This document shows positions 1 through 64,000 of a stretch of DNA of 64,000 bases, piece after piece. A model generated the notes under the pieces. The model saw only the letters and a program-made list of their open reading frames with translations, ran no database searches and was not told the DNA's origin. Origin of the DNA: an uncultured bacterium (GTDB lineage: Bacteria; Patescibacteriota; Microgenomatia; UBA1400; UBA12108); contig CAJAUT010000006.1 of the NCBI GenBank assembly GCA_903945195.1, positions 493 through 64,492 on the forward strand. The letters are read 5' to 3'. A program made the position numbers and the translations under genes. How positions within the stretch are numbered: position 1 is the first letter of the stretch; each line of letters begins with the position of its first letter.

Positions 1-11
1 TCGAGGAGATA

Positions 12-1631
12 GTGGAGAAACAATCCGCTAAAGCTCCTGGCCGTCCACTCTTTAATCAAATGATCGGTAGGCTAGAAAAAGGTGAGGCGAACGGAATAGT
101 CAGTTGGAATCCCGATAGGTTGGCTAGAAATAGTGTGGATGGCGGCAAAATTATCTATCTCCTCGATACCGGGCGTATTGTGGCGTTGAAGTTCCCAACA
201 TTTTGGTTTGAACCAACGCCACAAGGAAAGTTCATGCTCAATATCGCCTTTGGACAAAGCAAATACTATGTGGATTCGCTTGCCGAAAATACCAAAAGAG
301 GACTCCGCCAGAAAGTGAGGCGGGGAGAATTCCCTGGTTGTGCTCCAATCGGCTATATCAACGATGTGAGAAACAAGAGTATTGCTGTAGACCGCAAGCG
401 GAGTGTAATCATCCGTAAGGCTTTCGAGTTGTACGCCCAAGGCAATAGCCGATTGGAGGATATCAGCACTTTTCTGGCGGAGAATGGATTAAACGCACGA
501 GGAGGCAAGCGACTCCACAAAGACAGAATCAATTTTATCCTCCACAACCCGTTCTACTACGGACACTTTAGGTATTTGGGTGAAACATACGAAGGTCATC
601 ACCAGCCAGTCATCACCAAGCAGTTGTTTGATCAGGTGCAGGTGGTACTCTCGGAGCGTGGTCGTCCATACCAAACCCCCACCTATGCCTCCCAAGCCCT
701 CTGTGGACTCCTGCGGTGTGGCACCTGCCAGATGATGATCACTGGCGAGGCCAAAACCAAACACCAAAAGAATGGTAACGAGCACCACTACGTCTACTAT
801 CACTGCACCAGGAAACATAAAACCATCAGGTGCAGTGAGCCACCCGTAGCCGAGGGTGAGTTAGCTCGCCAGTTATCATCCCTGATCAAACAACCTGCTT
901 TATCACCGAGTTGGGCGGAATCTATGCGAAACAAGTTAGCAGAAGATAAGATAGACTCCGCCCAATCGGTTACTGCGTTTGTGTCAGAGACAACCAATAC
1001 TATTCGTGCCATTGATCATAAGCTACAGCGACTGCTCGACGGCTATCTCGACCAACTGATTGACCAGGATATCTACAAAACACAGAAGAATAAGTTGGTC
1101 AGTTCTAAGAAGTCGCTAACTGATCAATTGGCACGCATGACACAAACGCAGACTCGCTGGGTAGAACCGATGCTCAAATGGATAAATCAGGCAGAGAATC
1201 TGCCTGCAGTCGCCGAGTGTGGCACTCTTACACAGGTCAAGAGTGCAGCCAAAGAAATCTTTGGCTCGGACCTATGGCTTTCCGCGAGCGAAGCGAGCGG
1301 GACAGCACAATCCCCCTGGGATTCTGTGATCTCTGCGACCAGTCGGTGCAAAAAAGCTGAAAATTTGCAAAACAGTTGTGCTTGGGTGGGCCCACTGGGA
1401 TTCGGACCCAGGACACCCTACTTAAGAGGCAGGTGCTCTAACCAGCTGAGCTATAGGCCCACTATTAACTTATATACCCCTGATGCATCTTTATTTGAAC
1501 ACTTTCTGCCTTGGATTCAGAAAATAATGTTCGCATTAATGAATCTGAACCAGACTATCAATATCAGGGTTTACAAAAAAGTATTATACGAGAAAAGTTG
1601 GCTAATTAAAATAGCGGTAGTCGTAGACTAA
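12..1631 (+). CDS. Large serine recombinase (5'-truncated at window edge). The ORF reads across the antisense tRNA-Lys, so the true C-terminus is uncertain.
   Basis: Resolvase catalytic-domain tail (GIVSWNPDRLARNSVDG), recombinase domain and a Cys-rich zinc ribbon (CGLLRCGTCQ...YHCTRK). No upstream start within the window. Confidence 0.8.
   Translation: MEKQSAKAPGRPLFNQMIGRLEKGEANGIVSWNPDRLARNSVDGGKIIYLLDTGRIVALKFPTFWFEPTPQGKFMLNIAFGQSKYYVDSLAENTKRGLRQKVRRGEFPGCAPIGYINDVRNKSIAVDRKRSVIIRKAFELYAQGNSRLEDISTFLAENGLNARGGKRLHKDRINFILHNPFYYGHFRYLGETYEGHHQPVITKQLFDQVQVVLSERGRPYQTPTYASQALCGLLRCGTCQMMITGEAKTKHQKNGNEHHYVYYHCTRKHKTIRCSEPPVAEGELARQLSSLIKQPALSPSWAESMRNKLAEDKIDSAQSVTAFVSETTNTIRAIDHKLQRLLDGYLDQLIDQDIYKTQKNKLVSSKKSLTDQLARMTQTQTRWVEPMLKWINQAENLPAVAECGTLTQVKSAAKEIFGSDLWLSASEASGTAQSPWDSVISATSRCKKAENLQNSCAWVGPLGFGPRTPYLRGRCSNQLSYRPTINLYTPDASLFEHFLPWIQKIMFALMNLNQTINIRVYKKVLYEKSWLIKIAVVVD
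1385..1460 (-). tRNA. tRNA-Lys (anticodon CTT)
   Basis: Reverse complement GGGCCTATAGCTCAGCTGGTTAGAGCACCTGCCTCTTAAGTAGGGTGTCCTGGGTCCGAATCCCAGTGGGCCCA folds as a cloverleaf. Acceptor 7 bp, D arm GCTC/GAGC, anticodon stem CCTGC/GTAGG, loop CTCTTAA, T arm CTGGG-TCCGAAT-CCCAG. Confidence 0.75.
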
Positions 1632-1733
1632 TTTTAAGTGCTTTGGAAATAAATCCCACCCCGGGCGTGCGATGATATACTGATTATATAGATTCTATTT
1701 ATCAAACAACATAATATCTAGATATAGTACAGA

Positions 1734-1762
1734 TCATTGACTATTGACAGTCAATAGTCAAT
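1734..1762. promoter_or_regulatory. 29-bp perfect palindrome CATTGACTATTGAC-A-GTCAATAGTCAATG (putative operator) overlapping a promoter-like TTGACA and a TATAAA 3 nt upstream of the ATG at 1779
   Basis: Perfect dyad symmetry read directly. TTGACA at 1744-1749. TATAAA at 1771-1776 immediately before the start codon, suggesting a short-leader or leaderless transcript. Confidence 0.5.
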
Positions 1763-1778
1763 GATGCTAGTATAAACT

Positions 1779-2756
1779 ATGAAATCTGATACCAGAGATA
1801 AAATCATAGCATATATCCGTGCTAACGGACGAGTAACTCCCAAAGACCTTGTGGAACATCTTGGGATTAGCAAGCAAGCATTTTTTGTGCAGGCTAGCAA
1901 GTTGCTAAAGCTCGGGGAACTTGTCAAAACAGGCAAACCTCCTCGCGTATATTACTCTATACCAGACAAACAAGCAGAAAATAGCGATACAGTAACAGGT
2001 ACCGATTTGCGAAATTTTATTAACGAGCGATATCTATACATCAGTCCGCTCGGGGAAAAGTTGGACGGGGTGGATGGATTCTCAAAGTGGTGTCACAAAA
2101 CTGGGCAACGGGCAGAAAAGACCGCCAAAGAATATGTTGCAGCTCAGAAAAAATACGATCAGTGGGTCAAAGATGGCTTTATTAACGGTGATAAAAAAAT
2201 GTCGAGTACTTTTGACAAGGTCTATGTTGATACCCTTTACTATCTCGATTTCTACAGTATTGAGCGATTTGGCAAGACTAAACTTGGTCAACTCCTTCTC
2301 TACGCTAAACAGAGTCAGAGCAAAACAGTAATTAGCGAACTCACAGATCTTATCCGTGGGGGTGTGTACAGCCTTATTAAAAAAGAAAAAATTAGTAGTG
2401 TCGGGTTTGTACCCGCTACAGTTAGGCGTGAAGTACAGCTTATGAAGGAGCTAGAAAGTGGACTGGCTCTACCTCTTCGCAAAATTAAAATTGCCAAAGT
2501 GCAGTCGGAGCTTATGGTACCGCAAAAAACTCTTGTTAGGCTTCCAGACCGAATAGAGAACGCCGCTAGAACGATAGTAGTCGAGGACAATGATAACCAT
2601 GAGAACATACTCATCATCGACGATGCTGTCGGGAGTGGAGCTACCCTCAACGAGACGGCAAGACAAATACGAGAAAAGAGGATCGTAAAAGGCAAGATAA
2701 TCGGGCTAGCGATTGTGGGGAGTTTCAAAGGATTTGACGTGATCAGCGAGGTCTAA
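1779..2756 (+). CDS. Winged-helix DNA-binding protein with a C-terminal phosphoribosyltransferase (PRTase) domain (PurR-like architecture)
   Basis: N-terminal HTH-like region (ITPKDLVEHLGISKQAF). C-terminal PRTase PRPP-binding motif ILIIDDAVGSGATLNE. Confidence 0.5.
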   Translation: MKSDTRDKIIAYIRANGRVTPKDLVEHLGISKQAFFVQASKLLKLGELVKTGKPPRVYYSIPDKQAENSDTVTGTDLRNFINERYLYISPLGEKLDGVDGFSKWCHKTGQRAEKTAKEYVAAQKKYDQWVKDGFINGDKKMSSTFDKVYVDTLYYLDFYSIERFGKTKLGQLLLYAKQSQSKTVISELTDLIRGGVYSLIKKEKISSVGFVPATVRREVQLMKELESGLALPLRKIKIAKVQSELMVPQKTLVRLPDRIENAARTIVVEDNDNHENILIIDDAVGSGATLNETARQIREKRIVKGKIIGLAIVGSFKGFDVISEV

Positions 2757-2920
2757 TAAATCTCAAATCCCACCTCGGGCGCGCGATGTTTTATCGCATC
2801 TAGCCAAACTCGACGGGAGAAATACAAATATCGATGTACCTATCCGGACTACTTAAACACCGAGATTAGCCCATTATATCAATCAATTTGTACCTTCGAT
2901 AATTGTGCTATGTCTTCTAG

Positions 2921-3000
2921 TGCCGAGGAGAGGACTTGAACCTCCATGAATTACTTCACACGCACCTCAAGCGTGCGCGTCTACCATTTCGCCACCTCGG
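2921..3000 (-). tRNA. tRNA-Leu (anticodon GAG), long variable arm
   Basis: Reverse complement GCCGAGGTGGCGAAATGGTAGACGCGCACGCTTGAGGTGCGTGTGAAGTAATTCATGGAGGTTCAAGTCCTCTCCTCGGCA. Anticodon stem CACGC/GCGTG, loop TTGAGGT. T arm GGAGG-TTCAAGT-CCTCT. Confidence 0.8.
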
Positions 3001-3336
3001 CAATTTGCAAAGATTAGTATTTCTACCAACTTTAGCAGTATTAACTTGTTTGTGTACCATTTCGCCCGCCTGCAACAGTTGTGCTGTAAGCACTGCGGGC
3101 AGGCCACCTCGGCAATTTGCAAAGATTAGTATTTCTACCAACTTTAGCAGTATTAACTTGTTTGTGTACCATTTCGCCCGCCTGCAACAGTTGTGCTGTA
3201 AGCACTGCGGGCAGGCCACCTCGGCAATCAATAAAAGTCAGGTATTGCTACCAACTTTATCTTATTAACTTGTTTGTCTACCATTTCGCCCGCCTGCAAC
3301 AGCTGTGCTGTAAGCACTGCGGGCAGGCCACCTCGG
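2991..3336. repeat. Tandem array of three 112-bp units (2991-3102, 3103-3214, 3215-3326) plus a 10-bp terminal partial (3327-3336). Each unit is the tRNA-Leu 5' end (nt 1-10), a 38-bp imperfect-palindrome hairpin, tRNA nt ~11-23, then ~50 bp of spacer.
   Basis: Units 1 and 2 are identical. Unit 3 has a diverged spacer but a conserved hairpin and tRNA pieces. Period measured from recurring CCACCTCGGC at 2991, 3103, 3215 and 3327. Confidence 0.9.
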
Positions 3337-3387
3337 CTTATTTAACGTGCAGGAGCAATTATACTACACCAAGTATGATTCTTAACT

Positions 3388-3816
3388 TTAGTGATTTTTA
3401 TCTACTCCGGACTTGTACCAAGATTCAAGTGGTGTCATATCATCATGATAGTAATTGTAGTTAATAAATATTTCTTCATCCTGTGCCAGATCTACCAAGC
3501 TCGAAACTTCCATCACTCTCTTGATATAGTTAAATTTATACTGCGCATTTGGCTTGTACGAATGGTTATAGACACTGCCATACCCTAGGACTACGGCAAA
3601 TTCTTTATTTGAATATTCATAAAAATAATAAAACAACTTGGTCTGTTTTATCATTTCAAACTCTTTAATGGGCATAAATATGGCAGGGCACACCTCTAGT
3701 ATTTGCTTCTTCTTAATATTTTTGGCAGCAAAAACTCCATTCCCATCTGCCACAACAGATTTTTTGACATAAACATTAGACAAGCAAATATTATGCATAA
3801 GACATATATATATCAC
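3388..3816 (-). CDS. SET-domain protein (putative lysine methyltransferase)
   Basis: GNGVFAAKNIKKKQIL near the N-terminus, NHSYKPN (the NHSCxPN motif) and EEIFINY (the ELxxxY post-SET motif). Confidence 0.55.
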   Translation of the reverse strand: MIYICLMHNICLSNVYVKKSVVADGNGVFAAKNIKKKQILEVCPAIFMPIKEFEMIKQTKLFYYFYEYSNKEFAVVLGYGSVYNHSYKPNAQYKFNYIKRVMEVSSLVDLAQDEEIFINYNYYHDDMTPLESWYKSGVDKNH

Positions 3817-3822
3817 ATATTT

Positions 3823-4482
3823 TTACATCATTTTCACCCATAAATCACTGAATTCTCCGTCGCATCTGTATTTTTTATCATTTTTCACAAATCCATTGTA
3901 AGAGAGCACTTTTGCAGAACCAATATTATCTGGTGAGATAAAACCATATATCACAAGTTTAGGACGTATTTTGTACAGTTTTTCAAAACCAGCTTTTAAC
4001 TTCTTTAGAGCCAACTTTAGACCTTCCACTATCACACCTTTACGATTCAGGTGGAGATGCAATTTCGTCGTATAACTCAGCTTTTCTAATATTTCATCTG
4101 GCCAACCACCACTCATCAGTTTTTGATAGCTAACCTGAAATATACGAGAGTTCCTAGAAGTCAGACCATATGCGTCCATGACTTTACTAGGGAGTGGATA
4201 TTTTGAGTCTTGATAAAACCAAATCCACCCAACTAGCGCATCTTTTACGTCTACAACCCCGTACATCAATTCATAAGATTTTTTTGTCACTTTATAATCT
4301 ATCTTTGCCAAAGTCTTATCAACATCGTGCAAATCAGTAATTTTGGCAAAATCAAAATCATCTGTAAAATATCCTTTAGCTTTCATCACCTCTGGGTGAT
4401 AATACATCAAATTCATCCGTTCAACGTCTCCAGGATTTTGGGGGTCAAAACTGCGTAAGCGATATGGTACGGAAGTAATCAT
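3823..4482 (-). CDS. GNAT-family acetyltransferase-like protein
   Basis: C-terminal NIGSAKVLSYNGF resembles the GNAT motif. Convergent with the SET gene. Confidence 0.4.
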   Translation of the reverse strand: MITSVPYRLRSFDPQNPGDVERMNLMYYHPEVMKAKGYFTDDFDFAKITDLHDVDKTLAKIDYKVTKKSYELMYGVVDVKDALVGWIWFYQDSKYPLPSKVMDAYGLTSRNSRIFQVSYQKLMSGGWPDEILEKLSYTTKLHLHLNRKGVIVEGLKLALKKLKAGFEKLYKIRPKLVIYGFISPDNIGSAKVLSYNGFVKNDKKYRCDGEFSDLWVKMM

Positions 4483-4517
4483 TTGGGCATTTTACCACAC
4501 ATTTAGCCCTATAGTAC

Positions 4518-5645
4518 CTAGTTAAACAACTCTAGATACTCAATTTCCTCAAAATTCTCATCATTTTTCTTTGCAGATACACTAGTCCCATTTTTATCGA
4601 TAAGACCCACACAAACTGCCCCCAAATCCTTGTTTACATACGCTTCTTTTAAGTCATATAGGATAGTTTTATGTATAGTTTTATGGACCTGTAATATACC
4701 TCTAGAATTGAGAGATTGTATCAAATATTTCTGGTACATTTTTGCGTGACTAGCCATAGTTTTGTATCTATGTAAAAAATATCTATATCCTCCACGCCAG
4801 ATCTGCCTAGGTGGGGTAGCCCACAACATGGGTGGATATTTAGGATCTATCAAATTAGTTTGAGCCAAATAGTCACTAGGAGTTTCCCCAAGCATCTCGA
4901 TTTTTGACTCACTCCTAGCCAAAGTCAGTTTGTAGCCCTCACACACCTCTCCCACTTTACGCACTACATTGATCGCGTAACCGTCGATTAACTCTCCTAG
5001 ACTATTGATCATCTCTACAATATTATTTGGCTCGGCCTCCTCAGGCTTCATCCGCCAGATCATCCATGAGATCATATTGACTAGCACTGGCCTCTCAACT
5101 TCAGCGACACCATTTTCTTTTACAAAAAGCGTATCTATCGCAGTGATTAGCCCACTTTTAAATCCATACAGCCCGCATCCAGGCATGAGATTATTGTATA
5201 CAAGGGTGCACGACCTACCACTAGGTTCTTCAAACGCTATAGTCATCGGATCACTCATATGTAGCTCTATATGTTCGTTGTCGATAAACTCTTCTTCCGT
5301 GTGTAGCAGTGCAACTCCACTGCCGTAGCGTGCGATAAATGACTGGCAACCTGATAAATTGTCCGCTAGTAGCCACATAGCTTGTTCATTTGTGATCTCT
5401 GCACCTCTTGCCCACGCACTCAAACACTCTCTAAATTCACTACACTCCTTTTTATCTTGGATATAAGTCCAACTTTTCTCAGCCACCTGTCTACGTATCA
5501 CCGTCAATTTAGCTCTTTTTTTTGACAGTTTATTTACAGATTCTTGGATATTTTTACCAAATAGCCTACCAACATCACGATATTGCTCAATTAGGGTCGT
5601 TCCTTTAGCCTGGTATATATTTTGCATTACTTCATTATATTGCAT
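4518..5645 (-). CDS. Hypothetical protein. Weak resemblance to an Ntn-hydrolase/C45-type fold (LSGCQSF...YGSG), not verified.
   Basis: Long ORF in a coherent gene cluster. No confident motif. Confidence 0.3.
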   Translation of the reverse strand: MQYNEVMQNIYQAKGTTLIEQYRDVGRLFGKNIQESVNKLSKKRAKLTVIRRQVAEKSWTYIQDKKECSEFRECLSAWARGAEITNEQAMWLLADNLSGCQSFIARYGSGVALLHTEEEFIDNEHIELHMSDPMTIAFEEPSGRSCTLVYNNLMPGCGLYGFKSGLITAIDTLFVKENGVAEVERPVLVNMISWMIWRMKPEEAEPNNIVEMINSLGELIDGYAINVVRKVGEVCEGYKLTLARSESKIEMLGETPSDYLAQTNLIDPKYPPMLWATPPRQIWRGGYRYFLHRYKTMASHAKMYQKYLIQSLNSRGILQVHKTIHKTILYDLKEAYVNKDLGAVCVGLIDKNGTSVSAKKNDENFEEIEYLELFN

Positions 5646-5675
5646 TTATTTTTATATCCTGTATAAAAATACTTT

Positions 5676-6743
5676 GTGGTAACAAATATAGTCAACTCAC
5701 CAAGTACTCGCGGACTCATTGCCAAAGCAAACAGAGCGGGTGGCAAACTCCCAGGAAAAATCGCCATTTTGTATACCGATGCCAAACGGGAATATTGCTC
5801 CACAGACGAAGAATTTCAAACTATCGATGGCTCCTACGAAGAAGCCTTACTTTTTGACCCATATTTTGTAAAACTAGGGATCAAGACTGTCTACATCAAA
5901 GCCGACGCTCACATGACCGAGAGATTGAAAAAAGAAAAGCCAAATATGGCGCTCAATCTGGTCACGACAGTCAAGGGCTACGATTACCTAGGCGCCACAG
6001 TACCTGCTGCTTTAGAACTCCTAGAGATTCCCTATACTGGCACCAATATCCTCGGCTTTTCCCTTGGCTGCAACAAATACCTCATGCATGCACTCCTTTC
6101 GCAACATGGGATCCCTGTCCCACGTTTCCAGCTCATGTCTACCAAGACCACACCCCTCGATCCCACGCTTCGTTTCCCCCTGATACTTAAACTCAACGAA
6201 GAACATAGCAATATCGAGATCAAACAGGAAAGCGTCGTCGAAAATGAAGAAGAGCTTCGTAAGCGACTGCGCTATCTCCTGCGCACTTATCAGCAAGACG
6301 TGCTAGTTTCAGAGTTTATCGATGGTCGCGAATTTGCCTCTTTTCTTTTCCAGTCCTACAACCAAAAAGTCTACACTGTCGAGCGCGTCATCAACATGCC
6401 AGGGGTCAAACATCAGTTTATGGACTACAACCTGGTCTGGAATGTAAGTGTCCAAGAATATGACAAGATTTTAAAAAAGGTTAAATATCATGATCCAATC
6501 TTAGATGCTTTTATCAAAAAAGCTTTCAAAGTCATGCGCATGGACGACTACGGCAAATTTGATATTCGCATGGATGTCCGCGGCAATTACTACATCATCG
6601 ATGCCAATGCCAACTGCCACTTTGCACCTCCGGAATCATTCTGTGATTGCGAGATTTCGCACGTTCTCCCCATGTATGGTGTACCATTTAAAATGTTACT
6701 AAAAAGATTACTCCAAAACACCATGAGAGAGTGGGGTTATTAA
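5676..6743 (+). CDS. Divergent D-Ala-D-Ala-ligase-like ATP-grasp ligase (paralog 1)
   Basis: Ddl-like N-domain motif LELLEIPYTG and the C-terminal ATP-grasp motif DIRMDVRGNYYIIDANAN. Lacks the canonical GEDG motif. Confidence 0.6.
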   Translation: MVTNIVNSPSTRGLIAKANRAGGKLPGKIAILYTDAKREYCSTDEEFQTIDGSYEEALLFDPYFVKLGIKTVYIKADAHMTERLKKEKPNMALNLVTTVKGYDYLGATVPAALELLEIPYTGTNILGFSLGCNKYLMHALLSQHGIPVPRFQLMSTKTTPLDPTLRFPLILKLNEEHSNIEIKQESVVENEEELRKRLRYLLRTYQQDVLVSEFIDGREFASFLFQSYNQKVYTVERVINMPGVKHQFMDYNLVWNVSVQEYDKILKKVKYHDPILDAFIKKAFKVMRMDDYGKFDIRMDVRGNYYIIDANANCHFAPPESFCDCEISHVLPMYGVPFKMLLKRLLQNTMREWGY

Positions 6744-6744
6744 T

Positions 6745-7761
6745 ATGGTTTTATCAGACGATCTCCTTGCCTTACCCAAAAAAGTTGCCATTTTATACTC
6801 AGACGTCAAGCGCGAGTATTTTTCAAACGAAGAAACCTATCTGACAGAAATGGGTGCAGATATCTACGCCGGAGACGTAGCCAAATATGTGGAAAAGATG
6901 GGGATTGTAGTCACGACTATACCCGGCGATGATCACATGGCCGAGAATCTAGTGAAATTCAATCCCGACATGGCCATCAATTTGATCGACTCTGTTAGAG
7001 GTCAAAGTACCCTTGGTTCATCTGTCCCTGGAGTCCTTGAGATCCTCCATATCCCCTATACAGGAGCAGGGACCCTAGGATGGGCGCTTGGGACCAACAA
7101 ATTCCTCATGTATCAGCTCCTACAAACTTCAGGAGTTCCAGTTCCTACGCACCAGATAGTCTCTAGCTCCACCGACATGATCGATCCTGGTATGCGTTAT
7201 CCACTCTTCCCCAAGCTCAACTACGAACATTCTAGTATCGGCGTAGCTGCAGACAGTATTTGTCACAATGAAAAAGAACTTAGGTCCAAACTTAAAGATC
7301 TGATCACCACCTACAAACAACCAGTGCTAATCGACGAGTTTATCGCGGGTATCGAGGTCACTGCCTCTGTTCTAGACGGTATGAACACCAAAGTGTATAT
7401 GGTCCAGCGCAAAGTAGGTGAGGGGATAGAAGACGTCGTGACGTTCGACAAAAAATGGAAAGATTATCTGGATATGACCTACATCAAATATGAGGATCCG
7501 ATTCTCAAAGGTTACGTTAAACAAGCTTTTGATATTCTCAAGATGTCTGATTATGCCCGCATCGACATCCGCATCGACGCAGCAGGCAGGTATTATTTCA
7601 TCGATCCAAATGCCAATCCATTCTTTGGTCCACCCAAAGAAACCCACGCCACCTACAGCATGATTCTCGATATGTACGGTGTCACTTTTGAAGAAACCTT
7701 AAAACGTTTATTCCTCAACACACTTCAAGATGCGCGTATAGAACAAAACGGCTGGCACTAA
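6745..7761 (+). CDS. Divergent D-Ala-D-Ala-ligase-like ATP-grasp ligase (paralog 2)
   Basis: LEILHIPYTGAGTLG and IDIRIDAAGRYYFIDPNANP. Start overlaps the stop of the upstream paralog. Confidence 0.6.
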   Translation: MVLSDDLLALPKKVAILYSDVKREYFSNEETYLTEMGADIYAGDVAKYVEKMGIVVTTIPGDDHMAENLVKFNPDMAINLIDSVRGQSTLGSSVPGVLEILHIPYTGAGTLGWALGTNKFLMYQLLQTSGVPVPTHQIVSSSTDMIDPGMRYPLFPKLNYEHSSIGVAADSICHNEKELRSKLKDLITTYKQPVLIDEFIAGIEVTASVLDGMNTKVYMVQRKVGEGIEDVVTFDKKWKDYLDMTYIKYEDPILKGYVKQAFDILKMSDYARIDIRIDAAGRYYFIDPNANPFFGPPKETHATYSMILDMYGVTFEETLKRLFLNTLQDARIEQNGWH

Positions 7762-8045
7762 GTCAAATCAAATCTCAGAGTCTTACCCACAGCCACAGCA
7801 ATCTTGGACATAAAATCAAATGACGGGTTAGAAGACCCACCTTCAAATCGTGAGATTACAGCTTGTTTCGTACCAATTTTCTTGGCAAGTTGTGACTGAG
7901 TCATCTTTTTGGCCAAACGCGCATCAATCATCTTGCATATCATGTCAAACTTGGGTTGTGATGCTGCATACATCGCTCTAAGACCTGGTCTACCCGCCAA
8001 AGCTTTCTTTTTAAATTCGTCATAACTATCGATAAATGGTTTCAT
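7758..8045 (-). CDS. XRE-family HTH antitoxin (HigA-like)
   Basis: HTH stretch MTQSQLAKKIGTKQAVISRFE. Immediately downstream of a RelE/HigB-like toxin gene. Confidence 0.55.
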   Translation of the reverse strand: MKPFIDSYDEFKKKALAGRPGLRAMYAASQPKFDMICKMIDARLAKKMTQSQLAKKIGTKQAVISRFEGGSSNPSFDFMSKIAVAVGKTLRFDLT

Positions 8046-8066
8046 AACACATTTATAATCTATAAG

Positions 8067-8399
8067 TTATAATCTGTCAAGCCTTTCCTCTGCAAGTTTC
8101 AACTCTTTGCTGGGTAGTTTATTAGTTTTCTTCTTAAATGAATTAAGCAACACAAATTGCGAGTTATGCCATGTATACAATAATCGAATCGGAACTTTAC
8201 CTGAAGTTCGTAGTTCGTATATGGTGCTACTAATTCTCTTAGCATATGGCAAAGATAACTTCGGACCATATACTTTAAGCAAGTCCATAACTCGCATTAC
8301 TTTATTAAAAGTTGCATCATCCAAAGAATAAATAAATTCTTCAACTGGCTTATCGTCGCGACTATTTGCATAAAAACCCAAAATCCATGACATAACCAA
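8067..8399 (-). CDS. RelE/ParE-superfamily toxin (HigB/Gp49-like)
   Basis: ~110-aa protein upstream of and co-oriented with the HTH antitoxin. Typical toxin-first HigBA arrangement. Confidence 0.5.
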   Translation of the reverse strand: MVMSWILGFYANSRDDKPVEEFIYSLDDATFNKVMRVMDLLKVYGPKLSLPYAKRISSTIYELRTSGKVPIRLLYTWHNSQFVLLNSFKKKTNKLPSKELKLAEERLDRL

Positions 8400-8449
8400 A
8401 TTATGACATATCAGATTATTCTTTGGTAGAATACATTCACGTAAATAGC

Positions 8450-8523
8450 TGCGGGATCGTCTAATGGTAGGACTCGGGACTTTGAATCCCGCTATCTAGG
8501 TTCGAACCCTAGTCCCGCAACCA
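8450..8523 (+). tRNA. tRNA-Gln (anticodon TTG)
   Basis: TGCGGGA-TC-GTC-TAATGGTAG-GAC-T-CGGGA-CTTTGAA-TCCCG-CTAT-CTAGG-TTCGAAC-CCTAG-TCCCGCA-A-CCA. Anticodon TTG. Confidence 0.8.
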
Positions 8524-10098
8524 CATAGGATTAGTAGGAATAAGATCAGGTCTTTTGCTCAATATATCAGCATATTTAGTAAGTTCGAACGTTTTCTTTT
8601 CTTTTATTGACCAATCTGAGACTTTTGAAAAAACATAATACGAATTTTTCAGCTGTATAGATACTATTTTATCTTTTAGTAAAAAGTTCGAACCCAAGTC
8701 TCTGACCACTCTACCTTTACCCATATCATCAGCTTTCTTAAACTTCTGACTTGCTGTTAATGCAAACTCCATCTCGTCTAGCAATTCTCGGTAACTACGC
8801 CTAACAGGTAGAGCATCTTCTGTACTTTTGAGTATGGTTATTTGATCAGCAATCTTCTTTTTGGCTGGCTTATACTCAGCATCAGTAATTGTCCCATCTA
8901 GCAACTTCTCAAGTAAAAGGGAAGATCTTTTCTCTAGTACAGCAATATCTTTTGATTTATCAAGAACACTGACAGATTCTTGCTTATTTTCTTCAGTCTC
9001 TAAATATGATGACCATTTACTAGCCCAGGATAAGAATTCTTTAGGAATACGAATACTTTTTACAACCTCCTCTAATTGTTCGTTAATCACCGACTTTGAT
9101 ATAGGAGGTTGTACACATGATTGTTGTTGTGACTTATGAGAACAGCGGTAGTAATCGTACGGAACGGTAGTATTAGAGCTTTTGTTAAATTTAAATTTGC
9201 GTGACCCTGAAACCATGCAAGAACAGTCTGCACAAAAGAATAACCCTCTGTAAGGAAAATCATGCTTGCTTCTGAGTGATTTGTGATTAGGATTAATTTT
9301 GGTTTGCACTAAATCAAAAACTTCCTTTGTGACCATTGGTTTGTGCTTGCCATGATACCAATTACCAGACCTCTTAGGCCACTCGAATTCACCATAAAAG
9401 AAAGGATTAGAGATCATCCTGTAGAACCCTGACCTACAAATCAACTCATCTTTGCCACCAGCATCTTTCCATGCTCTACAACCCTCCTCATAGGCCTCAA
9501 CAGGTCGTTTACCCTGCAAGATGGAGTACCAGCAGGACTTTAGATATGGAAAGCGTTTAGTGTCAGGCACAATAGTGCGATAACCCATAAGTTTTTGAGG
9601 CGTATTTTTGTATCCCTCAGGTACTGGAGCAGGTAGCCATCCCATTTTGGCTTTAGCAGTCATCCCACGTTTCACATCAACACTTTTGTTATCATTCTCG
9701 AGTTTAGCCTGACCCCACTCAAAACCTAGAAAGAATCTATCAGTTGGAGAAGCCACATAAGAACGACTAGGAGTAACAATGGTTTGCAGTAACCCCTGAT
9801 CCATTAGGTAGATCATTGCACCTGAATCAACGGAGTTACGAGATAAACGGTTAGGATGCCAGACCAAGATACCGTTAATCTTCTTCTGACCAATCAGGCT
9901 AATCATCTCGTTAAAAGCAGGTCTACCTGGTTTTTTGGCAGATTTAGATTCCTTAAATGTTGCCACAAGGGTAATTCCTAGCTTACTTGCGAGTTTCTTA
10001 ATCTCATCTTCTTGAGCAGGAAGCGATAAGGCTTGGCGATCATCGCTTTCTGAGGATTTACGAAAATAAGCACAGTATTTAATTTCCATGGCTTGCAT
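8509..10098 (-). CDS. Large serine recombinase (integrase)
   Basis: N-terminal resolvase domain (YFRKSSESDDRQALSLPAQ...ILVWHPNRLSRN), recombinase domain and Cys-rich zinc-ribbon region. 3' end overlaps tRNA-Gln. Confidence 0.85.
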   Translation of the reverse strand: MQAMEIKYCAYFRKSSESDDRQALSLPAQEDEIKKLASKLGITLVATFKESKSAKKPGRPAFNEMISLIGQKKINGILVWHPNRLSRNSVDSGAMIYLMDQGLLQTIVTPSRSYVASPTDRFFLGFEWGQAKLENDNKSVDVKRGMTAKAKMGWLPAPVPEGYKNTPQKLMGYRTIVPDTKRFPYLKSCWYSILQGKRPVEAYEEGCRAWKDAGGKDELICRSGFYRMISNPFFYGEFEWPKRSGNWYHGKHKPMVTKEVFDLVQTKINPNHKSLRSKHDFPYRGLFFCADCSCMVSGSRKFKFNKSSNTTVPYDYYRCSHKSQQQSCVQPPISKSVINEQLEEVVKSIRIPKEFLSWASKWSSYLETEENKQESVSVLDKSKDIAVLEKRSSLLLEKLLDGTITDAEYKPAKKKIADQITILKSTEDALPVRRSYRELLDEMEFALTASQKFKKADDMGKGRVVRDLGSNFLLKDKIVSIQLKNSYYVFSKVSDWSIKEKKTFELTKYADILSKRPDLIPTNPMWLRD

Positions 10099-10099
10099 T

Positions 10100-10296
10100 A
10101 TACCGCCCTCCTAAAATTGTACTTCTCATGCATCGTTTAATGACTGTTAGTAAAGAGTCATTAAACGGGGTCGCAAAAAACATTCTGGTTATGATGTTTT
10201 TCGTCCTATGGCCGAAAAACATCAATTTAGATGATTTTGGGCTTACCCTTGTCAAGGTCGCTTCGCTCCCTTGACAACAATTCCAACCCCTAGCCG
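10100..10296. promoter_or_regulatory. Non-coding region dense in inverted repeats (possible recombinase operator, attP or replication origin)
   Basis: CGTTTAATGACT/AGTCATTAAACG (12-bp IR), GTTTTTCG/CGAAAAAC (8-bp IR) and TTGTCAAGG/CCTTGACAA (9-bp IR), all read directly. Confidence 0.3.
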
Positions 10297-11406
10297 TTAC
10301 CATGTCGCCTCCTCCTCAACCGCAGGCACAGGGAGCAAAGCCTCCTGCGTAGGCTTTTTGAGTAACTCATAACCTAGAGCAAAAGGAGCATTTACTTTGT
10401 TAATGACTAGCTCACTAGGAATGGAAAGGGAAGTAATAGGACTATCCTTCATAACTACCCCAACACCTGACTCAGCAATCATCTTCAGATTACGAGTAAT
10501 TGTGCTGTTGTTGTAGATCATCTTCAAATTCTGCTTTTGCGCAGGACTACCCACGTAGAGCTGGTGAAACAAAAACAGATTTTTGGCTTTAACTTCACCA
10601 TGAACAACAGAAAGTAAATCAAAAATGGTTTTAGGAGAATCAATCCTAATCTCGCTGGAGCGAATGAGTTTAGAAAATAGGGAATTGAGAATGGAGTAGA
10701 CATAGTCTCGATTTTCTAGATCAGCTAAATGGAAACCTCCTCGCTTATCCTTAAAAAGATCATTGAGTTTGGCCTTACGAAGTTGCATCTCAAACCTAAG
10801 TACACCTTCACTTTCAATCTTCATGGCGTCAGCATATTCGCGGTTATACTCTCGCAAATCTCGAAAACCCTTATCAACATACTCAGGACTTTTGAGGTAA
10901 AAGATGCCTGAGTAGGCCTTGCCACGATAAACGATAGAGGTATCGTAATTAGCAGTCATTTTACGTGGGTAGCTATACCCTCGCAGACTATTGAGCAAAG
11001 ATTGAGCTAACTCCTGAGTAGGTAGCTTCCATGCGTAGCAAAGATCTAATCGTTGTAAAACCCAATCATTGACCGGGACGTACTTTACATGAAACCAATC
11101 ACCCATCTCGAGCCTAATCTCATTTAATAAAGCCATCAGATTATCGGGGTAGTACAGATAGACGTTCTGACCATAAACGAGTTTAGGAATGGAAAATTCA
11201 GCATATAGGTCATGGCGAGGAAGCTTCTCGTTGTAAACCATGAACAAGTGAATCGTAAAACTATTATGATATACGAATGTCAGGTTGCACTGTTTACAAA
11301 CAACCTTTCCCTTAAAATCATGTTTTGTAGTAACTACCTGGTGCAAACTCATATCATCAAAATCAACGTGAGTTATGGGAATTTTTAGCTTAATCGTGTC
11401 AATCAT
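10297..11406 (-). CDS. Hypothetical protein, possibly a rolling-circle replication initiator (Rep_trans-like)
   Basis: A Y-x-K then LRFEMQLR stretch recalls the Rep_trans family. Sits in the integrated element next to the IR-rich region. Weak. Confidence 0.3.
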   Translation of the reverse strand: MIDTIKLKIPITHVDFDDMSLHQVVTTKHDFKGKVVCKQCNLTFVYHNSFTIHLFMVYNEKLPRHDLYAEFSIPKLVYGQNVYLYYPDNLMALLNEIRLEMGDWFHVKYVPVNDWVLQRLDLCYAWKLPTQELAQSLLNSLRGYSYPRKMTANYDTSIVYRGKAYSGIFYLKSPEYVDKGFRDLREYNREYADAMKIESEGVLRFEMQLRKAKLNDLFKDKRGGFHLADLENRDYVYSILNSLFSKLIRSSEIRIDSPKTIFDLLSVVHGEVKAKNLFLFHQLYVGSPAQKQNLKMIYNNSTITRNLKMIAESGVGVVMKDSPITSLSIPSELVINKVNAPFALGYELLKKPTQEALLPVPAVEEEATW

Positions 11407-11650
11407 GTGTCTCCTCAGCAGTAAATCTGTAGAGGTCTAGGAGGTACACGGCTAACTTTCTCGCCTCAATCAGGGTTAGAAGTACACCAAACCGCTTTTG
11501 ATAATGAGTCTGAAACTCAATGACTGCCGAATCAGGTAAATTGCCAGCAGAATACCCACGATTACTCGCGTTAGCTAAATTCTTTGTCTGGGAATTACTT
11601 TCTTGAAAATTACACGACAAAGCTGGCGACTTATCGTCCCCATGACCCAT
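11399..11650 (-). CDS. Hypothetical small protein
   Basis: ORF only. Co-oriented with the element genes. Confidence 0.25.
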   Translation of the reverse strand: MGHGDDKSPALSCNFQESNSQTKNLANASNRGYSAGNLPDSAVIEFQTHYQKRFGVLLTLIEARKLAVYLLDLYRFTAEETHD

Positions 11651-11801
11651 ATGATTTCATACAATGGATACCGCTTGTCTAGCACCGCCTAACCAACCGC
11701 CCAATTGGTAAGGTACTTTTACACCTATAGTGTCAAAAATGCAATTAAAATCACAAATTATAAAAAACTTAATATACTGAAACAAAATTCATGGTGAAAA
11801 A

Positions 11802-12128
11802 TCAGTAAGCCTTAAGCTTAAGCCATATTTCCACTAAACCAAGGACTAAGGAACAAAACGCTGTAAAAACACCAACCACAACAGTGATTATTAGGATTTT
11901 ATTTTGCTTTTTTAAAAGATCTAATTGCTGTTGAAAATTATTTTTAGATTCTTGTCGATCCCACTCTGGCTGCATTTGCTCGGATAAGGTCGAAACAGGG
12001 AATTTCCAATCTTGATACAATCTCTCAATAACATGACCTAAACTAAAAATCGCTCTTTCGATGGAGCCAATTTTATTTAACAATCGTTCATCAATAGACT
12101 CAGGCATATCAGATATCCTAAGCATCAA
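11802..12128 (-). CDS. Hypothetical membrane-anchored protein
   Basis: C-terminal hydrophobic helix. Confidence 0.3.
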   Translation of the reverse strand: MMLRISDMPESIDERLLNKIGSIERAIFSLGHVIERLYQDWKFPVSTLSEQMQPEWDRQESKNNFQQQLDLLKKQNKILIITVVVGVFTAFCSLVLGLVEIWLKLKAY

Positions 12129-12444
12129 AAATAGTTATACCGAAAAATGATAAGAAGCGGGAAAAAAGTGATTTACTGCCAGATAAATGTTTAAAAACAT
12201 AAGCATCAGGAGAATTGATTGCATAAGATAGATCCATAAGCAGATCAGAACGATTCTTCAGGGTATCAGAACTAGGAACCTTAACTATTCCTTTTAACTT
12301 TTCTTCTAGATCTCTCCGAATTTCTTCATTATCTGCTAGGATACTCAGAAAAACTGCTGAACCTGTTAATTGCTCAAAATAATCATCAAATACCTTTTGT
12401 TCTTTAGGAATGAAAACTAGTTTTTGTTTTTTTAGGTAATCCAT
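12118..12444 (-). CDS. Hypothetical protein. The internal Met start is preferred so the gene does not overlap the zinc-ribbon ORF; the track ORF is 12118-12576.
   Basis: ORF only. Start choice is an inference. Confidence 0.3.
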   Translation of the reverse strand: MDYLKKQKLVFIPKEQKVFDDYFEQLTGSAVFLSILADNEEIRRDLEEKLKGIVKVPSSDTLKNRSDLLMDLSYAINSPDAYVFKHLSGSKSLFSRFLSFFGITIFDA

Positions 12445-12445
12445 G

Positions 12446-12697
12446 TTACTTAGTTTTTTCTGAGTTAGGCTTAGAAAAATAATAAAAACTATTACAAACG
12501 TTGCATTCCCAATATTCCAAAAGCTTCTCATTAGAAGGTAAAGGTATCCAAAAAATATGCCAGGTACTCCTACCAATTTTTTTTATAAAGGGAGTAATCT
12601 CCTTACAATTATCACAATGAGCCTTCAAAACCTCATCCTCTGGTGCTACCTCACCGCTCATTGCCGTACCAGTACCGTTAATTAATGAAAAATACAT
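12446..12697 (-). CDS. Small zinc-ribbon protein
   Basis: Two CxxC pairs (CDNCKE...CNVCNS). Confidence 0.35.
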   Translation of the reverse strand: MYFSLINGTGTAMSGEVAPEDEVLKAHCDNCKEITPFIKKIGRSTWHIFWIPLPSNEKLLEYWECNVCNSFYYFSKPNSEKTK

Positions 12698-12721
12698 ACA
12701 ACAAGTATAACAGTAATTATA

Positions 12722-12973
12722 TTACTTGAGTAAACTACCCCAAACAAAAAACCAAACTATGCCTAAGACCATTAAAGCTAATATTAAATATAAAAGTACT
12801 TTAAATATTTTGTGAAAAACTAAATAAGCATTTAGTAAACCATATTTTTTTAATAAATTCTCCCACTTATCAATAAAATTCTTTTTGACAATCGGTCCAA
12901 AATAACTTATCAAATAATACAAAACACCAACAAGACCAAGAAAAGACGCTTTTGCAAGAAGATCATTAGTCAT
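12722..12973 (-). CDS. Small membrane protein (two predicted TM helices)
   Basis: Hydrophobic segments. Confidence 0.3.
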   Translation of the reverse strand: MTNDLLAKASFLGLVGVLYYLISYFGPIVKKNFIDKWENLLKKYGLLNAYLVFHKIFKVLLYLILALMVLGIVWFFVWGSLLK

Positions 12974-13116
12974 AAATAAATTATACGCTAATTAGTCTCA
13001 AGATCCAAAAGCATAAGAAGAAGACGGAAAACTATAGGGATGGTTCGCAATCTCGTCCCATATCCGCAACACCTCTGGAGGCGGTTTAGGTCGTAAGAAC
13101 CTGATAAACTTAAATA

Positions 13117-13482
13117 ATGACCGAAACAACCCCAATTCCATTAGACGCAGTAATCTATGAACGTTTTAAAGAATTTGGGGCCATGCAAGCCTACGAATAT
13201 CTTGATGGTGATAAAGCTGCAAGAGAAGTTCAAAAGAAATCGTTCTTGAGTGGGGAAATTGAAAATCCCAAATTAGATTACCCCAAAATTGACCTATCTT
13301 TACTAGAGAGTAGAGAGAATCAACTACTAGATCTCAAAGCTGATATTTTAAAAGATGAACCAAATGAAACCGTAAAGCAAGTATATCGTTGGAAAATAAA
13401 CGAAAAAATTGCAGAAATAGGGTTAAGTGACATTTTGCGTTGGTTTTTCACTCCTGTTTCCGTTTCAGTAGTAAAGCAATAA
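13117..13482 (+). CDS. Hypothetical protein
   Basis: ORF only. Confidence 0.25.
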   Translation: MTETTPIPLDAVIYERFKEFGAMQAYEYLDGDKAAREVQKKSFLSGEIENPKLDYPKIDLSLLESRENQLLDLKADILKDEPNETVKQVYRWKINEKIAEIGLSDILRWFFTPVSVSVVKQ

Positions 13483-14380
13483 TTTGTCGCCTTTGAAGTA
13501 GTTTTGTGCCGCGATGATGATCTATTAGTCGTTGGATCTGGGCATTGATTCCACCCTCAATTCGGTTAGAGGTGTTTGGTATTTGTGGATAGCGGAGATA
13601 CTGAAAAAGATTGGGGAGAGCATTCTTTAAATGCGAGTGAGAGGCATGGAGGTGACCGTGAGTGTAGTGCCACTTGCGACGCCCCGTGGGAGTTAGTTTT
13701 TCTTGATAGGTTCTCTCTTTGAGGAATGCCCGATACTGCTGATACCAAGATTTATAGGTGAGCAACCAAGTTCTCAAATCATCCTTGGATTTCACTAGGA
13801 CGATTTGATTAACAAGGTATTTAAGTTTTCTAGCTGCCTCTGTTTCTGGGTGTTTGGTGAGGAGCAAGTTAATTTGATGGATCACGTGGAACTGGCACCT
13901 TTGGATGATCACTCCAGGGTAGCGGAGCTTGATTGCCTTAAGCATTCCTTTCTGTCCATCACATATAACTGCACGGGGAAAGGCACTGATACTATTCAAA
14001 AAAGTCAGCCAGGTGGAGGAGTTTTCTGTATAAGTGAAGTGCCAGCCAACTACTTGATTGAGTGGATTCTGAGCAATGAGAACGGTTGCACCATACTCAA
14101 CATAGTATCCATCAATAATGAAGATGTCGCTTTGGATGAGGTGACAACTTGGAGTGATCTCCTCATCCCTAAAAGGGGTAAACCACCTATCTAGAGTGCG
14201 ACGAGTGACTCTGTACGCCACCCCAAAGTCTGACAAAGTTAACTTGCTGAGGAGCCATTTCTGATACAGCTGACGGTGATATTTCTGAGTGAGATCGACT
14301 CTTAACCTCGTTTCATTAGACCCACAACGAGGACATCGGTAGTGTGCCTTTCCACTTCTATGGCTTCCCCATTTCTGCAT
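13448..14380 (-). CDS. IS1595/IS1-like DDE transposase with an N-terminal zinc ribbon
   Basis: CPRCGS zinc ribbon and a C-terminal TSNRIEGGINAQIQRL...HHRG motif typical of IS1595-family transposases. Confidence 0.6.
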   Translation of the reverse strand: MQKWGSHRSGKAHYRCPRCGSNETRLRVDLTQKYHRQLYQKWLLSKLTLSDFGVAYRVTRRTLDRWFTPFRDEEITPSCHLIQSDIFIIDGYYVEYGATVLIAQNPLNQVVGWHFTYTENSSTWLTFLNSISAFPRAVICDGQKGMLKAIKLRYPGVIIQRCQFHVIHQINLLLTKHPETEAARKLKYLVNQIVLVKSKDDLRTWLLTYKSWYQQYRAFLKERTYQEKLTPTGRRKWHYTHGHLHASHSHLKNALPNLFQYLRYPQIPNTSNRIEGGINAQIQRLIDHHRGTKLLQRRQIIALLLKRKQE

Positions 14381-14438
14381 CGGTTTTCGACACTTGGAAC
14401 ACCATTTTTTTTGCCATATTAATCTCCAGGTAGCTTAA

Positions 14439-15548
14439 TTGTTTCTGATTATATCCTATCCATCCGTCAAATCACTCGATTTTACCAACGCAAAATGTCA
14501 CTTAACCCCAGAAATACGCATGCTTCATGCATCAGAGTCAGGTGACATGAGGAAATTTAAAAAGTATTCCGAATTTGTATACGGGAAACCATCAGAAGAT
14601 ATTTTCGGATATACCGTTAACTCAATTCGATCCGAAGCAACATTAAATCTCGCAAGTGATGACGAAACAATTCAGGCAGCAGCAAGAGAGTTATTGGAAA
14701 TACTACCAAGCGAATTACCTCATCATGAAATAAGTTTAATACCAAATGATGAGGCAATAGCAAGCATGAGACAGGCTACGCTTGAATCTGCAGGAGACTT
14801 AATAGAGCTCCCCGAAGGCACTACTTTCGATGCTTCGAGTATTAAGACTACTTTTGACAGTGCTCTAGAAACTCTCAAGGCTGATGGATGGCAAGTGGTA
14901 ATAGATACAAGTAGTAAGTCTGGGATTAGTGTCGACCAAGAAAAACAACAAGTTAAAATACCTGAAGGAAGAACGTTGACTCCCAATAAGTTGCAAACAC
15001 TGATAGTACATGAAATAGGAACGCACGTAAAACGCAGGGTAACTGGGGAACGATCCAAACTTAAGCTTTTGGGATTAGGCCTCGATAGGTATGAGACTGG
15101 CGAGGAAGGGGTAGCAACAGCAAGAGAACAAGCTATGTCAGGGAAAGTAGATGACTTTGCAGGATTAGACGGTCACCTAGCAATTGGCCTTGCGTACGGT
15201 TTAGATGGCACACCAAGAAACTTTAGAGAAGTGTACGAAGTACTGAAAAAATATTACAAATTAACCAGTCTAGTCGGAAAAGAAGCTAAGGAAACTGTTG
15301 AAGACAAATCTTCAGATAAAGCATGGAATCGTTGCGTGCGTACGTTTAGAGGAAGTGACTCAAAAACAAAAGGGGCATGTTTCACAAAGGACATCGTCTA
15401 TAGAGAAGGAAATATTGGTACTTGGAATGTTATACGAAACAACCCACAAGAAATGGCGAGATTTGATGTAGGTAAGTACGATCCCAGTAACCCTAGACAT
15501 ATTTGGATACTGGAAACTTTAGGCATTGAAGACGCTGAAATTGTATAA
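14439..15548 (+). CDS. DUF1704/QEGLA-motif family protein with an HExxH (putative zinc metallopeptidase). The true start is possibly an internal Met at ~14520.
   Basis: HEIGTH motif and a GEEGVAT stretch resembling the QEGLA motif. Confidence 0.4.
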   Translation: MFLIISYPSVKSLDFTNAKCHLTPEIRMLHASESGDMRKFKKYSEFVYGKPSEDIFGYTVNSIRSEATLNLASDDETIQAAARELLEILPSELPHHEISLIPNDEAIASMRQATLESAGDLIELPEGTTFDASSIKTTFDSALETLKADGWQVVIDTSSKSGISVDQEKQQVKIPEGRTLTPNKLQTLIVHEIGTHVKRRVTGERSKLKLLGLGLDRYETGEEGVATAREQAMSGKVDDFAGLDGHLAIGLAYGLDGTPRNFREVYEVLKKYYKLTSLVGKEAKETVEDKSSDKAWNRCVRTFRGSDSKTKGACFTKDIVYREGNIGTWNVIRNNPQEMARFDVGKYDPSNPRHIWILETLGIEDAEIV

Positions 15549-15560
15549 CCGATTTTTATA

Positions 15561-15591
15561 CCAGGTTCTAACATAGTCCGTTACCGCCAAC
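15561..15591. repeat. Intergenic repeat module A (GGTTCTAACATAGTCCGTTACCGCCAAC), copy 1 of 3
   Basis: Near-identical copies at 16365-16397 and 17092-17121. Each lies just after a stop codon. Confidence 0.8.
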
Positions 15592-15599
15592 ATACAAAA

Positions 15600-15630
15600 A
15601 GAGACGTACATATCCGTCTTTTTTTGTATA
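15600..15630 (+). terminator. Rho-independent terminator (AGACG-tacatatc-CGTCT then a T-run)
   Basis: 5-bp GC-containing stem followed by TTTTTTT, read directly. Confidence 0.5.
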
Positions 15631-15740
15631 ATGTAGATATAGTTTCGAACCGTAGGTTAGAATCACACATCAAGTCACGAAGTGACCTGAGAAATGTATC
15701 CAGAAACGAAGTATTCTGGGATACCTAGCTCGGCAACTTT

Positions 15741-15790
15741 ACTGGATCAAAATAGATCATGTTTCAATTCGTCAGAACCTGATAAAATCA
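15741..15790 (+). promoter_or_regulatory. Repeated promoter module B, ending in an extended -10 box TGATAAAAT 6 nt before the ATG (leaderless or short-leader transcript). Second copy at 16401-16450.
   Basis: Two ~50-bp near-identical copies, each directly upstream of a HAD paralog. TGATAAAAT at 15780-15788 and 16440-16448. Confidence 0.5.
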
Positions 15791-15794
15791 GTTT

Positions 15795-16364
15795 ATGATA
15801 AATGGAGTAATTTTTGATATTGGTGGCGTATTAATAGATGATCCACAATTTAAATCATTCTGGGGAGAAAGCAAAAAGGGAGCTGAACTAAGGGAACTAT
15901 TTGGTACGGGAAAAATATCACGAGAAGGTTTTGTTAAGGATGGAGCACATATTATTGGAGTATCTCCAGATATTTTTTTAACTCAATATATCGAGGCATA
16001 TTCTCAAATGAAAAGAATCCCCCAGACAATGGAGGTATTCAATAGCATCAATAAACAAAAATATATATTTTCCGACACAAATCCAATTCATTTAGAAATA
16101 TGTCAGAAATTATTCCCTGAAATATTTGAAAGTAGTAGTAAACAATTCTTATCTTATGAAATGAAACTAAGAAAGAATAGTAATAAAGCATTTCAACTAA
16201 TGCTCAACAATCTCCCATATAAAGCACATGAGCTAATATTTATTGATAATAATCCTAATTACATAGAAACAGCAAAATCCCTAGGTCTAAACACAATATT
16301 ATTTAATGCAGAATGCAATTTAACAAAATCCCTACTGCAAATTGATCAAAATATGTTTGATTGA
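15795..16364 (+). CDS. HAD-superfamily hydrolase
   Basis: Motif I FDIGGVL near the N-terminus. Confidence 0.5.
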   Translation: MINGVIFDIGGVLIDDPQFKSFWGESKKGAELRELFGTGKISREGFVKDGAHIIGVSPDIFLTQYIEAYSQMKRIPQTMEVFNSINKQKYIFSDTNPIHLEICQKLFPEIFESSSKQFLSYEMKLRKNSNKAFQLMLNNLPYKAHELIFIDNNPNYIETAKSLGLNTILFNAECNLTKSLLQIDQNMFD

Positions 16365-16397
16365 TACCAGTTTCTAACATAGTCCGTTACCGCCAAC
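16365..16397. repeat. Intergenic repeat module A, copy 2
   Basis: See copy 1. Confidence 0.8.
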
Positions 16398-16454
16398 TTC
16401 ACTAGATCAAAATAGATCATGTTTCAATTCGTCAGAACCTGATAAAATACCCTC

Positions 16455-17084
16455 ATGAAAAAATATCAACTATATCTGTACGATTGGGATGGTTGTATTG
16501 CGAAAACGCTAAATATTTGGCTTGACGCGTACAAAAAATTATTCAGCGAATATGATGTTCAGATTTCGGAACAAACAATCATCACTAAGGTTTTTGGAGA
16601 TTGGGAAGGACCGAAGAAAGTTGGAGTCAAAGATAACGAGCAATTTACCAAAGAATTACTTAACCTAGTAAACACAGGCTTTCAGACACTAGAACTTTAC
16701 CCTAAAGCTAAAGAAACAATAGTTAAATTAAAGGAGCTTGGAGTAAAGATAGCTATAGTTAGCAGCTCCAAGTGGGACTCTATCAAACCTGCTTTCGAGA
16801 AAAACAACTTATCAAAGTTAGTGGACACAGTAATATCTGCAGAATCCGTTACTCATCACAAACCTGATCCTGAATCAATATATAAAGCGATGAAAGAGTG
16901 CGGAATTACTAACAAAGAAGACGTAGTTATAATAGGGGACTCTAACAAAGATGTTGTGTGTGGTGCTAACGCAAATATTGATACGATATTATTTTACCCA
17001 CCTGAAAATCACAAATTCTACGACGAACAATACTTTAAACCATCAACATTTGTGATAACAGACCATTTGAGTATTGTGGAATAG
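16455..17084 (+). CDS. HAD-superfamily phosphatase (beta-PGM/phosphoglycolate-phosphatase-like)
   Basis: YLYDWDGCIAKT motif I, SSS motif II, K...GDSNKD motifs III/IV. Confidence 0.55.
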   Translation: MKKYQLYLYDWDGCIAKTLNIWLDAYKKLFSEYDVQISEQTIITKVFGDWEGPKKVGVKDNEQFTKELLNLVNTGFQTLELYPKAKETIVKLKELGVKIAIVSSSKWDSIKPAFEKNNLSKLVDTVISAESVTHHKPDPESIYKAMKECGITNKEDVVIIGDSNKDVVCGANANIDTILFYPPENHKFYDEQYFKPSTFVITDHLSIVE

Positions 17085-17091
17085 TTTGATA

Positions 17092-17121
17092 ATAGGTTCT
17101 AACATAGTCCGTTACCGCCAA
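17092..17121. repeat. Intergenic repeat module A, copy 3
   Basis: See copy 1. Confidence 0.8.
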
Positions 17122-17205
17122 CAGAAACATCAATGTTAAATACCCAAAATATTTGTATTTGCTATAATTTCTCAGATATTACTCACAATTAAAAAGGAGT
17201 AACAA

Positions 17206-17721
17206 ATGATAATCGCGATTTGTGGTGGCTCATGTTCAGGCAAGACGACAATGGCCAGGCAGTTTAGGGATGCATGCATTTTATCAATGGACGACTTCTA
17301 CAAAGGTAAATCCGTTATGAAAGAACCCTACAATTTCGATGAGCCAGACTCTATCGATTTCAAAAAAATAGCTGACGTACTTCGAGAATTAAAAAAAGGG
17401 GTAAAGAAAATCCAAATTCCAAACTACAACATGAAGACGTCAGAGCAAGATGGTACAAAAACACTCACAAGCAATAAGTTGATCATATTTGAAGGAATAT
17501 TTTCGCTTTACACTCAAGAGCTTAGAGATTTGTGTGATTTAAAAATATATCTAGATATACCAGTAGACGAAAGATTGCGCCGTCGTATAGATAGGGACGT
17601 AGAAAAAGGTAGATCTGCCATAGAGACGATGGAGTGGAGTAAAAATGTCGAGAACATGCACACCTTACACGTAGAATCACAAAAAGATTATGCAGACATG
17701 ATCATACCTTTAAACTATTAG
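17206..17721 (+). CDS. udk: Uridine/cytidine kinase
   Basis: P-loop IAICGGSCSGKTT and RRRIDRDVEKGRS. Overall collinear with Udk. Good SD AAGGAG upstream. Confidence 0.65.
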   Translation: MIIAICGGSCSGKTTMARQFRDACILSMDDFYKGKSVMKEPYNFDEPDSIDFKKIADVLRELKKGVKKIQIPNYNMKTSEQDGTKTLTSNKLIIFEGIFSLYTQELRDLCDLKIYLDIPVDERLRRRIDRDVEKGRSAIETMEWSKNVENMHTLHVESQKDYADMIIPLNY

Positions 17722-17768
17722 TTATTTACAATATTCTGATTAAAAATATCTAGCAGTATAATATCCTC

Positions 17769-18509
17769 ATGCAATTATTTATCGACCCAGCAAACAAACA
17801 ATATTCAAAGTGTCTAGTCCTAGTAGGAGGCAGTGGAGATACGCCAGAAAATCTTAAGCCATTGATCACAAGCCTACTGACCAAAATCACCGACTCTGCG
17901 ATTTGCACTTTTAGTTTTTCTACTCACTCTGAATCAGAGAGTCTACTGGATTTACAATCTAGAGAACTAGAAGAAGTATTTAGCGAGTTAACGACAAAGT
18001 ACGATTTTAAGGAGATCAATATCTTTACTACCAGCATGGGTGCGTATGCCACCACATATTTACTTAGCAACAACAAATACTCAGACATTATCAAGCACGT
18101 CATCTTTTATGACCCAGCAGACTACTACATCTCAGCTAAATTTGCGGGTTCAAACGATGTTACCTGGTCAGGAACTGATCTTTATCGCCCAAACAAAGAA
18201 GTCGTCAGCAACAGACTCAAATTGATAAACTCTCAAACAAAAATATCTGTAGTTCATCTAACACTTCGCAACTACTCAAAATCTGGCTATATCGACAAGA
18301 AGTTTGTTGATAGGGGGATAGATCATGAAGGTGGTTATCCTAGATTAAACAAGCAAATGGTCAAACACTTTTATCACTGTATACCCGATATTAATCGAGG
18401 AGAATATATAAAAGAGACAGGCGTTCCACACGCAATTCTCAGAGACGGGGAGATCACAGCAAATCTAGATAAAGTCACCTCGACTGTCTCATCATTACTT
18501 CTTTTATAA
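17769..18509 (+). CDS. Hypothetical protein, possible alpha/beta-hydrolase fold
   Basis: Nucleophile-elbow-like TTSMGA. Weak. Confidence 0.3.
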   Translation: MQLFIDPANKQYSKCLVLVGGSGDTPENLKPLITSLLTKITDSAICTFSFSTHSESESLLDLQSRELEEVFSELTTKYDFKEINIFTTSMGAYATTYLLSNNKYSDIIKHVIFYDPADYYISAKFAGSNDVTWSGTDLYRPNKEVVSNRLKLINSQTKISVVHLTLRNYSKSGYIDKKFVDRGIDHEGGYPRLNKQMVKHFYHCIPDINRGEYIKETGVPHAILRDGEITANLDKVTSTVSSLLLL

Positions 18510-18516
18510 ACATCCC

Positions 18517-19197
18517 ATGCGCAAACACACATTGATCGGCACAAATTTTGAGTATTTTGTCCACGGTGCAAACCCATGCCTACTTTTGCACGCTGGCACC
18601 CACGGGGATGAGCATGAGGTCATAGACATCGTCACAAATGCGATTAAAAAATTCGAATCTCGCCTACCAGACTTTATTTATGTCCCACATGTCTCTCCCT
18701 CAGCAGTACTACATAAAACTCGACACAACGGCCACGGTCTAGATTCAAACCGCATCTACCTAGACGGTTCAGACATCCACGAAGTAATCTGGAATCAAGA
18801 AGTCATGATGATGTCTAGTTTCGACCTAGCTGTCTCTTTCCACGAAGATCCAGAGTACTCTACCTACTATATCTACGATGAAGGGGGGATTACAGACAAA
18901 TCAGATTTAATCCACCTCCACAATGCATTTCTCACAAAAAATGATATCGCCCTCCTTACAGGACCAGATGATATTCACGACAAAAGTATCAACCAGGCAC
19001 ATTTTGTAGATGGCTACAAAAAATTTGAATTCAAAGAAGGTATATACATGGGCGATGTACTCAACTGGGGAATGAACAAAGGCATTATCAAACACGCATT
19101 GATTCCAGAAACTCCTGGCTGCCTCAGTATTTCCGAGAAAACTTTAATTATCGACAGTTTTTTTGAGATGGTTATTCTTAAATACTTTTATCGCTGA
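18517..19197 (+). CDS. AstE/AspA (succinylglutamate desuccinylase/aspartoacylase) family, M14-like zinc deacylase/carboxypeptidase
   Basis: HAGTHGDEHE zinc-binding motif and a downstream DSNR motif. Confidence 0.5.
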   Translation: MRKHTLIGTNFEYFVHGANPCLLLHAGTHGDEHEVIDIVTNAIKKFESRLPDFIYVPHVSPSAVLHKTRHNGHGLDSNRIYLDGSDIHEVIWNQEVMMMSSFDLAVSFHEDPEYSTYYIYDEGGITDKSDLIHLHNAFLTKNDIALLTGPDDIHDKSINQAHFVDGYKKFEFKEGIYMGDVLNWGMNKGIIKHALIPETPGCLSISEKTLIIDSFFEMVILKYFYR

Positions 19198-20214
19198 GTC
19201 TACAATTTTGCCAATATAGTCTTTAAACTTGATCCCTGGTATTACCTCCTCGTTTGGATCTGTGAGACTTCCGTCTCCGTCATATACAGACGGATTAGCA
19301 TTTGTCTCAAGCATATATGGCACACCATCTTTTAGCCTCACGTCAAACCTAGCGTAACCCATAAATCCTAGTTTCTTAAATATTTCCATACTTGTCTTTT
19401 CTATGATTTCTTGTTCCGCTTTGTCTAGTTTTGCCACTACTACTTCCGAAGTCTTGTAATCTTTATGTGTCGTCTCCCACTTTGACTCATATGTCTGAAA
19501 AGCTAGGGGATTTTGATTGCTAAATATCACTTCTTCAATTGGTAGTACTCTGACATCGTCATCATCTTCTATCAGATAAACAAGCAGCTCTCTCCCGATG
19601 ATAAATTCCTCTGCGATGACTATCTGGTGGAATTTATCAATTTGTCTTTTTACGATTAGTTTTAGTTCATCACCATTTTTCGCTATCGAGTCATAAGACA
19701 GTCCAGTACTACAGTGTTCGTAAGCTGGTTTTACGATCACAGGAAAATCTAGATCCAACTGCATATCTTCTTGTTCTGTCTCAAAATATCTGCCACGCGG
19801 GGTAGGGAACCCATATTTTTGTAACTCCGTCTTTAACCTAGATTTGTCACCACTAAGTACAAACAACTCTTTACTCGCACCAGTCACGGGTATATCTAGC
19901 ATCTTGAAACAATCAAAAGCTTTCTCACTCAAATATATGTCATGCCCACTCCACTCTATCAAATTAAATATCACATCTGCCTTGATATTTAAAATAGCTT
20001 CAATATTATCTTCTTGAATTACATAGATGCTAGGAGTCATCCCATTTGCAGCTAGCCCTAGTACCACCTTTTCTGCAATTACTCTAGAGTCTTCATCCGT
20101 TTCGCCATATTGGGTAGCTAGTATTCTTTTTGAAGGTAGACTATACACAACCGCAATATTCATGATCTTCAGTATATAATATCTCTCATGAACGTCCACA
20201 AAGTCACTAGACAA
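19144..20214 (-). CDS. Divergent D-Ala-D-Ala-ligase-like ATP-grasp ligase (paralog 3)
   Basis: MLDIPVTGAS (Ddl-like) and ARFDVRLKDGVPYMLETNANP (ATP-grasp C-domain). Confidence 0.55.
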   Translation of the reverse strand: MSSDFVDVHERYYILKIMNIAVVYSLPSKRILATQYGETDEDSRVIAEKVVLGLAANGMTPSIYVIQEDNIEAILNIKADVIFNLIEWSGHDIYLSEKAFDCFKMLDIPVTGASKELFVLSGDKSRLKTELQKYGFPTPRGRYFETEQEDMQLDLDFPVIVKPAYEHCSTGLSYDSIAKNGDELKLIVKRQIDKFHQIVIAEEFIIGRELLVYLIEDDDDVRVLPIEEVIFSNQNPLAFQTYESKWETTHKDYKTSEVVVAKLDKAEQEIIEKTSMEIFKKLGFMGYARFDVRLKDGVPYMLETNANPSVYDGDGSLTDPNEEVIPGIKFKDYIGKIVDSAIKVFKNNHLKKTVDN

Positions 20215-20496
20215 GTCAAAAAGGTCTCAGATATCTACGCCAAAAAGTTTGGGATACGTCGCGATAGCAACTGGTACATCCTCAAACTCCAGGAAGAAAT
20301 GGGAGAGCTCATCCAAAGTTACCTCATGATGACAGGCAGAGGTCGTCAAAAAGACAAAACCAAAGAACAGATCGTTGAAGATTTTCACAAAGAGATGGCT
20401 GATGTTTTTTGCCATGTCTTACTCCTGGCCAAGCATCACAAAATAAACCTAGAAAAAGAAGTAGAAGAAAAGTGGTTGGTCTGGGACAAAGACTAA
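20188..20496 (+). CDS. MazG-like nucleotide pyrophosphohydrolase (small)
   Basis: EEMGEL motif in a ~100-aa all-alpha protein. Confidence 0.45.
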   Translation: MNVHKVTRQVKKVSDIYAKKFGIRRDSNWYILKLQEEMGELIQSYLMMTGRGRQKDKTKEQIVEDFHKEMADVFCHVLLLAKHHKINLEKEVEEKWLVWDKD

Positions 20497-20534
20497 AACT
20501 GTACGCCGTAAGCCGTTTGCTGTAAGCTATATAA

Positions 20535-21137
20535 ATGAAGTCTTTTCTAAAGGTTCTATTGTGGTTCCCGCTTACTCTCATCACGCTAGTATTATCTATT
20601 ACTACCTACTCTCATATCTCCCTAACTCGTGGTATCCATGGTCTCATCCGCCAAGAAGTCACAGACTTCAAATCTCAAGGAGTCACTTTTGCAGCCCTAC
20701 CTAGAGTAGCTTTCGAGATCAGAACAGCTTTAGCTAAAGAAGATGCCAGACCTCTACTGATCAACAAATACTTCGCTCATTATGACTCACCCATGGCAGG
20801 GATGGGGGATTACATCGTCAAAGTCTCAGATAGATTCAATCTAGATCCCTATCTCGTAGTTGCCATCGCCCAACAAGAATCCAATCTAGGCAAACTTATG
20901 CCACCAGATTGTCACAATGCCTGGGGTTGGGGCATCCACTCTGCAGGCACACTCTGCTTCGACAGTTGGAACGAAGGAATCAATACTTTTGTCTCAGGTC
21001 TAGCTGAAAAATATGTCGCCTACGGCCTCAAAACTCCAGATGAGATCATGACCAAATACAATCCTACTTCCCCTGGTGGAGCCTGGGCCAAGGGAGTAAA
21101 CCAATTCCTGGAAGAACTCAGGACAGGATCTTGGTAA
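20535..21137 (+). CDS. Secreted/membrane-anchored GH73 (glucosaminidase)-like peptidoglycan hydrolase
   Basis: N-terminal TM/signal. AIAQQESNLG...HNAWGWGI resembles the glucosaminidase-domain motifs ALAQAALESGWG / NNLFGIK. Confidence 0.4.
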   Translation: MKSFLKVLLWFPLTLITLVLSITTYSHISLTRGIHGLIRQEVTDFKSQGVTFAALPRVAFEIRTALAKEDARPLLINKYFAHYDSPMAGMGDYIVKVSDRFNLDPYLVVAIAQQESNLGKLMPPDCHNAWGWGIHSAGTLCFDSWNEGINTFVSGLAEKYVAYGLKTPDEIMTKYNPTSPGGAWAKGVNQFLEELRTGSW

Positions 21138-21195
21138 CTCCAGAGTAAATCTCACGTATTGACAATCCCATAGTCTGTGGTAATATCCGCAGACT

Positions 21196-21687
21196 ATGAA
21201 TAAAACATTGGTCCTAGTGATCTGTACCTTAATCCTACTTATATCTGGTACAAAAAAAGTTTCAGCAGTTGAACACGATCTACGTGCTGAGCAAATGCGC
21301 GTTGTACTTTCAAAATACAACTCACCCATGGTAGGCCTAGAAGATGTACTTATCAGTACTGCCGAAAAATATGGTCTAGACTGGACTCTCATGGCCGCTA
21401 TTGCTGGCACCGAATCTAGCTTTGCCAAACGCATGCCTTACCAGTGCAACAACCCTTATGGTTGGGGTATCTACGGCAACAACAAGCTATGCTTTAAATC
21501 CCTAGAAGATTCCATAGAAGGCGTGGCTTCTGGCCTAGCCAAGAAGTACAATATTAGCTCTATCGAGTCTATCGCTCACACCTACAACACTGTCTCTACA
21601 GATGGCTGGATTATGCACACCAAGTTTTTCATGAATAAGATCAAAAATGCAGAAGTACCTGTATCTGCTCTCCCAATTGAGTTATAA
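21196..21687 (+). CDS. Secreted GH73-like peptidoglycan hydrolase (paralog of the upstream gene)
   Basis: Signal peptide. AIAGTESSF...NNPYGWGI. Confidence 0.4.
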   Translation: MNKTLVLVICTLILLISGTKKVSAVEHDLRAEQMRVVLSKYNSPMVGLEDVLISTAEKYGLDWTLMAAIAGTESSFAKRMPYQCNNPYGWGIYGNNKLCFKSLEDSIEGVASGLAKKYNISSIESIAHTYNTVSTDGWIMHTKFFMNKIKNAEVPVSALPIEL

Positions 21688-21700
21688 TCTCCACTAAGTA

Positions 21701-21928
21701 GCCGAGGTGGCCCGCCTGCAACGCTTGTGCGTAAGCACTGCGGGCAGGTGAAATGGTATATACACAAGTTAATAAGCAAATCATACTTGAAAGGGTATAA
21801 TCTTTCTTGTATTAGCCGAGGTGGCCCGCCTGCAACGCTTGTGCGTAAGCACTGCGGGCAGGTGAAATGGTATATACACAAGTTAATAAGCAAATCATAC
21901 TTGAAAGGGTATAATCTTTCTTGTATTA
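21701..21928 (+). repeat. Two tandem 114-bp units (21701-21814, 21815-21928). Each is tRNA-Leu nt 1-10 (GCCGAGGTGG), a 38-bp hairpin (CCCGCCTGCAACGCTTGTGCGTAAGCACTGCGGGCAGG), tRNA nt 11-20 (TGAAATGGTA), then spacer carrying GGGTATAAT.
   Basis: Units are identical. Immediately 5' of the intact tRNA-Leu(TAG). Same architecture as the 2991-3336 array but the hairpin is in the opposite orientation relative to the tRNA. Confidence 0.9.
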
Positions 21929-22012
21929 GCCGAGGTGGTGAAATGGTAGACACGCACGCTTTAGGAGCGTGTGCTTTACGGCATGGAGGTTCAAGTCCTC
22001 TCCTCGGCACCA
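21929..22012 (+). tRNA. tRNA-Leu (anticodon TAG), with encoded CCA
   Basis: GCCGAGGTGGTGAAATGGTAGACACGCACGCTTTAGGAGCGTGTGCTTTACGGCATGGAGGTTCAAGTCCTCTCCTCGGCACCA. Anticodon loop TTTAGGA. Confidence 0.8.
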
Positions 22013-22482
22013 TACAGAACTTTTTAAATAGCTTTTCAAATTATCCCGATTTGACGAGCTATTTTCGGGTTCAAGCGGTCCACTTTTATCATTACTCTCT
22101 TTTGCACCCTTCTTTAACTTCAAAAAGATAAATCTAGGCTGATACTCCAGTTTTTGATCTAGTAAGATCGGGTTCAAGCCGATTGCCTTGAAAATGACTT
22201 TTTTGTCCTCTGAGTCACCGTTTTCAAACCTTTGATTTGCCAGTAGCGCAAACTCAAATGAGTCCTTTGCGATATCCGCCCAATCAGATCCATTCTTGTT
22301 AGCGTGCGTTAACTGTTGAGTAATATTATCTTTCTCTATCATCAGCTCCCGCTTTCTATCCGCAAACTCAGTATCAGACAGTAAACTCCCATCATTCTCT
22401 GGAGAAATCTTGAGTGCTATCAGATTATCAATCCTGCGGTTTACCCCGTCTAAAGCGGTCTGGAGAGCCTCTGATTGGATAA
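22013..22482 (-). pseudogene. Remnant (C-terminal ~150 aa only) of a large serine recombinase. Its 3' end abuts and reads into tRNA-Leu(TAG).
   Basis: Translation ...SDTEFADRKRELMIEKDN...SFEFALLANQRFENGDSEDKKVIFKAIG parallels the C-terminal tail of the 8509-10098 recombinase (...EMEFALTASQKFKKADDMGKGRVVRDLG). An in-frame stop sits upstream at ~22483 and there is no catalytic domain. Confidence 0.45.
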
Positions 22483-22508
22483 TCTATAAAAACAGTTAGC
22501 TTAAGAGT

Positions 22509-23288
22509 CTATTCTTGATCAGAAGAAATAATCTCAGTCAACGGTAAATTCTCAATCATTTTTTTAATTTGAGTATCGTCTACTTGCCGAGAATAAAAAA
22601 TTTGACGCATTTCTTGCTCTTTTTGCGTACCGATAATTGACCAATTATTAAGGATGTTGGCTTTATTGATCGTGTGTCTGATTTCTTTTTGTTTAATATA
22701 CTTTATGATTTCAGCCAAATCAATTTTGTAAGAATTAAGGATGAGATAGAGGTCATAAAAATCCCTGTATCTGGCCCGATCATTTGTGGCTCGAATCTTC
22801 TCAGCACATATTTCTTTAATATCCATCACGTTTACTTCAAAATCTAAACCCCAAACATTAGTGTATTTCATCTTTTGAGGTGGAAGTAAAACATTTTGCA
22901 AGAAATCTATTTCAACCTTGAGTGAATTAGGCTGTAGGAGCGGGCCAGTATATTGGAGTTTTTCTAATTTAATGGTTGCGTTTGATAAAAAATCCTTCTT
23001 GATTGCCAAGAAATCAATCCCGGTAAACATTCCCCGTACAACCTCGAGAGTTAGATTGGTTTTGTTTGACGAAAAATCCAAATCTTCGGAAAAACGATAT
23101 TGGCTGAGATAACAATGATGTAGTGCCGTACCACCCTTAAAGATTAAGGTTTTCCCCAAAGTAGATTTTGAGATAATCTGCATTACAATTGCTAAAAAGT
23201 AGTCCTTTTCAGCGATATGAAGAGGATAATGTAGTGTCTTCCTACTGATTATTTCCAATTGTTTGCGCGTAATCAGAGGTGAGGTCAT
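22509..23288 (-). CDS. AbiEii/AbiGii-family nucleotidyltransferase toxin (type IV TA / abortive infection)
   Basis: FKGGTAL...RFSEDLDF motif characteristic of the DUF1814/AbiEii nucleotidyltransferases. Confidence 0.6.
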   Translation of the reverse strand: MTSPLITRKQLEIISRKTLHYPLHIAEKDYFLAIVMQIISKSTLGKTLIFKGGTALHHCYLSQYRFSEDLDFSSNKTNLTLEVVRGMFTGIDFLAIKKDFLSNATIKLEKLQYTGPLLQPNSLKVEIDFLQNVLLPPQKMKYTNVWGLDFEVNVMDIKEICAEKIRATNDRARYRDFYDLYLILNSYKIDLAEIIKYIKQKEIRHTINKANILNNWSIIGTQKEQEMRQIFYSRQVDDTQIKKMIENLPLTEIISSDQE

Positions 23289-24073
23289 TTTGATTGGTAT
23301 TTTTCAAAATAAGGATTGTAGTATAGGCGCCATTTTGCATTAAACTTCGTGTCCCCTGGAATCATCCAATGAGTTCCACTTTTACTCTTCACAGTCTCAT
23401 ATAGCGTTTTCGAGTCAAACCCAATTAGATCAAACAATAATCCAAAAATTTTAATTGTGGTTAGTGAAAACCTAGCAATATATTCATTAAGTAGATCGAT
23501 ATTTAAATCTTTTTTGTGTTCTAGTAGTTTTTCGATAACCAAGTCAATTGAATATTGGCTCTTATGAAAATTTACTATATCTATTAAAGCCTTTTCCGGA
23601 GTAGCGATACGGGTAAGGTGACCATCTATACTTATTTCTTTCCAACCAAAGTAATAATCGGCTTTTGTTTTGATAAAGGAATATTCAACGGAGTGCAAAA
23701 CAACTGACTTATATTTTTTTAACGAAACAGAAACTGTTTTGTCTGTTAGCTGGTCAAACATACCGTACTGCTGTAAGGCAGACTCAAATGAAACATAGGA
23801 CTCAGAAACCAATAAATTGGCTACTGTTGAGGGGGTTAATGATAGTGACCCTCTGGTACTTAAGTCAGAAATGGCATAGAGACTACGTTTAATTCTAATA
23901 AGCCAGCCATTTTTGACTAGTTTGGTAATCAAGTTTTTAGCCTGCTTGTAATCCCAGTTCACCTTAGCTTCATCGTAAATTTGGTCAAATGTAACAATCT
24001 GGCTATGTTTTACGATCAAATTCTCGAGTAACTCGCTCTGCTTGGCTGAAAGAATAGTTTGTTTTGTAGTCAT
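23285..24073 (-). CDS. AbiEi-family antitoxin/transcriptional regulator
   Basis: Upstream partner with a 4-bp overlap. Winged-helix-like N-terminus. Size typical of AbiEi. Confidence 0.5.
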   Translation of the reverse strand: MTTKQTILSAKQSELLENLIVKHSQIVTFDQIYDEAKVNWDYKQAKNLITKLVKNGWLIRIKRSLYAISDLSTRGSLSLTPSTVANLLVSESYVSFESALQQYGMFDQLTDKTVSVSLKKYKSVVLHSVEYSFIKTKADYYFGWKEISIDGHLTRIATPEKALIDIVNFHKSQYSIDLVIEKLLEHKKDLNIDLLNEYIARFSLTTIKIFGLLFDLIGFDSKTLYETVKSKSGTHWMIPGDTKFNAKWRLYYNPYFEKYQSK

Positions 24074-24209
24074 ATAGTCATTAGTATGTGTGACTTAATA
24101 TATACAGACTAAACCAATATTTAGCACCTGTCAAGGGGTTAGGGAAGAAAACACCTAAACTATAACCAACTAGCACACATCTTTAAAAAAGATCTGTTAA
24201 ATTACCACC

Positions 24210-24461
24210 ATGTTAAAGCGTAAAACAACATACGAGCAGATTGGCCAGAACTTGCGAACAATCAGACAACAAATGGGATTTATGCAAGTTGATGTAGCTG
24301 TAGCCGCTGATTTAAACAGAACATATGTCAGTAGAATTGAAACGGGCAAAGCTAGGATTACATTTAACCTGATCGTGAAATTAGTGCATGGTCTAGAAAT
24401 ATCCTCAAATGAATTACTTTTTTGGAAAGGAGATGAAACTGATCATGCGAAAATATCTTAA
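24210..24461 (+). CDS. XRE-family HTH transcriptional regulator
   Basis: QVDVAVAADLNRTYVSRIETGK helix-turn-helix. Confidence 0.5.
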   Translation: MLKRKTTYEQIGQNLRTIRQQMGFMQVDVAVAADLNRTYVSRIETGKARITFNLIVKLVHGLEISSNELLFWKGDETDHAKIS

Positions 24462-24684
24462 ATGGGTTGATGCACCAATTTGGGTGAAAATTGGTAGGAA
24501 CATAAGAGACTGTCGAAAATGGAAGGACTTATCTGCAGAACAAGTTGCACTTAGGTCAAAAATTGATTTAAGACGGTACAAAAGAATGGAGAGAGGTGTT
24601 ACAAAAGACATAAACTTCGATGAGACACATCGAATTGCGTTAGCCATAAAAGTTGACGAAGAAGATATTGATCATCATCATTAA
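24409..24684 (+). CDS. Second small HTH-like regulator (overlaps the first)
   Basis: LSAEQVALRSKIDLRRYKRMERG, weak HTH. Confidence 0.3.
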   Translation: MNYFFGKEMKLIMRKYLKWVDAPIWVKIGRNIRDCRKWKDLSAEQVALRSKIDLRRYKRMERGVTKDINFDETHRIALAIKVDEEDIDHHH

Positions 24685-25159
24685 ATTAACACTATCGAAT
24701 ACCTAAAAGATAAACAATATAAAATCTTCTATGCCCAGGGCAAATGGAAGTACCTGCCGGAAATAGTATGGAGGATTCCAGTATTCAGGTATATAAAACG
24801 GTGCAAATATTGCAAACGGCAGCAGTAGTAATCCTCCTAACAGCATTTCCCGTCGTAGATCCTTTCGTGCAATATAGATACAGACAAACGGTATTCCCAG
24901 AATCAGACTACCAATTAAATATCCGCTTTCAATTCCAAATGTCATATAAAAAGTATACAAACAATATTCACAATTGACAAAGCCGAACAAAGAACAATAA
25001 AACAAACCCCCGATGGCACCAATATAATCTATTGCCTATACACGAACGGACTTTCGATAATTACCTCGTTCTGGCTTTTCTCCGAGTCAGTGAGAAAATG
25101 AGAAGACAAGGTCTTTTCATCGTGTAGAGGGGTTGTAATCGAGTTTAGGTTGATTGATA

Positions 25160-25232
25160 ACATCCATTAACCTGATAAAATGCACTAGGTAATTGTCGGA
25201 GAGTGGTTCAAAATAAAAATCGTCCTCCGCAC
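25160..25232. repeat. ~75-bp direct repeat (copy 1), with CCTGATAAAATG and GGTTCAAAATAAAAATCGTCCTC. Copy 2 at 26885-26960 flanks the other side of the DUF4143 ATPase gene.
   Basis: Alignment of the two regions read directly. The 28-bp core is identical except for 1 nt. Confidence 0.6.
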
Positions 25233-25336
25233 TAGAAGAGATAGCAAAATATCAGCAAAGAAAATATTTCTGTGCCTGGTAGACAATATGCAAATACAAT
25301 AATTTTGATATTTTGTTACAAAATTATTGACCAGGA

Positions 25337-25362
25337 GGACAGGACTTGAACCATTTTATTTC
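25337..25362 (-). other. Orphan tRNA-Leu-like 3' fragment (GGTTCAAGTCCTGTCCTCCTGG), a likely att-site or decayed-integration scar
   Basis: Matches the T-arm and 3' acceptor of the tRNA-Leu genes (GGTTCAAGTCCTCTCCTCGGCA) but there is no 5' half. Confidence 0.35.
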
Positions 25363-25648
25363 CTAGCCCTATACCAGAATCAACTATGGGTCAAGACGTG
25401 ACAAAAATTCATTTATCAATTACAGAAGCTAGAGAAATACTTGGTGAAATCGCCGTCAGCATGTCAGATAATGAAATAGAAATACAACTTGAAAATTTGA
25501 AGTATTTAGCAGAATCCTGGATTGATAATTTCGAAAAATCAAATTTCTGACAAAATAGCTAACGAAAATAGATTGTGTAATATTGCAGTACGATTGCAAA
25601 ATTGCACAGAAAGTGTATTATTAACTTAATATATAAAGCTATAAAAAT

Positions 25649-26824
25649 ATGTATATTAATAGAGCAATCAAACAACAAGTTTTAGAATTAAAAAAAGGTT
25701 TTCCTGTTGTGGTTATTACCGGCCCAAGACAATCAGGAAAAACTACATTTTTACAACACAATTTTCCAAAAAATAAATACTTTAACTTGGAAGATCCAAT
25801 AACTTTACAAATTATTAAGGACGATCCTGTAACTTTTTTCAGAGACAATCCTAAAGATATAATTATTGACGAAGTACAAAGATTCCCAGAGCTTTTGTCT
25901 CATATTCAAGTTTTGGTTGATAAAAGACAGGAAATGGGTAGTATTCTACTCAGCGGATCACAAAACCTATTACTTTCAGAAAAAGTTTCGCAAACCCTTG
26001 CAGGAAGAGCAGCGTATCAAACAGTATTACCTCTAAGTTTTGATGAACTAGCAAAATCTAAATTTCTCATCAAAAATAGATTTAATCAGATCTTAAAAGG
26101 TGGATATCCTAGTATATACACCCGGGATGTGTCACCAAAAACATATTTTAAACAATATATAGCTACATACACAGAAAGAGACATTAGACAGATCAGAAAT
26201 GTTAGTGAATTATCCCAATTTCAAAAATTTATGATTTTACTTGCAGGGAGAGTAGGACAACTCCTTAACGTTTCTTCTCTAGCTACTGATGCAGGAATTT
26301 CTCCAAACACAGCAGAAGACTGGATTTCTATTTTGGAAGCAAGTTATGTGGTCTATAGATTACAACCATATTTTAAAAATGTAGGTAAAAGGTTAATAAA
26401 ATCACCAAAACTCTATTTTTACGATACAGGCTTATTGACTACTTTACTTAATATTCATGACAAAAAGATACTTCAATCTCACTATCTAATAGGTAATATC
26501 TTTGAAAACTTTATAGTTTCTGAATTTGTTAAAGAAATTAATAATAATGAAATTTCTGCACAACTGTATTTTTTCAGAGACAATCATGGCAACGAAGTAG
26601 ACCTAATAATCGACAGTGGAAGTACACAATTACCTGTAGAAATAAAATCATCCGCAAGTTACAGTCCTGAATTTTCAAAAGGTCTAAATTATTGGAACGA
26701 GATAGTCAAAGGAATTACCGGATATATAATCTATGGTGGAAGTGAAAAGATTACAATTAAGGACAAAATAATCTTGCCATGGACAGATTTTGCAAAAGTA
26801 TTTAAAAACATATCCAATAAATAG
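25649..26824 (+). CDS. DUF4143-family AAA+ ATPase
   Basis: Walker A GPRQSGKTT, Walker B IIIDEVQ and a C-terminal DUF4143-like region. Confidence 0.65.
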   Translation: MYINRAIKQQVLELKKGFPVVVITGPRQSGKTTFLQHNFPKNKYFNLEDPITLQIIKDDPVTFFRDNPKDIIIDEVQRFPELLSHIQVLVDKRQEMGSILLSGSQNLLLSEKVSQTLAGRAAYQTVLPLSFDELAKSKFLIKNRFNQILKGGYPSIYTRDVSPKTYFKQYIATYTERDIRQIRNVSELSQFQKFMILLAGRVGQLLNVSSLATDAGISPNTAEDWISILEASYVVYRLQPYFKNVGKRLIKSPKLYFYDTGLLTTLLNIHDKKILQSHYLIGNIFENFIVSEFVKEINNNEISAQLYFFRDNHGNEVDLIIDSGSTQLPVEIKSSASYSPEFSKGLNYWNEIVKGITGYIIYGGSEKITIKDKIILPWTDFAKVFKNISNK

Positions 26825-27018
26825 ACTAGCGATGAAGATTACTTCTTGTGATCATTTTCTTCTCCTACAACTGTATAATCTTCCATCATTCTGGTAAAAT
26901 GTATCAGGTATTGGGACGAAACGCTAGAAAGCGGTTCAAAATAAAAATCGTCCTCGGCACAAAATAATTCCCTCCCATGTATTACATGAAAGGGAATTAT
27001 CTATATTTAACTTTAAGA

Positions 27019-27648
27019 TTACTGTACTTCTAGTCTTGTACCACTTACCAAACTAGATCCAGTAGTGGATGTTCCTTGCCATTTGACAATCTTCCCAACA
27101 GCAATAGATCCAGAAATAAGTTTAATTTTTGTCTCTGCTGAAATTAGCAGTTTAGTATTACCTACTAATAAGTAGTCAACATTAAACTCTACTATTTTAC
27201 CTTCTCCCTTATATTTCACCGCAACTGCACTAGGTGCAGGAGTTGGCGTAGGAGATGGCGACACTACGGCTGGGTTTACATTTACTTGTGCACCTCCCTG
27301 TACCAATAGGGCACCAGATGCATCATAGCAATCTATTTCATAGTTATACCCTGTAACTACAGTAGGATAAGGAGCTACAGCTAGATCTGTTCCTGCCAAG
27401 CCACCAAGGACTTCACCAGCACCCCATACTCCCCATTTTTTACAATACGCCACATTATTCGCGCTCCATGTAATATTTAAGGTATCACCTGCATTTGCGG
27501 TAACAATTGAAGACGCTCCATCGATTCCGTTTACAAAATATGAAACACTTGGAGAAAGATCTGTAGTAATGGCTGATACATGCCTAACACCTTTAATACC
27601 AATTATCGAAACAGCTGCTAAGAACACAGCAACTACTAATTTTTTCAT
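27019..27648 (-). CDS. Secreted protein of unknown function (signal peptide MKKLVVAVFLAAVSIIG)
   Basis: Start placed at the internal Met with a signal peptide. The long ORF upstream of it is probably not translated. Confidence 0.35.
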   Translation of the reverse strand: MKKLVVAVFLAAVSIIGIKGVRHVSAITTDLSPSVSYFVNGIDGASSIVTANAGDTLNITWSANNVAYCKKWGVWGAGEVLGGLAGTDLAVAPYPTVVTGYNYEIDCYDASGALLVQGGAQVNVNPAVVSPSPTPTPAPSAVAVKYKGEGKIVEFNVDYLLVGNTKLLISAETKIKLISGSIAVGKIVKWQGTSTTGSSLVSGTRLEVQ

Positions 27649-27735
27649 ACATTTTCCTCTATAAATAAATAATATATATAAATGTAGCCGTAACAAAGCT
27701 AAATTTATTACACATCATGTTATAATTCAGCAAAT

Positions 27736-28536
27736 ATGACAAAAATCACTCAAAAACCAGATGGTACAGTCTCATTTGAGATGGTCATCCCCAAAGAAAC
27801 TATTGCTAAAGAATACGAACATGCACTTGCAGAAGTAGTCAAAACCGCCAGCATCAAAGGCTTCCGTCCAGGCAAAGCCCCAGCCAAGATGGTAGAAGCC
27901 CAGACAGACAGGTCCAGATTGCTCTCTCATGTCTTAAACCACGTTTTATCACCTGCCTACTCAGAAGTGATCCATGAACACAAGCTAGTACCCCTCATAG
28001 ACCCCCACGTGAACCCCAAAAGCATGGAAGATGGTAAAGATTGGGTTATGGACGTGACCGTAGCCATAGCCCCTACAATTGATCTGGGAGACTACGAGAA
28101 GTATGTCCAGACGGGATTAAAGAAATTTAAACCCAAAAAAGACGCCAAACCAGAGGAGGTCAAAGACGAAAAGCTCAATACCATATTTGACTTACTCCTA
28201 GACAAAGCCAAGATAGAGGTGGCACCAGTCTTAGTTGACGAAGAAACCAGATCCGCCCTAGAGCGTCTAGCCAAACAGCTTAGTTCCCTAAAGCTTAGTA
28301 TCGAAGACTACGCCAAGTCCATCAAGAAATCTACCGATGATCTGGTAAATGAATACAAAAAATCAGCAGTTTCCAATCTAAGACTCGAGTTTATCCTCCA
28401 AAAACTAATTGAACTCAAAAAACCAGAAGTCACAGAAGCCGAAGTGGCAGAGCTCAAACCTCAAAAAGGGCAGGAGTCATACGCCAAATACGTCATCCAA
28501 AAACGCAAGGTACTTGACATCCTAGCCGCATTATAG
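27736..28536 (+). CDS. tig: Trigger-factor-like chaperone (short form, N-terminal ribosome-binding domain recognisable)
   Basis: GFRPGKAPAKMVEAQ matches the Tig signature GFRxGKxPxxxV. 266 aa, so it lacks a full PPIase domain. Confidence 0.45.
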   Translation: MTKITQKPDGTVSFEMVIPKETIAKEYEHALAEVVKTASIKGFRPGKAPAKMVEAQTDRSRLLSHVLNHVLSPAYSEVIHEHKLVPLIDPHVNPKSMEDGKDWVMDVTVAIAPTIDLGDYEKYVQTGLKKFKPKKDAKPEEVKDEKLNTIFDLLLDKAKIEVAPVLVDEETRSALERLAKQLSSLKLSIEDYAKSIKKSTDDLVNEYKKSAVSNLRLEFILQKLIELKKPEVTEAEVAELKPQKGQESYAKYVIQKRKVLDILAAL

Positions 28537-28565
28537 GATACTCCGTGTGTAAGTAGGATACACAT

Positions 28566-29240
28566 ATGACAAACGATCCATTCAAAAACTTTAAACCACT
28601 AAACTCCAAGCCTGCTCAAAAGCAGACTTCTAAAACCACCAACAACAATAGTTTTGTCGAATCCATGCGCGACATGGGTGGCTCAGTCATGAAATCACTC
28701 AAAAATGATGTAGTTAAAGGGACCGCTCAAAGTATCTTTGATCAACTCCTAGGCAGTGCTTCTACAGGTCGTATGCCTACTACTCCAGACCAAGCTATCA
28801 ATCCAGATCTAGAAAAATACATTACTGAGCGCGAAAATGCCGCCGCTGAAGAAGCCAAGATGCAAGAGCGTGCTCGCCACGCTCCTTCGCACCTAGAAAA
28901 CAAAGTTCTTTTCTCCTATGCCGACGAAAGTCTCAAAAAAGAAATCGATGGTGTCCGACAAGAGCTACAGATGCTCGTAGCTACCATGGGCAAAGTCGAA
29001 AACCAAATTGAGCAAGCCATGATGGACAACATCGTGGGTGGGGGAGTCTATCACCTCAATTACTTCCAAAAACTCAAAACCTGGATCAAGTTTATGCGCA
29101 AGAGTCTCGAAGACAGCTCTGCCTGGCTTCAAATGTCCTCAAACCGCAAAGGTAAAGGCTATTTCTGGACCCAGACAGCCGCCCAAGGCAATAAATACTC
29201 ACAGTCCTCCGAGCGCAACGTCCAAATGGGTGCCGGTTAA
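28566..29240 (+). CDS. Hypothetical protein
   Basis: ORF only. Confidence 0.3.
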   Translation: MTNDPFKNFKPLNSKPAQKQTSKTTNNNSFVESMRDMGGSVMKSLKNDVVKGTAQSIFDQLLGSASTGRMPTTPDQAINPDLEKYITERENAAAEEAKMQERARHAPSHLENKVLFSYADESLKKEIDGVRQELQMLVATMGKVENQIEQAMMDNIVGGGVYHLNYFQKLKTWIKFMRKSLEDSSAWLQMSSNRKGKGYFWTQTAAQGNKYSQSSERNVQMGAG

Positions 29241-29283
29241 GAATAACTTTTCAATAATTTTCTGTTAAAATACACTTTGTCCA

Positions 29284-29357
29284 GGGCGGTTAGCTCAGTT
29301 GGTACGAGCGCTACATTGACATTGTAGAGGTCGCGAGTTCGATCCTTGCACCGCCCA
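29284..29357 (+). tRNA. tRNA-Val (anticodon GAC)
   Basis: GGGCGGT-TA-GCTC-AGTTGGTAC-GAGC-G-CTACA-TTGACAT-TGTAG-AGGTC-GCGAG-TTCGATC-CTTGC-ACCGCCC-A. Confidence 0.8.
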
Positions 29358-29360
29358 CTT

Positions 29361-31148
29361 ATGGCACAACATACACCAGATCAGCTCTTAGCCATGCGCC
29401 ACAGTGCCGAACACGTCTTGCACCAAGCGATGAAAGAACTCTACCCACGTATCCATCTTGCCATGGGACCTGCAACAGATGAAGGATACTACTTTGATTT
29501 TGACGCTACCCCAGATGGTAGAGAACCAGTTACCGTAACTGCAGCCAACTTTGGCAAGATCGAAAAACGCATGGGAGAGATCATCAAAAAAAATCTCCCT
29601 ATCACCAGGCATGAAATCGATATCGCTGAGGCTCGCACACTATTTGCTGACAATCCATACAAACTAGAATGGTTGGATGCGATCGAGGGTAAAGGTGAAA
29701 AAGCCACAGTCTACTGGACAGGTGAACCAAACAAGCTAGGGTCTATGGTAGATCTCTGCAAAGGTCCTCACGTTGCAAGTACTGGAGAGATCAAAGCATT
29801 CAAACTCCTTTCCATAGCTGGTGCCTATTGGCGAGGCGACGAGAAAAACAAAATGCTTACTCGCATCTATGGCACTGCTTTTTATTGCCAAGAAGATCTC
29901 GATACCTATGTGAATCAGCTCGCCGAAGCCAAGAAACGTGACCACCGCAAACTCGGAGTCGAGTTAGATCTATTTGCTTTCTCAGATTTAGTAGGCAAAG
30001 GCCTCCCTATGCTTACTCCAAAAGGGGCCACCATCAGACGCGAACTAGAACGCTTCGTGGTCGACGAAGAGATAAAGAGAGGCTATCAACATGTAGTTAC
30101 CCCACCTCTAGCCAAAGTAGATCTTTATAGAAAGAGCGGCCACTACCCATACTACAAAGACACAATGTATCCGCCCATGATTGTCGACGAAGACGAGCTC
30201 ATCCTACGTCCCATGACCTGTCCTCATCATTTCCAGCTATATGACTCTCGTCCACGAAGCTACAAAGAGCTGCCTGTACGCTACGCCGAACTAGCTGATC
30301 TCTTTAGATATGAAAAAAGTGGTGAACTTTCAGGCTTGATGCGTGTCCGCATGTTCTGTCTCGCCGACGCCCACATCATCGCAACTCGTGATCAAGCCAC
30401 AGATGAAATAAACGGGGTATTAGATTTGATCGAGTACATCAACCAGATTTTTGGTATGGTCAAAGGTGTAGATTTCCGCTATCGTCTCTCTCTTGGCAAG
30501 CGCGAAGATACCAAAAAATATTTTAAAGATGATGCTGCTTGGGACCACGCAGAAGAAATCCTTCGAAACGTGCTCAAATCCAGAGAAGCTCCATTTTACG
30601 AGGCAGAAGACGAAGCTGCTTTCTATGGTCCAAAGATCGACGTCCAAGTCAAAAATGCTTTAGGCAAAGAAGAAACTGCCTTTACCTGCCAGTACGACTT
30701 TGTCATGCCCAAGAGGTTTGAGCTTAGCTATATAGATTCAACAGGTGCCAAACAAGAGCCTATCGTCATCCATCGCAGTAGCGTAGGAGCATTTGAGCGC
30801 ACCATGGCTTTTCTAATCGAACATTATGCCGGCGCTTTCCCAGTCTGGTTATCTCCTATCCAAGTAACTCTTCTACCTATCTCTGAGCACGAGCTAGAAT
30901 ACGTCAAGACTATCGCTACTGCCCTGAAAAAAGAGGGAATTAGGGTAGAGATCGACGAATCAGCAAATACTTTAGGCAAAAAGATGGTCCGCGCTCGCGA
31001 CCAAAAAGTGCCCTACATGGCTATCATGGGCAAACAAGAAGTAGAAAACAAAACCATCACCCTAAAAAATAGAGCAGGTGAGCAGATCACTCTAAATCTC
31101 GACGAAACTATAGCCAAAATCAAACAGGAAATCATAAGTAAGCTATAA
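29361..31148 (+). CDS. thrS: Threonyl-tRNA synthetase (lacks the N-terminal TGS domain). Start moved to the ATG at 29361, just after tRNA-Val.
   Basis: HSAEHVLH (editing-domain HxxxH), class II motifs and a C-terminal anticodon-binding domain. Conserved thrS-infC-rpmI-rplT order. Confidence 0.85.
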   Translation: MAQHTPDQLLAMRHSAEHVLHQAMKELYPRIHLAMGPATDEGYYFDFDATPDGREPVTVTAANFGKIEKRMGEIIKKNLPITRHEIDIAEARTLFADNPYKLEWLDAIEGKGEKATVYWTGEPNKLGSMVDLCKGPHVASTGEIKAFKLLSIAGAYWRGDEKNKMLTRIYGTAFYCQEDLDTYVNQLAEAKKRDHRKLGVELDLFAFSDLVGKGLPMLTPKGATIRRELERFVVDEEIKRGYQHVVTPPLAKVDLYRKSGHYPYYKDTMYPPMIVDEDELILRPMTCPHHFQLYDSRPRSYKELPVRYAELADLFRYEKSGELSGLMRVRMFCLADAHIIATRDQATDEINGVLDLIEYINQIFGMVKGVDFRYRLSLGKREDTKKYFKDDAAWDHAEEILRNVLKSREAPFYEAEDEAAFYGPKIDVQVKNALGKEETAFTCQYDFVMPKRFELSYIDSTGAKQEPIVIHRSSVGAFERTMAFLIEHYAGAFPVWLSPIQVTLLPISEHELEYVKTIATALKKEGIRVEIDESANTLGKKMVRARDQKVPYMAIMGKQEVENKTITLKNRAGEQITLNLDETIAKIKQEIISKL

Positions 31149-31155
31149 TAACCTC

Positions 31156-31671
31156 ATGAAATTTACGGCAATCAATCAATTTATCAAAGCAGCAGAGCTC
31201 CGCGTTGTGGACGAAACCGGTAAACAGATCGGGATCATGTCTCGCATCGAAGCTCTAAATATCGCCCACGACAGAGGCGTAGATCTGGTAGAAATCGCTC
31301 CTATGGCAAAGCCTCCTGTCGCCAAAGTCATCGATTTTAAAAAATTCAAATATGTAGAAGCCAAAAAAGAACGCGATGCAAAGTCCGCTAGCGGTAAAGT
31401 AGAGATTAAAGAAATTCGATTCTCACCCTTTATCGGGACTGGAGATATGGATACAAGACTCGAGAGGATCAAGGATATTTTAGGGGATGGCGACAGAGTC
31501 AAGATTGTGGTAAAATTCTCAGGTCGCCAAATTACAAAGGTCGAGTTTGGACATGATTTAATCAAAAAAATTATGTCCGCACTTGAGGGTATAGCTACTT
31601 CTGATGGAACTCCCAAGCTCCAGGGTAAGCAGCTATTTCTTATTTTAAACCCGACAAAAAAGAAAGCTTAA
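31156..31671 (+). CDS. infC: Translation initiation factor IF-3
   Basis: Collinear with IF-3 (ELRVVDETGKQIGIMSRIEALNIAHDRGVDLVEIAP). Confidence 0.85.
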   Translation: MKFTAINQFIKAAELRVVDETGKQIGIMSRIEALNIAHDRGVDLVEIAPMAKPPVAKVIDFKKFKYVEAKKERDAKSASGKVEIKEIRFSPFIGTGDMDTRLERIKDILGDGDRVKIVVKFSGRQITKVEFGHDLIKKIMSALEGIATSDGTPKLQGKQLFLILNPTKKKA

Positions 31672-31673
31672 AT

Positions 31674-31877
31674 ATGAAATCAACCAAAAGACGCAGCAAG
31701 CGATCACTTACTAGACGTGTCAAAGTGACAGCTACCGGTAAAGTTATCCGCCGCACTCAAAACATGCGTCATCGCAGAGCTCACAAAGGCAAAGCTCAAA
31801 TTCGTCGTATGAAAGCAGTCAAATTCCTCACGGGTGGAACCGCACGTCGCATTAAAAAAATACTAGGATTAATCTAA
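31674..31877 (+). CDS. rpmI: 50S ribosomal protein L35
   Basis: Basic 67-aa protein, MKSTKRRSKRSLTRRVKVTATGKV. Confidence 0.85.
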   Translation: MKSTKRRSKRSLTRRVKVTATGKVIRRTQNMRHRRAHKGKAQIRRMKAVKFLTGGTARRIKKILGLI

Positions 31878-31881
31878 ACAT

Positions 31882-32235
31882 ATGAGTAGAGTCACAAACG
31901 GTCCAGCCAAAAGAGCACGCCACAAAGCAGTCCTAAATCGTACCAAAGGTTTCCGCATGTCCAAGCATCGCCTCTGGAAAGTGGCCCACGAAGCCTATCT
32001 CCACGCTCTTGACTACTCCTTCCAAGGTCGCAAAGATCGCAAAAGTAACTTCCGCACACTCTGGATTGTCCGTATCAATGCCGCTCTACGCGCACTTGAC
32101 GCCACTTTCACTTATGGCCGCTTCATCAATGCCATGACTAAAAAGAATGTCATCCTAGATCGCAAGATCCTAGCTGACATGGCAGTAACAGATCCAGACA
32201 CCTTTGCCAAAGTCGTCAAACAAATCAATGGTTAA
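31882..32235 (+). CDS. rplT: 50S ribosomal protein L20
   Basis: MSRVTNGPAKRARHKAVLNRTKGFRMSKHRLWKVAHEA. Confidence 0.9.
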   Translation: MSRVTNGPAKRARHKAVLNRTKGFRMSKHRLWKVAHEAYLHALDYSFQGRKDRKSNFRTLWIVRINAALRALDATFTYGRFINAMTKKNVILDRKILADMAVTDPDTFAKVVKQING

Positions 32236-32408
32236 TTTTGCCCCCGTGCCCCTAGCGTAGTCTACCGACAAAGTGGGGCTTGCGTTTCATAGACTCATAG
32301 TGTATAGTTCCAATTTGCGAGAAGCAACCATCCGCACATTCCCACTAATAAGGGTTTGCTGACTGGAAGGTTGCTTTTGGCGTATCTAGGGGGTATATTG
32401 AAAACTAT

Positions 32409-32702
32409 ATGACACCTAAAAATCTAACTTCAGATCAAAAATTAGACTTACTACTTGAGAAGGTCTCCACGCTGGACTCCAAGGTCTCCACACTCGATTC
32501 GAAGGTCGAAGCGCTTACAATCACAGTCAATCGTATTGATATAAATGTTAAAGAGATCATTGCAACCCTCGCCGAAATTGCCTTACTCGCTGGAGAAACA
32601 GCTGATCGCGTCACCAAACTTGAAAATAAAAGCTCACCAGCCTCGACTAGCTCGAGTCTAGGCGGGTTTACCCCCTTTAAAAGCGGGGCGTTTGTAGCGT
32701 AA
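32409..32702 (+). CDS. Small coiled-coil protein with a duplicated VSTLDSK heptad, unknown function
   Basis: ORF only. Internal tandem repeat visible at the DNA level. Confidence 0.3.
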   Translation: MTPKNLTSDQKLDLLLEKVSTLDSKVSTLDSKVEALTITVNRIDINVKEIIATLAEIALLAGETADRVTKLENKSSPASTSSSLGGFTPFKSGAFVA

Positions 32703-32729
32703 ACTTTTCAAAGATTTTTACCCAAACCA

Positions 32730-32756
32730 CCCCGCAAAGCAGCGGGGTATTTTTTT
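32730..32756 (+). terminator. Rho-independent terminator (CCCCGC-aaagca-GCGGGG then TATTTTTTT)
   Basis: Perfect 6-bp GC stem plus a U-run, read directly. Confidence 0.6.
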
Positions 32757-32792
32757 GCCCCGCAATTACAAACATATAAATTTAAGGAAACT

Positions 32793-33032
32793 ATGAAAGA
32801 AAAAAGATTAATAATAATTAATAATACAGTCACACCAGACTCGAACGGGAATGACTTAGAAAAACTATCTGCACTACTAAATGAAGGAGTTGTGCCATCA
32901 GCCTCTGGAAATCTAGTATCACGTATAGCTCACGCATTGTCCAGGGTGATATCTGCAGAAGAAGCAGTACATAGAGCAACTCATCCTGGCGTAGATCATA
33001 GCGAAAGACCACTAAGTAAACCATTATCATGA
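32793..33032 (+). CDS. Hypothetical small protein
   Basis: ORF only. Confidence 0.25.
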   Translation: MKEKRLIIINNTVTPDSNGNDLEKLSALLNEGVVPSASGNLVSRIAHALSRVISAEEAVHRATHPGVDHSERPLSKPLS

Positions 33033-33047
33033 TGTTACAATAATCTT

Positions 33048-34832
33048 ATGACAGAAGCATTGTATTTATCAGACTCCTACCAAACTACCGCCACTGCTCA
33101 GGTGGTAGAGGTAGGAAGTAACTATCTAATCCTCAATCAAACAGTTTTTTACCCCCAAGGTGGCGGTCAGCTATCAGATAAAGGTACTATCAAATCTATA
33201 TCTGCGGAGCTACATGTCAAATCTGTCGAATACAATGGTGGAGAGATCAAACATGTTGGTACATTTAACGGACAGTTTACAGTAGGGGACAAAGTAACTC
33301 TGGAGATCGACTGGCCACTCCGCCTCAAAAATATGCAGCTACACACTGCGGGACATTTAGTAGATTTAATCGTCAGACAGATATATCCTACTCTCGTCCC
33401 AATTCGCGGTATGCACGGCATAGGTAAGAAACTCTTTGTAGAATACGAGGGAATTCATGATCTAGATCTAACCAAGTTAAATTCTGAGCTCACAACCCTA
33501 GTCGTTTTAAAACCCTCCATCAAAACCCAATTCGTCACACTAGAAGAACTAAAAACCATGTCCAATTGGATCCCAGAAAAACTCCCAACCAGCAAAAAAC
33601 TACGAGTACTGAGTATTGGAGATACTTATCACGTCCCAGATGGAGGCACTCAACTAAAATCTGGAGAGGCTATCTGGCCGATCACAGTAGGTATGGTAGA
33701 GCACGCTGAAAATTCTACTTTGATTCATTATCTAGTCGCAGAGCCATTATCTAAACCAGTCATAATAGAAAAGTTCGATGGTTCGAACCTGCCTCGCGTC
33801 AAGGCGGGCCATCGAACCGCCTCACCTACAGATATCGATAGCTCGATATCGCAATCAGGCACTACTTTTGCAAACGATCTAGATACGGTCAAATCTTCTT
33901 CAGATCTAGACGCTCTTTACCTCAAATACTTCGGCAAGAAGGGTATCACCACAGAGCTACTAAAGAGCCTGCAAGGCCTGGCCTTGCAGGACAAAAAGAC
34001 CTACGGTCCAGTCTTAAACGAACTGAAAAAATCCCAGGAATCTCAAATCGAACAAAAGAAAAAAGACCTTTCACTTCTCACATCCCATTTCTCGATTGAT
34101 TTAACTATTCCAGGTCACGTCAAACCCATCGGTCGCCTCCACCCCACAACCGAGATCATCCGCGAGATGAACCAGTTTTTCACGCGCCAAGGATTTTCTA
34201 TCGGCGAAGGACCAGAAATCGAAGATATCGAGTACAACTTCCGCCGTCTCAATCTGCCAGAAGGTCATCCCGCCACAGACTTGCAGGACTCTCTATTTAT
34301 CGAAGAACCAAATCTACTCATGCGCACCCACACTTCTTCAGTCGAGACTCGCATGCTTAGTGACCACAAGCCACCCATGCGAGTCGTAGTTCCAGGTAAA
34401 TGTTATCGCAACGAAACCACTAGTCTCACCAATGCCGCCTTCTTCTACCAGTACCAAGGGTTTGTAGTAGACAAAGGTATTACCATCGGGCATCTTAAAG
34501 ATACCCTCACCAAATTCCACCAGTTTTTATTTGGTGATGATGTTGTACTTCGTTTCCGCTACAAATATTACCCCGAAGTTAGCCCTGGAATGGGTGTGGA
34601 CATGCAGTGTCAATTTTGCAATGGATCTGGTTGCAAAATCTGCAAATTCCGCGGTTTTGTCGAGGTACTAGGGTCAGGCATGATTCACTACAATACTTTA
34701 AAAGCATGTGGTATTGATCCAGAAATCTATTCAGGTTTTGCCTTTGGCATGGGACTAGATCGTTTAGTCATGTCCAAATACGGCATTACAGACATTCGCA
34801 AACTCTACGGAGGTGAAATAGCATATCTATGA
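33048..34832 (+). CDS. pheS: Phenylalanyl-tRNA synthetase alpha subunit carrying a ~260-aa N-terminal AlaX-M-like (tRNA_SAD/trans-editing-type) domain
   Basis: N-terminus: FYPQGGGQ Gly-rich motif and HTAGHL (HxxxH). From ~residue 270: LYLKYFGKKG plus class II catalytic core motifs of PheS. Single uninterrupted 594-aa ORF. Confidence 0.75.
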   Translation: MTEALYLSDSYQTTATAQVVEVGSNYLILNQTVFYPQGGGQLSDKGTIKSISAELHVKSVEYNGGEIKHVGTFNGQFTVGDKVTLEIDWPLRLKNMQLHTAGHLVDLIVRQIYPTLVPIRGMHGIGKKLFVEYEGIHDLDLTKLNSELTTLVVLKPSIKTQFVTLEELKTMSNWIPEKLPTSKKLRVLSIGDTYHVPDGGTQLKSGEAIWPITVGMVEHAENSTLIHYLVAEPLSKPVIIEKFDGSNLPRVKAGHRTASPTDIDSSISQSGTTFANDLDTVKSSSDLDALYLKYFGKKGITTELLKSLQGLALQDKKTYGPVLNELKKSQESQIEQKKKDLSLLTSHFSIDLTIPGHVKPIGRLHPTTEIIREMNQFFTRQGFSIGEGPEIEDIEYNFRRLNLPEGHPATDLQDSLFIEEPNLLMRTHTSSVETRMLSDHKPPMRVVVPGKCYRNETTSLTNAAFFYQYQGFVVDKGITIGHLKDTLTKFHQFLFGDDVVLRFRYKYYPEVSPGMGVDMQCQFCNGSGCKICKFRGFVEVLGSGMIHYNTLKACGIDPEIYSGFAFGMGLDRLVMSKYGITDIRKLYGGEIAYL

Positions 34833-36682
34833 AAATCCCACTAATTTGGCTTAAAGATTATGTGAGTTCTGATAAATCAGCTAAGGATCTAGCCACTAGC
34901 TTCACCCAGCTAGGCCTCATGCTGGACAAGCCACTTGATGATTCTAATGTCCTAGATCTCGAACATCGCATGGACCGCTCTGATTGGCTATCCATCCTCG
35001 GCTGTGCCCGCGATCTCTCAGCTTTTGAAGGGATCAAGCTCAACTACCCCAAACTATACAACAAACCTGGGCTAAAAGTATCTGAAGAAGAAAAAATCAA
35101 AATCCAAGTAGATACCCCAGTAGTTAAACGTTTTGAGACCAGGATCTTCAAAGGTGTCAAGGTAGGCCAGTCACCTACATGGTTGGTAGATCGCCTCAAA
35201 GCTTATGGCATGGAGTCCATTAACAACATCGTAGATATCACAAATTTTGTCATGATCGAATACGGCCAAACTTTGCACGCTCAGGATATTGCCAAACTCA
35301 AAGGCAGAGATATCACTATTAGACAAGCCAAAGATGGTGAAAAAGTTACAACACTGCTTGGGACCGAAGTAAAATTAGACAAAGATATTTTTGTTCTAAC
35401 CTCAGGTGGAGAGGTGACTGTAATAGGAGGCATAGTAGGTGGCAGAAACACAGGAGTTACAGACTCAACTACTGACATCATCCTCGATTCTGGCAATTAC
35501 GATTCGCGAATTATTCGAAAAACTTCTCGTAGGATAAAGATACTCAACGAATCAGTCTCTCGCAACGACAAATTTCTGGACCCTAGAGCTATCGACTTTG
35601 CCCTAGACAGAGCCACTGGTCTCATCCTAGAGCTAGCAGGAGGTACCTACTACACAAACGACGATTACTATCCCGTTCCAGTTGAGCCAAAGACCATGAC
35701 TCTTAGACTCTCCCGTCTAAAACTCTTGTCAGGCATGGATCTAAATCTGAGTCTTGCCTCAAAAATCTTAGAATCTCTAGAGTACAAAATCCTACAAAGC
35801 AACGAGGATACTCTCACAGTCGAGATCCCATATTTCCGCACCGATATAGAAGTCGAAGATGATCTAGTCTCAGATATTTTGCGTATCAATAACTACACAA
35901 ATATTCCACTTACCCCGCTTTCTACTCCAGTTCCATTGGATTTAACCCCGGCTATTTATAGATTCGAAGAAAAACTCAAAGACTTACTAGTCGCCCAAGG
36001 TGCCCACGAACATATCACTAGTTCGCTGACTACTTCAGAGGGGCTTAGTGACGAAGTAGTCCTAGCCAATGCCTTGTCTAGCGATCAAAATGCTCTACGT
36101 CGCAGTTTAAACCCTGGGTTAGTTCATGTGCTATCTACCTACAAAAAACACAAAATAAAAAACGCTTTAGTCTTTGAAATCGGCAAAGTCTTCCGCAAAA
36201 ACAATACAGCCTATTTAGAAGGAAGACTTTTGACCATCATGGGAGGAGTAGACTCACTTGCCACCTTACTTTCTTCACTGGGGATCACTAAATATTATGT
36301 AAATGACAAATACGAAATTTTATTAGACGACAATATTGTAGGGACAATCGATGCTGTCAGCTACACCTTAGTTACCACAGCTCTTATCTCACATATGACC
36401 CCATATACAGGCATCATTTCTGAGTATGGGCACACGACTTCTCTTGATTTATCCCTCTTAGTCAGAGCAGATTTAAAATACTCAAATATTTTAAAAGCAC
36501 TTGAGTCAGTGAAAGGGGAGTGGGAGAGTATTTCCTGTAAATCCATGACCGTCATGGATGACAAAACTCACAATTATTTGATTTCAGTGTCTTGGGACAG
36601 TAGTACAAAATCAATAGACTCTGACAAAGATCTAATCCTAAAAACTCTGAAAGATAAACTAGAAATCAACTCGAAATCTTAA
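34829..36682 (+). CDS. pheT: Phenylalanyl-tRNA synthetase beta subunit (short form)
   Basis: Follows pheS with a 4-bp overlap. B3/B4 and B5-like regions. 617 aa versus ~800 in E. coli. Confidence 0.75.
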   Translation: MKIPLIWLKDYVSSDKSAKDLATSFTQLGLMLDKPLDDSNVLDLEHRMDRSDWLSILGCARDLSAFEGIKLNYPKLYNKPGLKVSEEEKIKIQVDTPVVKRFETRIFKGVKVGQSPTWLVDRLKAYGMESINNIVDITNFVMIEYGQTLHAQDIAKLKGRDITIRQAKDGEKVTTLLGTEVKLDKDIFVLTSGGEVTVIGGIVGGRNTGVTDSTTDIILDSGNYDSRIIRKTSRRIKILNESVSRNDKFLDPRAIDFALDRATGLILELAGGTYYTNDDYYPVPVEPKTMTLRLSRLKLLSGMDLNLSLASKILESLEYKILQSNEDTLTVEIPYFRTDIEVEDDLVSDILRINNYTNIPLTPLSTPVPLDLTPAIYRFEEKLKDLLVAQGAHEHITSSLTTSEGLSDEVVLANALSSDQNALRRSLNPGLVHVLSTYKKHKIKNALVFEIGKVFRKNNTAYLEGRLLTIMGGVDSLATLLSSLGITKYYVNDKYEILLDDNIVGTIDAVSYTLVTTALISHMTPYTGIISEYGHTTSLDLSLLVRADLKYSNILKALESVKGEWESISCKSMTVMDDKTHNYLISVSWDSSTKSIDSDKDLILKTLKDKLEINSKS

Positions 36683-39240
36683 GGGGTTGCTGACGGACTA
36701 GCGGTAGGAGCGTTCCAGTCTACATTTATTCCAATGTTTAAAGTTGTTTCCTTTTCTTGTCCATCTTTAGTTCTCACCACGCCTTTTAGTTCATAAGTCT
36801 TATTATTGTCCAAAGTGATAGTAGTACTAACTAATTTTTCTGGGCCAAAACTTTCTCTTTGTGAACCATTTACATAAAGTTTTACCCATTCTATTTCTTT
36901 AGATGTAGTAGTACGCAGTCTCACTTCAAAAGTTGTGTTGTTTAGCTTTTCATGGTTTCCAGGTTTTTCAAATCCTATGACTGTATCTGTACTAGCACTA
37001 CAATATTCAGTAGGCACTTTAAACTTGTCATTACTTTGGCCATTTATCCAGGCCTGTATATCATTTACCCAAGCAGTACTTTCTTGTTTTAGCACATAAA
37101 ATTCTTTTTGGTCATAGTCGTCGCGCGCTATATCAGTCTCTGTCGCTAGTTTCGAGTTATCAGCTCTACACACTTTAACTTTTGTATGGATTGGATCAGG
37201 CTCAGTCGGAGCCGAGCCTTTTACAAAAAAGTCGGCACGTGTCGGATATCCATCATGTTCTGGATATCCAGAAATAGTATCCACCTGTCTACCTTCGACT
37301 CCAGCTGGGGTAGTAAAATCATCGCCTTTATATTTCTCCCAGGATTTAAGTATGATCTTGCGCCAAATAGGGGAAGCACCAGTTACGCCTGACGCCACTT
37401 CTTTCATAGCCGAGTTATCATTGTTACCTACCCATACTCCAACCACTGCTTTTGTAGACCACCCAATTGTCCAGTTATCGCGTTTATCATTTGTTGTACC
37501 AGTTTTTACAGCAATTGATTTTCCAGACATATTTAAATAACTATTAGCTCCAAACGTCATAAGTCGCGCATTGTTGTCCGACAGTACATTGTTTACAAGA
37601 AAGGCTACATCGGCTGTCAACACTCTTTGCTTTTGTGCTTGTTTAGCTTCATAGAGGGTACGACCATCTTTTACCACTTTCATGATCGAAACTGGTTCTA
37701 CTTTTTCTCCACCATTGGCAAACGCAGAATAAGCATGTACTAGGTCAAATAGACGCACTTCGCCGCCTCCTAGTGCCACAGACAGGCCAAACCTGGACAT
37801 ATTGGCAGCGGTAGGTTGTAAGGTATTAAAGCCCATATCATAGGCAGTAGATAGCATATCTTTTAGCCCCACAAGTGATAGTAGTTTTACCGCTGGGATA
37901 TTTAGTGATGAACCAAGTGCGTATCTCAATTGCACTGGACCATTAAATTTGCCATCATAGTTTTTTGGTTCATAAAAATCGCCTTCTTTAACACCAGGGA
38001 ATTTGGTAGGCACATCAAGCAGCATAGTAGAAGGGGAGTAACCTTTTGCAAAAGCAGTAGCATAAACTACTGGTTTGATCGCACTCCCTGGTTGTCTTAG
38101 TGACAAGACTACATTTACTTGACCATCATAATCTGGGGCAAAATAATCTTTAGAACCAACCATCGCCAGTATTTCTCCATTTTGTGGATTCATCACCATC
38201 GCGGCACCATTTGTAACATGGACCTTTTCTAGTTTGTCTATCTCATCTTTGACCGCAGTTTGCGCATAATCTTGTAGTTCGGTATCTAGGGTAGTAGTCA
38301 CTGTATAGCCACCTTCTTCTACAACCGCTTCACCAAGCAGATCCACTAGCTGATCTTTTACATAAAACACAAAATGTGGGGCTTTTAGTGCCGCCGACTG
38401 AGCTCTAAACTCTACAGTTGGCAGTTCTTTGAGACTTTGCTCCTCAGCTGCTTTATCTATATATCCATCTTCTCTCATGCGACGCAGTACTGCCGTCGAC
38501 CTGGCTACGTAAGCTTGCTTATCACTACCATAAGGAGAGTAACGTGAAGGTGCTTGTGGCATACCAGCCAGTATTGCCGCCTGAGTCAAACTCAAGTCTT
38601 TTGGCTCTATGCCAAAATATCGCTCGCTTGCTGCCGCTATACCTATAGCGGTACCACCATAAGGAGCTTCATTTAGATACATCTGCAAAATTTCATCTTT
38701 AGAGAATTTCTTCTCTATCTGCATGGAGAGAACTAGCTCTTTGATCTTGCGGGTGATCGTGCGATCAGAGGATAAAAGTACATTTTTTACTAGTTGCTGA
38801 GTGAGCGTAGATCCACCAGTTGCACGTCCGGTGGTAACTAGTCGCACTATCCCACGCAAATACCCAGTCACACTAAACCCTTGGTGACTATAAAATTCCT
38901 TATCTTCTATCGAGATGGTTGCTTGCTGAATCACTTTAGGAACATCCGCGATCTTTACAGGGATACGATTATAATCTTGGTACAGTTCATAAAGGGTCGC
39001 CCCATTTCTGTCTTGGATGCGAGTAGAAAATCCGTCGCGTCGCACGATCTTGTTTGGATCAGGCAGTGTACGAGATACCCATACAAACATAAGAAACATC
39101 AGCACTATAGCTGCAATCGTCCCAAACAAAGCTGCCATACCCAGGTATTTCATGATTGATTGCTTATCAAAACGCATGCGCCCAAATCTAGACCTCGTCC
39201 TCATACTTCGCATTTTCCATGTCCGCAGCCAATCTTGCAT
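36679..39240 (-). CDS. Class A penicillin-binding protein (glycosyltransferase GT51 plus transpeptidase) with a C-terminal extension
   Basis: N-terminal TM, GT51 motifs (EDKEFYSHQGF..., QQLVKN), transpeptidase SAIKP (SxxK) and KTGTTN. Confidence 0.8.
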   Translation of the reverse strand: MQDWLRTWKMRSMRTRSRFGRMRFDKQSIMKYLGMAALFGTIAAIVLMFLMFVWVSRTLPDPNKIVRRDGFSTRIQDRNGATLYELYQDYNRIPVKIADVPKVIQQATISIEDKEFYSHQGFSVTGYLRGIVRLVTTGRATGGSTLTQQLVKNVLLSSDRTITRKIKELVLSMQIEKKFSKDEILQMYLNEAPYGGTAIGIAAASERYFGIEPKDLSLTQAAILAGMPQAPSRYSPYGSDKQAYVARSTAVLRRMREDGYIDKAAEEQSLKELPTVEFRAQSAALKAPHFVFYVKDQLVDLLGEAVVEEGGYTVTTTLDTELQDYAQTAVKDEIDKLEKVHVTNGAAMVMNPQNGEILAMVGSKDYFAPDYDGQVNVVLSLRQPGSAIKPVVYATAFAKGYSPSTMLLDVPTKFPGVKEGDFYEPKNYDGKFNGPVQLRYALGSSLNIPAVKLLSLVGLKDMLSTAYDMGFNTLQPTAANMSRFGLSVALGGGEVRLFDLVHAYSAFANGGEKVEPVSIMKVVKDGRTLYEAKQAQKQRVLTADVAFLVNNVLSDNNARLMTFGANSYLNMSGKSIAVKTGTTNDKRDNWTIGWSTKAVVGVWVGNNDNSAMKEVASGVTGASPIWRKIILKSWEKYKGDDFTTPAGVEGRQVDTISGYPEHDGYPTRADFFVKGSAPTEPDPIHTKVKVCRADNSKLATETDIARDDYDQKEFYVLKQESTAWVNDIQAWINGQSNDKFKVPTEYCSASTDTVIGFEKPGNHEKLNNTTFEVRLRTTTSKEIEWVKLYVNGSQRESFGPEKLVSTTITLDNNKTYELKGVVRTKDGQEKETTLNIGINVDWNAPTASPSATP

Positions 39241-39276
39241 AGATTTGAGTATATCACTTGATGTACAATAATCATT

Positions 39277-40431
39277 ATGAATACAAATACTGATCTACTT
39301 ACACGTCGGGTAGCCAAGATCCTTCCTTCCAAAGAAGGACTAGAAAAATTGATCTCAGGCAAAAAAATCCGTCTTTACCAGGGATTTGACCCTACCTTCA
39401 ATCAACTTCACCTTGGACATACCATAGGCTTTCGCAAGCTCATGGACTTCGCCAGAGCTGGCCACGAAGTTATTTTTCTCTTTGGCACTGGCACAGTCTT
39501 AGCAGGAGATCCATCTGAAAGAGATACAGGTAGGAAACTCATCACTCAAGAAGAAATTGACGAAAACATCAAAAGCTGGAAAGAACAGGTTAGTAAAATA
39601 GTTGACTTTGATCTAGTCAAAATTAGACAAAATGGAGATTGGCTAACAGAGCTCAAACTCAAAGATATTATCAAAATAGGCAGCAATATCAGTGCCACCC
39701 AGCTATTCAAAAGAGAAAACTTCACAAGACGCATCGCAAAAGGTGACGTGGTCTGGTATCACGAAACCATGTACCCCTTACTGCAAGGTTACGACTCAGT
39801 AGTTATGGATGTTGACCTTGAAATAGGTGGCACAGACCAAGAATTCAACATGCTTATTGGTCGTGAACTCCAAAGAAAAATGAACGATAGAGAGAAATTT
39901 GTCTTAACTACACCTATGATTAATGGTGTCGACGGCAAAAAAATGAGTAAATCAGTCGGCAACTGCATTTGGTTGACCGATAAACCAGAGACAATTTATT
40001 CCAAAATAATGTCTATGGCCGACGATATGATCACAACATATTACGAATTACTTACAGATATCCCCATGGACGAAATAGCCAATTTAGATCCTTCAAAGCC
40101 TATTGAAAACAAAAAACGTCTAGCCTACGACATTACACGTCAACTACATGGGGAGGCTGGAGCCAAAATAGGAGAATCTCACTATAATACTGTCATTCAA
40201 CCAAAAGCAGCTCCATCAGAAATGCCAGAACTAAAGATACTACCAAATACCAGTATTTTAGACGCTCTAAAATCTGCTGAGCTCGGAGTAAGTAACGCCG
40301 ACATCAAGCGAACACTTGAGCAAAATGGGGTAGAAGTGGACGGCGTCAAAGTGTCTGACCCACAAGCAGTAGTCACCGGCCAAATCCTCAAATTCGGCAA
40401 ACGCACCTACCGCAAAATTGTTATAAAATAA
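39277..40431 (+). CDS. tyrS: Tyrosyl-tRNA synthetase
   Basis: HLGHTIGF (HIGH), KMSKSVGN (KMSKS) and a C-terminal S4-like domain. Confidence 0.8.
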   Translation: MNTNTDLLTRRVAKILPSKEGLEKLISGKKIRLYQGFDPTFNQLHLGHTIGFRKLMDFARAGHEVIFLFGTGTVLAGDPSERDTGRKLITQEEIDENIKSWKEQVSKIVDFDLVKIRQNGDWLTELKLKDIIKIGSNISATQLFKRENFTRRIAKGDVVWYHETMYPLLQGYDSVVMDVDLEIGGTDQEFNMLIGRELQRKMNDREKFVLTTPMINGVDGKKMSKSVGNCIWLTDKPETIYSKIMSMADDMITTYYELLTDIPMDEIANLDPSKPIENKKRLAYDITRQLHGEAGAKIGESHYNTVIQPKAAPSEMPELKILPNTSILDALKSAELGVSNADIKRTLEQNGVEVDGVKVSDPQAVVTGQILKFGKRTYRKIVIK

Positions 40432-40601
40432 CTTGATGGACTTTATAAACTTGAAAGACTTGAGGAACTAAGATATGACTCTAACTAAAAATCAGCGCAA
40501 AGTATGGACAATCATCACCGCAGTAGCTACTGTAGCCCTCCTTGCCTCCTCATTTGCTCCATTCTTCATGAACTAACTGTCTCATGTTATACAATTGAGT
40601 C

Positions 40602-42569
<1,968 letters not shown>

Positions 42570-42659
42570 TATCAAATTGACGCTACCTACTCTGGTCAAA
42601 TGCACAAACTGCGGTCAAATGAAAAAATCCCACACCATCTGTACCAACTGTAATCAATA

Positions 42660-42974
42660 ATGAAAACATCAACTGACCCTAGACACAAAAAACGCGAGTT
42701 AAAAGTCGCCAAGCTATTTGCATCTAGTTTTATCCCAGGATTTACTAGTCCCCTAGATGATCACATCAGCAAAGCCGCTCCAGAGTGGCCGCTCAAAAAT
42801 ATCAATCGTATCGATCTGGCTATTTTAAGAGTTGCCACAGAAGAGCTGCTAATCTCAGATACACCAGTCAAAGTCATCATCGACGAAGCAGTCGAAATAG
42901 CTAAAAAATATGGCGCTGAAAATTCTGCTAGTTTTGTCAATGGTGTCCTAGGTACTATATTAAAAAACAAATAA
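42660..42974 (+). CDS. nusB: NusB-like transcription antitermination factor (short)
   Basis: Small all-alpha protein between rpmF and rnc. RRxAR-like N-terminus (RHKKRELKVAKLF). Confidence 0.5.
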   Translation: MKTSTDPRHKKRELKVAKLFASSFIPGFTSPLDDHISKAAPEWPLKNINRIDLAILRVATEELLISDTPVKVIIDEAVEIAKKYGAENSASFVNGVLGTILKNK

Positions 42975-42978
42975 ACTT

Positions 42979-43671
42979 ATGAATATCGCATTAACTAAAC
43001 TGCTAACTACCTTAGGCCTAGAGATCAAAGACGAGCATCTTATCCAAAATGCCTTCGTACATAGATCATATTTAAACGAATCGCATGAATACAAACATTC
43101 AAATGAACGACTGGAGTATTTAGGAGATGCTGTCCTAGAACTGGCTACCTCAAATTTTCTTTATGCCACTTATCCAGATTTTCAAGAAGGCATGCTTACA
43201 AATATGCGCGCCGCTTTAGTTCGCACCGAGTCTCTTGGAGATACAGCAAGCAATCTAGGCTTCTCCAAACTACTTCTCATGAGCAAGGGGGAAGAAGCAA
43301 CTGGAGGTAGAAGCAATAGATCTATCCTAGCCGATACTTTCGAAGCTTTTCTAGGCGCTGTTTATTTAGATCTGGGTTTTGAGACTTGTGTCAAAATACT
43401 AGAATCTCATCTTTTCCAAAAAGCCGCAGAAGTCCTTAAATCCGAAACCTACAAAGACAACAAATCACTTTTACAAGAGATCGCCCAATCTCGTTTCAAA
43501 TCTACTCCAGAATATAAACTCATTTCAGAATCTGGTCCAGATCACGACAAAGAATTTGTCATGCAGGTCGTAATAGCTGGTACAGCTTATCAAATAGGCA
43601 AAGGCAAGAGCAAGCAATCGTCCCAGGAAGACGCTGCCAAAAGCACTCTTGAGATGATTACTCATTCCTGA
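42979..43671 (+). CDS. rnc: Ribonuclease III
   Basis: ERLEYLGDAVLEL signature. C-terminal dsRBD. Confidence 0.85.
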   Translation: MNIALTKLLTTLGLEIKDEHLIQNAFVHRSYLNESHEYKHSNERLEYLGDAVLELATSNFLYATYPDFQEGMLTNMRAALVRTESLGDTASNLGFSKLLLMSKGEEATGGRSNRSILADTFEAFLGAVYLDLGFETCVKILESHLFQKAAEVLKSETYKDNKSLLQEIAQSRFKSTPEYKLISESGPDHDKEFVMQVVIAGTAYQIGKGKSKQSSQEDAAKSTLEMITHS

Positions 43672-43684
43672 TACAATACGCACT

Positions 43685-43939
43685 ATGCTAAAAATCAAAT
43701 TAACCAGAATCGGTAAAAAAGCTCAGCCACAATATCACGTGGTAGTAGTCGAAGACAAAACCAACTCAGGTACACGCAGTGTCGACAATATCGGTTATTA
43801 CAACCCATTATCCAAGCCCAAAGAATTCCGTCTAGATGTCAAAGCTTACGAGTCATGGATGGCCAAAGGTGCCAGACCCACAGATACCGTCCGCTCTCTT
43901 GCCATAAAATCAGCCAAAGCTACCAAATCTACTAAATAA
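43685..43939 (+). CDS. rpsP: 30S ribosomal protein S16
   Basis: MLKIKLTRIGKKAQPQYHVVVVEDKTNSGTRSVDNIGYYNP. Confidence 0.85.
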   Translation: MLKIKLTRIGKKAQPQYHVVVVEDKTNSGTRSVDNIGYYNPLSKPKEFRLDVKAYESWMAKGARPTDTVRSLAIKSAKATKSTK

Positions 43940-43957
43940 ATATACAAGGAGTCTTCC

Positions 43958-44302
43958 ATGCAAGATATATTGTCCTTTATCCTCAAAAACATTACTACAG
44001 TCCCAGACGATGTCAAAATCGAAGTCGAAGACCAAGAAGGTACCTCCAACTATATAGTTACAGTCAATCCAGCTGATGTAGGTCGTATTATCGGCAAAGA
44101 AGGCAAAGTCATCAAAGCCATCCGCACCATCATGCGTGTCATCGCCATCCAACGCGGCGTCCACATCCGCATCTCAGTAGTATCTGAAAACGATATGCAT
44201 CCGGCAGGTGAATCCGTAGGGGTCGACACTCGCGTCGAACAGGCAGTCGAAACACAACAGCCTGTTGCAGAAGATGATGGCAGTATTACTGTAGAGGTGT
44301 AA
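43958..44302 (+). CDS. KH-domain RNA-binding protein (YlqC-like)
   Basis: GRIIGKEGKVIKAIR KH motif. Conserved position after rpsP. Confidence 0.6.
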   Translation: MQDILSFILKNITTVPDDVKIEVEDQEGTSNYIVTVNPADVGRIIGKEGKVIKAIRTIMRVIAIQRGVHIRISVVSENDMHPAGESVGVDTRVEQAVETQQPVAEDDGSITVEV

Positions 44303-45026
44303 TTCCCATTGGTGCAAATAAATCAGCCTTACCAGAAGTTGTATCCATAGGCACAGCAATAGTATCAAATTTTCGGTAACTAGCCAGTTGTGTAAAAACC
44401 TTATCTTCCTCAGCACCAAAAAGAGTAATTGGTCCTTTTACATCTGCCGTACCAGCGTCAGCCCACAACATACCTAAAGTCAATGATAACGAAAGTTCAT
44501 TGCCCCCAGAGAGCCCCACTTTAATATCATTAATTTGCATCAGAGGCAATACCGTTTCAATAGTACGTAAAAAAGTATAGATATTATCTTGATTTCCCCT
44601 CATTTTAATTTCTGTTTCCAAACTCTGCAATCCAGCCACTTTTCTGGTGGCAGTTTTAGCGCTTACAGTTTTAGCAGACTCAGTTGCTTCAGTAATATTG
44701 CCTGGTGTCAGCGACAATCCACCCAGAGTCAACCCAAGCTCACTAGACAATCCATCAATCGACGCCAGATATAAAAGGATATCCTTCCTTGGCGGCAAAG
44801 CGTTATCCATCGTATTCATTCGATCTTGCAATACATTTTGGTCTAACTTTGAAAGAATTGAAACTTTGTTGGTTACAGCGTCCAATTCTGCCGATCTAGT
44901 TTTAACTTTATTCAGGATTTTGCTAGCATTTTGATATATTGGCAACGCTGCTACAAAAAGCAACAATAGCGAAGCAAGTCCTACAGTCATTGCTTTAACC
45001 AATAGTTGATGAGTTTTCAACCACAT
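44286..45026 (-). CDS. Type IV pilus assembly protein PilO-like
   Basis: N-terminal TM. Position downstream of pilM-pilN. Confidence 0.4.
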   Translation of the reverse strand: MWLKTHQLLVKAMTVGLASLLLLFVAALPIYQNASKILNKVKTRSAELDAVTNKVSILSKLDQNVLQDRMNTMDNALPPRKDILLYLASIDGLSSELGLTLGGLSLTPGNITEATESAKTVSAKTATRKVAGLQSLETEIKMRGNQDNIYTFLRTIETVLPLMQINDIKVGLSGGNELSLSLTLGMLWADAGTADVKGPITLFGAEEDKVFTQLASYRKFDTIAVPMDTTSGKADLFAPMGITPLQ

Positions 45027-45027
45027 A

Positions 45028-45576
45028 TTATTTTGATGCCTTAGGTAGAGTTAATAATAAAGATAATTGGTAACTACTATCGTCAGCCCTAGAAACTCCC
45101 GTACTTACTACTTGAGGGTAATAGCCAGTATCGCTTTCATAGTACTTCACTAAATCACTTAAATTTGCGCTATTACTAGCCACATACGATACACCTAAAG
45201 TTGCATCATCAACAAATCCTAAATTTGATAAATGAGTTCCCGCAATATCGGTAGACAAGATCTTTTGCAATGATTCTCTAGCCACAGACCGATCTGACAA
45301 GAAACCTGTCAGCAAGTTCAATCTACTTTTCAAGTATATTTGCTGAGCACTAGCTTGAGAAAGTCCTTGCATCTGTTTATTTGTAGATGTTATGGAATTT
45401 TCAATACTTGAAAGTTTTGAAGTCAAGACAAAATTCCAAATTGAAACAGCAACAATAACCACTACTACCACAACTAAAGATACTATCGAAAAGCGCAAAT
45501 AATTCTGTTCTTTTTGGTATTCTTTTTCACTCAAAGTTCTTCTATTTTTAAGAAGATTTGTTTTTATATCTACCAT
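45028..45576 (-). CDS. Type IV pilus assembly protein PilN-like
   Basis: Single TM after a basic N-terminus. Between pilM and pilO. Confidence 0.45.
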   Translation of the reverse strand: MVDIKTNLLKNRRTLSEKEYQKEQNYLRFSIVSLVVVVVVIVAVSIWNFVLTSKLSSIENSITSTNKQMQGLSQASAQQIYLKSRLNLLTGFLSDRSVARESLQKILSTDIAGTHLSNLGFVDDATLGVSYVASNSANLSDLVKYYESDTGYYPQVVSTGVSRADDSSYQLSLLLTLPKASK

Positions 45577-46599
45577 TTAAAATATCCTTTGTGATAATCC
45601 AGTTGCCACAGAATACACGGCTTTCTCTCTAGGTATTACCGCCCCTTTATTGACCTTTCCTTTAGCAAAAGAATCAGCCACAATGACCTCTATACCACCA
45701 AATACTCCAGATAGGTGTGACCCCAGTGATGGCAGATACGCTCCACCACCAGACAACACAATTCTAGACACGTGAGATTTTCTGGTAGTTAAGTGATATT
45801 CCATAGCTTTTCTCATTTCACTAACTATAGTATCTAGTACTATCAACAAGCCAGATCTAACTTTACCTTCCAACTGATTTTCATCTAGACCATACGTGCG
45901 CTTGTATTCTTCTGCTTGGGGCAGGGGCAAAGCAAGAGACTGAGCAAGAGCTCTGGTCAATGCAACTCCCCCAGATTCCACAACATATGAAAAAGTCAAA
46001 GCGTTAGTATCCACGATAGCTAAAACACTTGACATAGCTCCCATGTGTAAGATGAGGGTAGTAGCTCCAGTATCTCCAAAAGTTAACGCTCTAGATACAG
46101 CCACCATCTCACTTTCTATAGCAATTGGCTCTAAACCAACGCTTGTCAAAAAGTCTACCATAGCTTGTAAATATTTTTTGGGTGCAGCTACGAGATAAAC
46201 CAACATTTTTTTATCTTCACCAGGAATTGATGGTTGTAAAATTGAAAAATCAAGTTCAACCTCACTCACTGGAATCGGGACAAATTGCTCAGCTTCCCAT
46301 TTAATAGCCGATGCTAGTTCAGCTTCTGACATAGAAGGCATTGTCAAAATTCTACTAAAAACTTTTGACTCAGATATTGATACCACTACTCTTTTATCTT
46401 TGATTTTCAAATCTGCAAGTAACTGTTTTAATGAAACTTTCAACTTGTCAGAGACTATTGGGTTAGAAAAATCTACAGATCCAGCAGGGTTTACCACTAG
46501 TCCAACAGAATTAACTCCAAATGTTTTTGCTCCCATCATGGTTGTCTGTACAGCCTTTATGCTAGAAGATCCTATGTCGAGTCCAAAATATGCTGTCAT
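45577..46599 (-). CDS. pilM: Type IV pilus assembly ATPase-like protein PilM
   Basis: Actin-like fold N-terminus YFGLDIGSSSIKAV. Confidence 0.7.
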   Translation of the reverse strand: MTAYFGLDIGSSSIKAVQTTMMGAKTFGVNSVGLVVNPAGSVDFSNPIVSDKLKVSLKQLLADLKIKDKRVVVSISESKVFSRILTMPSMSEAELASAIKWEAEQFVPIPVSEVELDFSILQPSIPGEDKKMLVYLVAAPKKYLQAMVDFLTSVGLEPIAIESEMVAVSRALTFGDTGATTLILHMGAMSSVLAIVDTNALTFSYVVESGGVALTRALAQSLALPLPQAEEYKRTYGLDENQLEGKVRSGLLIVLDTIVSEMRKAMEYHLTTRKSHVSRIVLSGGGAYLPSLGSHLSGVFGGIEVIVADSFAKGKVNKGAVIPREKAVYSVATGLSQRIF

Positions 46600-46630
46600 G
46601 GGCAGTAATCTCCTTGTTAAGTAATGTATC

Positions 46631-47389
46631 TCATTTTATTATCGTTCCAGCACTAAATACTGCAAAATCAAAAATAGTAGGAGGAGCATCTAGCCCTCTC
46701 TTTAGTTCAATTTCTTTTTGTGCATCACCACCAATTGCCCTAGAGTTGATGACATACAATTGATTTGGTAGACCAATGCCAGACACAGAGATCGTTGCTC
46801 CAGCATATATTGGTCTAATCCTCACAGTATCCGCTCCACTTATTGCAATTGTTGCTTTACTCAAATAAGTTGGGCTTCCGTCAATTGAGTTAACAAATCC
46901 ATTAGAAGGAGAACAGCCATTTGGGTTGTAATAATATCTATCTATAGCAGCTCCACTAACTACCGAAACCTCAATAGCTGCAGGCGCCTGACCAGACGCA
47001 TCTACACACGCTTGGATATTTTCGGATGAATCTGATTTCTTTGTCCAAAAAATATTTATATCACCAATAAAACCCTCTACGTTAAGATGGGAAGTTTCTA
47101 GTTCCTTTACAAAAAGGCCAAAAGTAGTTGTCTGGGCAACTTTATATTTCAACGATTCTGAGATTGTGTACTCTCTAGTGGCATTGTCGGGATTACCAAC
47201 TAAAGAGCTCAGAGCATTCTCAACTCCAGTTTCTGCCAAAGAAAAAGCTGTACTACTTTCTTTTTCTTGTCTAGACAAAACAGTATCAGAAAAACTTTTT
47301 GAAGCTATAGATAGCACAAGTGCCACCACAACTCCCATGACAACCAGAAGTAACAACCCTATTTGACCAGTTCGAATATTTTTTATCAT
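46631..47389 (-). CDS. Membrane-anchored protein in the T4P locus (not a canonical prepilin)
   Basis: N-terminal TM without the G/FTLIE cleavage motif. Confidence 0.3.
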   Translation of the reverse strand: MIKNIRTGQIGLLLLVVMGVVVALVLSIASKSFSDTVLSRQEKESSTAFSLAETGVENALSSLVGNPDNATREYTISESLKYKVAQTTTFGLFVKELETSHLNVEGFIGDINIFWTKKSDSSENIQACVDASGQAPAAIEVSVVSGAAIDRYYYNPNGCSPSNGFVNSIDGSPTYLSKATIAISGADTVRIRPIYAGATISVSGIGLPNQLYVINSRAIGGDAQKEIELKRGLDAPPTIFDFAVFSAGTIIK

Positions 47390-47442
47390 GCTTCTATCAT
47401 TGCAAACTTGACGACATTCGTCAAACTGTCCATACTGATCGT

Positions 47443-47919
47443 ATGATAAAGAATAAATTAGGGTTCACACTTGTTGAGTTATTGATCGTTATTGCGATTC
47501 TCGCTATCCTTGCCACCGTTAGCTTTGCCAACTTTACTACCTCAAGAATCAAGGCAAAGGATATCTCGCGCAAATCCGATTTACAAACAATTGCCAAGAG
47601 CTTAGAAGCTTACGTCAACGACCATCGAGCATACCCTAGTTCTGATGCAAGTGGCAGGATAGTCTGCAAACCTACCGGAACTCCTTCATATTGTGCATGG
47701 GGAGAAATATTTTCAGATTCTACCGGAACCATCTATGCAGCCAAATTACCATCTGATCCAGGCGGATACAACTACTACTATGTTACAAGTGGGACTGGCT
47801 ACAATCTATACACACATCTAGAAAACGCACAGGACCCCAATCTCTTAGTTACGCCTATCGCAGGCTGCGGAGGATCAGGTAGCACGTGCAATTACAAAGT
47901 ATCAAGTAGCAATTTATGA
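47443..47919 (+). CDS. Type IV prepilin (class III signal GFTLVELLIV)
   Basis: Prepilin peptidase motif K-LGFTLVELLIVIAI. Confidence 0.7.
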   Translation: MIKNKLGFTLVELLIVIAILAILATVSFANFTTSRIKAKDISRKSDLQTIAKSLEAYVNDHRAYPSSDASGRIVCKPTGTPSYCAWGEIFSDSTGTIYAAKLPSDPGGYNYYYVTSGTGYNLYTHLENAQDPNLLVTPIAGCGGSGSTCNYKVSSSNL

Positions 47920-48398
47920 TAAATATTTTCAAAAAAGGCTTCACATTAATAGAATTACTAATTGTCATTGCCATCATTGGGATTCTCACGGCTTTAGTTA
48001 CTACCAATCTATCTGGAGCTAGATCTCGCGCCAGAGACACTAGGCGAAAATCAGATTTAAGATCTATAGAACAATCGTTACGTCTTTATTACAACGACGC
48101 CAAAAAATTCCCCACAGATGACGGCAGTGACAACATCAGCATCGCCAGTTGGGGATCACCATTTGCTGTAGGATCTACAATCTACATGTCCTCATTGCCC
48201 AAAGATCCAATTTCTACTGCTACCTCAACAGTAACCTACAAATATGATTCTCTTGGTGATGATAAATATCTCATCATAGCTGTACTGGAAAATGCTTCAG
48301 ATCCAGACATAGCAGAATCTCAACTCAAATGTACTAGTAATTATAGTAGTTATATCGGGGTCAAAACAACCACAGATTATCTAGTCTGTGCTCAATAA
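47916..48398 (+). CDS. Type IV prepilin
   Basis: KKGFTLIELLIVIAIIG. Confidence 0.7.
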   Translation: MINIFKKGFTLIELLIVIAIIGILTALVTTNLSGARSRARDTRRKSDLRSIEQSLRLYYNDAKKFPTDDGSDNISIASWGSPFAVGSTIYMSSLPKDPISTATSTVTYKYDSLGDDKYLIIAVLENASDPDIAESQLKCTSNYSSYIGVKTTTDYLVCAQ

Positions 48399-48400
48399 AT

Positions 48401-48799
48401 ATGAACAAATTAAAGGGCTTTACATTAATAGAACTATTGGTAGTTATTGCAATTATTGCAATTATCACAAGTATAGGTGTTGCCAATCTCATCACCGCTC
48501 AAAAACAAGCTCGTGACGCTGCGCGTCGTGAGATCATAGGCAATGTCCAGTCTGCTTTTGAGCAGTACTTTGCAGAAGAAAGTCTCTATCCAACCGGAGT
48601 AGAAGGATCGGCCTTTGAAGGTGGCTCCAAACCAAAAGACCCAAGAGATAGTAGTACCCCCATCATCTGGAGCGTAGCAAATTATACATATTGTGTCTGT
48701 GCTACACTGGAAATGGGCAATGGCAACTCATCTACTAGCGCCTGCGCGTGGTCAGAGCTTAGTACAAACAATTATTATTGTGCCATGAACAAACAATAA
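48401..48799 (+). CDS. Type IV prepilin
   Basis: LKGFTLIELLVVIAIIA. Confidence 0.7.
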   Translation: MNKLKGFTLIELLVVIAIIAIITSIGVANLITAQKQARDAARREIIGNVQSAFEQYFAEESLYPTGVEGSAFEGGSKPKDPRDSSTPIIWSVANYTYCVCATLEMGNGNSSTSACAWSELSTNNYYCAMNKQ

Positions 48800-48802
48800 A
48801 TT

Positions 48803-49159
48803 ATGACTAAAACAAAAGGGTTTACTTTAATCGAGCTATTGGTAGTTATCGCCATCATTGCAATACTTATTACGGTAGGAGCTGTCAGTTATACTAGAGC
48901 TTTAAGACTATCGCGTGACGCCAAACGCAAAACAGACATAGAGCAAATCAGGCAAGCATTAGAGACATATAGGTCCGAACTTGGCTCTTATCCAGCTACC
49001 AAAGATTTACTAGATCCCGATTATATTTCGATCGTACCATTAGATCCAAAAAATCCTGACTACTTATACGTCTACTCAAAATTATCCGCTACTACCTACA
49101 CTCTCTGTGCCACCCTAGAAGCTGGAGATGTCGCAAGTTATTGTTTAACACAACCATAA
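48803..49159 (+). CDS. Type IV prepilin
   Basis: TKGFTLIELLVVIAIIA. Confidence 0.7.
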   Translation: MTKTKGFTLIELLVVIAIIAILITVGAVSYTRALRLSRDAKRKTDIEQIRQALETYRSELGSYPATKDLLDPDYISIVPLDPKNPDYLYVYSKLSATTYTLCATLEAGDVASYCLTQP

Positions 49160-49168
49160 AAACTCATT

Positions 49169-49624
49169 ATGAAAAAAGGCTTTTCGTTAATTGAGTTGAT
49201 GATAGCCATAACTATCATCGCAGTCATGACAACTCTAGGCATCTCTGCCTACAGCAAAGGCAGTGACAAACAAATAGCCAAAAATTCAGGAGAAACAATA
49301 GTCTCAATATTAACTGAAAATCAAAAACAAGCAAATATTGGTCACGAAGATTGTACTGGCAAATACTTGGGACAACAGATCTCAATTAGTTCAGGTGGCA
49401 ACACTATCACAGCAGTTAGTCTCTGCACAATTTCAGTAGGGGAGCCTTTAGTAACAAGCATAGACAACATTACCTTCAACTCATCTACAACCATGGTATT
49501 TAATCCTTTATCTCAGGGAGTCACAGATGCTAGCTCCATCACTTTTACCGGACCAAACGGATCTATCTACACCGTTCGCGTAGACAGTTCCGGCACGATC
49601 GAATATAGCGGGGTGCAAAAATAG
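49169..49624 (+). CDS. Minor (pseudo)pilin
   Basis: KKGFSLIELMIAITII. Confidence 0.6.
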   Translation: MKKGFSLIELMIAITIIAVMTTLGISAYSKGSDKQIAKNSGETIVSILTENQKQANIGHEDCTGKYLGQQISISSGGNTITAVSLCTISVGEPLVTSIDNITFNSSTTMVFNPLSQGVTDASSITFTGPNGSIYTVRVDSSGTIEYSGVQK

Positions 49625-50055
49625 TGAAAACAAAAAAGGGGATGTCAATCATTGAGATTGTGATCGCAACAGCCATGATTAGCATGGCGGTCATTGCTGC
49701 TTTGTCTCTCACCAGCAAATCTCAAAGTCAAAATGTATATTCGAGACAATCGGCAGAAGCCAGTAAATATGCCACACAAATCATAGACTGGGTAAGATCA
49801 GAAAGAAACTTAAAAGGATGGGCCACTATCAATGCCAAAGCAGCAGGAACATATTGTCTCAACACAATACCCTCAGATTTTACTACTCTCAGTCCCGGGG
49901 CCTGCCTCGCTAGTACATATATTTCAAATACTATTTTCACCAGGACCATGATTATCACAAAAGATGCGGGCAAAATCATTATTAGCGTAGAGATCACTTG
50001 GGATGAGAGAATGCCACGTTCGACAATCATCAATTTGGAGCTTACACAGTGGTAA
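49624..50055 (+). CDS. Minor (pseudo)pilin
   Basis: KKGMSIIEIVIATAMI. Confidence 0.55.
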   Translation: MKTKKGMSIIEIVIATAMISMAVIAALSLTSKSQSQNVYSRQSAEASKYATQIIDWVRSERNLKGWATINAKAAGTYCLNTIPSDFTTLSPGACLASTYISNTIFTRTMIITKDAGKIIISVEITWDERMPRSTIINLELTQW

Positions 50056-50549
50056 AAGGTTTTTCACTCATTGAATTAATTGTGGTAGTAGGACTACTTG
50101 CCATCCTTATGCTCGCCATATCATCTTCTATTCTGATGAGCGTCATTAGTAGCAATCGTATTCGTACGGTCACCATCACCAAACAAGCAGGAAACTACGC
50201 TCTAGATCAAATTCAAAGCATGATTAGAAACGCCAAAGACATCAGTATCTGCGATCCCGCCATAGTATCTATAGTTCATAGTGATGGCTCAAGTTCTGTA
50301 CTTAGTACTCAAACCAACAATGGTGTAAATAGAATCATCTCAAACTCAGATGTTTTTTTAACACCTGCAAACGTCTCTGTTTCAGATTTTCTTTTTTCCT
50401 GTCTGCCTGACCAGACTCCACCAGCTAGCAATCTAGGCAACACCGATCTTATCAAAATCTCCTTTAGTCTTAAAAACACCACGGTATCAAGAACTTCCGA
50501 AAATCCTACACTTCATTTTGAAACTTCTATAAACCTGCGTAACCAATGA
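50049..50549 (+). CDS. Minor (pseudo)pilin
   Basis: VKGFSLIELIVVVGLL. Confidence 0.55.
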   Translation: MVKGFSLIELIVVVGLLAILMLAISSSILMSVISSNRIRTVTITKQAGNYALDQIQSMIRNAKDISICDPAIVSIVHSDGSSSVLSTQTNNGVNRIISNSDVFLTPANVSVSDFLFSCLPDQTPPASNLGNTDLIKISFSLKNTTVSRTSENPTLHFETSINLRNQ

Positions 50550-51324
50550 TTTGATTTCCCCACAACAGAGTTACAAGTATAGCTATTACCATAAACGGTA
50601 CAAATGGCACTGTATCTTTACGACTTCTAAGTTTTGTCGCTATTAGTATCACTCCAACCACAGCACCAATTATGAAGCTGCCCATGATAGCTACAAGCCC
50701 CTTTGGCCACCCAAGAAGTATACCCATGTATAAAGCCACATACATATCTCCATCAGCCATTCCTCGGCCTTTCGTTATTTTCCACAAGCTCCAAAAAAAT
50801 GCATAAAATCCAAAACCAGTGAGTATAGCCAAATAGAAATCAGTAGCTTGATAGGCTCCAAAACATCCAAGCAGTAAACGGTAAACTAGGGCAGTGGCAC
50901 ATCCAAGCCACACTACATTCATTAACACTACCCCGTAAAACAAATCAGCAAGGAGCAGGATCAAAAGAATCACCCCTGTAAATAGCCAAAAAAGTGGCTG
51001 CACCACTGTCAGTGGTGCACTCACAAGCCGGAAAAATACAAACCCTACAATCATCCACCACGCAAACAGCAGTCCCACAATCGTCTCGACTATTGGATAC
51101 TGAAAAGATAGGGGAGTACGACAACAACGTGACTTGGCACCATACATGACAAAACTTAGAATTGGGATCATGTCATACCATGCCAGGGTCTTGTGGCAGT
51201 GATCACACTCTGATCTACCTCGCACCCAGTCTCGTCCCGAGATCGTACGATCAATCAGTACATTTACAAAACTACCTACCGCAGCACCAATAAAAAATGT
51301 GAGGATGAAATACATCATCCTCAC
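50527..51324 (-). CDS. pilD: Prepilin peptidase (A24 family)
   Basis: N-terminal zinc-binding CDHC region, multiple TM helices, GAAVGSFVNV motif. Confidence 0.75.
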   Translation of the reverse strand: MRMMYFILTFFIGAAVGSFVNVLIDRTISGRDWVRGRSECDHCHKTLAWYDMIPILSFVMYGAKSRCCRTPLSFQYPIVETIVGLLFAWWMIVGFVFFRLVSAPLTVVQPLFWLFTGVILLILLLADLFYGVVLMNVVWLGCATALVYRLLLGCFGAYQATDFYLAILTGFGFYAFFWSLWKITKGRGMADGDMYVALYMGILLGWPKGLVAIMGSFIIGAVVGVILIATKLRSRKDTVPFVPFMVIAILVTLLWGNQIIGYAGL

Positions 51325-51358
51325 ATTCTATCAGTTTAATCCTGAGCTTGTCGAAGGA

Positions 51359-52024
51359 CTATGGTAGACAGATATAACAATCAATTGCTAAATCAGAAGA
51401 ACTAGCAGTTGCACAATTAGCTGTGACTGGACATGCACCAGGTGGGAAATCTCCAGGCAATACATTGAGCACGTAAGAGCCACTTCCTGGGGCCGTCTCT
51501 GCTGCACAACGTTTCCAGGCTTCTTCACGGAAAGAGTTAGATTTTGGCTTGAAACATGCGTAAGTACTTTCACCAGACACACCATCGTTGTAGATCGATA
51601 GATAGTTGGAAGCAGCTGCATCAGTAATACGAGTTACAAACGATGCTTTAATTTCGGCAGTGCCACCAGAAGATAATAGGTCTAATATATCTTTAGCATC
51701 ATCACCCAACAACAGTCCTGGAGCATTGATCTCTACCAAATCACCCGCATTAGCCACGCCTACAGCTGTTCCTGCTGGATCAGTCCAAGTATTGTCACTT
51801 GTTCCATTTGTCATCCAAGGATAATATCCTTTTGCCGCATAAAATCGATCAGTTGCAGATATCAGTTGCTCTGCATCAGACCTAGTTCCAGTGTCACGTC
51901 CTCTATTGATTTGTTCGATAGGGTTAATAGCAGACAGCACGGCCACAGCCAAGATACCTAGTACCGCAATCACGATTAAAAGCTCGATCATGGTAAACCC
52001 TAATTTCTTTAAACTGCTAAACAT
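51359..52024 (-). CDS. pilA: Type IV major pilin-like protein (long, 221 aa)
   Basis: KKLGFTMIELLIVIAVLGILA prepilin signal. Sits between pilD and pilC. Confidence 0.6.
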   Translation of the reverse strand: MFSSLKKLGFTMIELLIVIAVLGILAVAVLSAINPIEQINRGRDTGTRSDAEQLISATDRFYAAKGYYPWMTNGTSDNTWTDPAGTAVGVANAGDLVEINAPGLLLGDDAKDILDLLSSGGTAEIKASFVTRITDAAASNYLSIYNDGVSGESTYACFKPKSNSFREEAWKRCAAETAPGSGSYVLNVLPGDFPPGACPVTANCATASSSDLAIDCYICLP

Positions 52025-52069
52025 ATGTATCTCCTTAGACTTTATAGTATCTATCTCTATAACATCATA

Positions 52070-53266
52070 TTAGAACGCGCTCGTCAAGTTGTATATAGGT
52101 ACTATGATCGCAACGATGAGGAATCCTACTCCCAGTCCAAGCAGTACCATGATAATGGGCTCCATAGCAGTTGAGAGGTTTTTTATCACATGTTCAGATT
52201 CATTTTCAAAATATCCCGCCACGCGGTTCAGGATTTCATCCAACTTTCCAGTTTGCTCACCAACCGAAGTCATCTGTGACACAAGCATGGGAAATACTGG
52301 ATGCTTGGCCAATGATGTAGCTAGGGCATTTCCTTTTTCTACATCTTTTGCTACTTCATCAAGCGCTCTCCGCATGACTTCACTATCTGCCACTTCGCGC
52401 ACGATTCCTAAAGACTCAACTAGAGATACACCAGCCGAGGCCAGTAGCGCCAATGTCCTACTAAACTCTGCCATCAGGACCATAGACTTGATCTTGCCAA
52501 ATACTGGCAACTTCAAAACAATAGCATCCCATTGGTATGATCCCATTTTTGTCTTACGCCAGGAATTAAAGCCATACACAGAGCCAACGATAGCTACTCC
52601 CATAATGTACCAAAAATTCACCATAAAATCAGAAACACTTATTAATATCCTCGTAACAATTGGTAGTTGAATATCAAAATCTTTATACATCACGGTAAGT
52701 TTTGGCAACACAAAGATCATCATGACACTGGTGACCAATGCCATACCTATGAGCACAATCACAGGATAGATCATGGCTCCTTTAGTTTTCTCTCTAAATT
52801 CGCGTTGTTTTTCTAAAGTGTCAGCCAGTCGGATCAAGATAGTATCTAGTACTCCAGCAGACTCTCCCGCACGAACTAAAGCGATATAAACTCTAGAAAA
52901 TGTTTCAGGATGATGCACTAGAGCATCGGCAAAAGTCGACCCACCCTCTATTGATCTCAAGATGTCTGCTACTTTAGACTGCAAAGCTATAGGCACTTGC
53001 ATCTGCAAAATAGACAAAGCATCAGTCAAAGGTAGTCCAGCTCCAATCATAGTTGAGAGTTGACGGGTAAAATTGACTACATCGTCAAATTTTACTTTCT
53101 GACCCATAGAAAAAATAGATTTGCCTACCGCTATTGGATGCAACTCTACGATAATCAGTTTTTGATCCCTGAGTACTTGTACGGCAGTCGTTTCACTTTG
53201 AGCCTCAACAATACCTTTTCTCAACTCTCCATTGTCTGCTCTAGCTTTAAAACGAAATCGTTCCAT
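52070..53266 (-). CDS. pilC: Type IV pilus inner-membrane platform protein PilC (GspF family)
   Basis: Duplicated T2SS-F domains and three TM segments. Confidence 0.75.
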   Translation of the reverse strand: MERFRFKARADNGELRKGIVEAQSETTAVQVLRDQKLIIVELHPIAVGKSIFSMGQKVKFDDVVNFTRQLSTMIGAGLPLTDALSILQMQVPIALQSKVADILRSIEGGSTFADALVHHPETFSRVYIALVRAGESAGVLDTILIRLADTLEKQREFREKTKGAMIYPVIVLIGMALVTSVMMIFVLPKLTVMYKDFDIQLPIVTRILISVSDFMVNFWYIMGVAIVGSVYGFNSWRKTKMGSYQWDAIVLKLPVFGKIKSMVLMAEFSRTLALLASAGVSLVESLGIVREVADSEVMRRALDEVAKDVEKGNALATSLAKHPVFPMLVSQMTSVGEQTGKLDEILNRVAGYFENESEHVIKNLSTAMEPIIMVLLGLGVGFLIVAIIVPIYNLTSAF

Positions 53267-53269
53267 ATG

Positions 53270-54328
53270 TTATTTACTCCCCACAAGTCTATTTAATTCT
53301 TCTGTGTTAAGCGCATATTCCCTAGCTACTCCTAGACTAATCTTGCCGCCTCTATAAGCTTCAACCAAAGCCATATCCAGTGTACGCATACCTACATCAG
53401 TCGATGTCTGCATCACATTTGTAAGCATGTGCGATTTTCCGTCACGTATGAGTGATCTCACAGCTGGAGTAGCCAGCAATACTTCTGCCACAGCAATACG
53501 CGCCCCGTCTTCAGAGGGTATCAATCGCTGCGCAATAATGGCTTCAAGTGAGAGCGATAGTTGTCCGCGGATTTGTTGTTGTTCTTTTTCAGGAAATACA
53601 TCAACGATACGATCAATTGTTTGTGCTGCAGAATTTGTATGAAGGGTAGCAAACACTAAATGTCCAGTTTCTGCGATAGTCAGGGCCGCCTCGATAGTTT
53701 CATAATCGCGCATCTCACCAATCAGCACCACATTTGGATCTTCACGAAGCACCGATTTTAAAGCGACCCCCCATGAATGAGTATCTGAATGTAGTTCTCG
53801 TTGAGAAATAATACTCTTGATTGGAGTATGTACGTATTCGACAGGGTCTTCAATGGTCACAATATGTTCACTACGTTCTTGGTTTATACGCTGGATCATT
53901 GCTGCTATTGTGGTTGACTTACCATGTCCAGTTGGACCAGTCACAAGTACAAGACCTTGTTTCATTTGCGTTAAACTGCCAAATATTGGTGGTAAATGCA
54001 GATCTTCCAATGTTTTAATTTGTGCAGGAATATAACGCAAGGCCGCAGCCACATTTCCTTTTTCATAGTACACATTTACACGAAATCTCTCTCCTCCAGG
54101 GATCATGTAAGAAAAATCAAGTTCTCGGTCTACCTTCAACAATTCTCGTTGTTGTTCATTTAAAATACTGTTTACAATTTCTTCAGTTTGCGTAGGCGTA
54201 AAAGCAGTAGTTTCTGGTACGGTCAACAATTTGCCATTCAATCTTAGCATTGGCGGAATACCCACCATGATATGTACATCCGAAGCTTTGTATTGTACGC
54301 AGAGTTCCAATATTTTCTTTATTTCCAT
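53270..54328 (-). CDS. pilT: Twitching-motility retraction ATPase PilT
   Basis: Walker A GPTGHGKSTT. ~350 aa. Confidence 0.8.
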   Translation of the reverse strand: MEIKKILELCVQYKASDVHIMVGIPPMLRLNGKLLTVPETTAFTPTQTEEIVNSILNEQQRELLKVDRELDFSYMIPGGERFRVNVYYEKGNVAAALRYIPAQIKTLEDLHLPPIFGSLTQMKQGLVLVTGPTGHGKSTTIAAMIQRINQERSEHIVTIEDPVEYVHTPIKSIISQRELHSDTHSWGVALKSVLREDPNVVLIGEMRDYETIEAALTIAETGHLVFATLHTNSAAQTIDRIVDVFPEKEQQQIRGQLSLSLEAIIAQRLIPSEDGARIAVAEVLLATPAVRSLIRDGKSHMLTNVMQTSTDVGMRTLDMALVEAYRGGKISLGVAREYALNTEELNRLVGSK

Positions 54329-54337
54329 ATTTCTCCT

Positions 54338-56053
54338 TTATGTTTTTGCAACGCGCATAACTTCTTCCAAAGTTGTAAGTCCATCAAGTGCTTTAATATA
54401 GCCATCTTGCTCCATTAGGACCATCCCATCTAGTACAGCTGCTTTTTCTATCTGGATAGCCGGTGCACGCTCTAGTATTAGTTTACCAATTTTTTCAGTA
54501 ACTTTAAGTACTTCAAAAATAGCCAGTCGTCCACGATATCCCGTATCCCCACATTTATCACATTTACGACCCCTAGTCATCATCACTGGTTTGCCATCCA
54601 ATTTACTAACGTAAGCATCATAAAGTGGCCCAAGCACTTTCTTCATTTCTTCAATCATGATAGGAGTTGCAGCATATTGCTCACTACAATTATCACAAAC
54701 CTTACGCAGGACACGTTGAGCCGCCACGCAGGTCATAGAAGAAGCTAGCAAAAAGGGCTCTGCTTGCATATCCAACAAACGTGGCAAAGCACCAGAACTA
54801 GAATTTGTATGAAGCGTTGAAAAAACCAGGTGACCAGTAAGTGATGCTTGAATAGCCAAGTCAGCCGTCTCGTTATCACGGATTTCACCCACCATGATAA
54901 TATTTGGATCTTGACGCAGGAATGAGCGCAGGCCAGTTGCAAAAGTAAGACCTGCTTTTACATTGATCTGCACTTGGTTCACACCGTCTATCTGATACTC
55001 GACTGGATCTTCAAGAGTCACAATATTTACACGAGGTGTATTTAGAATATGTAGGACCGAATAAAGTGTAGTTGTTTTACCAGATCCAGTAGGTCCGGTG
55101 ATTAGCACAATACCATGCGGCACTTTGATGGAATCCTCAATGTTTTTTAGCGCCATTCCACGCAGTCCTAGTTCAGACAAAGAGGGGATGTTGGATGATT
55201 TACGTAGGAGACGCATCACAATCTTTTCACCATCCACCGTCGGAAGAGAAGACACACGCAAATCTACTTCTTGATCATCCGAGCGAAAAGAAAAACGTCC
55301 ATCTTGTGGCAAGCGTCGCTCATCGATCTTGAGCTCAGCCAAGATCTTGATACGAGACACCACAGCATCATGCACTTTTCTTGGTAGTACTAGTTTTTCT
55401 TGCAAAATACCGTCAATTCGATACCGCACACGAGTATGAGCTTCAAGAGGTTCGATATGTACGTCAGAGGCACGAGCCTTGACCGCAAACTCAAGTACTG
55501 TGGCCACAATTTTTGCAATTGGAGCCTCACGTATTACATCCCCAATCTTTTCCACATCAATTACCCTACGATTTGCATCAGAATCAACAGATTCTTTCAG
55601 GACCTGACTAACTTCAGCTGATAGACCTTGAGAGTAACGTTTTGGAATCTCTGATACAAGCTCGTCTTTCATTGCCATAAATGGCTTTACTTTGGTCGCG
55701 GATTTTGCCTCAAGAAATGCGATTGTCTGTAGATCCAGAGGGTTAGCCATTGCGATAGACAACAGTTGTGTTTTTGCATCAAATTCAAAAGGCAGTGCTT
55801 GATAATGCTCTGATACTGATTCAGGGATTTTCGCTAGCGCCTCAGGAGAAGAGGCTAGTTCTTTCAGCGTTACAAAGGGGATATTGTACAAAGTAGCTTT
55901 TGCCTTTGTAAGCCCAATAGAATCCACCACTCCAGATCGCTCGACGATTTCATCCAAGCTCATACCAGTGGTATAACTCTCAGTTTCCAGGCGCGAAAAA
56001 TCCGCGTCAGATAATAGACCATCCTTTTTTAGGATGAGGGCAAGATCCTGCAT
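54338..56053 (-). CDS. pilB: Type IV pilus assembly ATPase PilB (GspE family)
   Basis: Walker A GPTGSGKTTT, tetracysteine CDNC...CDKCGD and an N-terminal GSPII-like domain. Confidence 0.8.
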   Translation of the reverse strand: MQDLALILKKDGLLSDADFSRLETESYTTGMSLDEIVERSGVVDSIGLTKAKATLYNIPFVTLKELASSPEALAKIPESVSEHYQALPFEFDAKTQLLSIAMANPLDLQTIAFLEAKSATKVKPFMAMKDELVSEIPKRYSQGLSAEVSQVLKESVDSDANRRVIDVEKIGDVIREAPIAKIVATVLEFAVKARASDVHIEPLEAHTRVRYRIDGILQEKLVLPRKVHDAVVSRIKILAELKIDERRLPQDGRFSFRSDDQEVDLRVSSLPTVDGEKIVMRLLRKSSNIPSLSELGLRGMALKNIEDSIKVPHGIVLITGPTGSGKTTTLYSVLHILNTPRVNIVTLEDPVEYQIDGVNQVQINVKAGLTFATGLRSFLRQDPNIIMVGEIRDNETADLAIQASLTGHLVFSTLHTNSSSGALPRLLDMQAEPFLLASSMTCVAAQRVLRKVCDNCSEQYAATPIMIEEMKKVLGPLYDAYVSKLDGKPVMMTRGRKCDKCGDTGYRGRLAIFEVLKVTEKIGKLILERAPAIQIEKAAVLDGMVLMEQDGYIKALDGLTTLEEVMRVAKT

Positions 56054-56085
56054 ACTTTCTATAGTACATTAAAAATTAATCGATT

Positions 56086-56105
56086 GCATTCTTTACAAAG
56101 TTACG
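56086..56105. repeat. REP-like hairpin repeat, copy a (CAAAGTTACGATCTTTGCAA), just upstream of the HUH transposase start
   Basis: Family consensus TTGCAAAGTTACGATCCTTGCAA. The self-complementary TTGCAA hexamers can pair around an 11-nt loop. Confidence 0.6.
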
Positions 56106-56124
56106 ATCTTTGCAATAATAAATA

Positions 56125-56820
56125 TTGATGTCAAGTATTTGCTATCAACGCATTTTTGTACCTGGATGTTATTACCACATCTATAATCGCGGTGCCCACC
56201 AACAACTAATCTTTAAAGATGACAAGGACTATCAAACGTTTGTAGATATTCTCGGATACTACCTGACTCATCCAAATGGTATTCCTCTGAGTATATTAAG
56301 TCGCAAATCCGAAAAAAACAAAGTTACGATCCTTGCAAAAACGTCACCATCTTGCTCTCTACTTGCATATTGTCTTATGCCGAATCATTTCCACCTTATG
56401 CTAAGACAAGAATCGAGCGACTTAACAATCTCTGATCTTATGAGAAGAATTTGTGTTGGTTACGCAATGTATTTCAACGAAAGATATCATCATTCAGGAA
56501 CTATTTTTCAAGGAAGATACAAAAATATACTTGTTACAAATGAATATCAATGGATATACCTATCCAAATATATTCATCGAAACCCACTACATTTGCAAAG
56601 TTACGATCCTTGCAAATTATCCAAATACAGATACTCTTCATATCCTACCTACTTAGGTCTAACTCAAACAAATTGGCTAGACACCTCAACTATTTTAGAC
56701 AGACATTACAAAAACAAAATCAGTGAATATCAAAAATTTGTTGAGAACGGAGGAGACGTAGGCAATATAGAAAAAATCACTATTGATGTAGAAGAAGATC
56801 AAGAGTTGCAAGGATCGTAA
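56125..56820 (+). CDS. IS200/RAYT-like HUH (Y1) transposase
   Basis: YHIYNRGAHQQLIFKDDKDYQTF N-terminus typical of the Y1_Tnp (IS200-like) family. HUH motif NHFHLML. Confidence 0.6.
   Translation: MMSSICYQRIFVPGCYYHIYNRGAHQQLIFKDDKDYQTFVDILGYYLTHPNGIPLSILSRKSEKNKVTILAKTSPSCSLLAYCLMPNHFHLMLRQESSDLTISDLMRRICVGYAMYFNERYHHSGTIFQGRYKNILVTNEYQWIYLSKYIHRNPLHLQSYDPCKLSKYRYSSYPTYLGLTQTNWLDTSTILDRHYKNKISEYQKFVENGGDVGNIEKITIDVEEDQELQGS
56319..56338. repeat. REP-like hairpin repeat, copy b, inside the transposase CDS (encodes KVTILAK)
   Basis: Exact CAAAGTTACGATCCTTGCAA. Confidence 0.6.
56593..56615. repeat. REP-like hairpin repeat, copy c, inside the transposase CDS in a different frame (encodes LQSYDPCK)
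   Basis: Exact TTGCAAAGTTACGATCCTTGCAA. Confidence 0.6.
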
Positions 56821-56828
56821 CTTTGCAA
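56806..56828. repeat. REP-like hairpin repeat, copy d, inverted orientation, spanning the transposase stop codon
   Basis: TTGCAAGGATCGTAACTTTGCAA is the reverse complement of copy c. Confidence 0.6.
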
Positions 56829-56832
56829 AAAG

Positions 56833-57501
56833 ATGCCTTATACTACACATATGCACGCATATCTATTATCCGGCGGAACAAAAGAGGACAGATCAACCTA
56901 TCTCAAGGATCTACTGGATTTAAAAACCGAGCTTATCCATGTCATAAACGAAAAAACCACGATCACCATCAAGCAAATCCAAGATTTAAATATCCCACTC
57001 AGTATCGCGCCACGCCTCCCTCGTATTGTCTGGATCGAAGAATCGGGCCTCATGACAATTCCTGCCCAAAATGCACTCCTAAAAATGCTTGAAGAGCCAC
57101 CAGACAACACAACTTTTTATCTCACTACAAAATCTGCCATGACCATGCTCCCCACAATTCGCTCAAGAGTCAAAATATTGTCTCTCGAAAATCAACAAAC
57201 TAAAGAAGATCCTCAAGTTCTCTCAGATTTAAAGCTAATTATGGCTATGACAGCAGGGGATAGGCTCATTAATATCGTAAAAAGAGATAGAAGCGAAAGC
57301 ATCCTCTGGTTATCAGATATAGAGCGCGAAATTAAGGCCAAATTAAAAGATAAAAACATAAATGAAAAAGGTTTGACTATGTTAGCTAGAATCGCAAAAT
57401 CAGCCCAAAATGCGCATTCTCAATTGTCTAGCAACTGCTCAGTTTCTCTAGTCACCCAAAACTTCTATCTCTTACTACCTCATACCGGATCCCAGACCTA
57501 G
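56833..57501 (+). CDS. holB: DNA polymerase III delta'-like subunit (short)
   Basis: HAYLLSGG N-terminus typical of delta'/clamp-loader subunits. 222 aa. Confidence 0.4.
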   Translation: MPYTTHMHAYLLSGGTKEDRSTYLKDLLDLKTELIHVINEKTTITIKQIQDLNIPLSIAPRLPRIVWIEESGLMTIPAQNALLKMLEEPPDNTTFYLTTKSAMTMLPTIRSRVKILSLENQQTKEDPQVLSDLKLIMAMTAGDRLINIVKRDRSESILWLSDIEREIKAKLKDKNINEKGLTMLARIAKSAQNAHSQLSSNCSVSLVTQNFYLLLPHTGSQT

Positions 57502-57577
57502 ACTGCCTAGTCTACCCCTGCTACAATCAAATGTGTTATAGTTTTCTTTTGCTTACTTTATAAACTTGATAACTTGA

Positions 57578-59536
<1,959 letters not shown>

Positions 59537-59612
59537 ACTAATAAAAATTATGTGTCGTCCTGAGCGAAGTCGAAGGACCGCGCAGACGTATAATAAATAA
59601 AAGGAGAATCAT

Positions 59613-60113
59613 ATGTCCGACCAAAACATGCAAATCAAAGTCTATATCGAGATCCCAGAAGGATCTAAAGTTAAATACGAACGTGATGAAGAGACGGGTA
59701 TGCTTATGTGCGATCGTATCCTCCACACTCCTATGGCATTTCCTTTCAACTATGGATTTGTTTTAGAAAGCAAAGGCGAAGATGGCGATCCAACAGACGT
59801 AGTTGTCCTTACCTCCGAAGCTATCGTTCCTGGCGTAGGCATGAAAGCCAAACTTATCGGTATGCTTGAGATGTCCGACGAAGAAGGGGTAGACACCAAA
59901 CTCATCGCAGTACCTGTGCAAAAAGTCGATCCACTATTTGGTACCTGGAACGATATCACCGATGTCCCAGAGCATACCAAAAACAAGATCAAGCATTTCT
60001 TCGATCACTACAAAGATCTAGAGCCAGGCAAATTTGTCAAAACAGGCAAATTCTTGCCAGCCGCTGATGCTGCTAAAATTTTAGAAGCCGATATGAAAAG
60101 AGGACAGAAATAA
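59613..60113 (+). CDS. ppa: Inorganic pyrophosphatase (family I)
   Basis: DGDPTDVVVL active-site region. 166 aa. Confidence 0.85.
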   Translation: MSDQNMQIKVYIEIPEGSKVKYERDEETGMLMCDRILHTPMAFPFNYGFVLESKGEDGDPTDVVVLTSEAIVPGVGMKAKLIGMLEMSDEEGVDTKLIAVPVQKVDPLFGTWNDITDVPEHTKNKIKHFFDHYKDLEPGKFVKTGKFLPAADAAKILEADMKRGQK

Positions 60114-62873
60114 ATGGCTGACGAATCGATCGTAAAACCACTAGACCTAGACGAACCCGGGGATCAAACCCCCGAGGTTGAATCGTCCTCTGTGATTGAA
60201 ACCTCGGGGGTTTCAAGCGTTCCCACCGACGTGGTCACGACCGACCGCACCTCATTCCTCACCGTTGGTGCCCAAAAACCTTGGGATATCGAAGAAACCA
60301 AATTTGGCAAGATCGCAACCGTCGGAGTAGTTGATGAAATGAAAAAGTCCTACCTAGACTACGCCATGTCTGTCATCGTTTCACGCGCACTACCTGATGC
60401 TCGTGATGGTCTAAAACCAGTCCATCGCCGTATCCTGTATGGTATGAAAGAGCTCGCACTTTTACCACCAGCCAAATACAAGAAATGTGCCCGTATCGTG
60501 GGAGAGGTCCTAGGTAAATACCACCCACATGGTGATACCGCCGTTTACGATGCCTTAGCTCGTTTAGCCCAAGATTTCTCTATGCGCTACATGCTAGTTG
60601 ATGGACAAGGCAACTTTGGTAGTGTCGATGGTGACAGTCCAGCTGCCATGCGTTACACAGAAGCACGTCTAGCCAAGATCACAGGCGAAATCCTGGCCGA
60701 TCTAGACAAAGAGACAGTCGATTGGATCGACAACTTTGACGGTACTTTCCAGGAACCTACCGTCATGCCAGCTCGCCTACCAAATCTACTTCTCATGGGT
60801 TCAGACGGTATTGCCGTAGGTATGGCGACCAAGATCCCAACTCACAACATTGGCGAGATCATCGACGCTGTCACCACTCTCATCAGCATGGGCACTTCTC
60901 CTAGAGCCAAAGAGCTTACCAAAATCGAAGAAGATGATATCCAAAATATTTCTTACAAAGAATTAACCGGCGACTTTACCTCGCAGGCTTCCGTCGACGA
61001 TCTCCTCAAGCATGTCCAAGGACCAGATTTCCCTACAGGCGGCGTCATCTATGATGCAGCAGCTATCCGCGAAGTCTATGCTACCGGCAAAGGTCGCGTC
61101 GTCACCCGCGCAGTTGCCGAGATCGAAGAAACAAAGACTGGCAAATTCCAGATCGTCGTGACCGAGATCCCATACCAAGTCAACAAATCCAAGCTCATTC
61201 AAAAGATCGCTGATCTAGTTCGCGACAAAAAAATAGATGGTATCTCCGATCTACGTGACGAATCCGACCGCGAAGGTATGCGCATCGTCATCGAGCTCAA
61301 AAAAGCCAGTAAACCAAAGAGTGTCTTAAACAATCTCTACAAACACACAGAACTACAAAATAGCTTCCCAGCCAACATGGTCGCGCTAGACGAAGTGGGT
61401 ACTCCTCACCTCATGAACTTAAAGACCATTCTTTCTCATTATGTTAAACATCGTCAAACTGTTATAGTTCGTCGCTCACAATATGAGCTCAAAGAAGCTA
61501 GGGCTCGCATCCACATTCTCGAAGGTTATATCAAAGCGCTGGACCACTTAGATGAAGTCATCAAAACTATCCGCGGTAGTAAAGATACAGATGATGCCAA
61601 AACACAACTCATCAAAAAGTTTGGTTTTTCCGAGATACAAGCAGTTGCCATATTAGATATGCAACTTCGCCGTCTCTCCGCATTAGAGCGTAAAAAGATT
61701 GAAGACGAATATAACTTACTCATGATCAGGATCAACGAACTTTTGATTCTTCTCAAAGATCCTATTTCGATCTTAGGCACCATCACCAAAGAGCTAGCCG
61801 AACTTCGTGAGATCTATGGCGATCCTCGTAAAACCAAAGTCATCAAAGGTAAACTAGGTGAGTTTAGTGAAGAAGATCTAGTAGCTTCTGAAGACAATTT
61901 AGTTGCAATCACTCGCGATGGTTACGTCAAACGTATGCCTCTATCTACCTACAGAACTCAGCGTAGAGGTGGCAAAGGCGTTGTAGGCATGACTACCAAA
62001 GATACCGACGAGATCCTCCACATGACTGTCGGCAATACTCACGACTTTGCCTTATTCTTTACAAACACAGGCAAGGTTTACAGTATGCGCGTTTTCGAAC
62101 TTCCAGAGGGTAGTAGAACCGCCAAAGGCCAAGCTATCATCAATCTCTTAAATATAGAGCAAGGGGAGATGGTCCAGGCAGTGCTCACTGTAGGCAAAGA
62201 CTTGATCGGCGACAAAGGTCACTTTATCACTATGGCCACAGCCAATGGCATGATCAAAAAGACCCCACTTTCTGAGTACTCAAATATCCGCGGTAGCGGC
62301 AAGATCGGTATCTCACTTCGTGACGGTGACCAACTCATCAAAGTAGAGATCAGCCACGGTCAAAACTATTTAATCCTAGTGACCAAGGGTGGCAAATCCA
62401 TTAAATTCAAAGAAACAGATGTTACCGCCACCGGTCGTGACACCATGGGTGTCAAAGGTATGACCCTCAAAGCAGGTGACTCTGTAATAGCCATGGAGAC
62501 AGTCGAGATCGCCCCGCCAAAGCCAGACGACAAAAGACGCAAATTCTTTAGAGAAATCCTCGTAGTCACTCAAAATGGTCTAGGCAAACGCACAGACGTA
62601 GGTGAATATCCAGATCAAAAGAGGGGAGGACAAGGTGTCAAAGTAGCCGAGCTATCCGACAGAACTGGAGAGATTGCTGCCGTACGCATGGTGACCGAAG
62701 ATGATGAGCAAGTAGTCATCACCACCAAGCAAGCTCAAGTCATCAAGTTGCCTCTCAAAAATATCAAAGTCCTAGGCCGCTCTACCCAGGGTGTCATCCT
62801 CATGCGCCCCGCCACAGGCGATGTGGTCACCTCTGTGACCACTCTCCAGGAAGCCGAAGAAGAGGAAGCTTAA
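60114..62873 (+). CDS. gyrA: DNA gyrase subunit A (with a ~60-aa N-terminal extension and an acidic C-terminal tail)
   Basis: [26 protein letters not shown], active-site Tyr region, C-terminal beta-pinwheel repeats, terminal EEEEA. Confidence 0.9.
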
Positions 62874-62909
62874 TAGATTCTTAATCTAGCTTCAGGTAAA
62901 CTGGTATCT

Positions 62910-63182
62910 ATGGATATTACTTTGCTAGTACACATCGCGACCTCAGTAGCTACTTTGCTCATCTCCAGCTTTGCTTGGTATAAACCCAGTATCAACATCG
63001 AATCATATCTAAACAAATTTTCCCTCATCTCTATCATCACAGGACTTCTGGTAAGTCTAGGACAGCCACTAACTTTGGCTTATTGTGCTAAACTGGGCCT
63101 GTATCTGAGCGCGATTATCGCTACAAAATATATGCTTTTTATACAAAGCAAAAGGAACACATATGATCAAAATAGGGGATAA
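62910..63182 (+). CDS. Small membrane protein
   Basis: Three hydrophobic segments. ORF only. Confidence 0.25.
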   Translation: MDITLLVHIATSVATLLISSFAWYKPSINIESYLNKFSLISIITGLLVSLGQPLTLAYCAKLGLYLSAIIATKYMLFIQSKRNTYDQNRG

Positions 63183-63729
63183 AGTCAAAGATCTTTCACT
63201 CGACGTTTTTTACGAAGAAAATATCAAGAAAATAAATCTAGGTGATTACGCGGGCAAATGGCTAATCTTACTTTTTTACCCAGCCGACTTTACTTTTGTT
63301 TGTCCCACAGAGTTAGAAGATGCCGCCAAACATTACAAAGAGTTTAGTGACCTAGGTGCAGAGATCATCTCTATCTCTACAGATACTGCTTTCGTCCACA
63401 AAGCTTGGCACGACAATTCCATCGCCATCAAAAAAGTCACTTATCCCATGGGAGCAGACCCAACCGGCAATATCTGCCGTGAATTTGGTACATATATAGA
63501 TGATGAAGGTTTATCCCAAAGAGCCACATTTATCATCGATCCAGACGGAAAAGTAGTAGCTTACGAAATTCACGACAACTCTATCGGTAGAAACATAGAG
63601 GAGATCTTGCGCAAACTCCAAGCCGCCAAATTTGTGCGGGACAATGATGGCGCCATAGTGTGTCCTGCGAGCTGGCACCCAGGGGAAAAAACTCTAAAAC
63701 CTGGTGTCGATTTGGTTGGGAAAATCTAA
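63163..63729 (+). CDS. 2-Cys peroxiredoxin (AhpC/TSA family)
   Basis: FTFVCPTE peroxidatic-Cys motif and a resolving Cys near the C-terminus (IVCPASW). Confidence 0.8.
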   Translation: MIKIGDKVKDLSLDVFYEENIKKINLGDYAGKWLILLFYPADFTFVCPTELEDAAKHYKEFSDLGAEIISISTDTAFVHKAWHDNSIAIKKVTYPMGADPTGNICREFGTYIDDEGLSQRATFIIDPDGKVVAYEIHDNSIGRNIEEILRKLQAAKFVRDNDGAIVCPASWHPGEKTLKPGVDLVGKI

Positions 63730-64000
63730 CTTATCTTCTTGCCGCTGATCATCACAGTCACCATCTTGCCTTGCTCACTAAACTCAAGTGTCAGGTCGTG
63801 CATCTTACACATATCAGAGACAATAGACATACCTATACCGTGCCCGGCAGTCTCACCAGTCTTATATTTTCTTTCTACTATTCGTGCTTCGTCCAAATTA
63901 TTTTTAGTCGTATTTGATAATTGAATTTGCCATTTATCTTTTTGCATATTGGCCTTTATAATAATTTCCCCTTTATCTTTATTGTGCTTGATTGCATTAT
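63726..64000 (-). CDS. Sensor histidine kinase, C-terminal HATPase_c part only (gene continues beyond the window)
   Basis: G-box-like GHGIGMSIV in the last 73 aa. The reading frame stays open to the window end. Confidence 0.4.
   Translation of the reverse strand, partial: NAIKHNKDKGEIIIKANMQKDKWQIQLSNTTKNNLDEARIVERKYKTGETAGHGIGMSIVSDMCKMHDLTLEFSEQGKMVTVMISGKKIS

Follow-up and report, generated by a model that had tools for sequence, protein, structure and literature searches.

Palindrome-split tRNA-Leu fragments in a Patescibacteriota contig: a dispersed family of seamless hairpin insertions and a possible kinship with a GIY-YIG nuclease cassette

Rickettsia palindromic elements (RPEs) are 100–150 bp long and confined to Rickettsia. 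The mobile GC clusters of yeast mitochondrial DNA, which Weiller et al. are said to have described in 1989, are reportedly GC-rich palindromes of 30–40 bp that occur in AT-rich DNA, singly or in tandem. REP sequences and REPINs are defined with a GTAG/CGTC tag at one end (PMC3733652). SegB is a GIY-YIG endonuclease encoded among tRNA genes, which cuts within them and leaves mostly 2-nt 3' overhangs (PMC2330249; PMC13096335). SegB of phages T4 and T6 drives tandem segmental amplification, with truncated copies of the nuclease (PMC2330249, PMC13096335). The PeSLs of T4-type phages are repeated modules of a promoter and a stem-loop around small ORFs, and recombination between modules inserts, deletes or duplicates cassettes (PMC2839356, PMC4122927).

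The window analysed here, a stretch of 64,000 nucleotides from an uncultured member of the Patescibacteriota, has tandem units in front of two tRNA-Leu genes: three units of 112 bp upstream of tRNA-Leu(GAG) and two of 114 bp upstream of tRNA-Leu(TAG). Read on the tRNA strand, the units of both loci start with GCCGAGGTGG, which corresponds to nucleotides 1–10 of the tRNA, and continue with a hairpin. The remainder, 3' of the hairpin, consists of (C/T)GAAATGGTA, which corresponds to tRNA nucleotides 11–20, and a leader of 53–56 nt. Nucleotide 11 of each displaced fragment (C or T) agrees with that of the local tRNA. The hairpin is thus inserted exactly between nucleotides 10 and 11, as 38 nt at the TAG locus and 39 nt at the GAG locus. 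A sequence-only reading of the window had described two arrays of tRNA-Leu 5' sequences split by a palindrome at this very position and amplified in tandem. ARAGORN and Rfam, TRF and direct reading of the sequence confirm the arrays and the insertion point, and the amplification agrees with the (near) identity of units within an array and with copy numbers that vary between samples. What that reading missed, and what the relatives make visible, is that the fragments split in this way are pseudo-copies, displaced to a position in front of intact tRNAs.

At the GAG locus, where all features are on the minus strand, the intact tRNA (2920–3001, predicted by ARAGORN; 54.7 bits with the Rfam tRNA model) is preceded by an array that TRF delimits at 2991–3337 (112 bp, 3.1 copies, 94% matches). 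The proximal unit (3002–3113) comprises the leader (3002–3054), nucleotides 11–20 (3055–3064), the hairpin (3065–3103) and nucleotides 1–10 (3104–3113). The second unit (3114–3225, hairpin at 3177–3215) has the same sequence; both are supported by the sequence and by TRF. The distal unit (3226–3337), delimited from the sequence, is about 89% identical to the other two, and its tRNA fragment extends to nucleotide 23.

The TAG locus is on the plus strand. It begins with a presumed ancestral promoter and leader (21681–21700), made of GTTATAAT and 12 more nucleotides, which is common to relatives that have no units. The array that follows (21699–21938 according to TRF, 114 bp, 2.1 copies, 100% matches) contains a first unit at 21701–21814, with nucleotides 1–10 at 21701–21710, the hairpin at 21711–21748, nucleotides 11–20 at 21749–21758 and the leader at 21759–21814, and a second unit of the same sequence at 21815–21928 (hairpin at 21825–21862), both identified with TRF and from the sequence. 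The intact tRNA-Leu(TAG), found by ARAGORN and Rfam, occupies 21929–22012. Five copies of the hairpin are observed in the 64 kb, against none expected from shuffled sequences, and all five are inside the two arrays. A search of the window with Rfam 15 returned tRNAs alone at the gathering score, and a single unit gave nothing at E ≤ 10.

The five hairpins have the same orientation on the plus strand while the two tRNAs are divergent, and they are therefore opposite relative to the tRNAs; this part of the earlier description holds after strand assignment. The hairpin, hereafter H, exists in two types. That of the proximal GAG unit (3065–3103) is a 39-nt type 2 variant with an AGTTGT centre, canonical on the plus strand and antisense to the tRNA, and that of the distal GAG unit (3289–3327) is the canonical 39-nt type 2. 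H in the first TAG unit (21711–21748) is the canonical 38-nt type 1, on the plus strand and sense to the tRNA, and identical copies occur at 13 other loci in unrelated contigs. The centre reads ACGC-TTGT-GCGT at the TAG locus versus ACAG(C/T)-TGT-GCTGT at the GAG locus. The TAG hairpin had been taken for the plain reverse complement of the GAG hairpin, and an inversion across the palindrome had been considered; the two loci have different variants, whose central stem-loops differ in more than orientation. The conversion of one hairpin into the other, by recombination between the loci or by a flip within the palindrome, was rejected because of their unlike centres and because each variant is a widespread subfamily of its own. 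The GAG and TAG hairpins are thus two independent insertions of different H subfamilies into two tRNA-Leu fragments, which explains their opposite orientations. The alternative offered before, independent site-specific insertions, is borne out as regards independence; site-specificity does not stand, since 39 insertion sites share only a purine|pyrimidine step and H elsewhere lies away from tRNAs. A bias of orientation by replication strand was also discarded, since the orientation of H does not follow GC skew and contigs are found that carry it in both directions.

As had been suggested, H is an element in its own right, small and palindromic, which has been inserted into the 5' sequence of tRNA-Leu. 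The family consists of GC-rich palindromes of 33–42 bp, which start with CCCGCC and finish with GGCAGG. Their conserved 10-bp arms have two fixed mismatches and enclose a variable central mini-hairpin and a constant AAGCAC. The calculated folding energy is −12 kcal/mol as DNA and, for the two RNA strands, −18.7 and −20.5 kcal/mol. Compensatory changes are seen in the central stem across 29 variants; its mean length is 3.6, compared to 2.7 in shuffled sequences (none of 2000 shuffles reached the observed length). H is widespread, in either orientation and in unrelated flanks. Of 50 genome hits, about 30 have the complete H in such flanks, as do 23 metagenome hits. Near-identical copies occur in CPR, in Verrucomicrobiota-labelled and in other contigs (the taxonomic labels of the MAGs being those deposited), whose GC content ranges from 0.31 to 0.62. 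In one MAG, H was found on at least 17 contigs; long-read MAGs also carry it, and it occurs at conserved positions in diverged genes. H remains unchanged while the surrounding coding sequence diverges, a constancy that is in part an effect of ascertainment, because the hits were collected with exact-match patterns. H is a non-autonomous element, found scattered in few copies across bacteria of widely different kinds.

In rho, topA, transketolase and other genes, H is inserted in frame, as PARSAYSTAVAGG. Filled and empty alleles are found among genes that are 95% identical; in the rho pair, the difference is exactly 39 bp, with zero duplication. H is often located in the middle of another palindrome. 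The only target feature common to 39 distinct sites is a purine at −1 and a pyrimidine at +1, and none of these sites has a target-site duplication. Insertion is thus seamless and occurs in either orientation. A MITE, with terminal inverted repeats and a target-site duplication, does not fit these 39 sites, nor the tRNA-Leu and rho insertions, whose lengths are precisely 38 and 39 bp. The target rule of IS200/IS605 was rejected on the basis of the variable 5' flanks (GGTGG, TTTCG, GCTG, TAAA and others), which include no fixed target of 4–5 nt, and the 39 flanks do not follow the 'GG' crossover rule of IS607-type elements. Integron attC sites (RYYYAAC/GTTRRRY, 57–141 nt) are not a match either: H is too short, has a single AAC and no GTTRRRY, and an integrase was not detected in its neighbourhood. 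Half-hairpins bordering a larger element were also considered; the hits to the right arm only are conserved coding matches or chance, in about the expected number.

All-against-all BLASTP and a Pfam search of 115 neighbouring ORFs detected no recurrent gene near H; a single hidden transposase may have escaped both. BLAST found no match in cultured phages and plasmids. A single viral contig has two copies of H and no recognisable enzyme. That H lies inside another RNA gene in L075/L013 was considered and rejected, Rfam giving no match there. H is presumably moved by an enzyme acting in trans. Neither keyword searches of the literature nor full-text searches with the hairpin sequence and the peptides that it encodes found a description of H.

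The origin of the units can be approached by comparing the TAG locus with that of relatives. In two pairs of relatives (L081/L082 and L083/L084), the promoter directly abuts the intact tRNA and there are no units; L005 and L080 have one unit each. The empty state is taken as ancestral. It could also be secondary, by exact restoration through recombination between the two repeats of nucleotides 1–10, and the polarity and the independence of the events at this locus are therefore not certain. In a sister lineage (L092/L093), the same promoter as in L081 is followed by GCCGAGGTGG, a different palindrome at position 10/11, TGAAATGGTA, a T and an ORF of 89 codons. This ORF contains AAGGTATAAT and its stop codon is nucleotides 19–21 of the intact tRNA; the cassette also has a replacement promoter and a replacement tRNA 5' end. 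Its product, an intact Slx1/YhbQ-like protein of 89 amino acids, matches the Pfam GIY-YIG family at 5e-13; the closest solved relatives are the UPF0213 proteins 1ywl and 1zg2, and SLX1. A GIY-YIG gene is thus present at a site homologous to the TAG array, and the L081 (empty) and L092 (filled) alleles, which differ at this site, have identical promoter flanks. An unrelated contig, L072, which entered the comparison solely for containing H, has nucleotides 1–4 of tRNA-Asn, a canonical H, nucleotides 5–16, a GIY-YIG ORF, a duplicated leader and the intact tRNA-Asn.

From these comparisons, the reading we favour, at about even confidence, is that the units are amplified, ORF-less relics of a tRNA-invading nuclease cassette, and that H is a separate element inserted into them. 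A small cassette that brings a substitute promoter and a new 5' end of the tRNA would have been installed before the tRNA body. The original start of the local tRNA-Leu, 20 nt long, would thereby have been stranded upstream, non-functional, and a promoter-like leader would have become part of each unit. The 112- and 114-bp units would be versions of the cassette that have lost the GIY-YIG ORF; H of the two subfamilies would have entered each tRNA-Leu fragment separately, and unequal recombination between units would have produced the one to three copies seen in natural populations. For a GIY-YIG nuclease that acts on tRNA genes and leads to tandem amplification, SegB is a precedent. The window leaders and the L092 cassette have both junctions in common, GGTA|TAT... 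and ...GGTATAAT..TATTA|GCCGAGG. This likeness amounts to a few bases per junction, the global alignment of the 53–56-nt leaders with the cassette being unconvincing. No GIY-YIG homologue was found in the window. For the GAG locus, a search via the neighbouring 325-aa protein gave homologues of at most 65% identity, none of them syntenic with a tRNA-Leu, and no relatives of this locus were obtained. In viral contigs, relatives of the GIY-YIG protein were limited to two 30-residue matches, which are uninformative.

A cassette may not be needed. The promoter and the 5' part of the tRNA could have been duplicated by slippage or illegitimate recombination, a REP- or RPE-like palindrome could have landed in the only permissive spot, and unequal crossing-over could have done the rest, the GIY-YIG gene of the relatives being an unrelated, later arrival. 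We consider this account rather unlikely, although the lack of the nuclease gene in the window speaks for it. A sigma-70 scan identified a promoter (TTAAGA-16-TATAAT, 3358–3385, minus strand) before the outermost GAG tRNA fragment, and sequence comparison shows that it is homologous to the unit leaders of both loci; given this likeness, the leaders could be plain promoter duplicates. Besides, GIY-YIG/hairpin/tRNA loci were seen twice only, and no GIY-YIG gene lies near the remaining ~50 H loci. The repeated hits at position 10/11 may be explained by the preference for a purine|pyrimidine step and by the little neutral DNA that a compact genome leaves available: the 20-nt fragment offers about five candidate steps, and two insertions at the same one are therefore just mildly improbable (about 0.2). 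However, all five displaced tRNA fragments (TAG, GAG, L085, L092 and L072) are split by a palindrome 10–13 nt upstream of the fragment end, by four different palindromes, and none is unsplit; in two of the five, a GIY-YIG ORF comes immediately downstream. Moreover, the TAG leader differs from the local ancestral promoter and is no duplicate of it. In the cassette reading, the constant spacing of 10–13 nt may correspond to a cut site of the nuclease, or may serve to shield the nuclease gene from the tRNA promoter.

The units may instead be functional, as tandem promoters that boost tRNA-Leu or as genes for short RNAs made of the tRNA 5' end and the hairpin, the latter being a signal for processing, stability or termination. 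This is improbable in our view. As reported earlier, each TAG unit does have a TATAAT (21796–21801 and 21910–21915) 13 nt before a tRNA-start sequence, the hairpin folds strongly as RNA on both strands, and the amplification of a tRNA gene driven by SegB is adaptive in phage T6 (PMC13096335). On the other side, a simple sigma-70 scan detected no full −35/−10 promoter inside the units, the sole full one being that of the distal GAG end, and the hairpin is not followed by a T-tract. Its orientation is not constant between loci, close relatives have no units, and between the window and L080 the hairpin diverges at the same low rate as the unit.

That the units are att scars, left by the serial integration and excision of large-serine-recombinase elements that use tRNA-Leu genes, is largely refuted. 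The arrays had been described as lying beside serine-recombinase integration sites, and the window does contain three serine recombinase genes or fragments adjoining tRNAs. One of them, truncated, abuts the 3' side of tRNA-Leu(TAG) (22013–22474, minus strand); it encodes 182 aa of the C-terminal part, with 98% identity to the 597-aa recombinase of L081, and is the start of an island of ~5.7 kb with AbiE. But these genes flank the 3' ends of the tRNAs whereas the arrays lie 5' of the tRNAs, no unit accompanies the complete recombinase element of L081, and H is a whole palindrome in dozens of unrelated contexts, including rho and topA, with no half-site hybrid. H was rejected as an att site on the same grounds.

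An assembly artefact has next to no likelihood: tandem repeats of ~112 bp are difficult for short-read assemblers and the copy number does vary between assemblies, but the same junctions recur, with one, two or three units, in independent samples and pipelines, H is present in long-read MAGs, and the one-unit GAG allele of L001, in which a proximal-type unit is fused directly to the distal flank, has a junction absent from the window and is not derivable from a collapse of the window's array, which is ruled out as its source.

A broader proposal, which we hold to be doubtful, is that minimal Slx1-like GIY-YIG nucleases and H-type palindromes form one undescribed mobile system, in which the palindromes would be substrates or products of the nuclease, seamlessly placed at its cut sites. 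The gene of a structure-specific nuclease would invade tRNA genes and bring a new promoter and 5' end; the nuclease would cut, among other places, in the D-arm region of the stranded tRNA fragment, in the middle of other palindromes and, in essential genes, at permissive loops. Such a system would account for the cross-phylum constancy of H, its seamless gain and loss, and the fixed spacing of 10–13 nt between hairpin and cassette.

H is a 38-bp sequence common, nearly letter for letter, to CPR and Verrucomicrobiota-labelled MAGs, of which we found no earlier description. Its seamless gain and loss in 95%-identical alleles of essential genes, its compensatory stem and its constancy against diverging flanks call for dedicated machinery. 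The tRNA-Leu arrays offer an empty site that is well defined, filled states that arose independently several times and, at the same position, a candidate nuclease gene. If the link to the nuclease is true, some bacterial Slx1/YhbQ-like proteins, a family of largely unknown function, would have a role as selfish elements, and the nuclease-driven amplification of tRNA loci would extend from T-even phages to bacterial chromosomes. As regards annotation, H insertions lengthen conserved proteins by 12–14 residues and generate pseudo-tRNA fragments.

Like RPEs, H is a small non-coding palindrome, tolerated by the host, which is found in frame in essential protein genes and also in RNA-gene sequences, and neither has a known mobilising enzyme. 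The non-disruptive in-frame insertion of RPEs has its counterpart in rho, topA and transketolase, and in the filled/empty rho pair. H differs from RPEs in size (33–42 bp), in its occurrence in CPR and other phyla, and in having filled and empty alleles among 95%-identical genes. With REP sequences and REPINs, H shares the GC-rich imperfect palindrome of the 20–40-bp class, the lack of autonomy, a sequence maintained across copies and the occurrence in both orientations, at times nested or as paired inverted copies. Its ends, however, have no GTAG/CGTC, and it is found inside coding genes, across phyla and at low copy number in this genome. No RAYT was seen near H, nor a recurrent transposase among the neighbouring ORFs. 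The yeast GC clusters resemble H in their size, their GC-rich palindromic sequence and their single and tandem forms, and the mechanism is not known for either, but they are organellar, have other sequences and show short target duplications, as reported. PeSLs are similar to the units in that a short repeated module of promoter and stem-loop lies beside small ORFs; they differ in being early promoter and terminator motifs of phages with no split tRNA, whereas H also occurs alone in genes. Compared to SegB, the putative nuclease considered here consists of the minimal Slx1/YhbQ-like domain, has 89 aa, lacks a DNA-binding domain and is encoded in a bacterial chromosome; in the relatives, its gene overlaps the 5' end of the tRNA and follows a tRNA fragment that is split by a hairpin, while the window has no nuclease gene. 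What the two systems have in common is a GIY-YIG gene adjoining tRNA genes, present in some relatives and absent from others.

The tRNA-Leu(GAG) and tRNA-Leu(TAG) genes (2920-3001, minus strand, and 21929-22012, plus strand, both detected by ARAGORN and Rfam) are divergent, with 18.6 kb between their mutually facing upstream regions. Each is preceded by an array, for which Tandem Repeats Finder gives a 112-bp period at the GAG locus (2991-3337; 3.1 copies, 94% matches) and a 114-bp period at the TAG locus (21699-21938; 2.1 copies, 100%). Read on the tRNA strand, the units of both arrays start with GCCGAGGTGG, which is tRNA nt 1-10, followed by a GC-rich palindrome. Then comes, in every unit, (C/T)GAAATGGTA, which is tRNA nt 11-20 (nt 11 agrees with the local tRNA), and an AT-rich leader of 53-56 nt that stops right before the following GCCGAGGTGG; the final unit of each array continues into the intact tRNA. 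The TAG leader has homologues in the GAG units and in the distal GAG promoter. Against the intact gene, the palindrome adds exactly 38 nt (TAG) or 39 nt (GAG) between nt 10 and 11. The window contains five copies (none in shuffled sequences), and all five share one orientation on the plus strand, so the hairpins are opposite relative to the two tRNAs. Direct reading therefore bears out the split units and the opposite hairpins described in the sequence-only reading, and the arrays hold up against the doubt raised there that they might be assembly artefacts. This possibility is excluded by the recurrence of the same junctions in independent samples, on contigs that encode the same neighbour proteins. 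In other samples the GAG locus has one unit (L001) or two, and the TAG locus has one (L005). In the one-unit GAG allele of L001 a proximal-type unit abuts the distal flank, a junction that is absent from the window; L001 thus represents a distinct allele rather than an assembly in which the array collapsed.

The hairpin constitutes a separate miniature insertion element of palindromic form. Scans with exact patterns located an 18-mer from its right arm at 50 places in 185,579 species genomes; at about 30 of these the palindrome is complete and the flanks are unrelated. A two-arm pattern occurred at 23 further places in metagenomes and on one viral contig. The MAGs concerned are labelled Verrucomicrobiota (at least 17 contigs of one MAG), Gammaproteobacteria, Pseudomonadales, Saccharibacteria, Woesebacteria, Nomurabacteria and Falkowbacteria; however reliable these labels, the GC content of the contigs (0.31 to 0.62) indicates that very different genome types carry the hairpin. 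The 29 variants have common 10-bp arms (CCCGCCTGCA / TGCGGGCAGG), in which two positions are always non-Watson-Crick; this constancy is partly due to ascertainment since the search patterns fixed the arms. AAGCAC is constant too, and the differences lie in a central mini-hairpin, which was free to vary and whose stem changes are compensatory (ACGC/GCGT, GCGC/GCGC, ACAGC/GCTGT, ACGGC/GCCGT, CGC/GCG, TCCC/GGGA). No protein recurs near the copies, their orientation is unrelated to GC skew, and nothing similar was found in Rfam, the papers searched, or the records of cultured phages and plasmids. On a viral contig of 35.7 kb from IMG/VR (L056, GC 0.61), two inverted 36-nt copies about 4 kb apart (270-305 and 4282-4317) flank small ORFs that have no Pfam match and one HTH gene.

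Insertion is precise: rho alleles with and without the 39-nt form are 95% identical and differ by exactly those 39 bp, and in a third rho lineage the element lies three codons further upstream, with orientation and frame unchanged. This form is likewise found in topoisomerase I, a transketolase-like gene and two more ORFs (one doubtful); in these as in rho it is read in frame and invariably gives PARSAYSTAVAGG. At 39 distinct sites there is neither target duplication nor target motif, the sole bias being a purine at -1 (34/39) and a pyrimidine at +1 (29/39). Many copies form the exact centre of other palindromes, among them diverged members of the same family and a 'GTCATTGCGAG' inverted-repeat family. 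Another widespread family consists of nested palindromic elements some 150 bp long, with GTCATTGCGAG...CTCGCAATGAC as their boundaries; it shares contigs with the hairpin (L014, e.g. 7533-7683, L041, L058, L064, L073, L074, L077), and several of its copies hold the hairpin at one fixed internal position.

The TAG hairpin is of the canonical 38-nt type, identical at 13 other loci, while the GAG hairpin is of the 39-nt type, the distal copy being identical to those of rho and topA. The opposite orientations thus result from two independent insertions; of the two origins offered by the sequence-only reading, this one stands and inversion falls.

Relatives of the TAG locus were reached via the 163-aa gene upstream of it, one homologue of which is labelled Microgenomates-group bacterium; no informative relatives of the GAG locus were found. 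In L081/L082 and L083/L084, the TAG-locus promoter of the window directly precedes the intact tRNA, with no unit, and L005 and L080 have one unit with the hairpin as in the window. L085/L086 have an independent layout: a palindrome of 35 nt, unlike that of the window, sits between tRNA nt 1-12 and nt 13-25, and a further 20 nt lead to the intact tRNA. This third palindrome family (CC..TCCGAAGCTC.AAAGAGCGAAGG..GG, with tandem GAA/GAA mismatches) has copies at 3504-3543 and 3585-3631; one splits the tRNA-Leu 5' fragment at nt 12/13, and the second, 87 nt upstream, has been inserted precisely, adding 31 bp to the sequence present in the window. Empty and filled states are polarized by parsimony, and recombination between nt 1-10 repeats could also bring the empty state back. 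L081 also has a diverged, intergenic hairpin of 36 nt (209-244, centre CGTTACGCG), while its tRNA-Leu has no unit; the family is thus present at low copy number across this clade.

The promoters of L092/L093 and of the empty L081 are identical. In L092/L093, tRNA nt 1-10 is followed by a fourth palindrome (CCCGCCTAGACTCGCGTCCACGCGAGGCTGG), then by nt 11-20 and a single T, and then by an intact 89-codon ORF (L092 631-900), which starts 1 nt past the displaced tRNA fragment. Its last seven codons coincide with the promoter and 5' end of the intact tRNA-Leu (-10 box AAGGTATAAT, nt 1-21), and its stop is the TAG of nt 19-21. Its product matches the Pfam GIY-YIG domain (5e-13) and belongs to the minimal bacterial Slx1/YhbQ group (PMC1564403), the closest solved relatives being 1ywl, 1zg2 and SLX1. 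L072, retrieved solely for containing the hairpin, has the only one of the copies found by the pattern scans that lies beside a tRNA. It has a leader, tRNA-Asn nt 1-4, the canonical hairpin, nt 5-16, 12 nt and an 81-codon GIY-YIG ORF (39% identical to that of L092), followed by a diverged leader duplicate and the intact tRNA-Asn. From these layouts, the split sequences are displaced 5' fragments of tRNA genes, upstream of a segment which re-supplies promoter and tRNA 5' end and which contains a small nuclease gene in two lineages. The window TAG leader has both junctions in common with the L092 cassette (GGTA/TAT... and ...GGTATAAT..TATTA/GCCGAGG, junctions at the slashes), with little in between.

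The units of the window are read as ORF-less relics of a tRNA-invading GIY-YIG cassette, multiplied by unequal recombination. The cassette would invade a tRNA gene, leaving a displaced 5' fragment upstream, and the hairpin, an independent element, would enter each fragment; the cassettes of the window would have lost their ORF, and units would then multiply through unequal recombination with one another. In all five displaced fragments seen (TAG and GAG loci, L085, L092 and L072) a palindrome, of four different kinds, lies 10-13 nt upstream of the fragment end, at nt 10/11 or 12/13 in tRNA-Leu and at nt 4/5 in tRNA-Asn. This position may be the nuclease cut site, where palindromes would be captured (10/11 and 12/13 are 2 nt apart), or a strong hairpin may be selected there, insulating the nuclease gene from the tRNA promoter. 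A less likely possibility is that the nuclease and the palindromes are parts of one mobile system of an undescribed kind. Simple duplication with chance insertion of a REP/RPE-like element is less likely than the cassette reading, and is favoured by the absence of a nuclease gene from the window; the coincidence at nt 10/11 alone is weak evidence, because the purine-pyrimidine preference leaves about five candidate steps in a 20-nt fragment. The units might also be functional, as candidate tandem promoters or through a small-RNA role, but no complete promoter was detected inside them and close relatives have no such units. Finally, they are unlikely to be scars of serine recombinases, and the link to integration drawn in the sequence-only reading is not supported, since the recombinase genes, including the truncated one at 22013-22474, flank tRNA 3' ends and L081 has a full recombinase element and no unit.

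These large serine recombinase genes or fragments (3-1166, plus strand; 8509-10098 and 22013-22474, minus strand) lie beside tRNA-Lys (1383-1461), tRNA-Gln (8450-8523) and tRNA-Leu(TAG), and their ORF calls extend antisense through tRNA genes. The truncated remnant corresponds, at 98% identity, to the C-terminal 182 aa of the L081 recombinase, which is 597 aa long. It begins an island (22013-~27700) in which AbiEii and AbiEi form a toxin-antitoxin pair (22509-24073); relatives do not have the island, and in them trigger factor directly follows tRNA-Leu(TAG). An HTH_3 and Gp49/HigB-like gene pair (7758-8399) lies just upstream of the tRNA-Gln and its serine-recombinase element. On L040, a Nomurabacteria contig, a tRNA model match (831-942, minus strand) with a 49-nt insertion in the anticodon-loop region falls within a stretch that the 23S rRNA model also matches, and looks like an intron-bearing or embedded tRNA.

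Like Rickettsia palindromic elements (RPEs) and REPs, the hairpin is small, non-coding, palindromic and tolerated within genes, but it differs from RPEs in size and lineage and from REPs in having no GTAG/CGTC tag. MITEs differ from it in their target duplications and IS200/IS605 derivatives in their fixed target, and it has no attC core sites. The cassette resembles a free-standing homing-endonuclease gene, with a minimal, putatively cleaving Slx1-like domain. A parallel is documented for phage SegB, a GIY-YIG endonuclease whose gene lies among tRNA genes. SegB cuts within tRNA genes, mostly with 2-nt 3' overhangs, and causes recombination-dependent tandem amplification, in which truncated copies of the nuclease are included (PMC2330249; PMC13096335).

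Follow-up and report, generated by a model that had tools for sequence, protein, structure and literature searches.

A conserved gene module of Ddl-like ATP-grasp ligases, a Cys-Ntn protein and a GNAT in Microgenomates

The stretch of DNA analysed here (the window, 64,000 nucleotides) carries tandem genes for two divergent ATP-grasp ligases beside an acetyltransferase, a methyltransferase and a protein not previously assigned to a family, and it raises the question of whether these genes work together, how far the system extends and what it may act on. A first-pass annotation had proposed an amino-acid or peptide ligation-and-trimming system with distal partners on an accessory island. Its observations are partly borne out: the reading frames, the SET domain, the ligases, the MATCAP protein, the tRNAs and the toxin-antitoxin pair stand, and the distal linkage and the island do not. 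Its interpretation fares similarly, with support for a module, for the idea of an Ntn/C45 protein and for ligases outside housekeeping, and none for distal partners, a graspetide cluster or an island. All five reading frames lie where it had placed them:

3388-3816, minus strand: minimal SET-domain methyltransferase, an optional accessory (Pfam SET, 1.2e-11)
3823-4482, minus strand: GNAT-fold N-acyltransferase, 219 aa, RimJ/RimL/SpeG-like with insertions
4518-5645, minus strand: Ntn, a Cys-Ntn hydrolase/acyltransferase of a new sequence family, 375 aa
5676-6743, plus strand: LigA, Ddl-like ATP-grasp ligase, 355 aa (Pfam Dala_Dala_lig_C, 1e-12)
6745-7761, plus strand: LigB, Ddl-like ATP-grasp ligase, 338 aa (Pfam Dala_Dala_lig_C, 7.5e-17)

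LigA and LigB, which are 43% identical to each other, share the ATP-grasp fold of the DdlB/VanA family (PF07478), and their best PDB sequence matches are all Ddl enzymes (about 1e-12 for LigA, 4e-15 for LigB). A RimK Pfam match appears for LigA only and is sub-threshold (2.1e-3); both are of the Ddl type. However, they are only 22-24% identical to that family, and their scores against the NCBIfam Ddl model PRK01372 (91 and 106 bits) fall under half the cutoff of 243. In alignments, both retain K97, K144, E187, D257 and N272, the C-terminal Mg/ATP residues and the ...LExxxIPYTG motif, in the form LE(I/L)xIP(Y/V)TG, whereas the H63, GEDG, Y216 and S281/L282 positions are substituted and an insertion follows N272. 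Relative to E. coli DdlB, both show Y216 to W and E270 to D; LigB keeps K215, R255, D257 and N272, while LigA has R255 to K and has lost K215. These two LigA changes are also common to a strongly conserved "core" ligase clade and thus do not imply a dead enzyme. For the counterpart of DdlB E15, an N-terminal substrate-site residue, two alignments give differing answers. LigA is also extended at its N-terminus, a conserved feature, and its C-terminus ends in EWGY. With sub-cutoff scores, substituted D-Ala-site residues and no mur or ftsQ context, the pair is judged from sequence not to be true or housekeeping Ddl, as had been suggested; their sister group is a large clade of Ddl-like ligases specific to Microgenomates.

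Checking the protein at 4518-5645 against Ntn/C45 families, as had been advised, was apt: it resembles isopenicillin-N-acyltransferase (IAT), which makes a logic of ligation plus amide cleavage or transfer reasonable. With IAT/peptidase C45 (including Drosophila Tan), acid ceramidase and NAAA (C89) it shares an alpha-beta-beta-alpha Ntn fold, a helical pro-region at the N-terminus (roughly residues 1-99), a Gly-Cys processing site some 100 residues in (autoprocessing is predicted between Gly99 and Cys100, the Cys codon being 5346-5348) and conserved acidic, Asn and Arg positions after the Cys. H115, E117, E118, N264 and R293 are among its invariant residues. Unlike those enzymes, to which it is about 12-15% identical, it is bacterial, cytoplasmic and genetically tied to ATP-grasp ligases, and none of the 38 family members searched matches PF03417. 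Its structural neighbours act on small acyl-amides, not on proteins. More distant superfamily members adjoin creatininase-family amidases, DUF362 proteins and polar-amino-acid ABC transporters rather than ligases, neighbours that point to small-molecule amide chemistry.

The GNAT assignment falls below threshold by sequence (Acetyltransf_3, 3.1e-4; 21.9 against 25.4 bits) but is confirmed by predicted fold. Some orthologues carry a precomputed PF13302 match, and some are named "RimJ/RimL family" by their sources. The AF2 model (pLDDT 91.6) has SpeG, RimI/J, AAC(6') and PAT as top Foldseek matches, at about 1e-6, and its fold matches that of small-molecule or N-terminal acetyltransferases.

LigA, LigB, Ntn and GNAT make up a genuine functional module that is conserved. 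The related loci compared all come from Microgenomates/Woesebacteria MAGs, and in every one with a readable flank the order LigB<-LigA, Ntn->GNAT recurs; the one exception is L015, where the GNAT is missing. The two operons diverge from starts about 30 nt apart, with gaps of 1-35 nt within the module. LigA orthologues (63-96% identical) occupy the equivalent position throughout, LigB orthologues are 66-92% identical, and Ntn identity spans 42-75%. The Ntn-containing module was found in 11 of 185,579 species-representative genomes. The module has no other conserved neighbour, no transporter and no precursor reading frame, and the related loci show no conserved small reading frame.

Its surroundings were described earlier as those of an accessory island, tRNA-Leu and repeats lying on one side and a toxin-antitoxin pair and tRNA-Gln on the other. 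All of these were located:

2920-3001, minus strand: tRNA-Leu(gag), conserved flank downstream of the Ntn-GNAT operon
2991-3326: 112-nt tandem repeats
7758-8045, minus strand: HTH antitoxin (Pfam HTH_3, 4.7e-12)
8067-8399, minus strand: Gp49/HigB-like toxin (Pfam Gp49, 5.2e-18)
8450-8523, plus strand: tRNA-Gln(ttg), conserved flank on the downstream side of LigB, where serine-recombinase elements integrate

The same tRNA flanks surround it in all related genomes where they can be read, a conserved chromosomal context rather than an island. The module always lies between tRNA-Gln, which follows LigB by a few to about 50 nt (L006, L008, L010, L013, L015, L019, L020, L021 and L022), and a Leu-Lys-Val-Phe-Gly tRNA array that in relatives begins with tRNA-Leu(gag). 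Only this genome carries the toxin-antitoxin pair between LigB and tRNA-Gln, an insertion that does not belong to the module. Nearby recombinases belong to elements integrated into tRNA-Gln; such mobile elements (LSRs, the toxin-antitoxin pair, wHTH-PRTase) have inserted around the module and are not its carriers. The module is self-contained and chromosomally conserved in this Microgenomates (CPR) lineage.

The distal genes that had been counted as partners include:

14439-15548: MATCAP/DUF1704 protein (solid match, 7e-23)
18517-19197: M14/AstE-like protein (sub-threshold matches, E 1.8e-3 and 1.3e-4, with HGDEHE and FHED motifs)
19144-20214: third Ddl-like ligase (Pfam Dala_Dala_lig_C, 4.6e-21)

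The DUF1704 call is secure, and the M14/AstE call is weaker than had been stated. Linkage to the module is not confirmed: no other module locus contains the MATCAP-like, M14-like, alpha/beta-hydrolase or HAD genes, and the third ligase recurs in only one.

The reading preferred here, given a probability of roughly 0.45, is an ATP-dependent pathway of small-peptide or amide synthesis and processing, whose probable task is to make a small peptide-like compound and trim it. LigA and LigB, as paralogous Ddl-fold amidoligases, would each convert a carboxylate to an acyl-phosphate and couple an amine to it; together they would build a small peptide-like or aminoacyl-amine compound, either by forming two amide bonds or by acting as a heteromer. 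The Ntn protein, a putative self-cleaving Cys-Ntn enzyme of the IAT/acid-ceramidase type, would hydrolyse an amide bond of this compound or its precursor, or transfer an acyl group there, and the GNAT may N-acylate a free amine as a tailoring step or as self-protection. Gene content, folds, residue conservation, co-occurrence and synteny are observed, whereas a small-molecule rather than protein substrate, the order of steps and the product are what we infer. The lack of an exporter and of genes that would make an unusual building block counts against this reading. The module, carried by a group of ultra-small uncultured bacteria, would combine two enzymes that form amide bonds with an acetyltransferase and with an enzyme, not recognised before, that cuts them.

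Ligases paired with amidases or tailoring enzymes are known from glutathionylspermidine synthetase/amidase, Ebony/Tan, the NAGGN pathway (GNAT-ATP-grasp Ngg with Ntn-type AsnO) and carnosine synthase. The likeness of an ATP-dependent amide former, a Cys amidase or Ntn enzyme and an N-acetyltransferase is one of analogy: there is no sequence membership, the module's ligases are Ddl-type, its genes are separate, and its Ntn is C45-like without an Asn-synthase domain. Linkage of ATP-grasp ligases to GNATs and to peptidases or Ntn proteins is a general theme described by Iyer, Aravind and co-workers, including Anbu operons (PMC2922099, PMC6376114). The module shares the GNAT and Ntn linkage, but its Ntn is Cys-type and IAT-like rather than Thr-type as in Anbu, transglutaminase and Alpha-E partners are lacking, and M14 and DUF1704 linkage, when tested, was not found.

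It may instead be that the ligases extend the peptidoglycan stem or cross-bridge with D-amino acids or a dipeptide, like D-Asp ligase or VanA-type enzymes, with the Ntn amidase and GNAT editing and acetylating the peptide. D-amino-acid cross-links are built by ATP-grasp ligases (PMC2922099), the sole sequence and structure relatives here are Ddl enzymes, and the chromosomal locus keeps its synteny. In L075, FemAB-family, DegT aminotransferase and transglutaminase-core genes adjoin a related pair of ligases; Ddl ancestry and this FemAB neighbour fit cell-wall chemistry and weigh against the preferred reading. A wall role is nevertheless unlikely, given the Ddl scores, the substituted positions, the absence of mur or ftsQ context, a distribution too sporadic for core wall synthesis and N-termini that, read by eye rather than by signal-peptide prediction, do not look secreted.

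A protein target would fit equally, which weighs against the preferred reading: SET domains typically methylate protein lysines, and GNATs of the RimJ/L type typically acetylate protein N-termini. The ligases might then attach amino acids to some abundant protein, a ribosomal one for example, as RimK or TTL do, the Ntn enzyme removing them and the GNAT and SET proteins modifying the same target. The SET protein is nearest to histone-lysine methyltransferases, GNAT orthologues carry RimJ/RimL-like names, both operons are co-directional with tRNA genes 3-50 nt away and near BipA, a translation-related neighbourhood, and a related core ligase adjoins a proteasome-like Thr-Ntn protein (L078). Against this quite improbable scheme stand the Ddl type of the ligases, the small acyl-amide substrates of the Ntn neighbours, the optional SET gene, the unlinked MATCAP-like and M14-like "trimmers" and the lack of a conserved candidate target gene in the module.

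Tandem ATP-grasp genes with a GNAT also resemble L-amino-acid-ligase clusters such as those for rhizocticin, tabtoxin and phaseolotoxin. A "Trojan-horse" di- or tripeptide antimetabolite, in a conflict system of an epibiotic bacterium where the GNAT confers self-resistance and the Ntn acts as a maturation or immunity amidase, would accord with the discordance of the LigA and LigB trees, which suggests recombination or diversification within the module. It is very doubtful, since warhead-biosynthesis genes and an exporter are lacking, synteny is stable rather than island-like, a PADLOC search gave no match and no viral copies were found when looked for. A microviridin-type graspetide cluster, suggested by the same ATP-grasp pair and GNAT, is essentially refuted by the Ddl-type ligases, gaps too small for a precursor and related loci without a conserved small reading frame.

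The SET gene is an optional component whose position varies. Its 142-aa frame (136 aa from the gene caller's ATG at 3798) has PBCV-1 vSET (3.2e-10) and S. pombe Set7 as nearest solved relatives, with NHS and catalytic-Tyr regions that align. Like the minimal SETs it is a single domain of about 120-140 aa, and unlike vSET it occurs in a bacterial (CPR) host within a ligase/amidase module. In the preferred pathway it would add N-methylation where present. Apart from the window, only L008/L009, where it separates Ntn from GNAT, and L016, where it lies past LigB and is 35% identical, carry such a gene; three positions in three loci, at 35-65% identity, suggest repeated functional recruitment.

The module described here comprises two tandem ATP-grasp ligase genes, LigA and LigB, divergent from genes for a 375-aa protein (Ntn) and a GNAT-like protein, with an optional SET gene. 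The five open reading frames that the first-pass annotation had called are all present:

3388-3816, minus strand: SET protein (Pfam SET, 1.2e-11)
3823-4482, minus strand: GNAT-like protein, 219 aa (Pfam Acetyltransf_3, 3.1e-4, sub-threshold)
4518-5645, minus strand: Ntn, 375 aa (no Pfam match)
5676-6743, plus strand: LigA (Pfam Dala_Dala_lig_C, 1e-12)
6745-7761, plus strand: LigB (Pfam Dala_Dala_lig_C, 7.5e-17)

At these E-values both the SET-domain and the tandem-ligase assignments hold, and a third ligase, LigC, is found at 19144-20214 (4.6e-21). Looking up gene contexts and scanning GTDB genomes yielded about 13 distinct related loci, and in all of them LigB and LigA are divergent to Ntn, with the LigA and Ntn start codons roughly 30-100 nt apart. 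Apart from L015 (labels of this form denote loci in other assemblies), GNAT comes after Ntn wherever the flank can be read. The placement of SET differs: it follows GNAT in the window, lies between Ntn and GNAT in L008/L009 (65% identical to the window copy) and is found beyond LigB in L016 (35%), and among the related loci it is limited to these three places. The analysis shows which genes are present, what folds and catalytic residues they have, and that they co-occur.

The best-supported reading is a small-compound pathway of ligation, Ntn and GNAT steps, in some cases with SET. LigA and LigB, as ATP-grasp amidoligases, would form one or two amide bonds of a small peptide-like compound. Ntn, as a self-processing Cys-Ntn enzyme, would hydrolyse or transfer an acyl group on that compound, GNAT would N-acylate an amine, and SET would occasionally add methylation. 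That the substrate is a small molecule is something we infer, as are the product and the order of the steps. The logic resembles that of glutathionylspermidine synthetase/amidase, Ebony/Tan, the NAGGN pathway and L-amino-acid-ligase clusters, although the module is not a member of any of these systems.

When compared with solved structures, LigA and LigB match only Ddl enzymes (1e-12 to 1e-15), and both match the C-terminal ATP-grasp domain PF07478 (1e-12 and 7.5e-17, respectively). The ATP/Mg residues K97, K144, E187, D257 and N272 (E. coli DdlB numbering) are retained in both. Scores against the NCBIfam Ddl model PRK01372 are 91.4 bits for LigA and 106.1 bits for LigB (cutoff 243), and those against TIGR01205 are 78 and 90 bits (cutoff 245.65). 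The D-Ala-binding residues (H63/GEDG, K215-Y216 of the omega-loop, R255, G276 and S281-L282) are not conserved as a set. Alignment with DdlB confirms the earlier observation that GEDG is absent, the H63/GEDG loop being gone; Y216 is replaced by W in all ligases compared, and the 276-282 region is replaced, with an insertion. In LigA, K215 is V or C and R255 is K, whereas LigB retains K215 and R255. The pairing of DdlB E15 differs by alignment, falling on the E of a KRE motif in one and on the K in the other. No mur/ddl/ftsQ context is present in the related loci examined, where the neighbours are tRNAs, Ntn and GNAT. Given scores far below the Ddl cutoffs, replaced D-Ala residues and this context, the first-pass view that these are not housekeeping ddl genes stands, and on the same grounds LigA and LigB do not count as true D-Ala-D-Ala ligases (EC 6.3.2.4). 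Cell-wall peptide editing is a separate proposal for ligases whose structural matches are all Ddl enzymes and whose neighbours include no mur genes; it is possible, but unlikely.

A search with a single-copy ligase relative from L073 defined a wider "core" clade of 1357 matches at E<=1e-10. The 120 of these matches that were listed are 65-99% identical to the query, and the named members of the clade belong to Beckwith-, Woese-, Roizman- and Chisholmbacteria. In an NJ tree with DdlB as outgroup, the core clade, LigA and LigB form three sister clades (41-50% identity), with LigC and one further clade falling outside. The core clade has the LigA-type K255 and has lost K215, so this combination in LigA appears to be a functional variant instead of decay. 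Contexts vary among the core-clade loci (L073/L074, L075, L077, L078 and L079): the ligase may be a single gene or occur in tandem pairs or triplets, and its neighbours include a CofE-like (F420-0:gamma-glutamyl ligase family) gene, FemAB, DegT and transglutaminase genes, or a Thr-Ntn proteasome-like gene with a radical-SAM gene. Core-clade ligases are commonly annotated as D-Ala-D-Ala ligase. The Ddl-like ligases appear to be a large Microgenomates expansion mislabelled in this way by automatic annotation, and "Ddl" annotations in CPR bacteria call for caution before peptidoglycan capability is deduced. Within the module, NJ trees of LigA and LigB are discordant. Compared with the window, L008 is 87% identical in LigB and only 65% in LigA, while L015 is 91% identical in LigA and 75% in LigB. 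This discordance suggests recombination inside the locus, tentatively, because the trees carry no support values.

The 375-aa protein has no match by sequence in Pfam, NCBIfam, the PDB or PADLOC. Its homologue clusters, numbering at least 100, are all unnamed and lack Pfam domains, and its class assignment came through structure prediction only. An AlphaFold model built on 38 sequences (pLDDT 92.1, pTM 0.92) has a predicted alpha-beta-beta-alpha Ntn fold, for which Foldseek against the PDB ranks isopenicillin-N acyltransferase (IAT; 2x1c/2x1d, E ~2e-10) first, then acid ceramidase and NAAA, and then proteasome beta subunits. G99 and C100 are invariant in all 38 sequences and directly precede the first core strand (E101-107). 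This predicted site mirrors the Gly-Cys autoprocessing site of IAT (Gly102-Cys103). C100 is also invariant among distant relatives of about 400 aa, and H115, E117, E118, N264 and R293 are further invariant residues. Fold and residues together point to a Cys-Ntn enzyme of C45/IAT-like type. The comparison of 4518-5645 with Ntn/C45 families that the first-pass annotation had proposed finds its answer in the IAT fold match and the Gly-Cys site, though not in PF03417 (AAT), which gives 0 matches at E<=1 among the 38 members; one distant relative reaches E 0.013. As no member matches PF03417, Ntn is a new family at the sequence level.

Among 1.84 billion representative proteins, a search by profile found only 180 relatives of Ntn, of which about 8 are close and full-length and a few are fragments; the remainder are the ~400-aa proteins, which share GCQT, HTEE, LPG and DGY motifs. 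In 51 metagenome loci, gathered with a narrower alignment set (the broad alignment had no sufficiently conserved stretch), these distant relatives adjoin DUF362 proteins, creatininase-family amidases and polar-amino-acid ABC transporters, and this neighbourhood favours small-molecule amides as substrates of the superfamily. They are not linked to ligases, except for a gene fragment in L073/L074.

The first-pass GNAT call survives in predicted fold, while its sequence score remains sub-threshold (Acetyltransf_3, 3.1e-4; 21.9 bits, gathering threshold 25.4). The AF2 model of the 219-aa protein (pLDDT 91.6) matches SpeG, RimI/J, AAC(6') and the phosphinothricin acetyltransferases (PAT) with a Foldseek probability of 1.00, and shows no fold match to Fem or L/F-transferases. 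R147 is invariant and G149 and G154 are nearly so, giving R-x-G-x4-G, a spacing that differs from the canonical CoA motif R/Q-x-x-G-x-G/A. The SET protein (Pfam 45.4 bits, threshold 22.4) is a minimal SET domain, nearest to PBCV-1 vSET (3.2e-10) and S. pombe Set7. Its alignment with vSET spans YNHS and EEIFINY, the regions of the NHS motif and the catalytic Tyr. Modification of protein tails by this set of enzymes seems improbable, and production of an antimetabolite, with GNAT providing immunity, slightly more so. The likeness to graspetide (microviridin-type) RiPP clusters raised by the first-pass annotation can be set aside almost entirely: the ligases are Ddl-type and not RimK-type macrocyclases, and a precursor ORF was looked for in the module, which has neither one nor the free space for it.

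Returning to the small-compound pathway, one extension of it is that the module and the Microgenomates-specific radiation of Ddl-like ligases make and recycle a lineage-specific small peptide conjugate that is not yet known from any organism, such as a CPR-specific low-molecular-weight thiol, an osmolyte or a D-amino-acid conjugate. The C45-like Cys-Ntn family would then be a dedicated amidase or transacylase, and expression would be coupled to the flanking tRNA operons; the odds are against this extension. The comparative-genomic theme of ATP-grasp ligases linked to GNATs and peptidases is already known, and the module is a variation on it that comes with a new Ntn sequence family and a large, unstudied expansion of Ddl-like ligases in Microgenomates. 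No description of this gene combination was found in the searchable literature, nor anything specific on expansions of ATP-grasp ligases in Microgenomates/Patescibacteria. In CPR/Patescibacteria metabolism is greatly reduced, and the majority of lineage-specific genes lack a functional assignment. The present analysis supplies a defined, conserved module of 3-5 genes with clear predicted enzymology: two amide ligases, a predicted self-processing Cys amidase/transacylase, an acyltransferase and an optional methyltransferase. Current domain libraries miss the Ntn sequence family, and the identity of the product, if found, could bring to light a metabolite or modification specific to the CPR.

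The module had been proposed to lie in an accessory island, bounded by features that are all real:

2920-3001: tRNA-Leu(gag)
2991-3326: 112-nt tandem repeats, three copies
7758-8399: HTH/Gp49 toxin-antitoxin pair
8450-8523: tRNA-Gln(ttg)

The island itself is not upheld. Scans for tRNAs give the same flank picture for every locus with readable flanks. A tRNA-Gln(ttg) lies from a few nt to about 50 nt 3' of LigB and is co-directional with it, and a Leu(gag)-Lys(ctt)-Val-Phe-Gly array follows GNAT, again co-directional, at a distance of ~26-31 nt where GNAT abuts the array and ~360 nt in L014. The window has these flanks plus three lineage-specific insertions, namely the toxin-antitoxin pair, SET with the 112-nt repeats, and a wHTH-PRTase gene between tRNA-Leu and tRNA-Lys, which are adjacent to each other in related genomes. 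This conserved synteny in all related loci with readable flanks rules out a genomic island. The Ntn gene occurs in just 11 of 185,579 species-representative genomes and the module has no viral relatives in IMG/VR, so the module is a stable, lineage-restricted trait of the chromosome. A phage-borne module is ruled out by the same IMG/VR result, and a defence system by the lack of a PADLOC match for any module protein. Where named, homologues of the module proteins come from Microgenomates, Woesebacteria, Moraniibacteria and the like, and the remaining genes of the window are ordinary chromosomal ones (ThrRS, PheRS, PBP1, RecG, a type IV pilus ATPase and gyrase), which marks the window as a segment of a CPR (Microgenomates-type) chromosome. 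Scanning 2800-8600 for promoters and terminators gave no excess over shuffled expectation, and an Rfam search found no riboswitch, five tRNAs being the sole matches.

The serine recombinases near the module all lie beyond tRNA-Gln, on its far (3') side; the recombinase gene abuts or overlaps the tRNA-Gln 3' end in the window, L008 and L019, and two ORFs intervene in L015. These recombinases represent integrated elements that do not carry the module. In the window a large serine recombinase (8509-10098) overlaps the tRNA-Gln 3' end, and after it come a Phage_CRI/G2P-type rolling-circle replication protein (10297-11406) and small ORFs; the region 8509-13000 looks like an inovirus-like or plasmid-like element integrated at tRNA-Gln. 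Similar recombinases occupy the same tRNA-Gln in L008, L015 and L019.

Tandem repeats lie directly upstream of both tRNA-Leu genes (2991-3326 and 21699-21926), as three 112-nt units before tRNA-Leu(gag) and two 114-nt units before tRNA-Leu(tag). The two families are related, and each unit carries a copy of the tRNA-Leu 5' acceptor and D-arm, GCCGAGGTGG(C/T)GAAATGGTA... One possibility is that they are remnants of att sites from repeated integrations, another that they form a tRNA-derived element. L001, another assembly of the window locus, has two extra 112-nt copies, and the copy number of the array thus varies. When the large serine recombinase LSR1 (window 1-1631) is compared with L001 1-1676, an independent metagenome assembly, the recombinase segment (window 1-1353) is inverted in L001 relative to the module, and L001 contains both orientations of an 87-nt stretch (window 1267-1353). 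Either the segment is genuinely invertible or rearranged, or the assembly is at fault. The LSR1 ORF of the window runs with its 3' end antisense through tRNA-Lys (1383-1461). The wHTH and phosphoribosyltransferase protein (1779-2756, plus strand) is similar to PADLOC models of the PsyrT toxin and of retron/Shosta PRTase effectors (4.5e-12), and may be a defence effector delivered by a mobile element.

A wider ligation-and-trimming system, joining the ATP-grasp ligases to distal M14 and DUF1704 partners, had also been proposed. Of the individual calls, the MATCAP/DUF1704 protein at 14439-15548 is solid (7e-23), whereas the M14/AstE protein at 18517-19197 has HGDEHE and FHED motifs and only weak matches (E 1.8e-3 and 1.3e-4). 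By tblastn, the MATCAP-like, M14-like, alpha/beta-hydrolase, HAD and kinase proteins match nothing in the other module-bearing loci (E<=1e-2), so the wider system is unsupported and is rejected. LigC recurs in L008 only among the module loci, with different neighbours. Its clade is separate from LigA/LigB (21-22% identity), and in the window it is convergent with the M14-like gene, overlapping it by 54 nt (the two together span 18517-20214). Between 15554 and 17123, the MATCAP-like gene and both HAD genes have a 39-nt element after their stop codons, and the two HAD genes also share a 72-nt element ahead of their starts. These repeats suggest cassette-like duplication, and the same region holds an IS256-like transposase (13448-14380). 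Further along, an AAA_14/DUF4143 ATPase (25649-26824, plus strand) matches the PADLOC candidate defence family PDC-S01 (2.8e-104). At its N-terminus, PheRS alpha (33048-34832, plus strand) has a segment matching the Pfam profile of the class II AlaRS core (tRNA-synt_2c, 2.2e-15) in its C-terminal part, an unusual fusion.

Follow-up and report, generated by a model that had tools for sequence, protein, structure and literature searches.

A probable integrative element of Patescibacteria with a tRNA-Gln target, a large serine recombinase and a filamentous-phage type replication initiator

What kind of DNA joins a tRNA-Gln gene to a faint, tRNA-like repeat about 4.5 kb away in an uncultured Patescibacteria genome, and how might it move? 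The locus lies in the 64,000-nucleotide stretch analyzed here (the window). An earlier note, made from the letters alone, had described an integrated element of ~4.6 kb that carries a serine recombinase and lies at tRNA-Gln; it had position and kind right, and the unit is now measured (Table 1). We consider it likely that 8522–13070 is an integrated, site-specific mobile element that carries its own large serine recombinase (LSR) and a gpII-type rolling-circle Rep.

Table 1. Coordinates of the element and its surroundings in the window.
Feature	Position	Strand	Basis
tRNA-Gln(UUG), anticodon ttg	8450..8523	+	ARAGORN and Rfam, 63 bits
LSR, integrase, 529 aa	8509..10098	-	Pfam and PHROG profile matches
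Integrated element, 4,549 bp, seven genes all on minus strand	8522..13070	-	tRNA CAAC to terminal-site CAAC
Non-coding block, three conserved hairpins	10099..10296	-	inverted repeats I14 and I15, six-element alignment and consensus fold
Rolling-circle replication initiator (Rep), assigned to Phage_CRI / G2P (gpII) family, 369 aa	10297..11406	-	PF05144, phrog_702
83-aa ORF, overlaps Rep start	11399..11650	-	upstream of Rep in L002, L018, L021, L005, L008, L017
Promoter-like segment (TTGATT/TTGCAT, 17 nt, TAAAAG), then short hairpin	11651..11735	-	five-element alignment
Variable cargo module, four small ORFs	11802..12973	-	ORF list and comparison with relatives
Cargo ORF, 101 aa, C-terminal TM	11802-12107	-	
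Cargo ORF, 108 aa	12118-12444	-	
Cargo ORF, 83 aa, Cx2C...Cx2C	12446-12697	-	
Cargo ORF, 83 aa, 2 TM	12722-12973	-	
attR, predicted attP-type left half-site (P arm), GCAAC core at its end	13042..13070	+	conserved in five elements
Tandem array, three cassettes, outside element	13071..17122	+	repeated 26-mer, junction swaps, gene families
Cassette 1, DUF1704/MATCAP-like gene	13071-15591	+	
Insertion sequence (IS), IS256 family (IS1249-like), 1,089 bp	13420..14508	-	NF033544 6e-65, NF048019 3.5e-41
Cassette 2, HAD hydrolase	15592-16397	+	
Cassette 3, HAD hydrolase	16398-17122	+	

The Resolvase, Recombinase and Zn_ribbon_recom domains of the LSR all exceed their Pfam cut-offs (3/3; PF00239 69.6 bits, PF13408 30.9 bits, PF07508 22.9 bits), and the integrase profile phrog_95 matches it at 1.4e-56. 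Models of CcrA/B/C and XisF give weak partial matches, the Ccr ones far under their family cut-offs. The overlap of the recombinase and tRNA-Gln 3′ ends, already seen in the earlier note, is such that the ORF ends 15 nt within the tRNA gene; its final four codons and the stop codon run antisense to the 3′-terminal part of the tRNA.

For Rep, a Y-x-K/LRFE pattern had previously suggested a Rep_trans-like initiator. The rolling-circle assignment and the pattern (FY170LK and GVLRFE) stand; the family does not. An HMM search with 10297–11406 returned PF05144 (35.7 bits against a cut-off of 21.7; E 9.8e-9), with the Tyr conserved, and phrog_702 (6e-15), while Rep_trans (PF02486) gave no match at E<=0.1 and Foldseek no solved Rep_trans-like structure. 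The motifs MIDT, EFSxPK, RxDxCY, FYLK and LRxE are invariant across the Rep homologues (n=16), and the AlphaFold model (pLDDT 86) has an Inoviridae G2P as its top viral match (E 4.5e-11). Judged by these profiles and this model, Rep is a Phage_CRI/G2P protein of the filamentous-phage gpII type. Tyr170 in FYLK is the candidate catalytic residue, presumably so by motif analogy with Ff gpII.

In the ~200-bp non-coding block that separates rep from the recombinase gene, the three inverted repeats reported earlier are all present, as hairpins at 10134–10167, 10192–10224 and 10249–10277 enclosed by a long-range GGGGTYGG/CCRACCCC pairing. Across six elements, the stems are almost invariant and the loop of hairpin 3, TACTAACAG, is invariant; the three hairpins are still conserved at Rep identity as low as 43%. 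Covariation is seen in 3 of 47 pairs, the rest being conservation of sequence. We infer that the block is a candidate replication origin (double-strand and single-strand), which may also hold the LSR promoter and ribosome-binding site. Because the hairpins are conserved as sequence, almost without covariation, they could equally be sites for protein binding or regulation.

Upstream of Rep, the 83-aa ORF at 11399–11650 is modeled as a disordered N-terminus with a helical hairpin and has only 5 homologues in a 5.8-billion-protein database. It is a candidate regulator or recombination directionality factor; no such factor was otherwise identified in the element. On its upstream side the conserved core module ends with the promoter-like segment, homology with L018 stopping at 11733 and with L021 at 11751. 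The distal third of the element is a swappable cargo module, here of four small ORFs that match no family in Pfam, PHROG, NCBIfam or PADLOC; the 12446–12697 protein has a sub-threshold Zn_ribbon_15 match (Pfam, E 9e-4). The five small ORFs of the earlier description, including the Cx2C...Cx2C protein, are confirmed, although two rather than three are clear membrane proteins (12722–12973 and 11802–12107), a third appearing only if translation begins from the TTG at 12576. In relatives, the cargo position holds a 268-aa ORF, a 2-hydroxyacid dehydrogenase or DUF4238, and a restriction-modification system is also among their cargo. Consistent with the capsid-less element proposed earlier, searches with Pfam, PHROG and NCBIfam profiles found no morphogenesis, Zot or coat genes. 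Spread must, therefore, depend on something else.

One tentative proposal is that the element is a satellite of CPR filamentous phages, which has kept Rep, an origin/packaging region and the integrase while a helper inovirus supplies Zot and coat, as for TLCphi/RS1 in Vibrio. Rep belongs to the inovirus G2P/Cri family, and its closest non-integrative relatives, sister Reps in L036/L037 and L045, are found in complete, free circular, Zot-carrying inovirus genomes of 5.7–5.9 kb at high coverage. The genes lie on one strand, the size is near that of TLCphi, and the two small proteins with membrane segments may resemble coat proteins. In addition, rolling-circle replication of TLCphi needs the Cri endonuclease, and PF05144 is named Phage_CRI (PMC6744903). 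Against this, no packaging signal was identified in the element, no sequence outside Rep is common to it and the free inoviruses (the hairpin block has no similarity to their intergenic regions), and the Reps of the known helper candidates are only ~34% identical. Conservation of the small membrane ORFs does not extend across the family, the relatives' cargo is metabolic or defence-like, and the family is absent from IMG/VR and GenBank phages. We regard the satellite proposal as a refinement of the transfer step in the mobile-element explanation, not as its contradiction.

That the element is an immobile remnant, decayed from a complete filamentous prophage by loss of the genes for morphogenesis and coat, is quite improbable. 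The inovirus-type Rep without Zot would fit this, as would the apparently split recombinase of L008 (422-aa and 87-aa ORFs) and the absence of a circular form, the predicted attP junction having 0 exact matches in JGI metagenome contigs. Yet the order Rep, LSR, tRNA, with overlapping LSR and tRNA 3′ ends, occurs at >15 loci in Woesebacteria, Saccharibacteria, WWE3 and Roizmanbacteria, at tRNA-Gln(UUG/CUG) or tRNA-Ser. Many divergent lineages thus have this minimal architecture, LSR and Rep being intact and full-length, and they have it at tRNAs of two kinds; decay in each of them separately would not converge so. Furthermore, the core is 91–95% identical to that of L018, despite another tRNA-Gln isoacceptor and unrelated flanks there, and 88–94% identical to that of L021, where syntenic host flanks reach only 78–82%. 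The terminal att half-site is likewise conserved.

The distal boundary calls for care. By itself the attR repeat is not above chance: it scores 16 in local alignment to the 3′ part of the tRNA, and scores of 20–25 are reached at several unrelated places in the window. We accept attR at 13042–13070 because the same site terminates related elements, not from its own alignment score. Its 29 nt are GGTTCGCAATCTCGTCCCATATCCGCAAC, and the elements in L018, L002, L021 and L004 end distally in the consensus AGTTCGYRATCTSRTCCCAKATCCGCAAC, similarity stopping straight after GCAAC. Five related elements with differing cargo thus terminate in this 29-nt site, with equivalent units of 4,232 bp (L021), 4,210 bp (L002) and 4,175 bp (L018); the same block without flanking repeats, named in the earlier note as the contrary observation, was not encountered among them. 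In L041, the right flank is as in the window (90–96% identity) with another unit attached precisely after CAAC. The shared terminal site and the L041 breakpoint together define the element as 8522–13070. L042 and L040 carry tRNA-Gln without Rep/LSR, with a CAAC junction to flanks that in the window follow array sites. It is most improbable that mobility is confined to the ~3.2-kb conserved core (from the tRNA to ~11733), with the four small ORFs and the 13042–13070 repeat as unrelated neighbors: DNA similarity to L018–L020, L002 and L021 does end at 11729–11751 and the repeat is not significant alone, but each related element has its own stretch from the core to a copy of the terminal site, no such site adjoins 11733, the L041 breakpoint is at 13070, and the 268-aa cargo ORF is common to L002 and L018 within their units.

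The earlier note had taken 13042–13075 for a degenerate copy of the tRNA end. As the distal end of the element, the site holds (to 13070); as a tRNA copy it does not. T-arm-like and CGCAAC motifs are common to attR and the tRNA, with a spacing 5–6 bp longer in attR (29 nt instead of 23 nt): GGTTC and CAAC are 23 nt apart in the tRNA versus 28–29 nt at the unit ends. In LSR attachment sites, the outer (ZD) motif of attP is shifted 5 bp relative to attB (PMC3783163). Because the spacing fits this rule, we read 13042–13070 as a conserved attP-type half-site that appears to mimic the tRNA arm. Comparison of junctions with L018, L005, L008, L040 and L042 shows that the left arm, of attB type, comes from the T-arm and acceptor strand of tRNA-Gln; in attL, tRNA sequence runs through GCAAC (8517–8521) and then passes into element DNA, and only GCAAC is shared by attL and attR. 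The right half-sites (P′/B′) have neither a common motif nor dyad symmetry with the left arm, which is unusual among serine integrases, and the crossover position within GCAAC is therefore not fixed.

From these sites, the mobile element would work as follows. The LSR would recombine attP with the 3′-terminal GCAAC of tRNA-Gln as attB, attP comprising the P arm (now at 13042–13070), the GCAAC core and, as P′ arm, the terminal codons of the LSR gene; the predicted sequence runs ...TCCCATATCCGCAAC and, across the junction, CACATAGGATTAG... Serine integrases discriminate attP from attB by such a difference in motif spacing. Integration would swap only the final CA of tRNA-Gln, leaving a complete tRNA and creating no long direct repeat. 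In the excised circle, joined in silico, the ORF continues across attP to a 549-aa LSR, and excision would thus add 20 codons. The lack of exact attP matches in the JGI metagenome contigs counts against this excision step as well. The 4.5-kb circle would then be copied by rolling-circle replication, with the gpII-type Rep presumably nicking the hairpin block.

Beyond attR the series of units continues. Cassette ends carry (ACC)AGGTTCTAACATAGTCCGTTACCGCCAAC at 15560–15591, 16366–16397 and 17093–17122, the exact 26-mer being found 3 times against 0 expected, and the same motif separates different genes in L021, L022 and L038–L044. The cassettes are about 0.4–1.8 kb, single-gene, with near-identical end sites. 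The element is not isolated: it opens a tandem row in which the further units, cassettes lacking a recombinase, occupy the insertion site that it uses. A transposon had been noticed here as an IS1595-like transposase directly outside attR; the transposon is real, but it belongs to the IS256 family and starts 349 bp past attR, within the DUF1704/MATCAP-like gene. It has perfect 25-bp terminal inverted repeats and an 8-bp target duplication (CAGAAATA); its removal in silico restores a 445-aa ORF, and the same gene is uninterrupted in L041. The IS is an independent insertion into the first cassette gene, outside the element. Tandem accumulation of recombinase-less units at one recombinase-served site is also known from SCC and ccr-less pseudo-SCC arrays (at rlmH in staphylococci) and from integron cassettes. 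The integron arrays use IntI and attC, neither of which the window array has, and its cassettes differ from both systems in their size (0.45–1.8 kb) and ~30-nt tRNA-mimic end.

Several known elements resemble this one in part. The phages phiRSM1/phiRSM3 of Ralstonia solanacearum are complete, with morphogenesis and coat genes and a serine recombinase described as resolvase-like; the window element, by contrast, has a 529-aa LSR with Recombinase and Zn-ribbon domains, no virion genes, a CPR host, and swappable cargo. They share with it a filamentous replication module and a serine recombinase at a tRNA 3′ end (tRNA-Ser), and PMC3218068 calls serine-recombinase integration into tRNA genes rare, citing theirs as the only such case then known. 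Actinomycete-type AICEs such as pSAM2 also integrate at tRNA 3′ ends and replicate by rolling circle after excision; in some, such as a Mycobacterium group at tRNA-Leu, the recombinase is of the serine type (PMC3218068).

AICEs are 9–24 kb in size and, unlike the window element, carry a gene for conjugation (tra) together with initiators of the RepSA type (phiX174/pC194-like). TLCphi, of roughly 4.7 kb, uses the dif site through host XerCD, whereas the window element has its own LSR and a tRNA-Gln target. TLCphi and RS1 of Vibrio cholerae are likewise small and integrative; they lack genes for morphogenesis and combine a Cri initiator with a few small ORFs (PMC6744903). They are satellite phages, and the present element may share their dependence on a helper. 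The A118/LI, Bxb1 and phiC31 integrases have the domain set of the window LSR and an attP outer motif ~5 bp farther from the crossover than in attB (PMC3783163). These integrases, however, target protein-coding genes rather than a tRNA 3′ end, and only in the window element does attP overlap the 3′ end of the integrase ORF and is the left half-site alone recognizably conserved. The Prochlorococcus tycheposons are also similar, with a site-specific integrase beside a tRNA, a replication module, variable cargo, and tandem accumulation at the same tRNA, older units outward and tRNA-like fragments between (bioRxiv 10.1101/2020.12.28.424599). They are much larger, with mostly tyrosine integrases and primase/helicase/polymerase replication genes, and their inter-unit sites are partial tRNA duplicates instead of attP-type mimics.

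The element family is previously undescribed and, as far as sampled, restricted to CPR/Patescibacteria. Its members may spread with the help of a filamentous phage akin to the free inoviruses or by uptake of the circle, and recombinase-less cassettes would have ended up at the same CAAC, with the element at the head of the array.

We consider it quite likely that window positions 8522-13070 hold an integrative element that joins a large serine recombinase (LSR) to a rolling-circle initiator (Rep) at tRNA-Gln(UUG). All seven ORFs of the element lie downstream of the tRNA gene on the minus strand. Judged by its domains, the product of the ORF next to the tRNA is a large serine recombinase: it scores above the Pfam cut-offs for the catalytic Resolvase domain (PF00239, 69.6 bits against 23.3), the Recombinase domain (PF07508, 22.9 against 21.1), and the zinc ribbon Zn_ribbon_recom (PF13408, 30.9 against 25.3), and it matches phrog_95, “integrase”, at 1.4e-56. 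As the earlier note had stated, its 3′ end overlaps that of the tRNA; the stop and the last four codons are antisense to positions 8509-8523. In-silico closure of the circle lets the recombinase ORF read through attP, which extends it from 529 aa to 549 aa. Three membrane proteins and a Cx2C...Cx2C protein had been described among the small ORFs. The cysteine pattern is there, but TM segments occur in two of the ORFs (two segments in one, a C-terminal one in the other). The small ORFs gave no usable family match in PADLOC, Pfam, PHROGs, or NCBIfam, and the structure model of the 83-aa ORF is a helical hairpin only. The claim that the element lacks capsid genes holds for Pfam, PHROGs, and NCBIfam, in which no Zot-type ATPase or any virion family was found among the ORFs of 8509-12973. 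The host is a CPR bacterium; a Rep 97% identical to that of the window occurs in a Candidatus Woesebacteria MAG, and the Rep protein cluster includes a member named “Microgenomates group bacterium”.

Features of the tRNA-Gln element and of the DNA to its right (window coordinates)
Feature	Coordinates	Strand	Remarks
tRNA-Gln(UUG)	8450-8523	+	ARAGORN, Rfam
LSR, 529 aa	8509-10098	-	Pfam, PHROGs
Hairpin block, 198 bp	10099-10296		inverted repeats at 10134-10167, 10192-10224, 10249-10277
Rep, 369 aa	10297-11406	-	Pfam, PHROGs
83-aa ORF	11399-11650	-	overlaps Rep start
Four small ORFs	11802-12973	-	cargo, between core and terminal site
Cassette 1	13071-15591	+	DUF1704/MATCAP-like gene
Insertion sequence, IS256/IS1249 family	13420-14508		25-bp perfect terminal inverted repeats, 8-bp TSD CAGAAATA
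Cassette 2	15592-16397	+	HAD hydrolase
Cassette 3	16398-17122	+	HAD hydrolase

Rep is a member of the Phage_CRI/G2P family, the gpII-type initiators of filamentous phages. It matches PF05144 (“Replication-associated protein G2P N-terminal”) over profile positions 1-221 of 232 with 35.7 bits, above the cut-off of 21.7, and it also matches phrog_702. The Rep_trans label of the earlier note (PF02486, the pT181 RepC/RepD type) had to be given up, as neither the family profile nor the solved RepD-type fold matched. The motifs MIDT, EFSxPK, RxDxCY, FY170LK, and LRxE are invariant across 16 Rep sequences. We take these to be the motifs of Ff gpII, whose active tyrosine presumably lies in an (A/F)YLK context. 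For the AlphaFold model of Rep (pLDDT 86, pTM 0.81), the top viral match in a Foldseek search of BFVD is an Inoviridae G2P (E 4.5e-11, TM 0.56). Searches of the PDB by sequence and by Foldseek gave nothing significant; a Rep profile scan of IMG/VR had no match, GenBank phages gave no family match, and the single match among plasmids was a 3.5-kb Rivularia plasmid.

All three inverted repeats that had been reported in the non-coding block of about 200 bp were found in the gap between LSR and Rep. Six elements, down to 43% Rep identity, keep the three hairpins together with a long-range pairing that encloses them. In these six, the stems are nearly invariant, with a few compensatory changes, and the loop of hairpin 3, TACTAACAG, is invariant. 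By analogy with the Ff intergenic region, we infer that the block may be the rolling-circle origin, comprising double-strand and single-strand origins; alternatively, it may have a regulatory role. As an origin, it would be expected to be nicked by Rep within the loop of hairpin 3 (TACTAAC).

The nearest non-integrative relatives of the element Rep are those of the free circular, high-coverage genomes L036/L037 (5,783 nt) and L045 (5,859 nt). Reps of about 34% identity occur in such 5.7-5.9 kb genomes together with Zot, small coat-like proteins, and a protein of about 450 aa; the gene order in L036/L037 and L045 is Zot, Rep, an ORF of about 100 aa, 54-aa coat-like proteins, and the ~450-aa protein. 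These Zot-carrying genomes are complete small inoviruses; for one of them, assembly gave two circular permutations whose coverage is 245-455x, and the termini overlap by 55 nt. The inoviruses have no similarity to the element in the hairpin block or the small ORFs. In a rough neighbour-joining tree, the Reps linked to tRNA-Gln form one clade and those linked to tRNA-Ser several, with the inovirus Reps in between. The element could be a helper-phage satellite packaged by a filamentous helper, like TLCphi, whose Rep is of the Cri type and which lacks morphogenesis genes (PMC6744903). The gene content of the element, with a Cri-family Rep and no morphogenesis genes, fits such a satellite, and we rate this explanation as rather unlikely. 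An inovirus (Tubulavirales) prophage is rejected, as the element ORFs gave no pI/Zot or coat protein match in Pfam, PHROGs, and NCBIfam, in contrast to L036 and L045, in which Zot adjoins Rep.

The far boundary of the integrative element was placed by comparison. The sequence GGTTCGCAATCTCGTCCCATATCCGCAAC lies at 13042-13070. In a local alignment of the tRNA 3′ end against the window, this putative attR scores no better than chance, and the significance of the boundary was therefore taken from related elements. In the search for tRNA-end repeats locus by locus, pairwise alignment was noisy and a small profile of sites was effective. At least 14 related loci keep the order Rep, short gap, LSR, and in these the LSR and a tRNA-Gln or tRNA-Ser overlap at their 3′ ends. 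Five elements with different cargo, whose Reps range from >90% down to 47% identity to that of the window, have a common site at their far end, AGTTCGYRATCTSRTCCCAKATCCGCAAC, and similarity between elements breaks off directly after GCAAC in all five. The distal end in the window reads ...ATATCCGCAAC and then ACCTCTGGAGGCGG; in L041, a JGI contig that shares 90-96% identity with the window DNA past the right end of the element, ...GTTACCGCCAAC is followed by the same ACCTCTGGAGGCGG. In two further stretches with a tRNA-Gln that lacks Rep and LSR, the tRNA is joined to sequence that in the window follows a cassette site: ...GGCAAC to that after 15591 in L042 and ...CGCAAC to that after 16397 in L040. 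These four junctions place the recombination point at or within GCAAC (8517-8521 and 13066-13070). Delimited by sequence comparison in this way, the element is 4,549 bp long. The attR that the earlier note had put at about 13042-13075 is thus the distal element end, as judged by the site shared among five elements and the L041 junction. The predicted attP junction of the excised circle is ...CTCGTCCCATATCCGCAAC followed directly by CACATAGGATTAGTAGG..., with zero matches in the JGI contigs, and the predicted element-free site is ...CCCTAGTCCCGCAAC followed directly by ACCTCTGGAGGCGG.... A conserved 39-nt block at 11693-11730 was rejected as the element end; it consists of a promoter-like segment and a hairpin at the core edge and is not an att site.

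The tRNA arm reads GGTTCGAACCCTAGTCC-CGCAAC and the element end GGTTCGCAATCTCGTCC-CATATC-CGCAAC. The inner CGCAAC is identical, the outer blocks match at 13 of 17 positions (counted by eye), and six bases are inserted between the two blocks of the element end relative to the tRNA arm. The cassette ends have the same two-block design with a net insertion of five bases; the span from GGTTC to CAAC is 23 nt in tRNA-Gln against 29 nt at the end of the element and 28 nt at those of the cassettes. In serine integrases, the distance of the zinc-ribbon-domain (ZD) motif from the site centre is 5 bp shorter in attB than in attP (PMC3783163), and this spacing is found here in the left arm only. The right half-sites have no common motif, and comparison of the P and P′ arms by eye gave no convincing dyad symmetry. 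Since the two-block spacing fits the attP/attB rule, we read 13042-13070 as an attP-type half-site kept by selection and not as a decaying tRNA duplicate; what had been called a degenerate copy of the tRNA end differs from one by the six extra bases between matched blocks. There is no long direct repeat because only the terminal CA of tRNA-Gln comes from the element. Recombination of attP with attB by the LSR, of a class defined by a 2-bp staggered cut, is predicted from the shared GCAAC and the comparative breakpoints. Among the relatives at tRNA-Ser, the LSR overlaps a tRNA-Ser in L013 (11351-11571) and L017 (13020-13273). In both, a normal tRNA-Ser is accompanied in tandem by one with the unusual anticodon ACT, which overlaps the LSR end in L013 and adjoins it in L017; it may be a hybrid or duplicate tRNA that arose through integration.

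At the level of DNA similarity, the conserved core comprises the tRNA, LSR, hairpin block, Rep, 83-aa ORF, and promoter-like segment, and it ends at about 11733. The cargo of related elements is a 268-aa ORF in L002 and L018, a 2-hydroxyacid dehydrogenase in L021, and DUF4238 with a 214-aa ORF in L004/L005. The 268-aa ORFs of L002 (2664-3470) and L018 (8825-9631) are 92.5% identical and the Reps of both only about 70%, which, on sequence grounds, suggests that elements have recently exchanged cargo modules. The core is 91-95% identical to that of L018, which is sited at tRNA-Gln(CUG), with another acceptor and T-arm and entirely other flanks. Co-divergence with the host was considered for a single 83% HSP with L021 and rejected: when split, it gives 88-94% for the element core and 78-82% for the syntenic host flanks. 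Since the core is closer than the flanks, the element is younger than the divergence of its hosts. Beside other element relatives lie defence-type genes, namely two ThsB-TIR genes (L046 570-1524, where the Rep has no adjoining LSR) and an N6/N4 methyltransferase with a DEAD/ResIII helicase (L009 4289-8440); we regard them as neighbours and as candidate cargo only. Directly upstream of tRNA-Gln, the window has a HigB-like (Gp49)/HTH_3 toxin-antitoxin-type pair (7758-8399), which is missing at the corresponding place in L002, and L021 has a gene call for the HTH member alone. A second large serine recombinase (12-1631, plus strand), 31% identical to the element LSR, has an ORF that runs antisense through the whole of tRNA-Lys(CUU) (1383-1461, minus strand), and the same pair occurs in L021. 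It is probably the end of another tRNA-targeting element that continues beyond the left edge of the window.

The insertion sequence, a single copy in the window, starts 349 bp past attR. The DUF1704/MATCAP-like gene that it interrupts (13117-15548) has a 445-aa ORF that is restored by excision in silico; in L041, the gene is intact, without the IS. The best matches of its transposase are NF033544 IS1249 (6e-65), NF048019 IS256 Zn-variant (3.5e-41), and PF00872 Transposase_mut. A TSD of 8 bp is typical of IS256. The earlier note was right to place this transposase outside the element; its IS1595-like assignment yields to the IS256/IS1249 family, for NF033544 and NF048019 matched and the IS1595 models did not. 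A transposase of the same family flanks the element in L002/L003, and a transposase as part of the element was considered and rejected, as the copy in the window lies within a host or cassette gene and is bounded by terminal inverted repeats and a TSD of its own. The IS is independent of the element.

Past attR follow three cassettes with one gene each, which end in (ACC)AGGTTCTAACATAGTCCGTTACCGCCAAC; the cassette ends are also given as GGTTCTAACATAGTCCGTTACCGCCAAC, and a cassette circle would join ...GTTACCGCCAAC to the left end of the same cassette. The window holds three copies of the 26-nt core of the cassette site, where none would be expected by chance. The exact motif is found between different genes, on the tRNA strand, in L021/L022 and seven JGI stretches, in which the units measure 446-1,790 bp and hold one or two genes. 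A given cassette is found at different positions in different genomes, and gene content and order vary among relatives. Arrays are also present in L021 (3000-8700), L040, L041, L042, and L043; in L040 and L042, a cassette left end adjoins tRNA-Gln directly at CAAC, and neither Rep nor LSR lies close by. Additional fragments that resemble the T-arm, such as ATATAGTTTCGAACCGTAG, occur in the left parts of cassettes (window 13090-13110, 15637-15655, 15770-15788, and 16430-16448, and left ends in L021). Several of the left ends can be grouped into a small number of recurring sequence types, and immediately before the cassette start codons there is a repeated ...AGAACCTGATAAAAT that looks like an extended -10 promoter.

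By analogy with tycheposon islands and SCC arrays, the array looks like the outcome of site-specific insertions that recurred at tRNA-Gln; the Rep-LSR element, which encodes a recombinase, would be its newest unit. It is tempting to propose, tentatively and as a possibility that we would not call probable, that the tRNA-Gln 3′ end, the LSR, and the tRNA-arm-mimic sites of about 30 nt form an integron-like capture system. Recombinase-less cassettes of 0.45-1.8 kb would exist as circles with an attP-type site and would carry one or two genes on the tRNA strand (HAD hydrolases, a carboxypeptidase-like protein, a kinase). The integrase of the resident Rep-LSR element, or a related LSR, would insert and reshuffle them at CAAC in trans, and the rolling-circle element would be the autonomous driver. 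An integron proper, with IntI, attI, and attC hairpins, is rejected: 8-18 kb of the window has no tyrosine recombinase, and the cassette ends are ~30-nt tRNA-arm mimics, not attC.

The literature searched yielded no paper describing this Rep-LSR-tRNA family. PMC3218068 calls serine-recombinase integration into tRNA genes rare and cites phiRSM-type filamentous phages, whose serine recombinase acts at the tRNA-Ser 3′ end. Canonical serine integrases share the att-site logic of the element (PMC3783163), and tycheposons combine tRNA-side arrays with a replication module (bioRxiv 10.1101/2020.12.28.424599). None of these precedents, TLCphi included, has the full set of large serine integrase, gpII-type Rep, tRNA-end target, lack of virion genes, swappable cargo, and CPR host.

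To our knowledge, CPR bacteria (Patescibacteria) have tiny genomes, very few mobile elements have been described in them, and their mechanisms of gene exchange are largely unknown. The element family is compact, precisely delimited, and present in at least five candidate classes; it shows gene movement in CPR and connects islands in CPR chromosomes with a group of small filamentous phages. A whole clade of LSRs targets tRNA genes with readable attP/attB arms that obey the structural 5-bp rule, which provides natural test cases for site recognition by serine integrases and possibly new integrases with defined short targets. The cassette arrays offer a tangible case in which gene capture at a tRNA by a serine recombinase can be tested; if the proposed capture system is real, it would be a cassette array run by a serine, not a tyrosine, recombinase.
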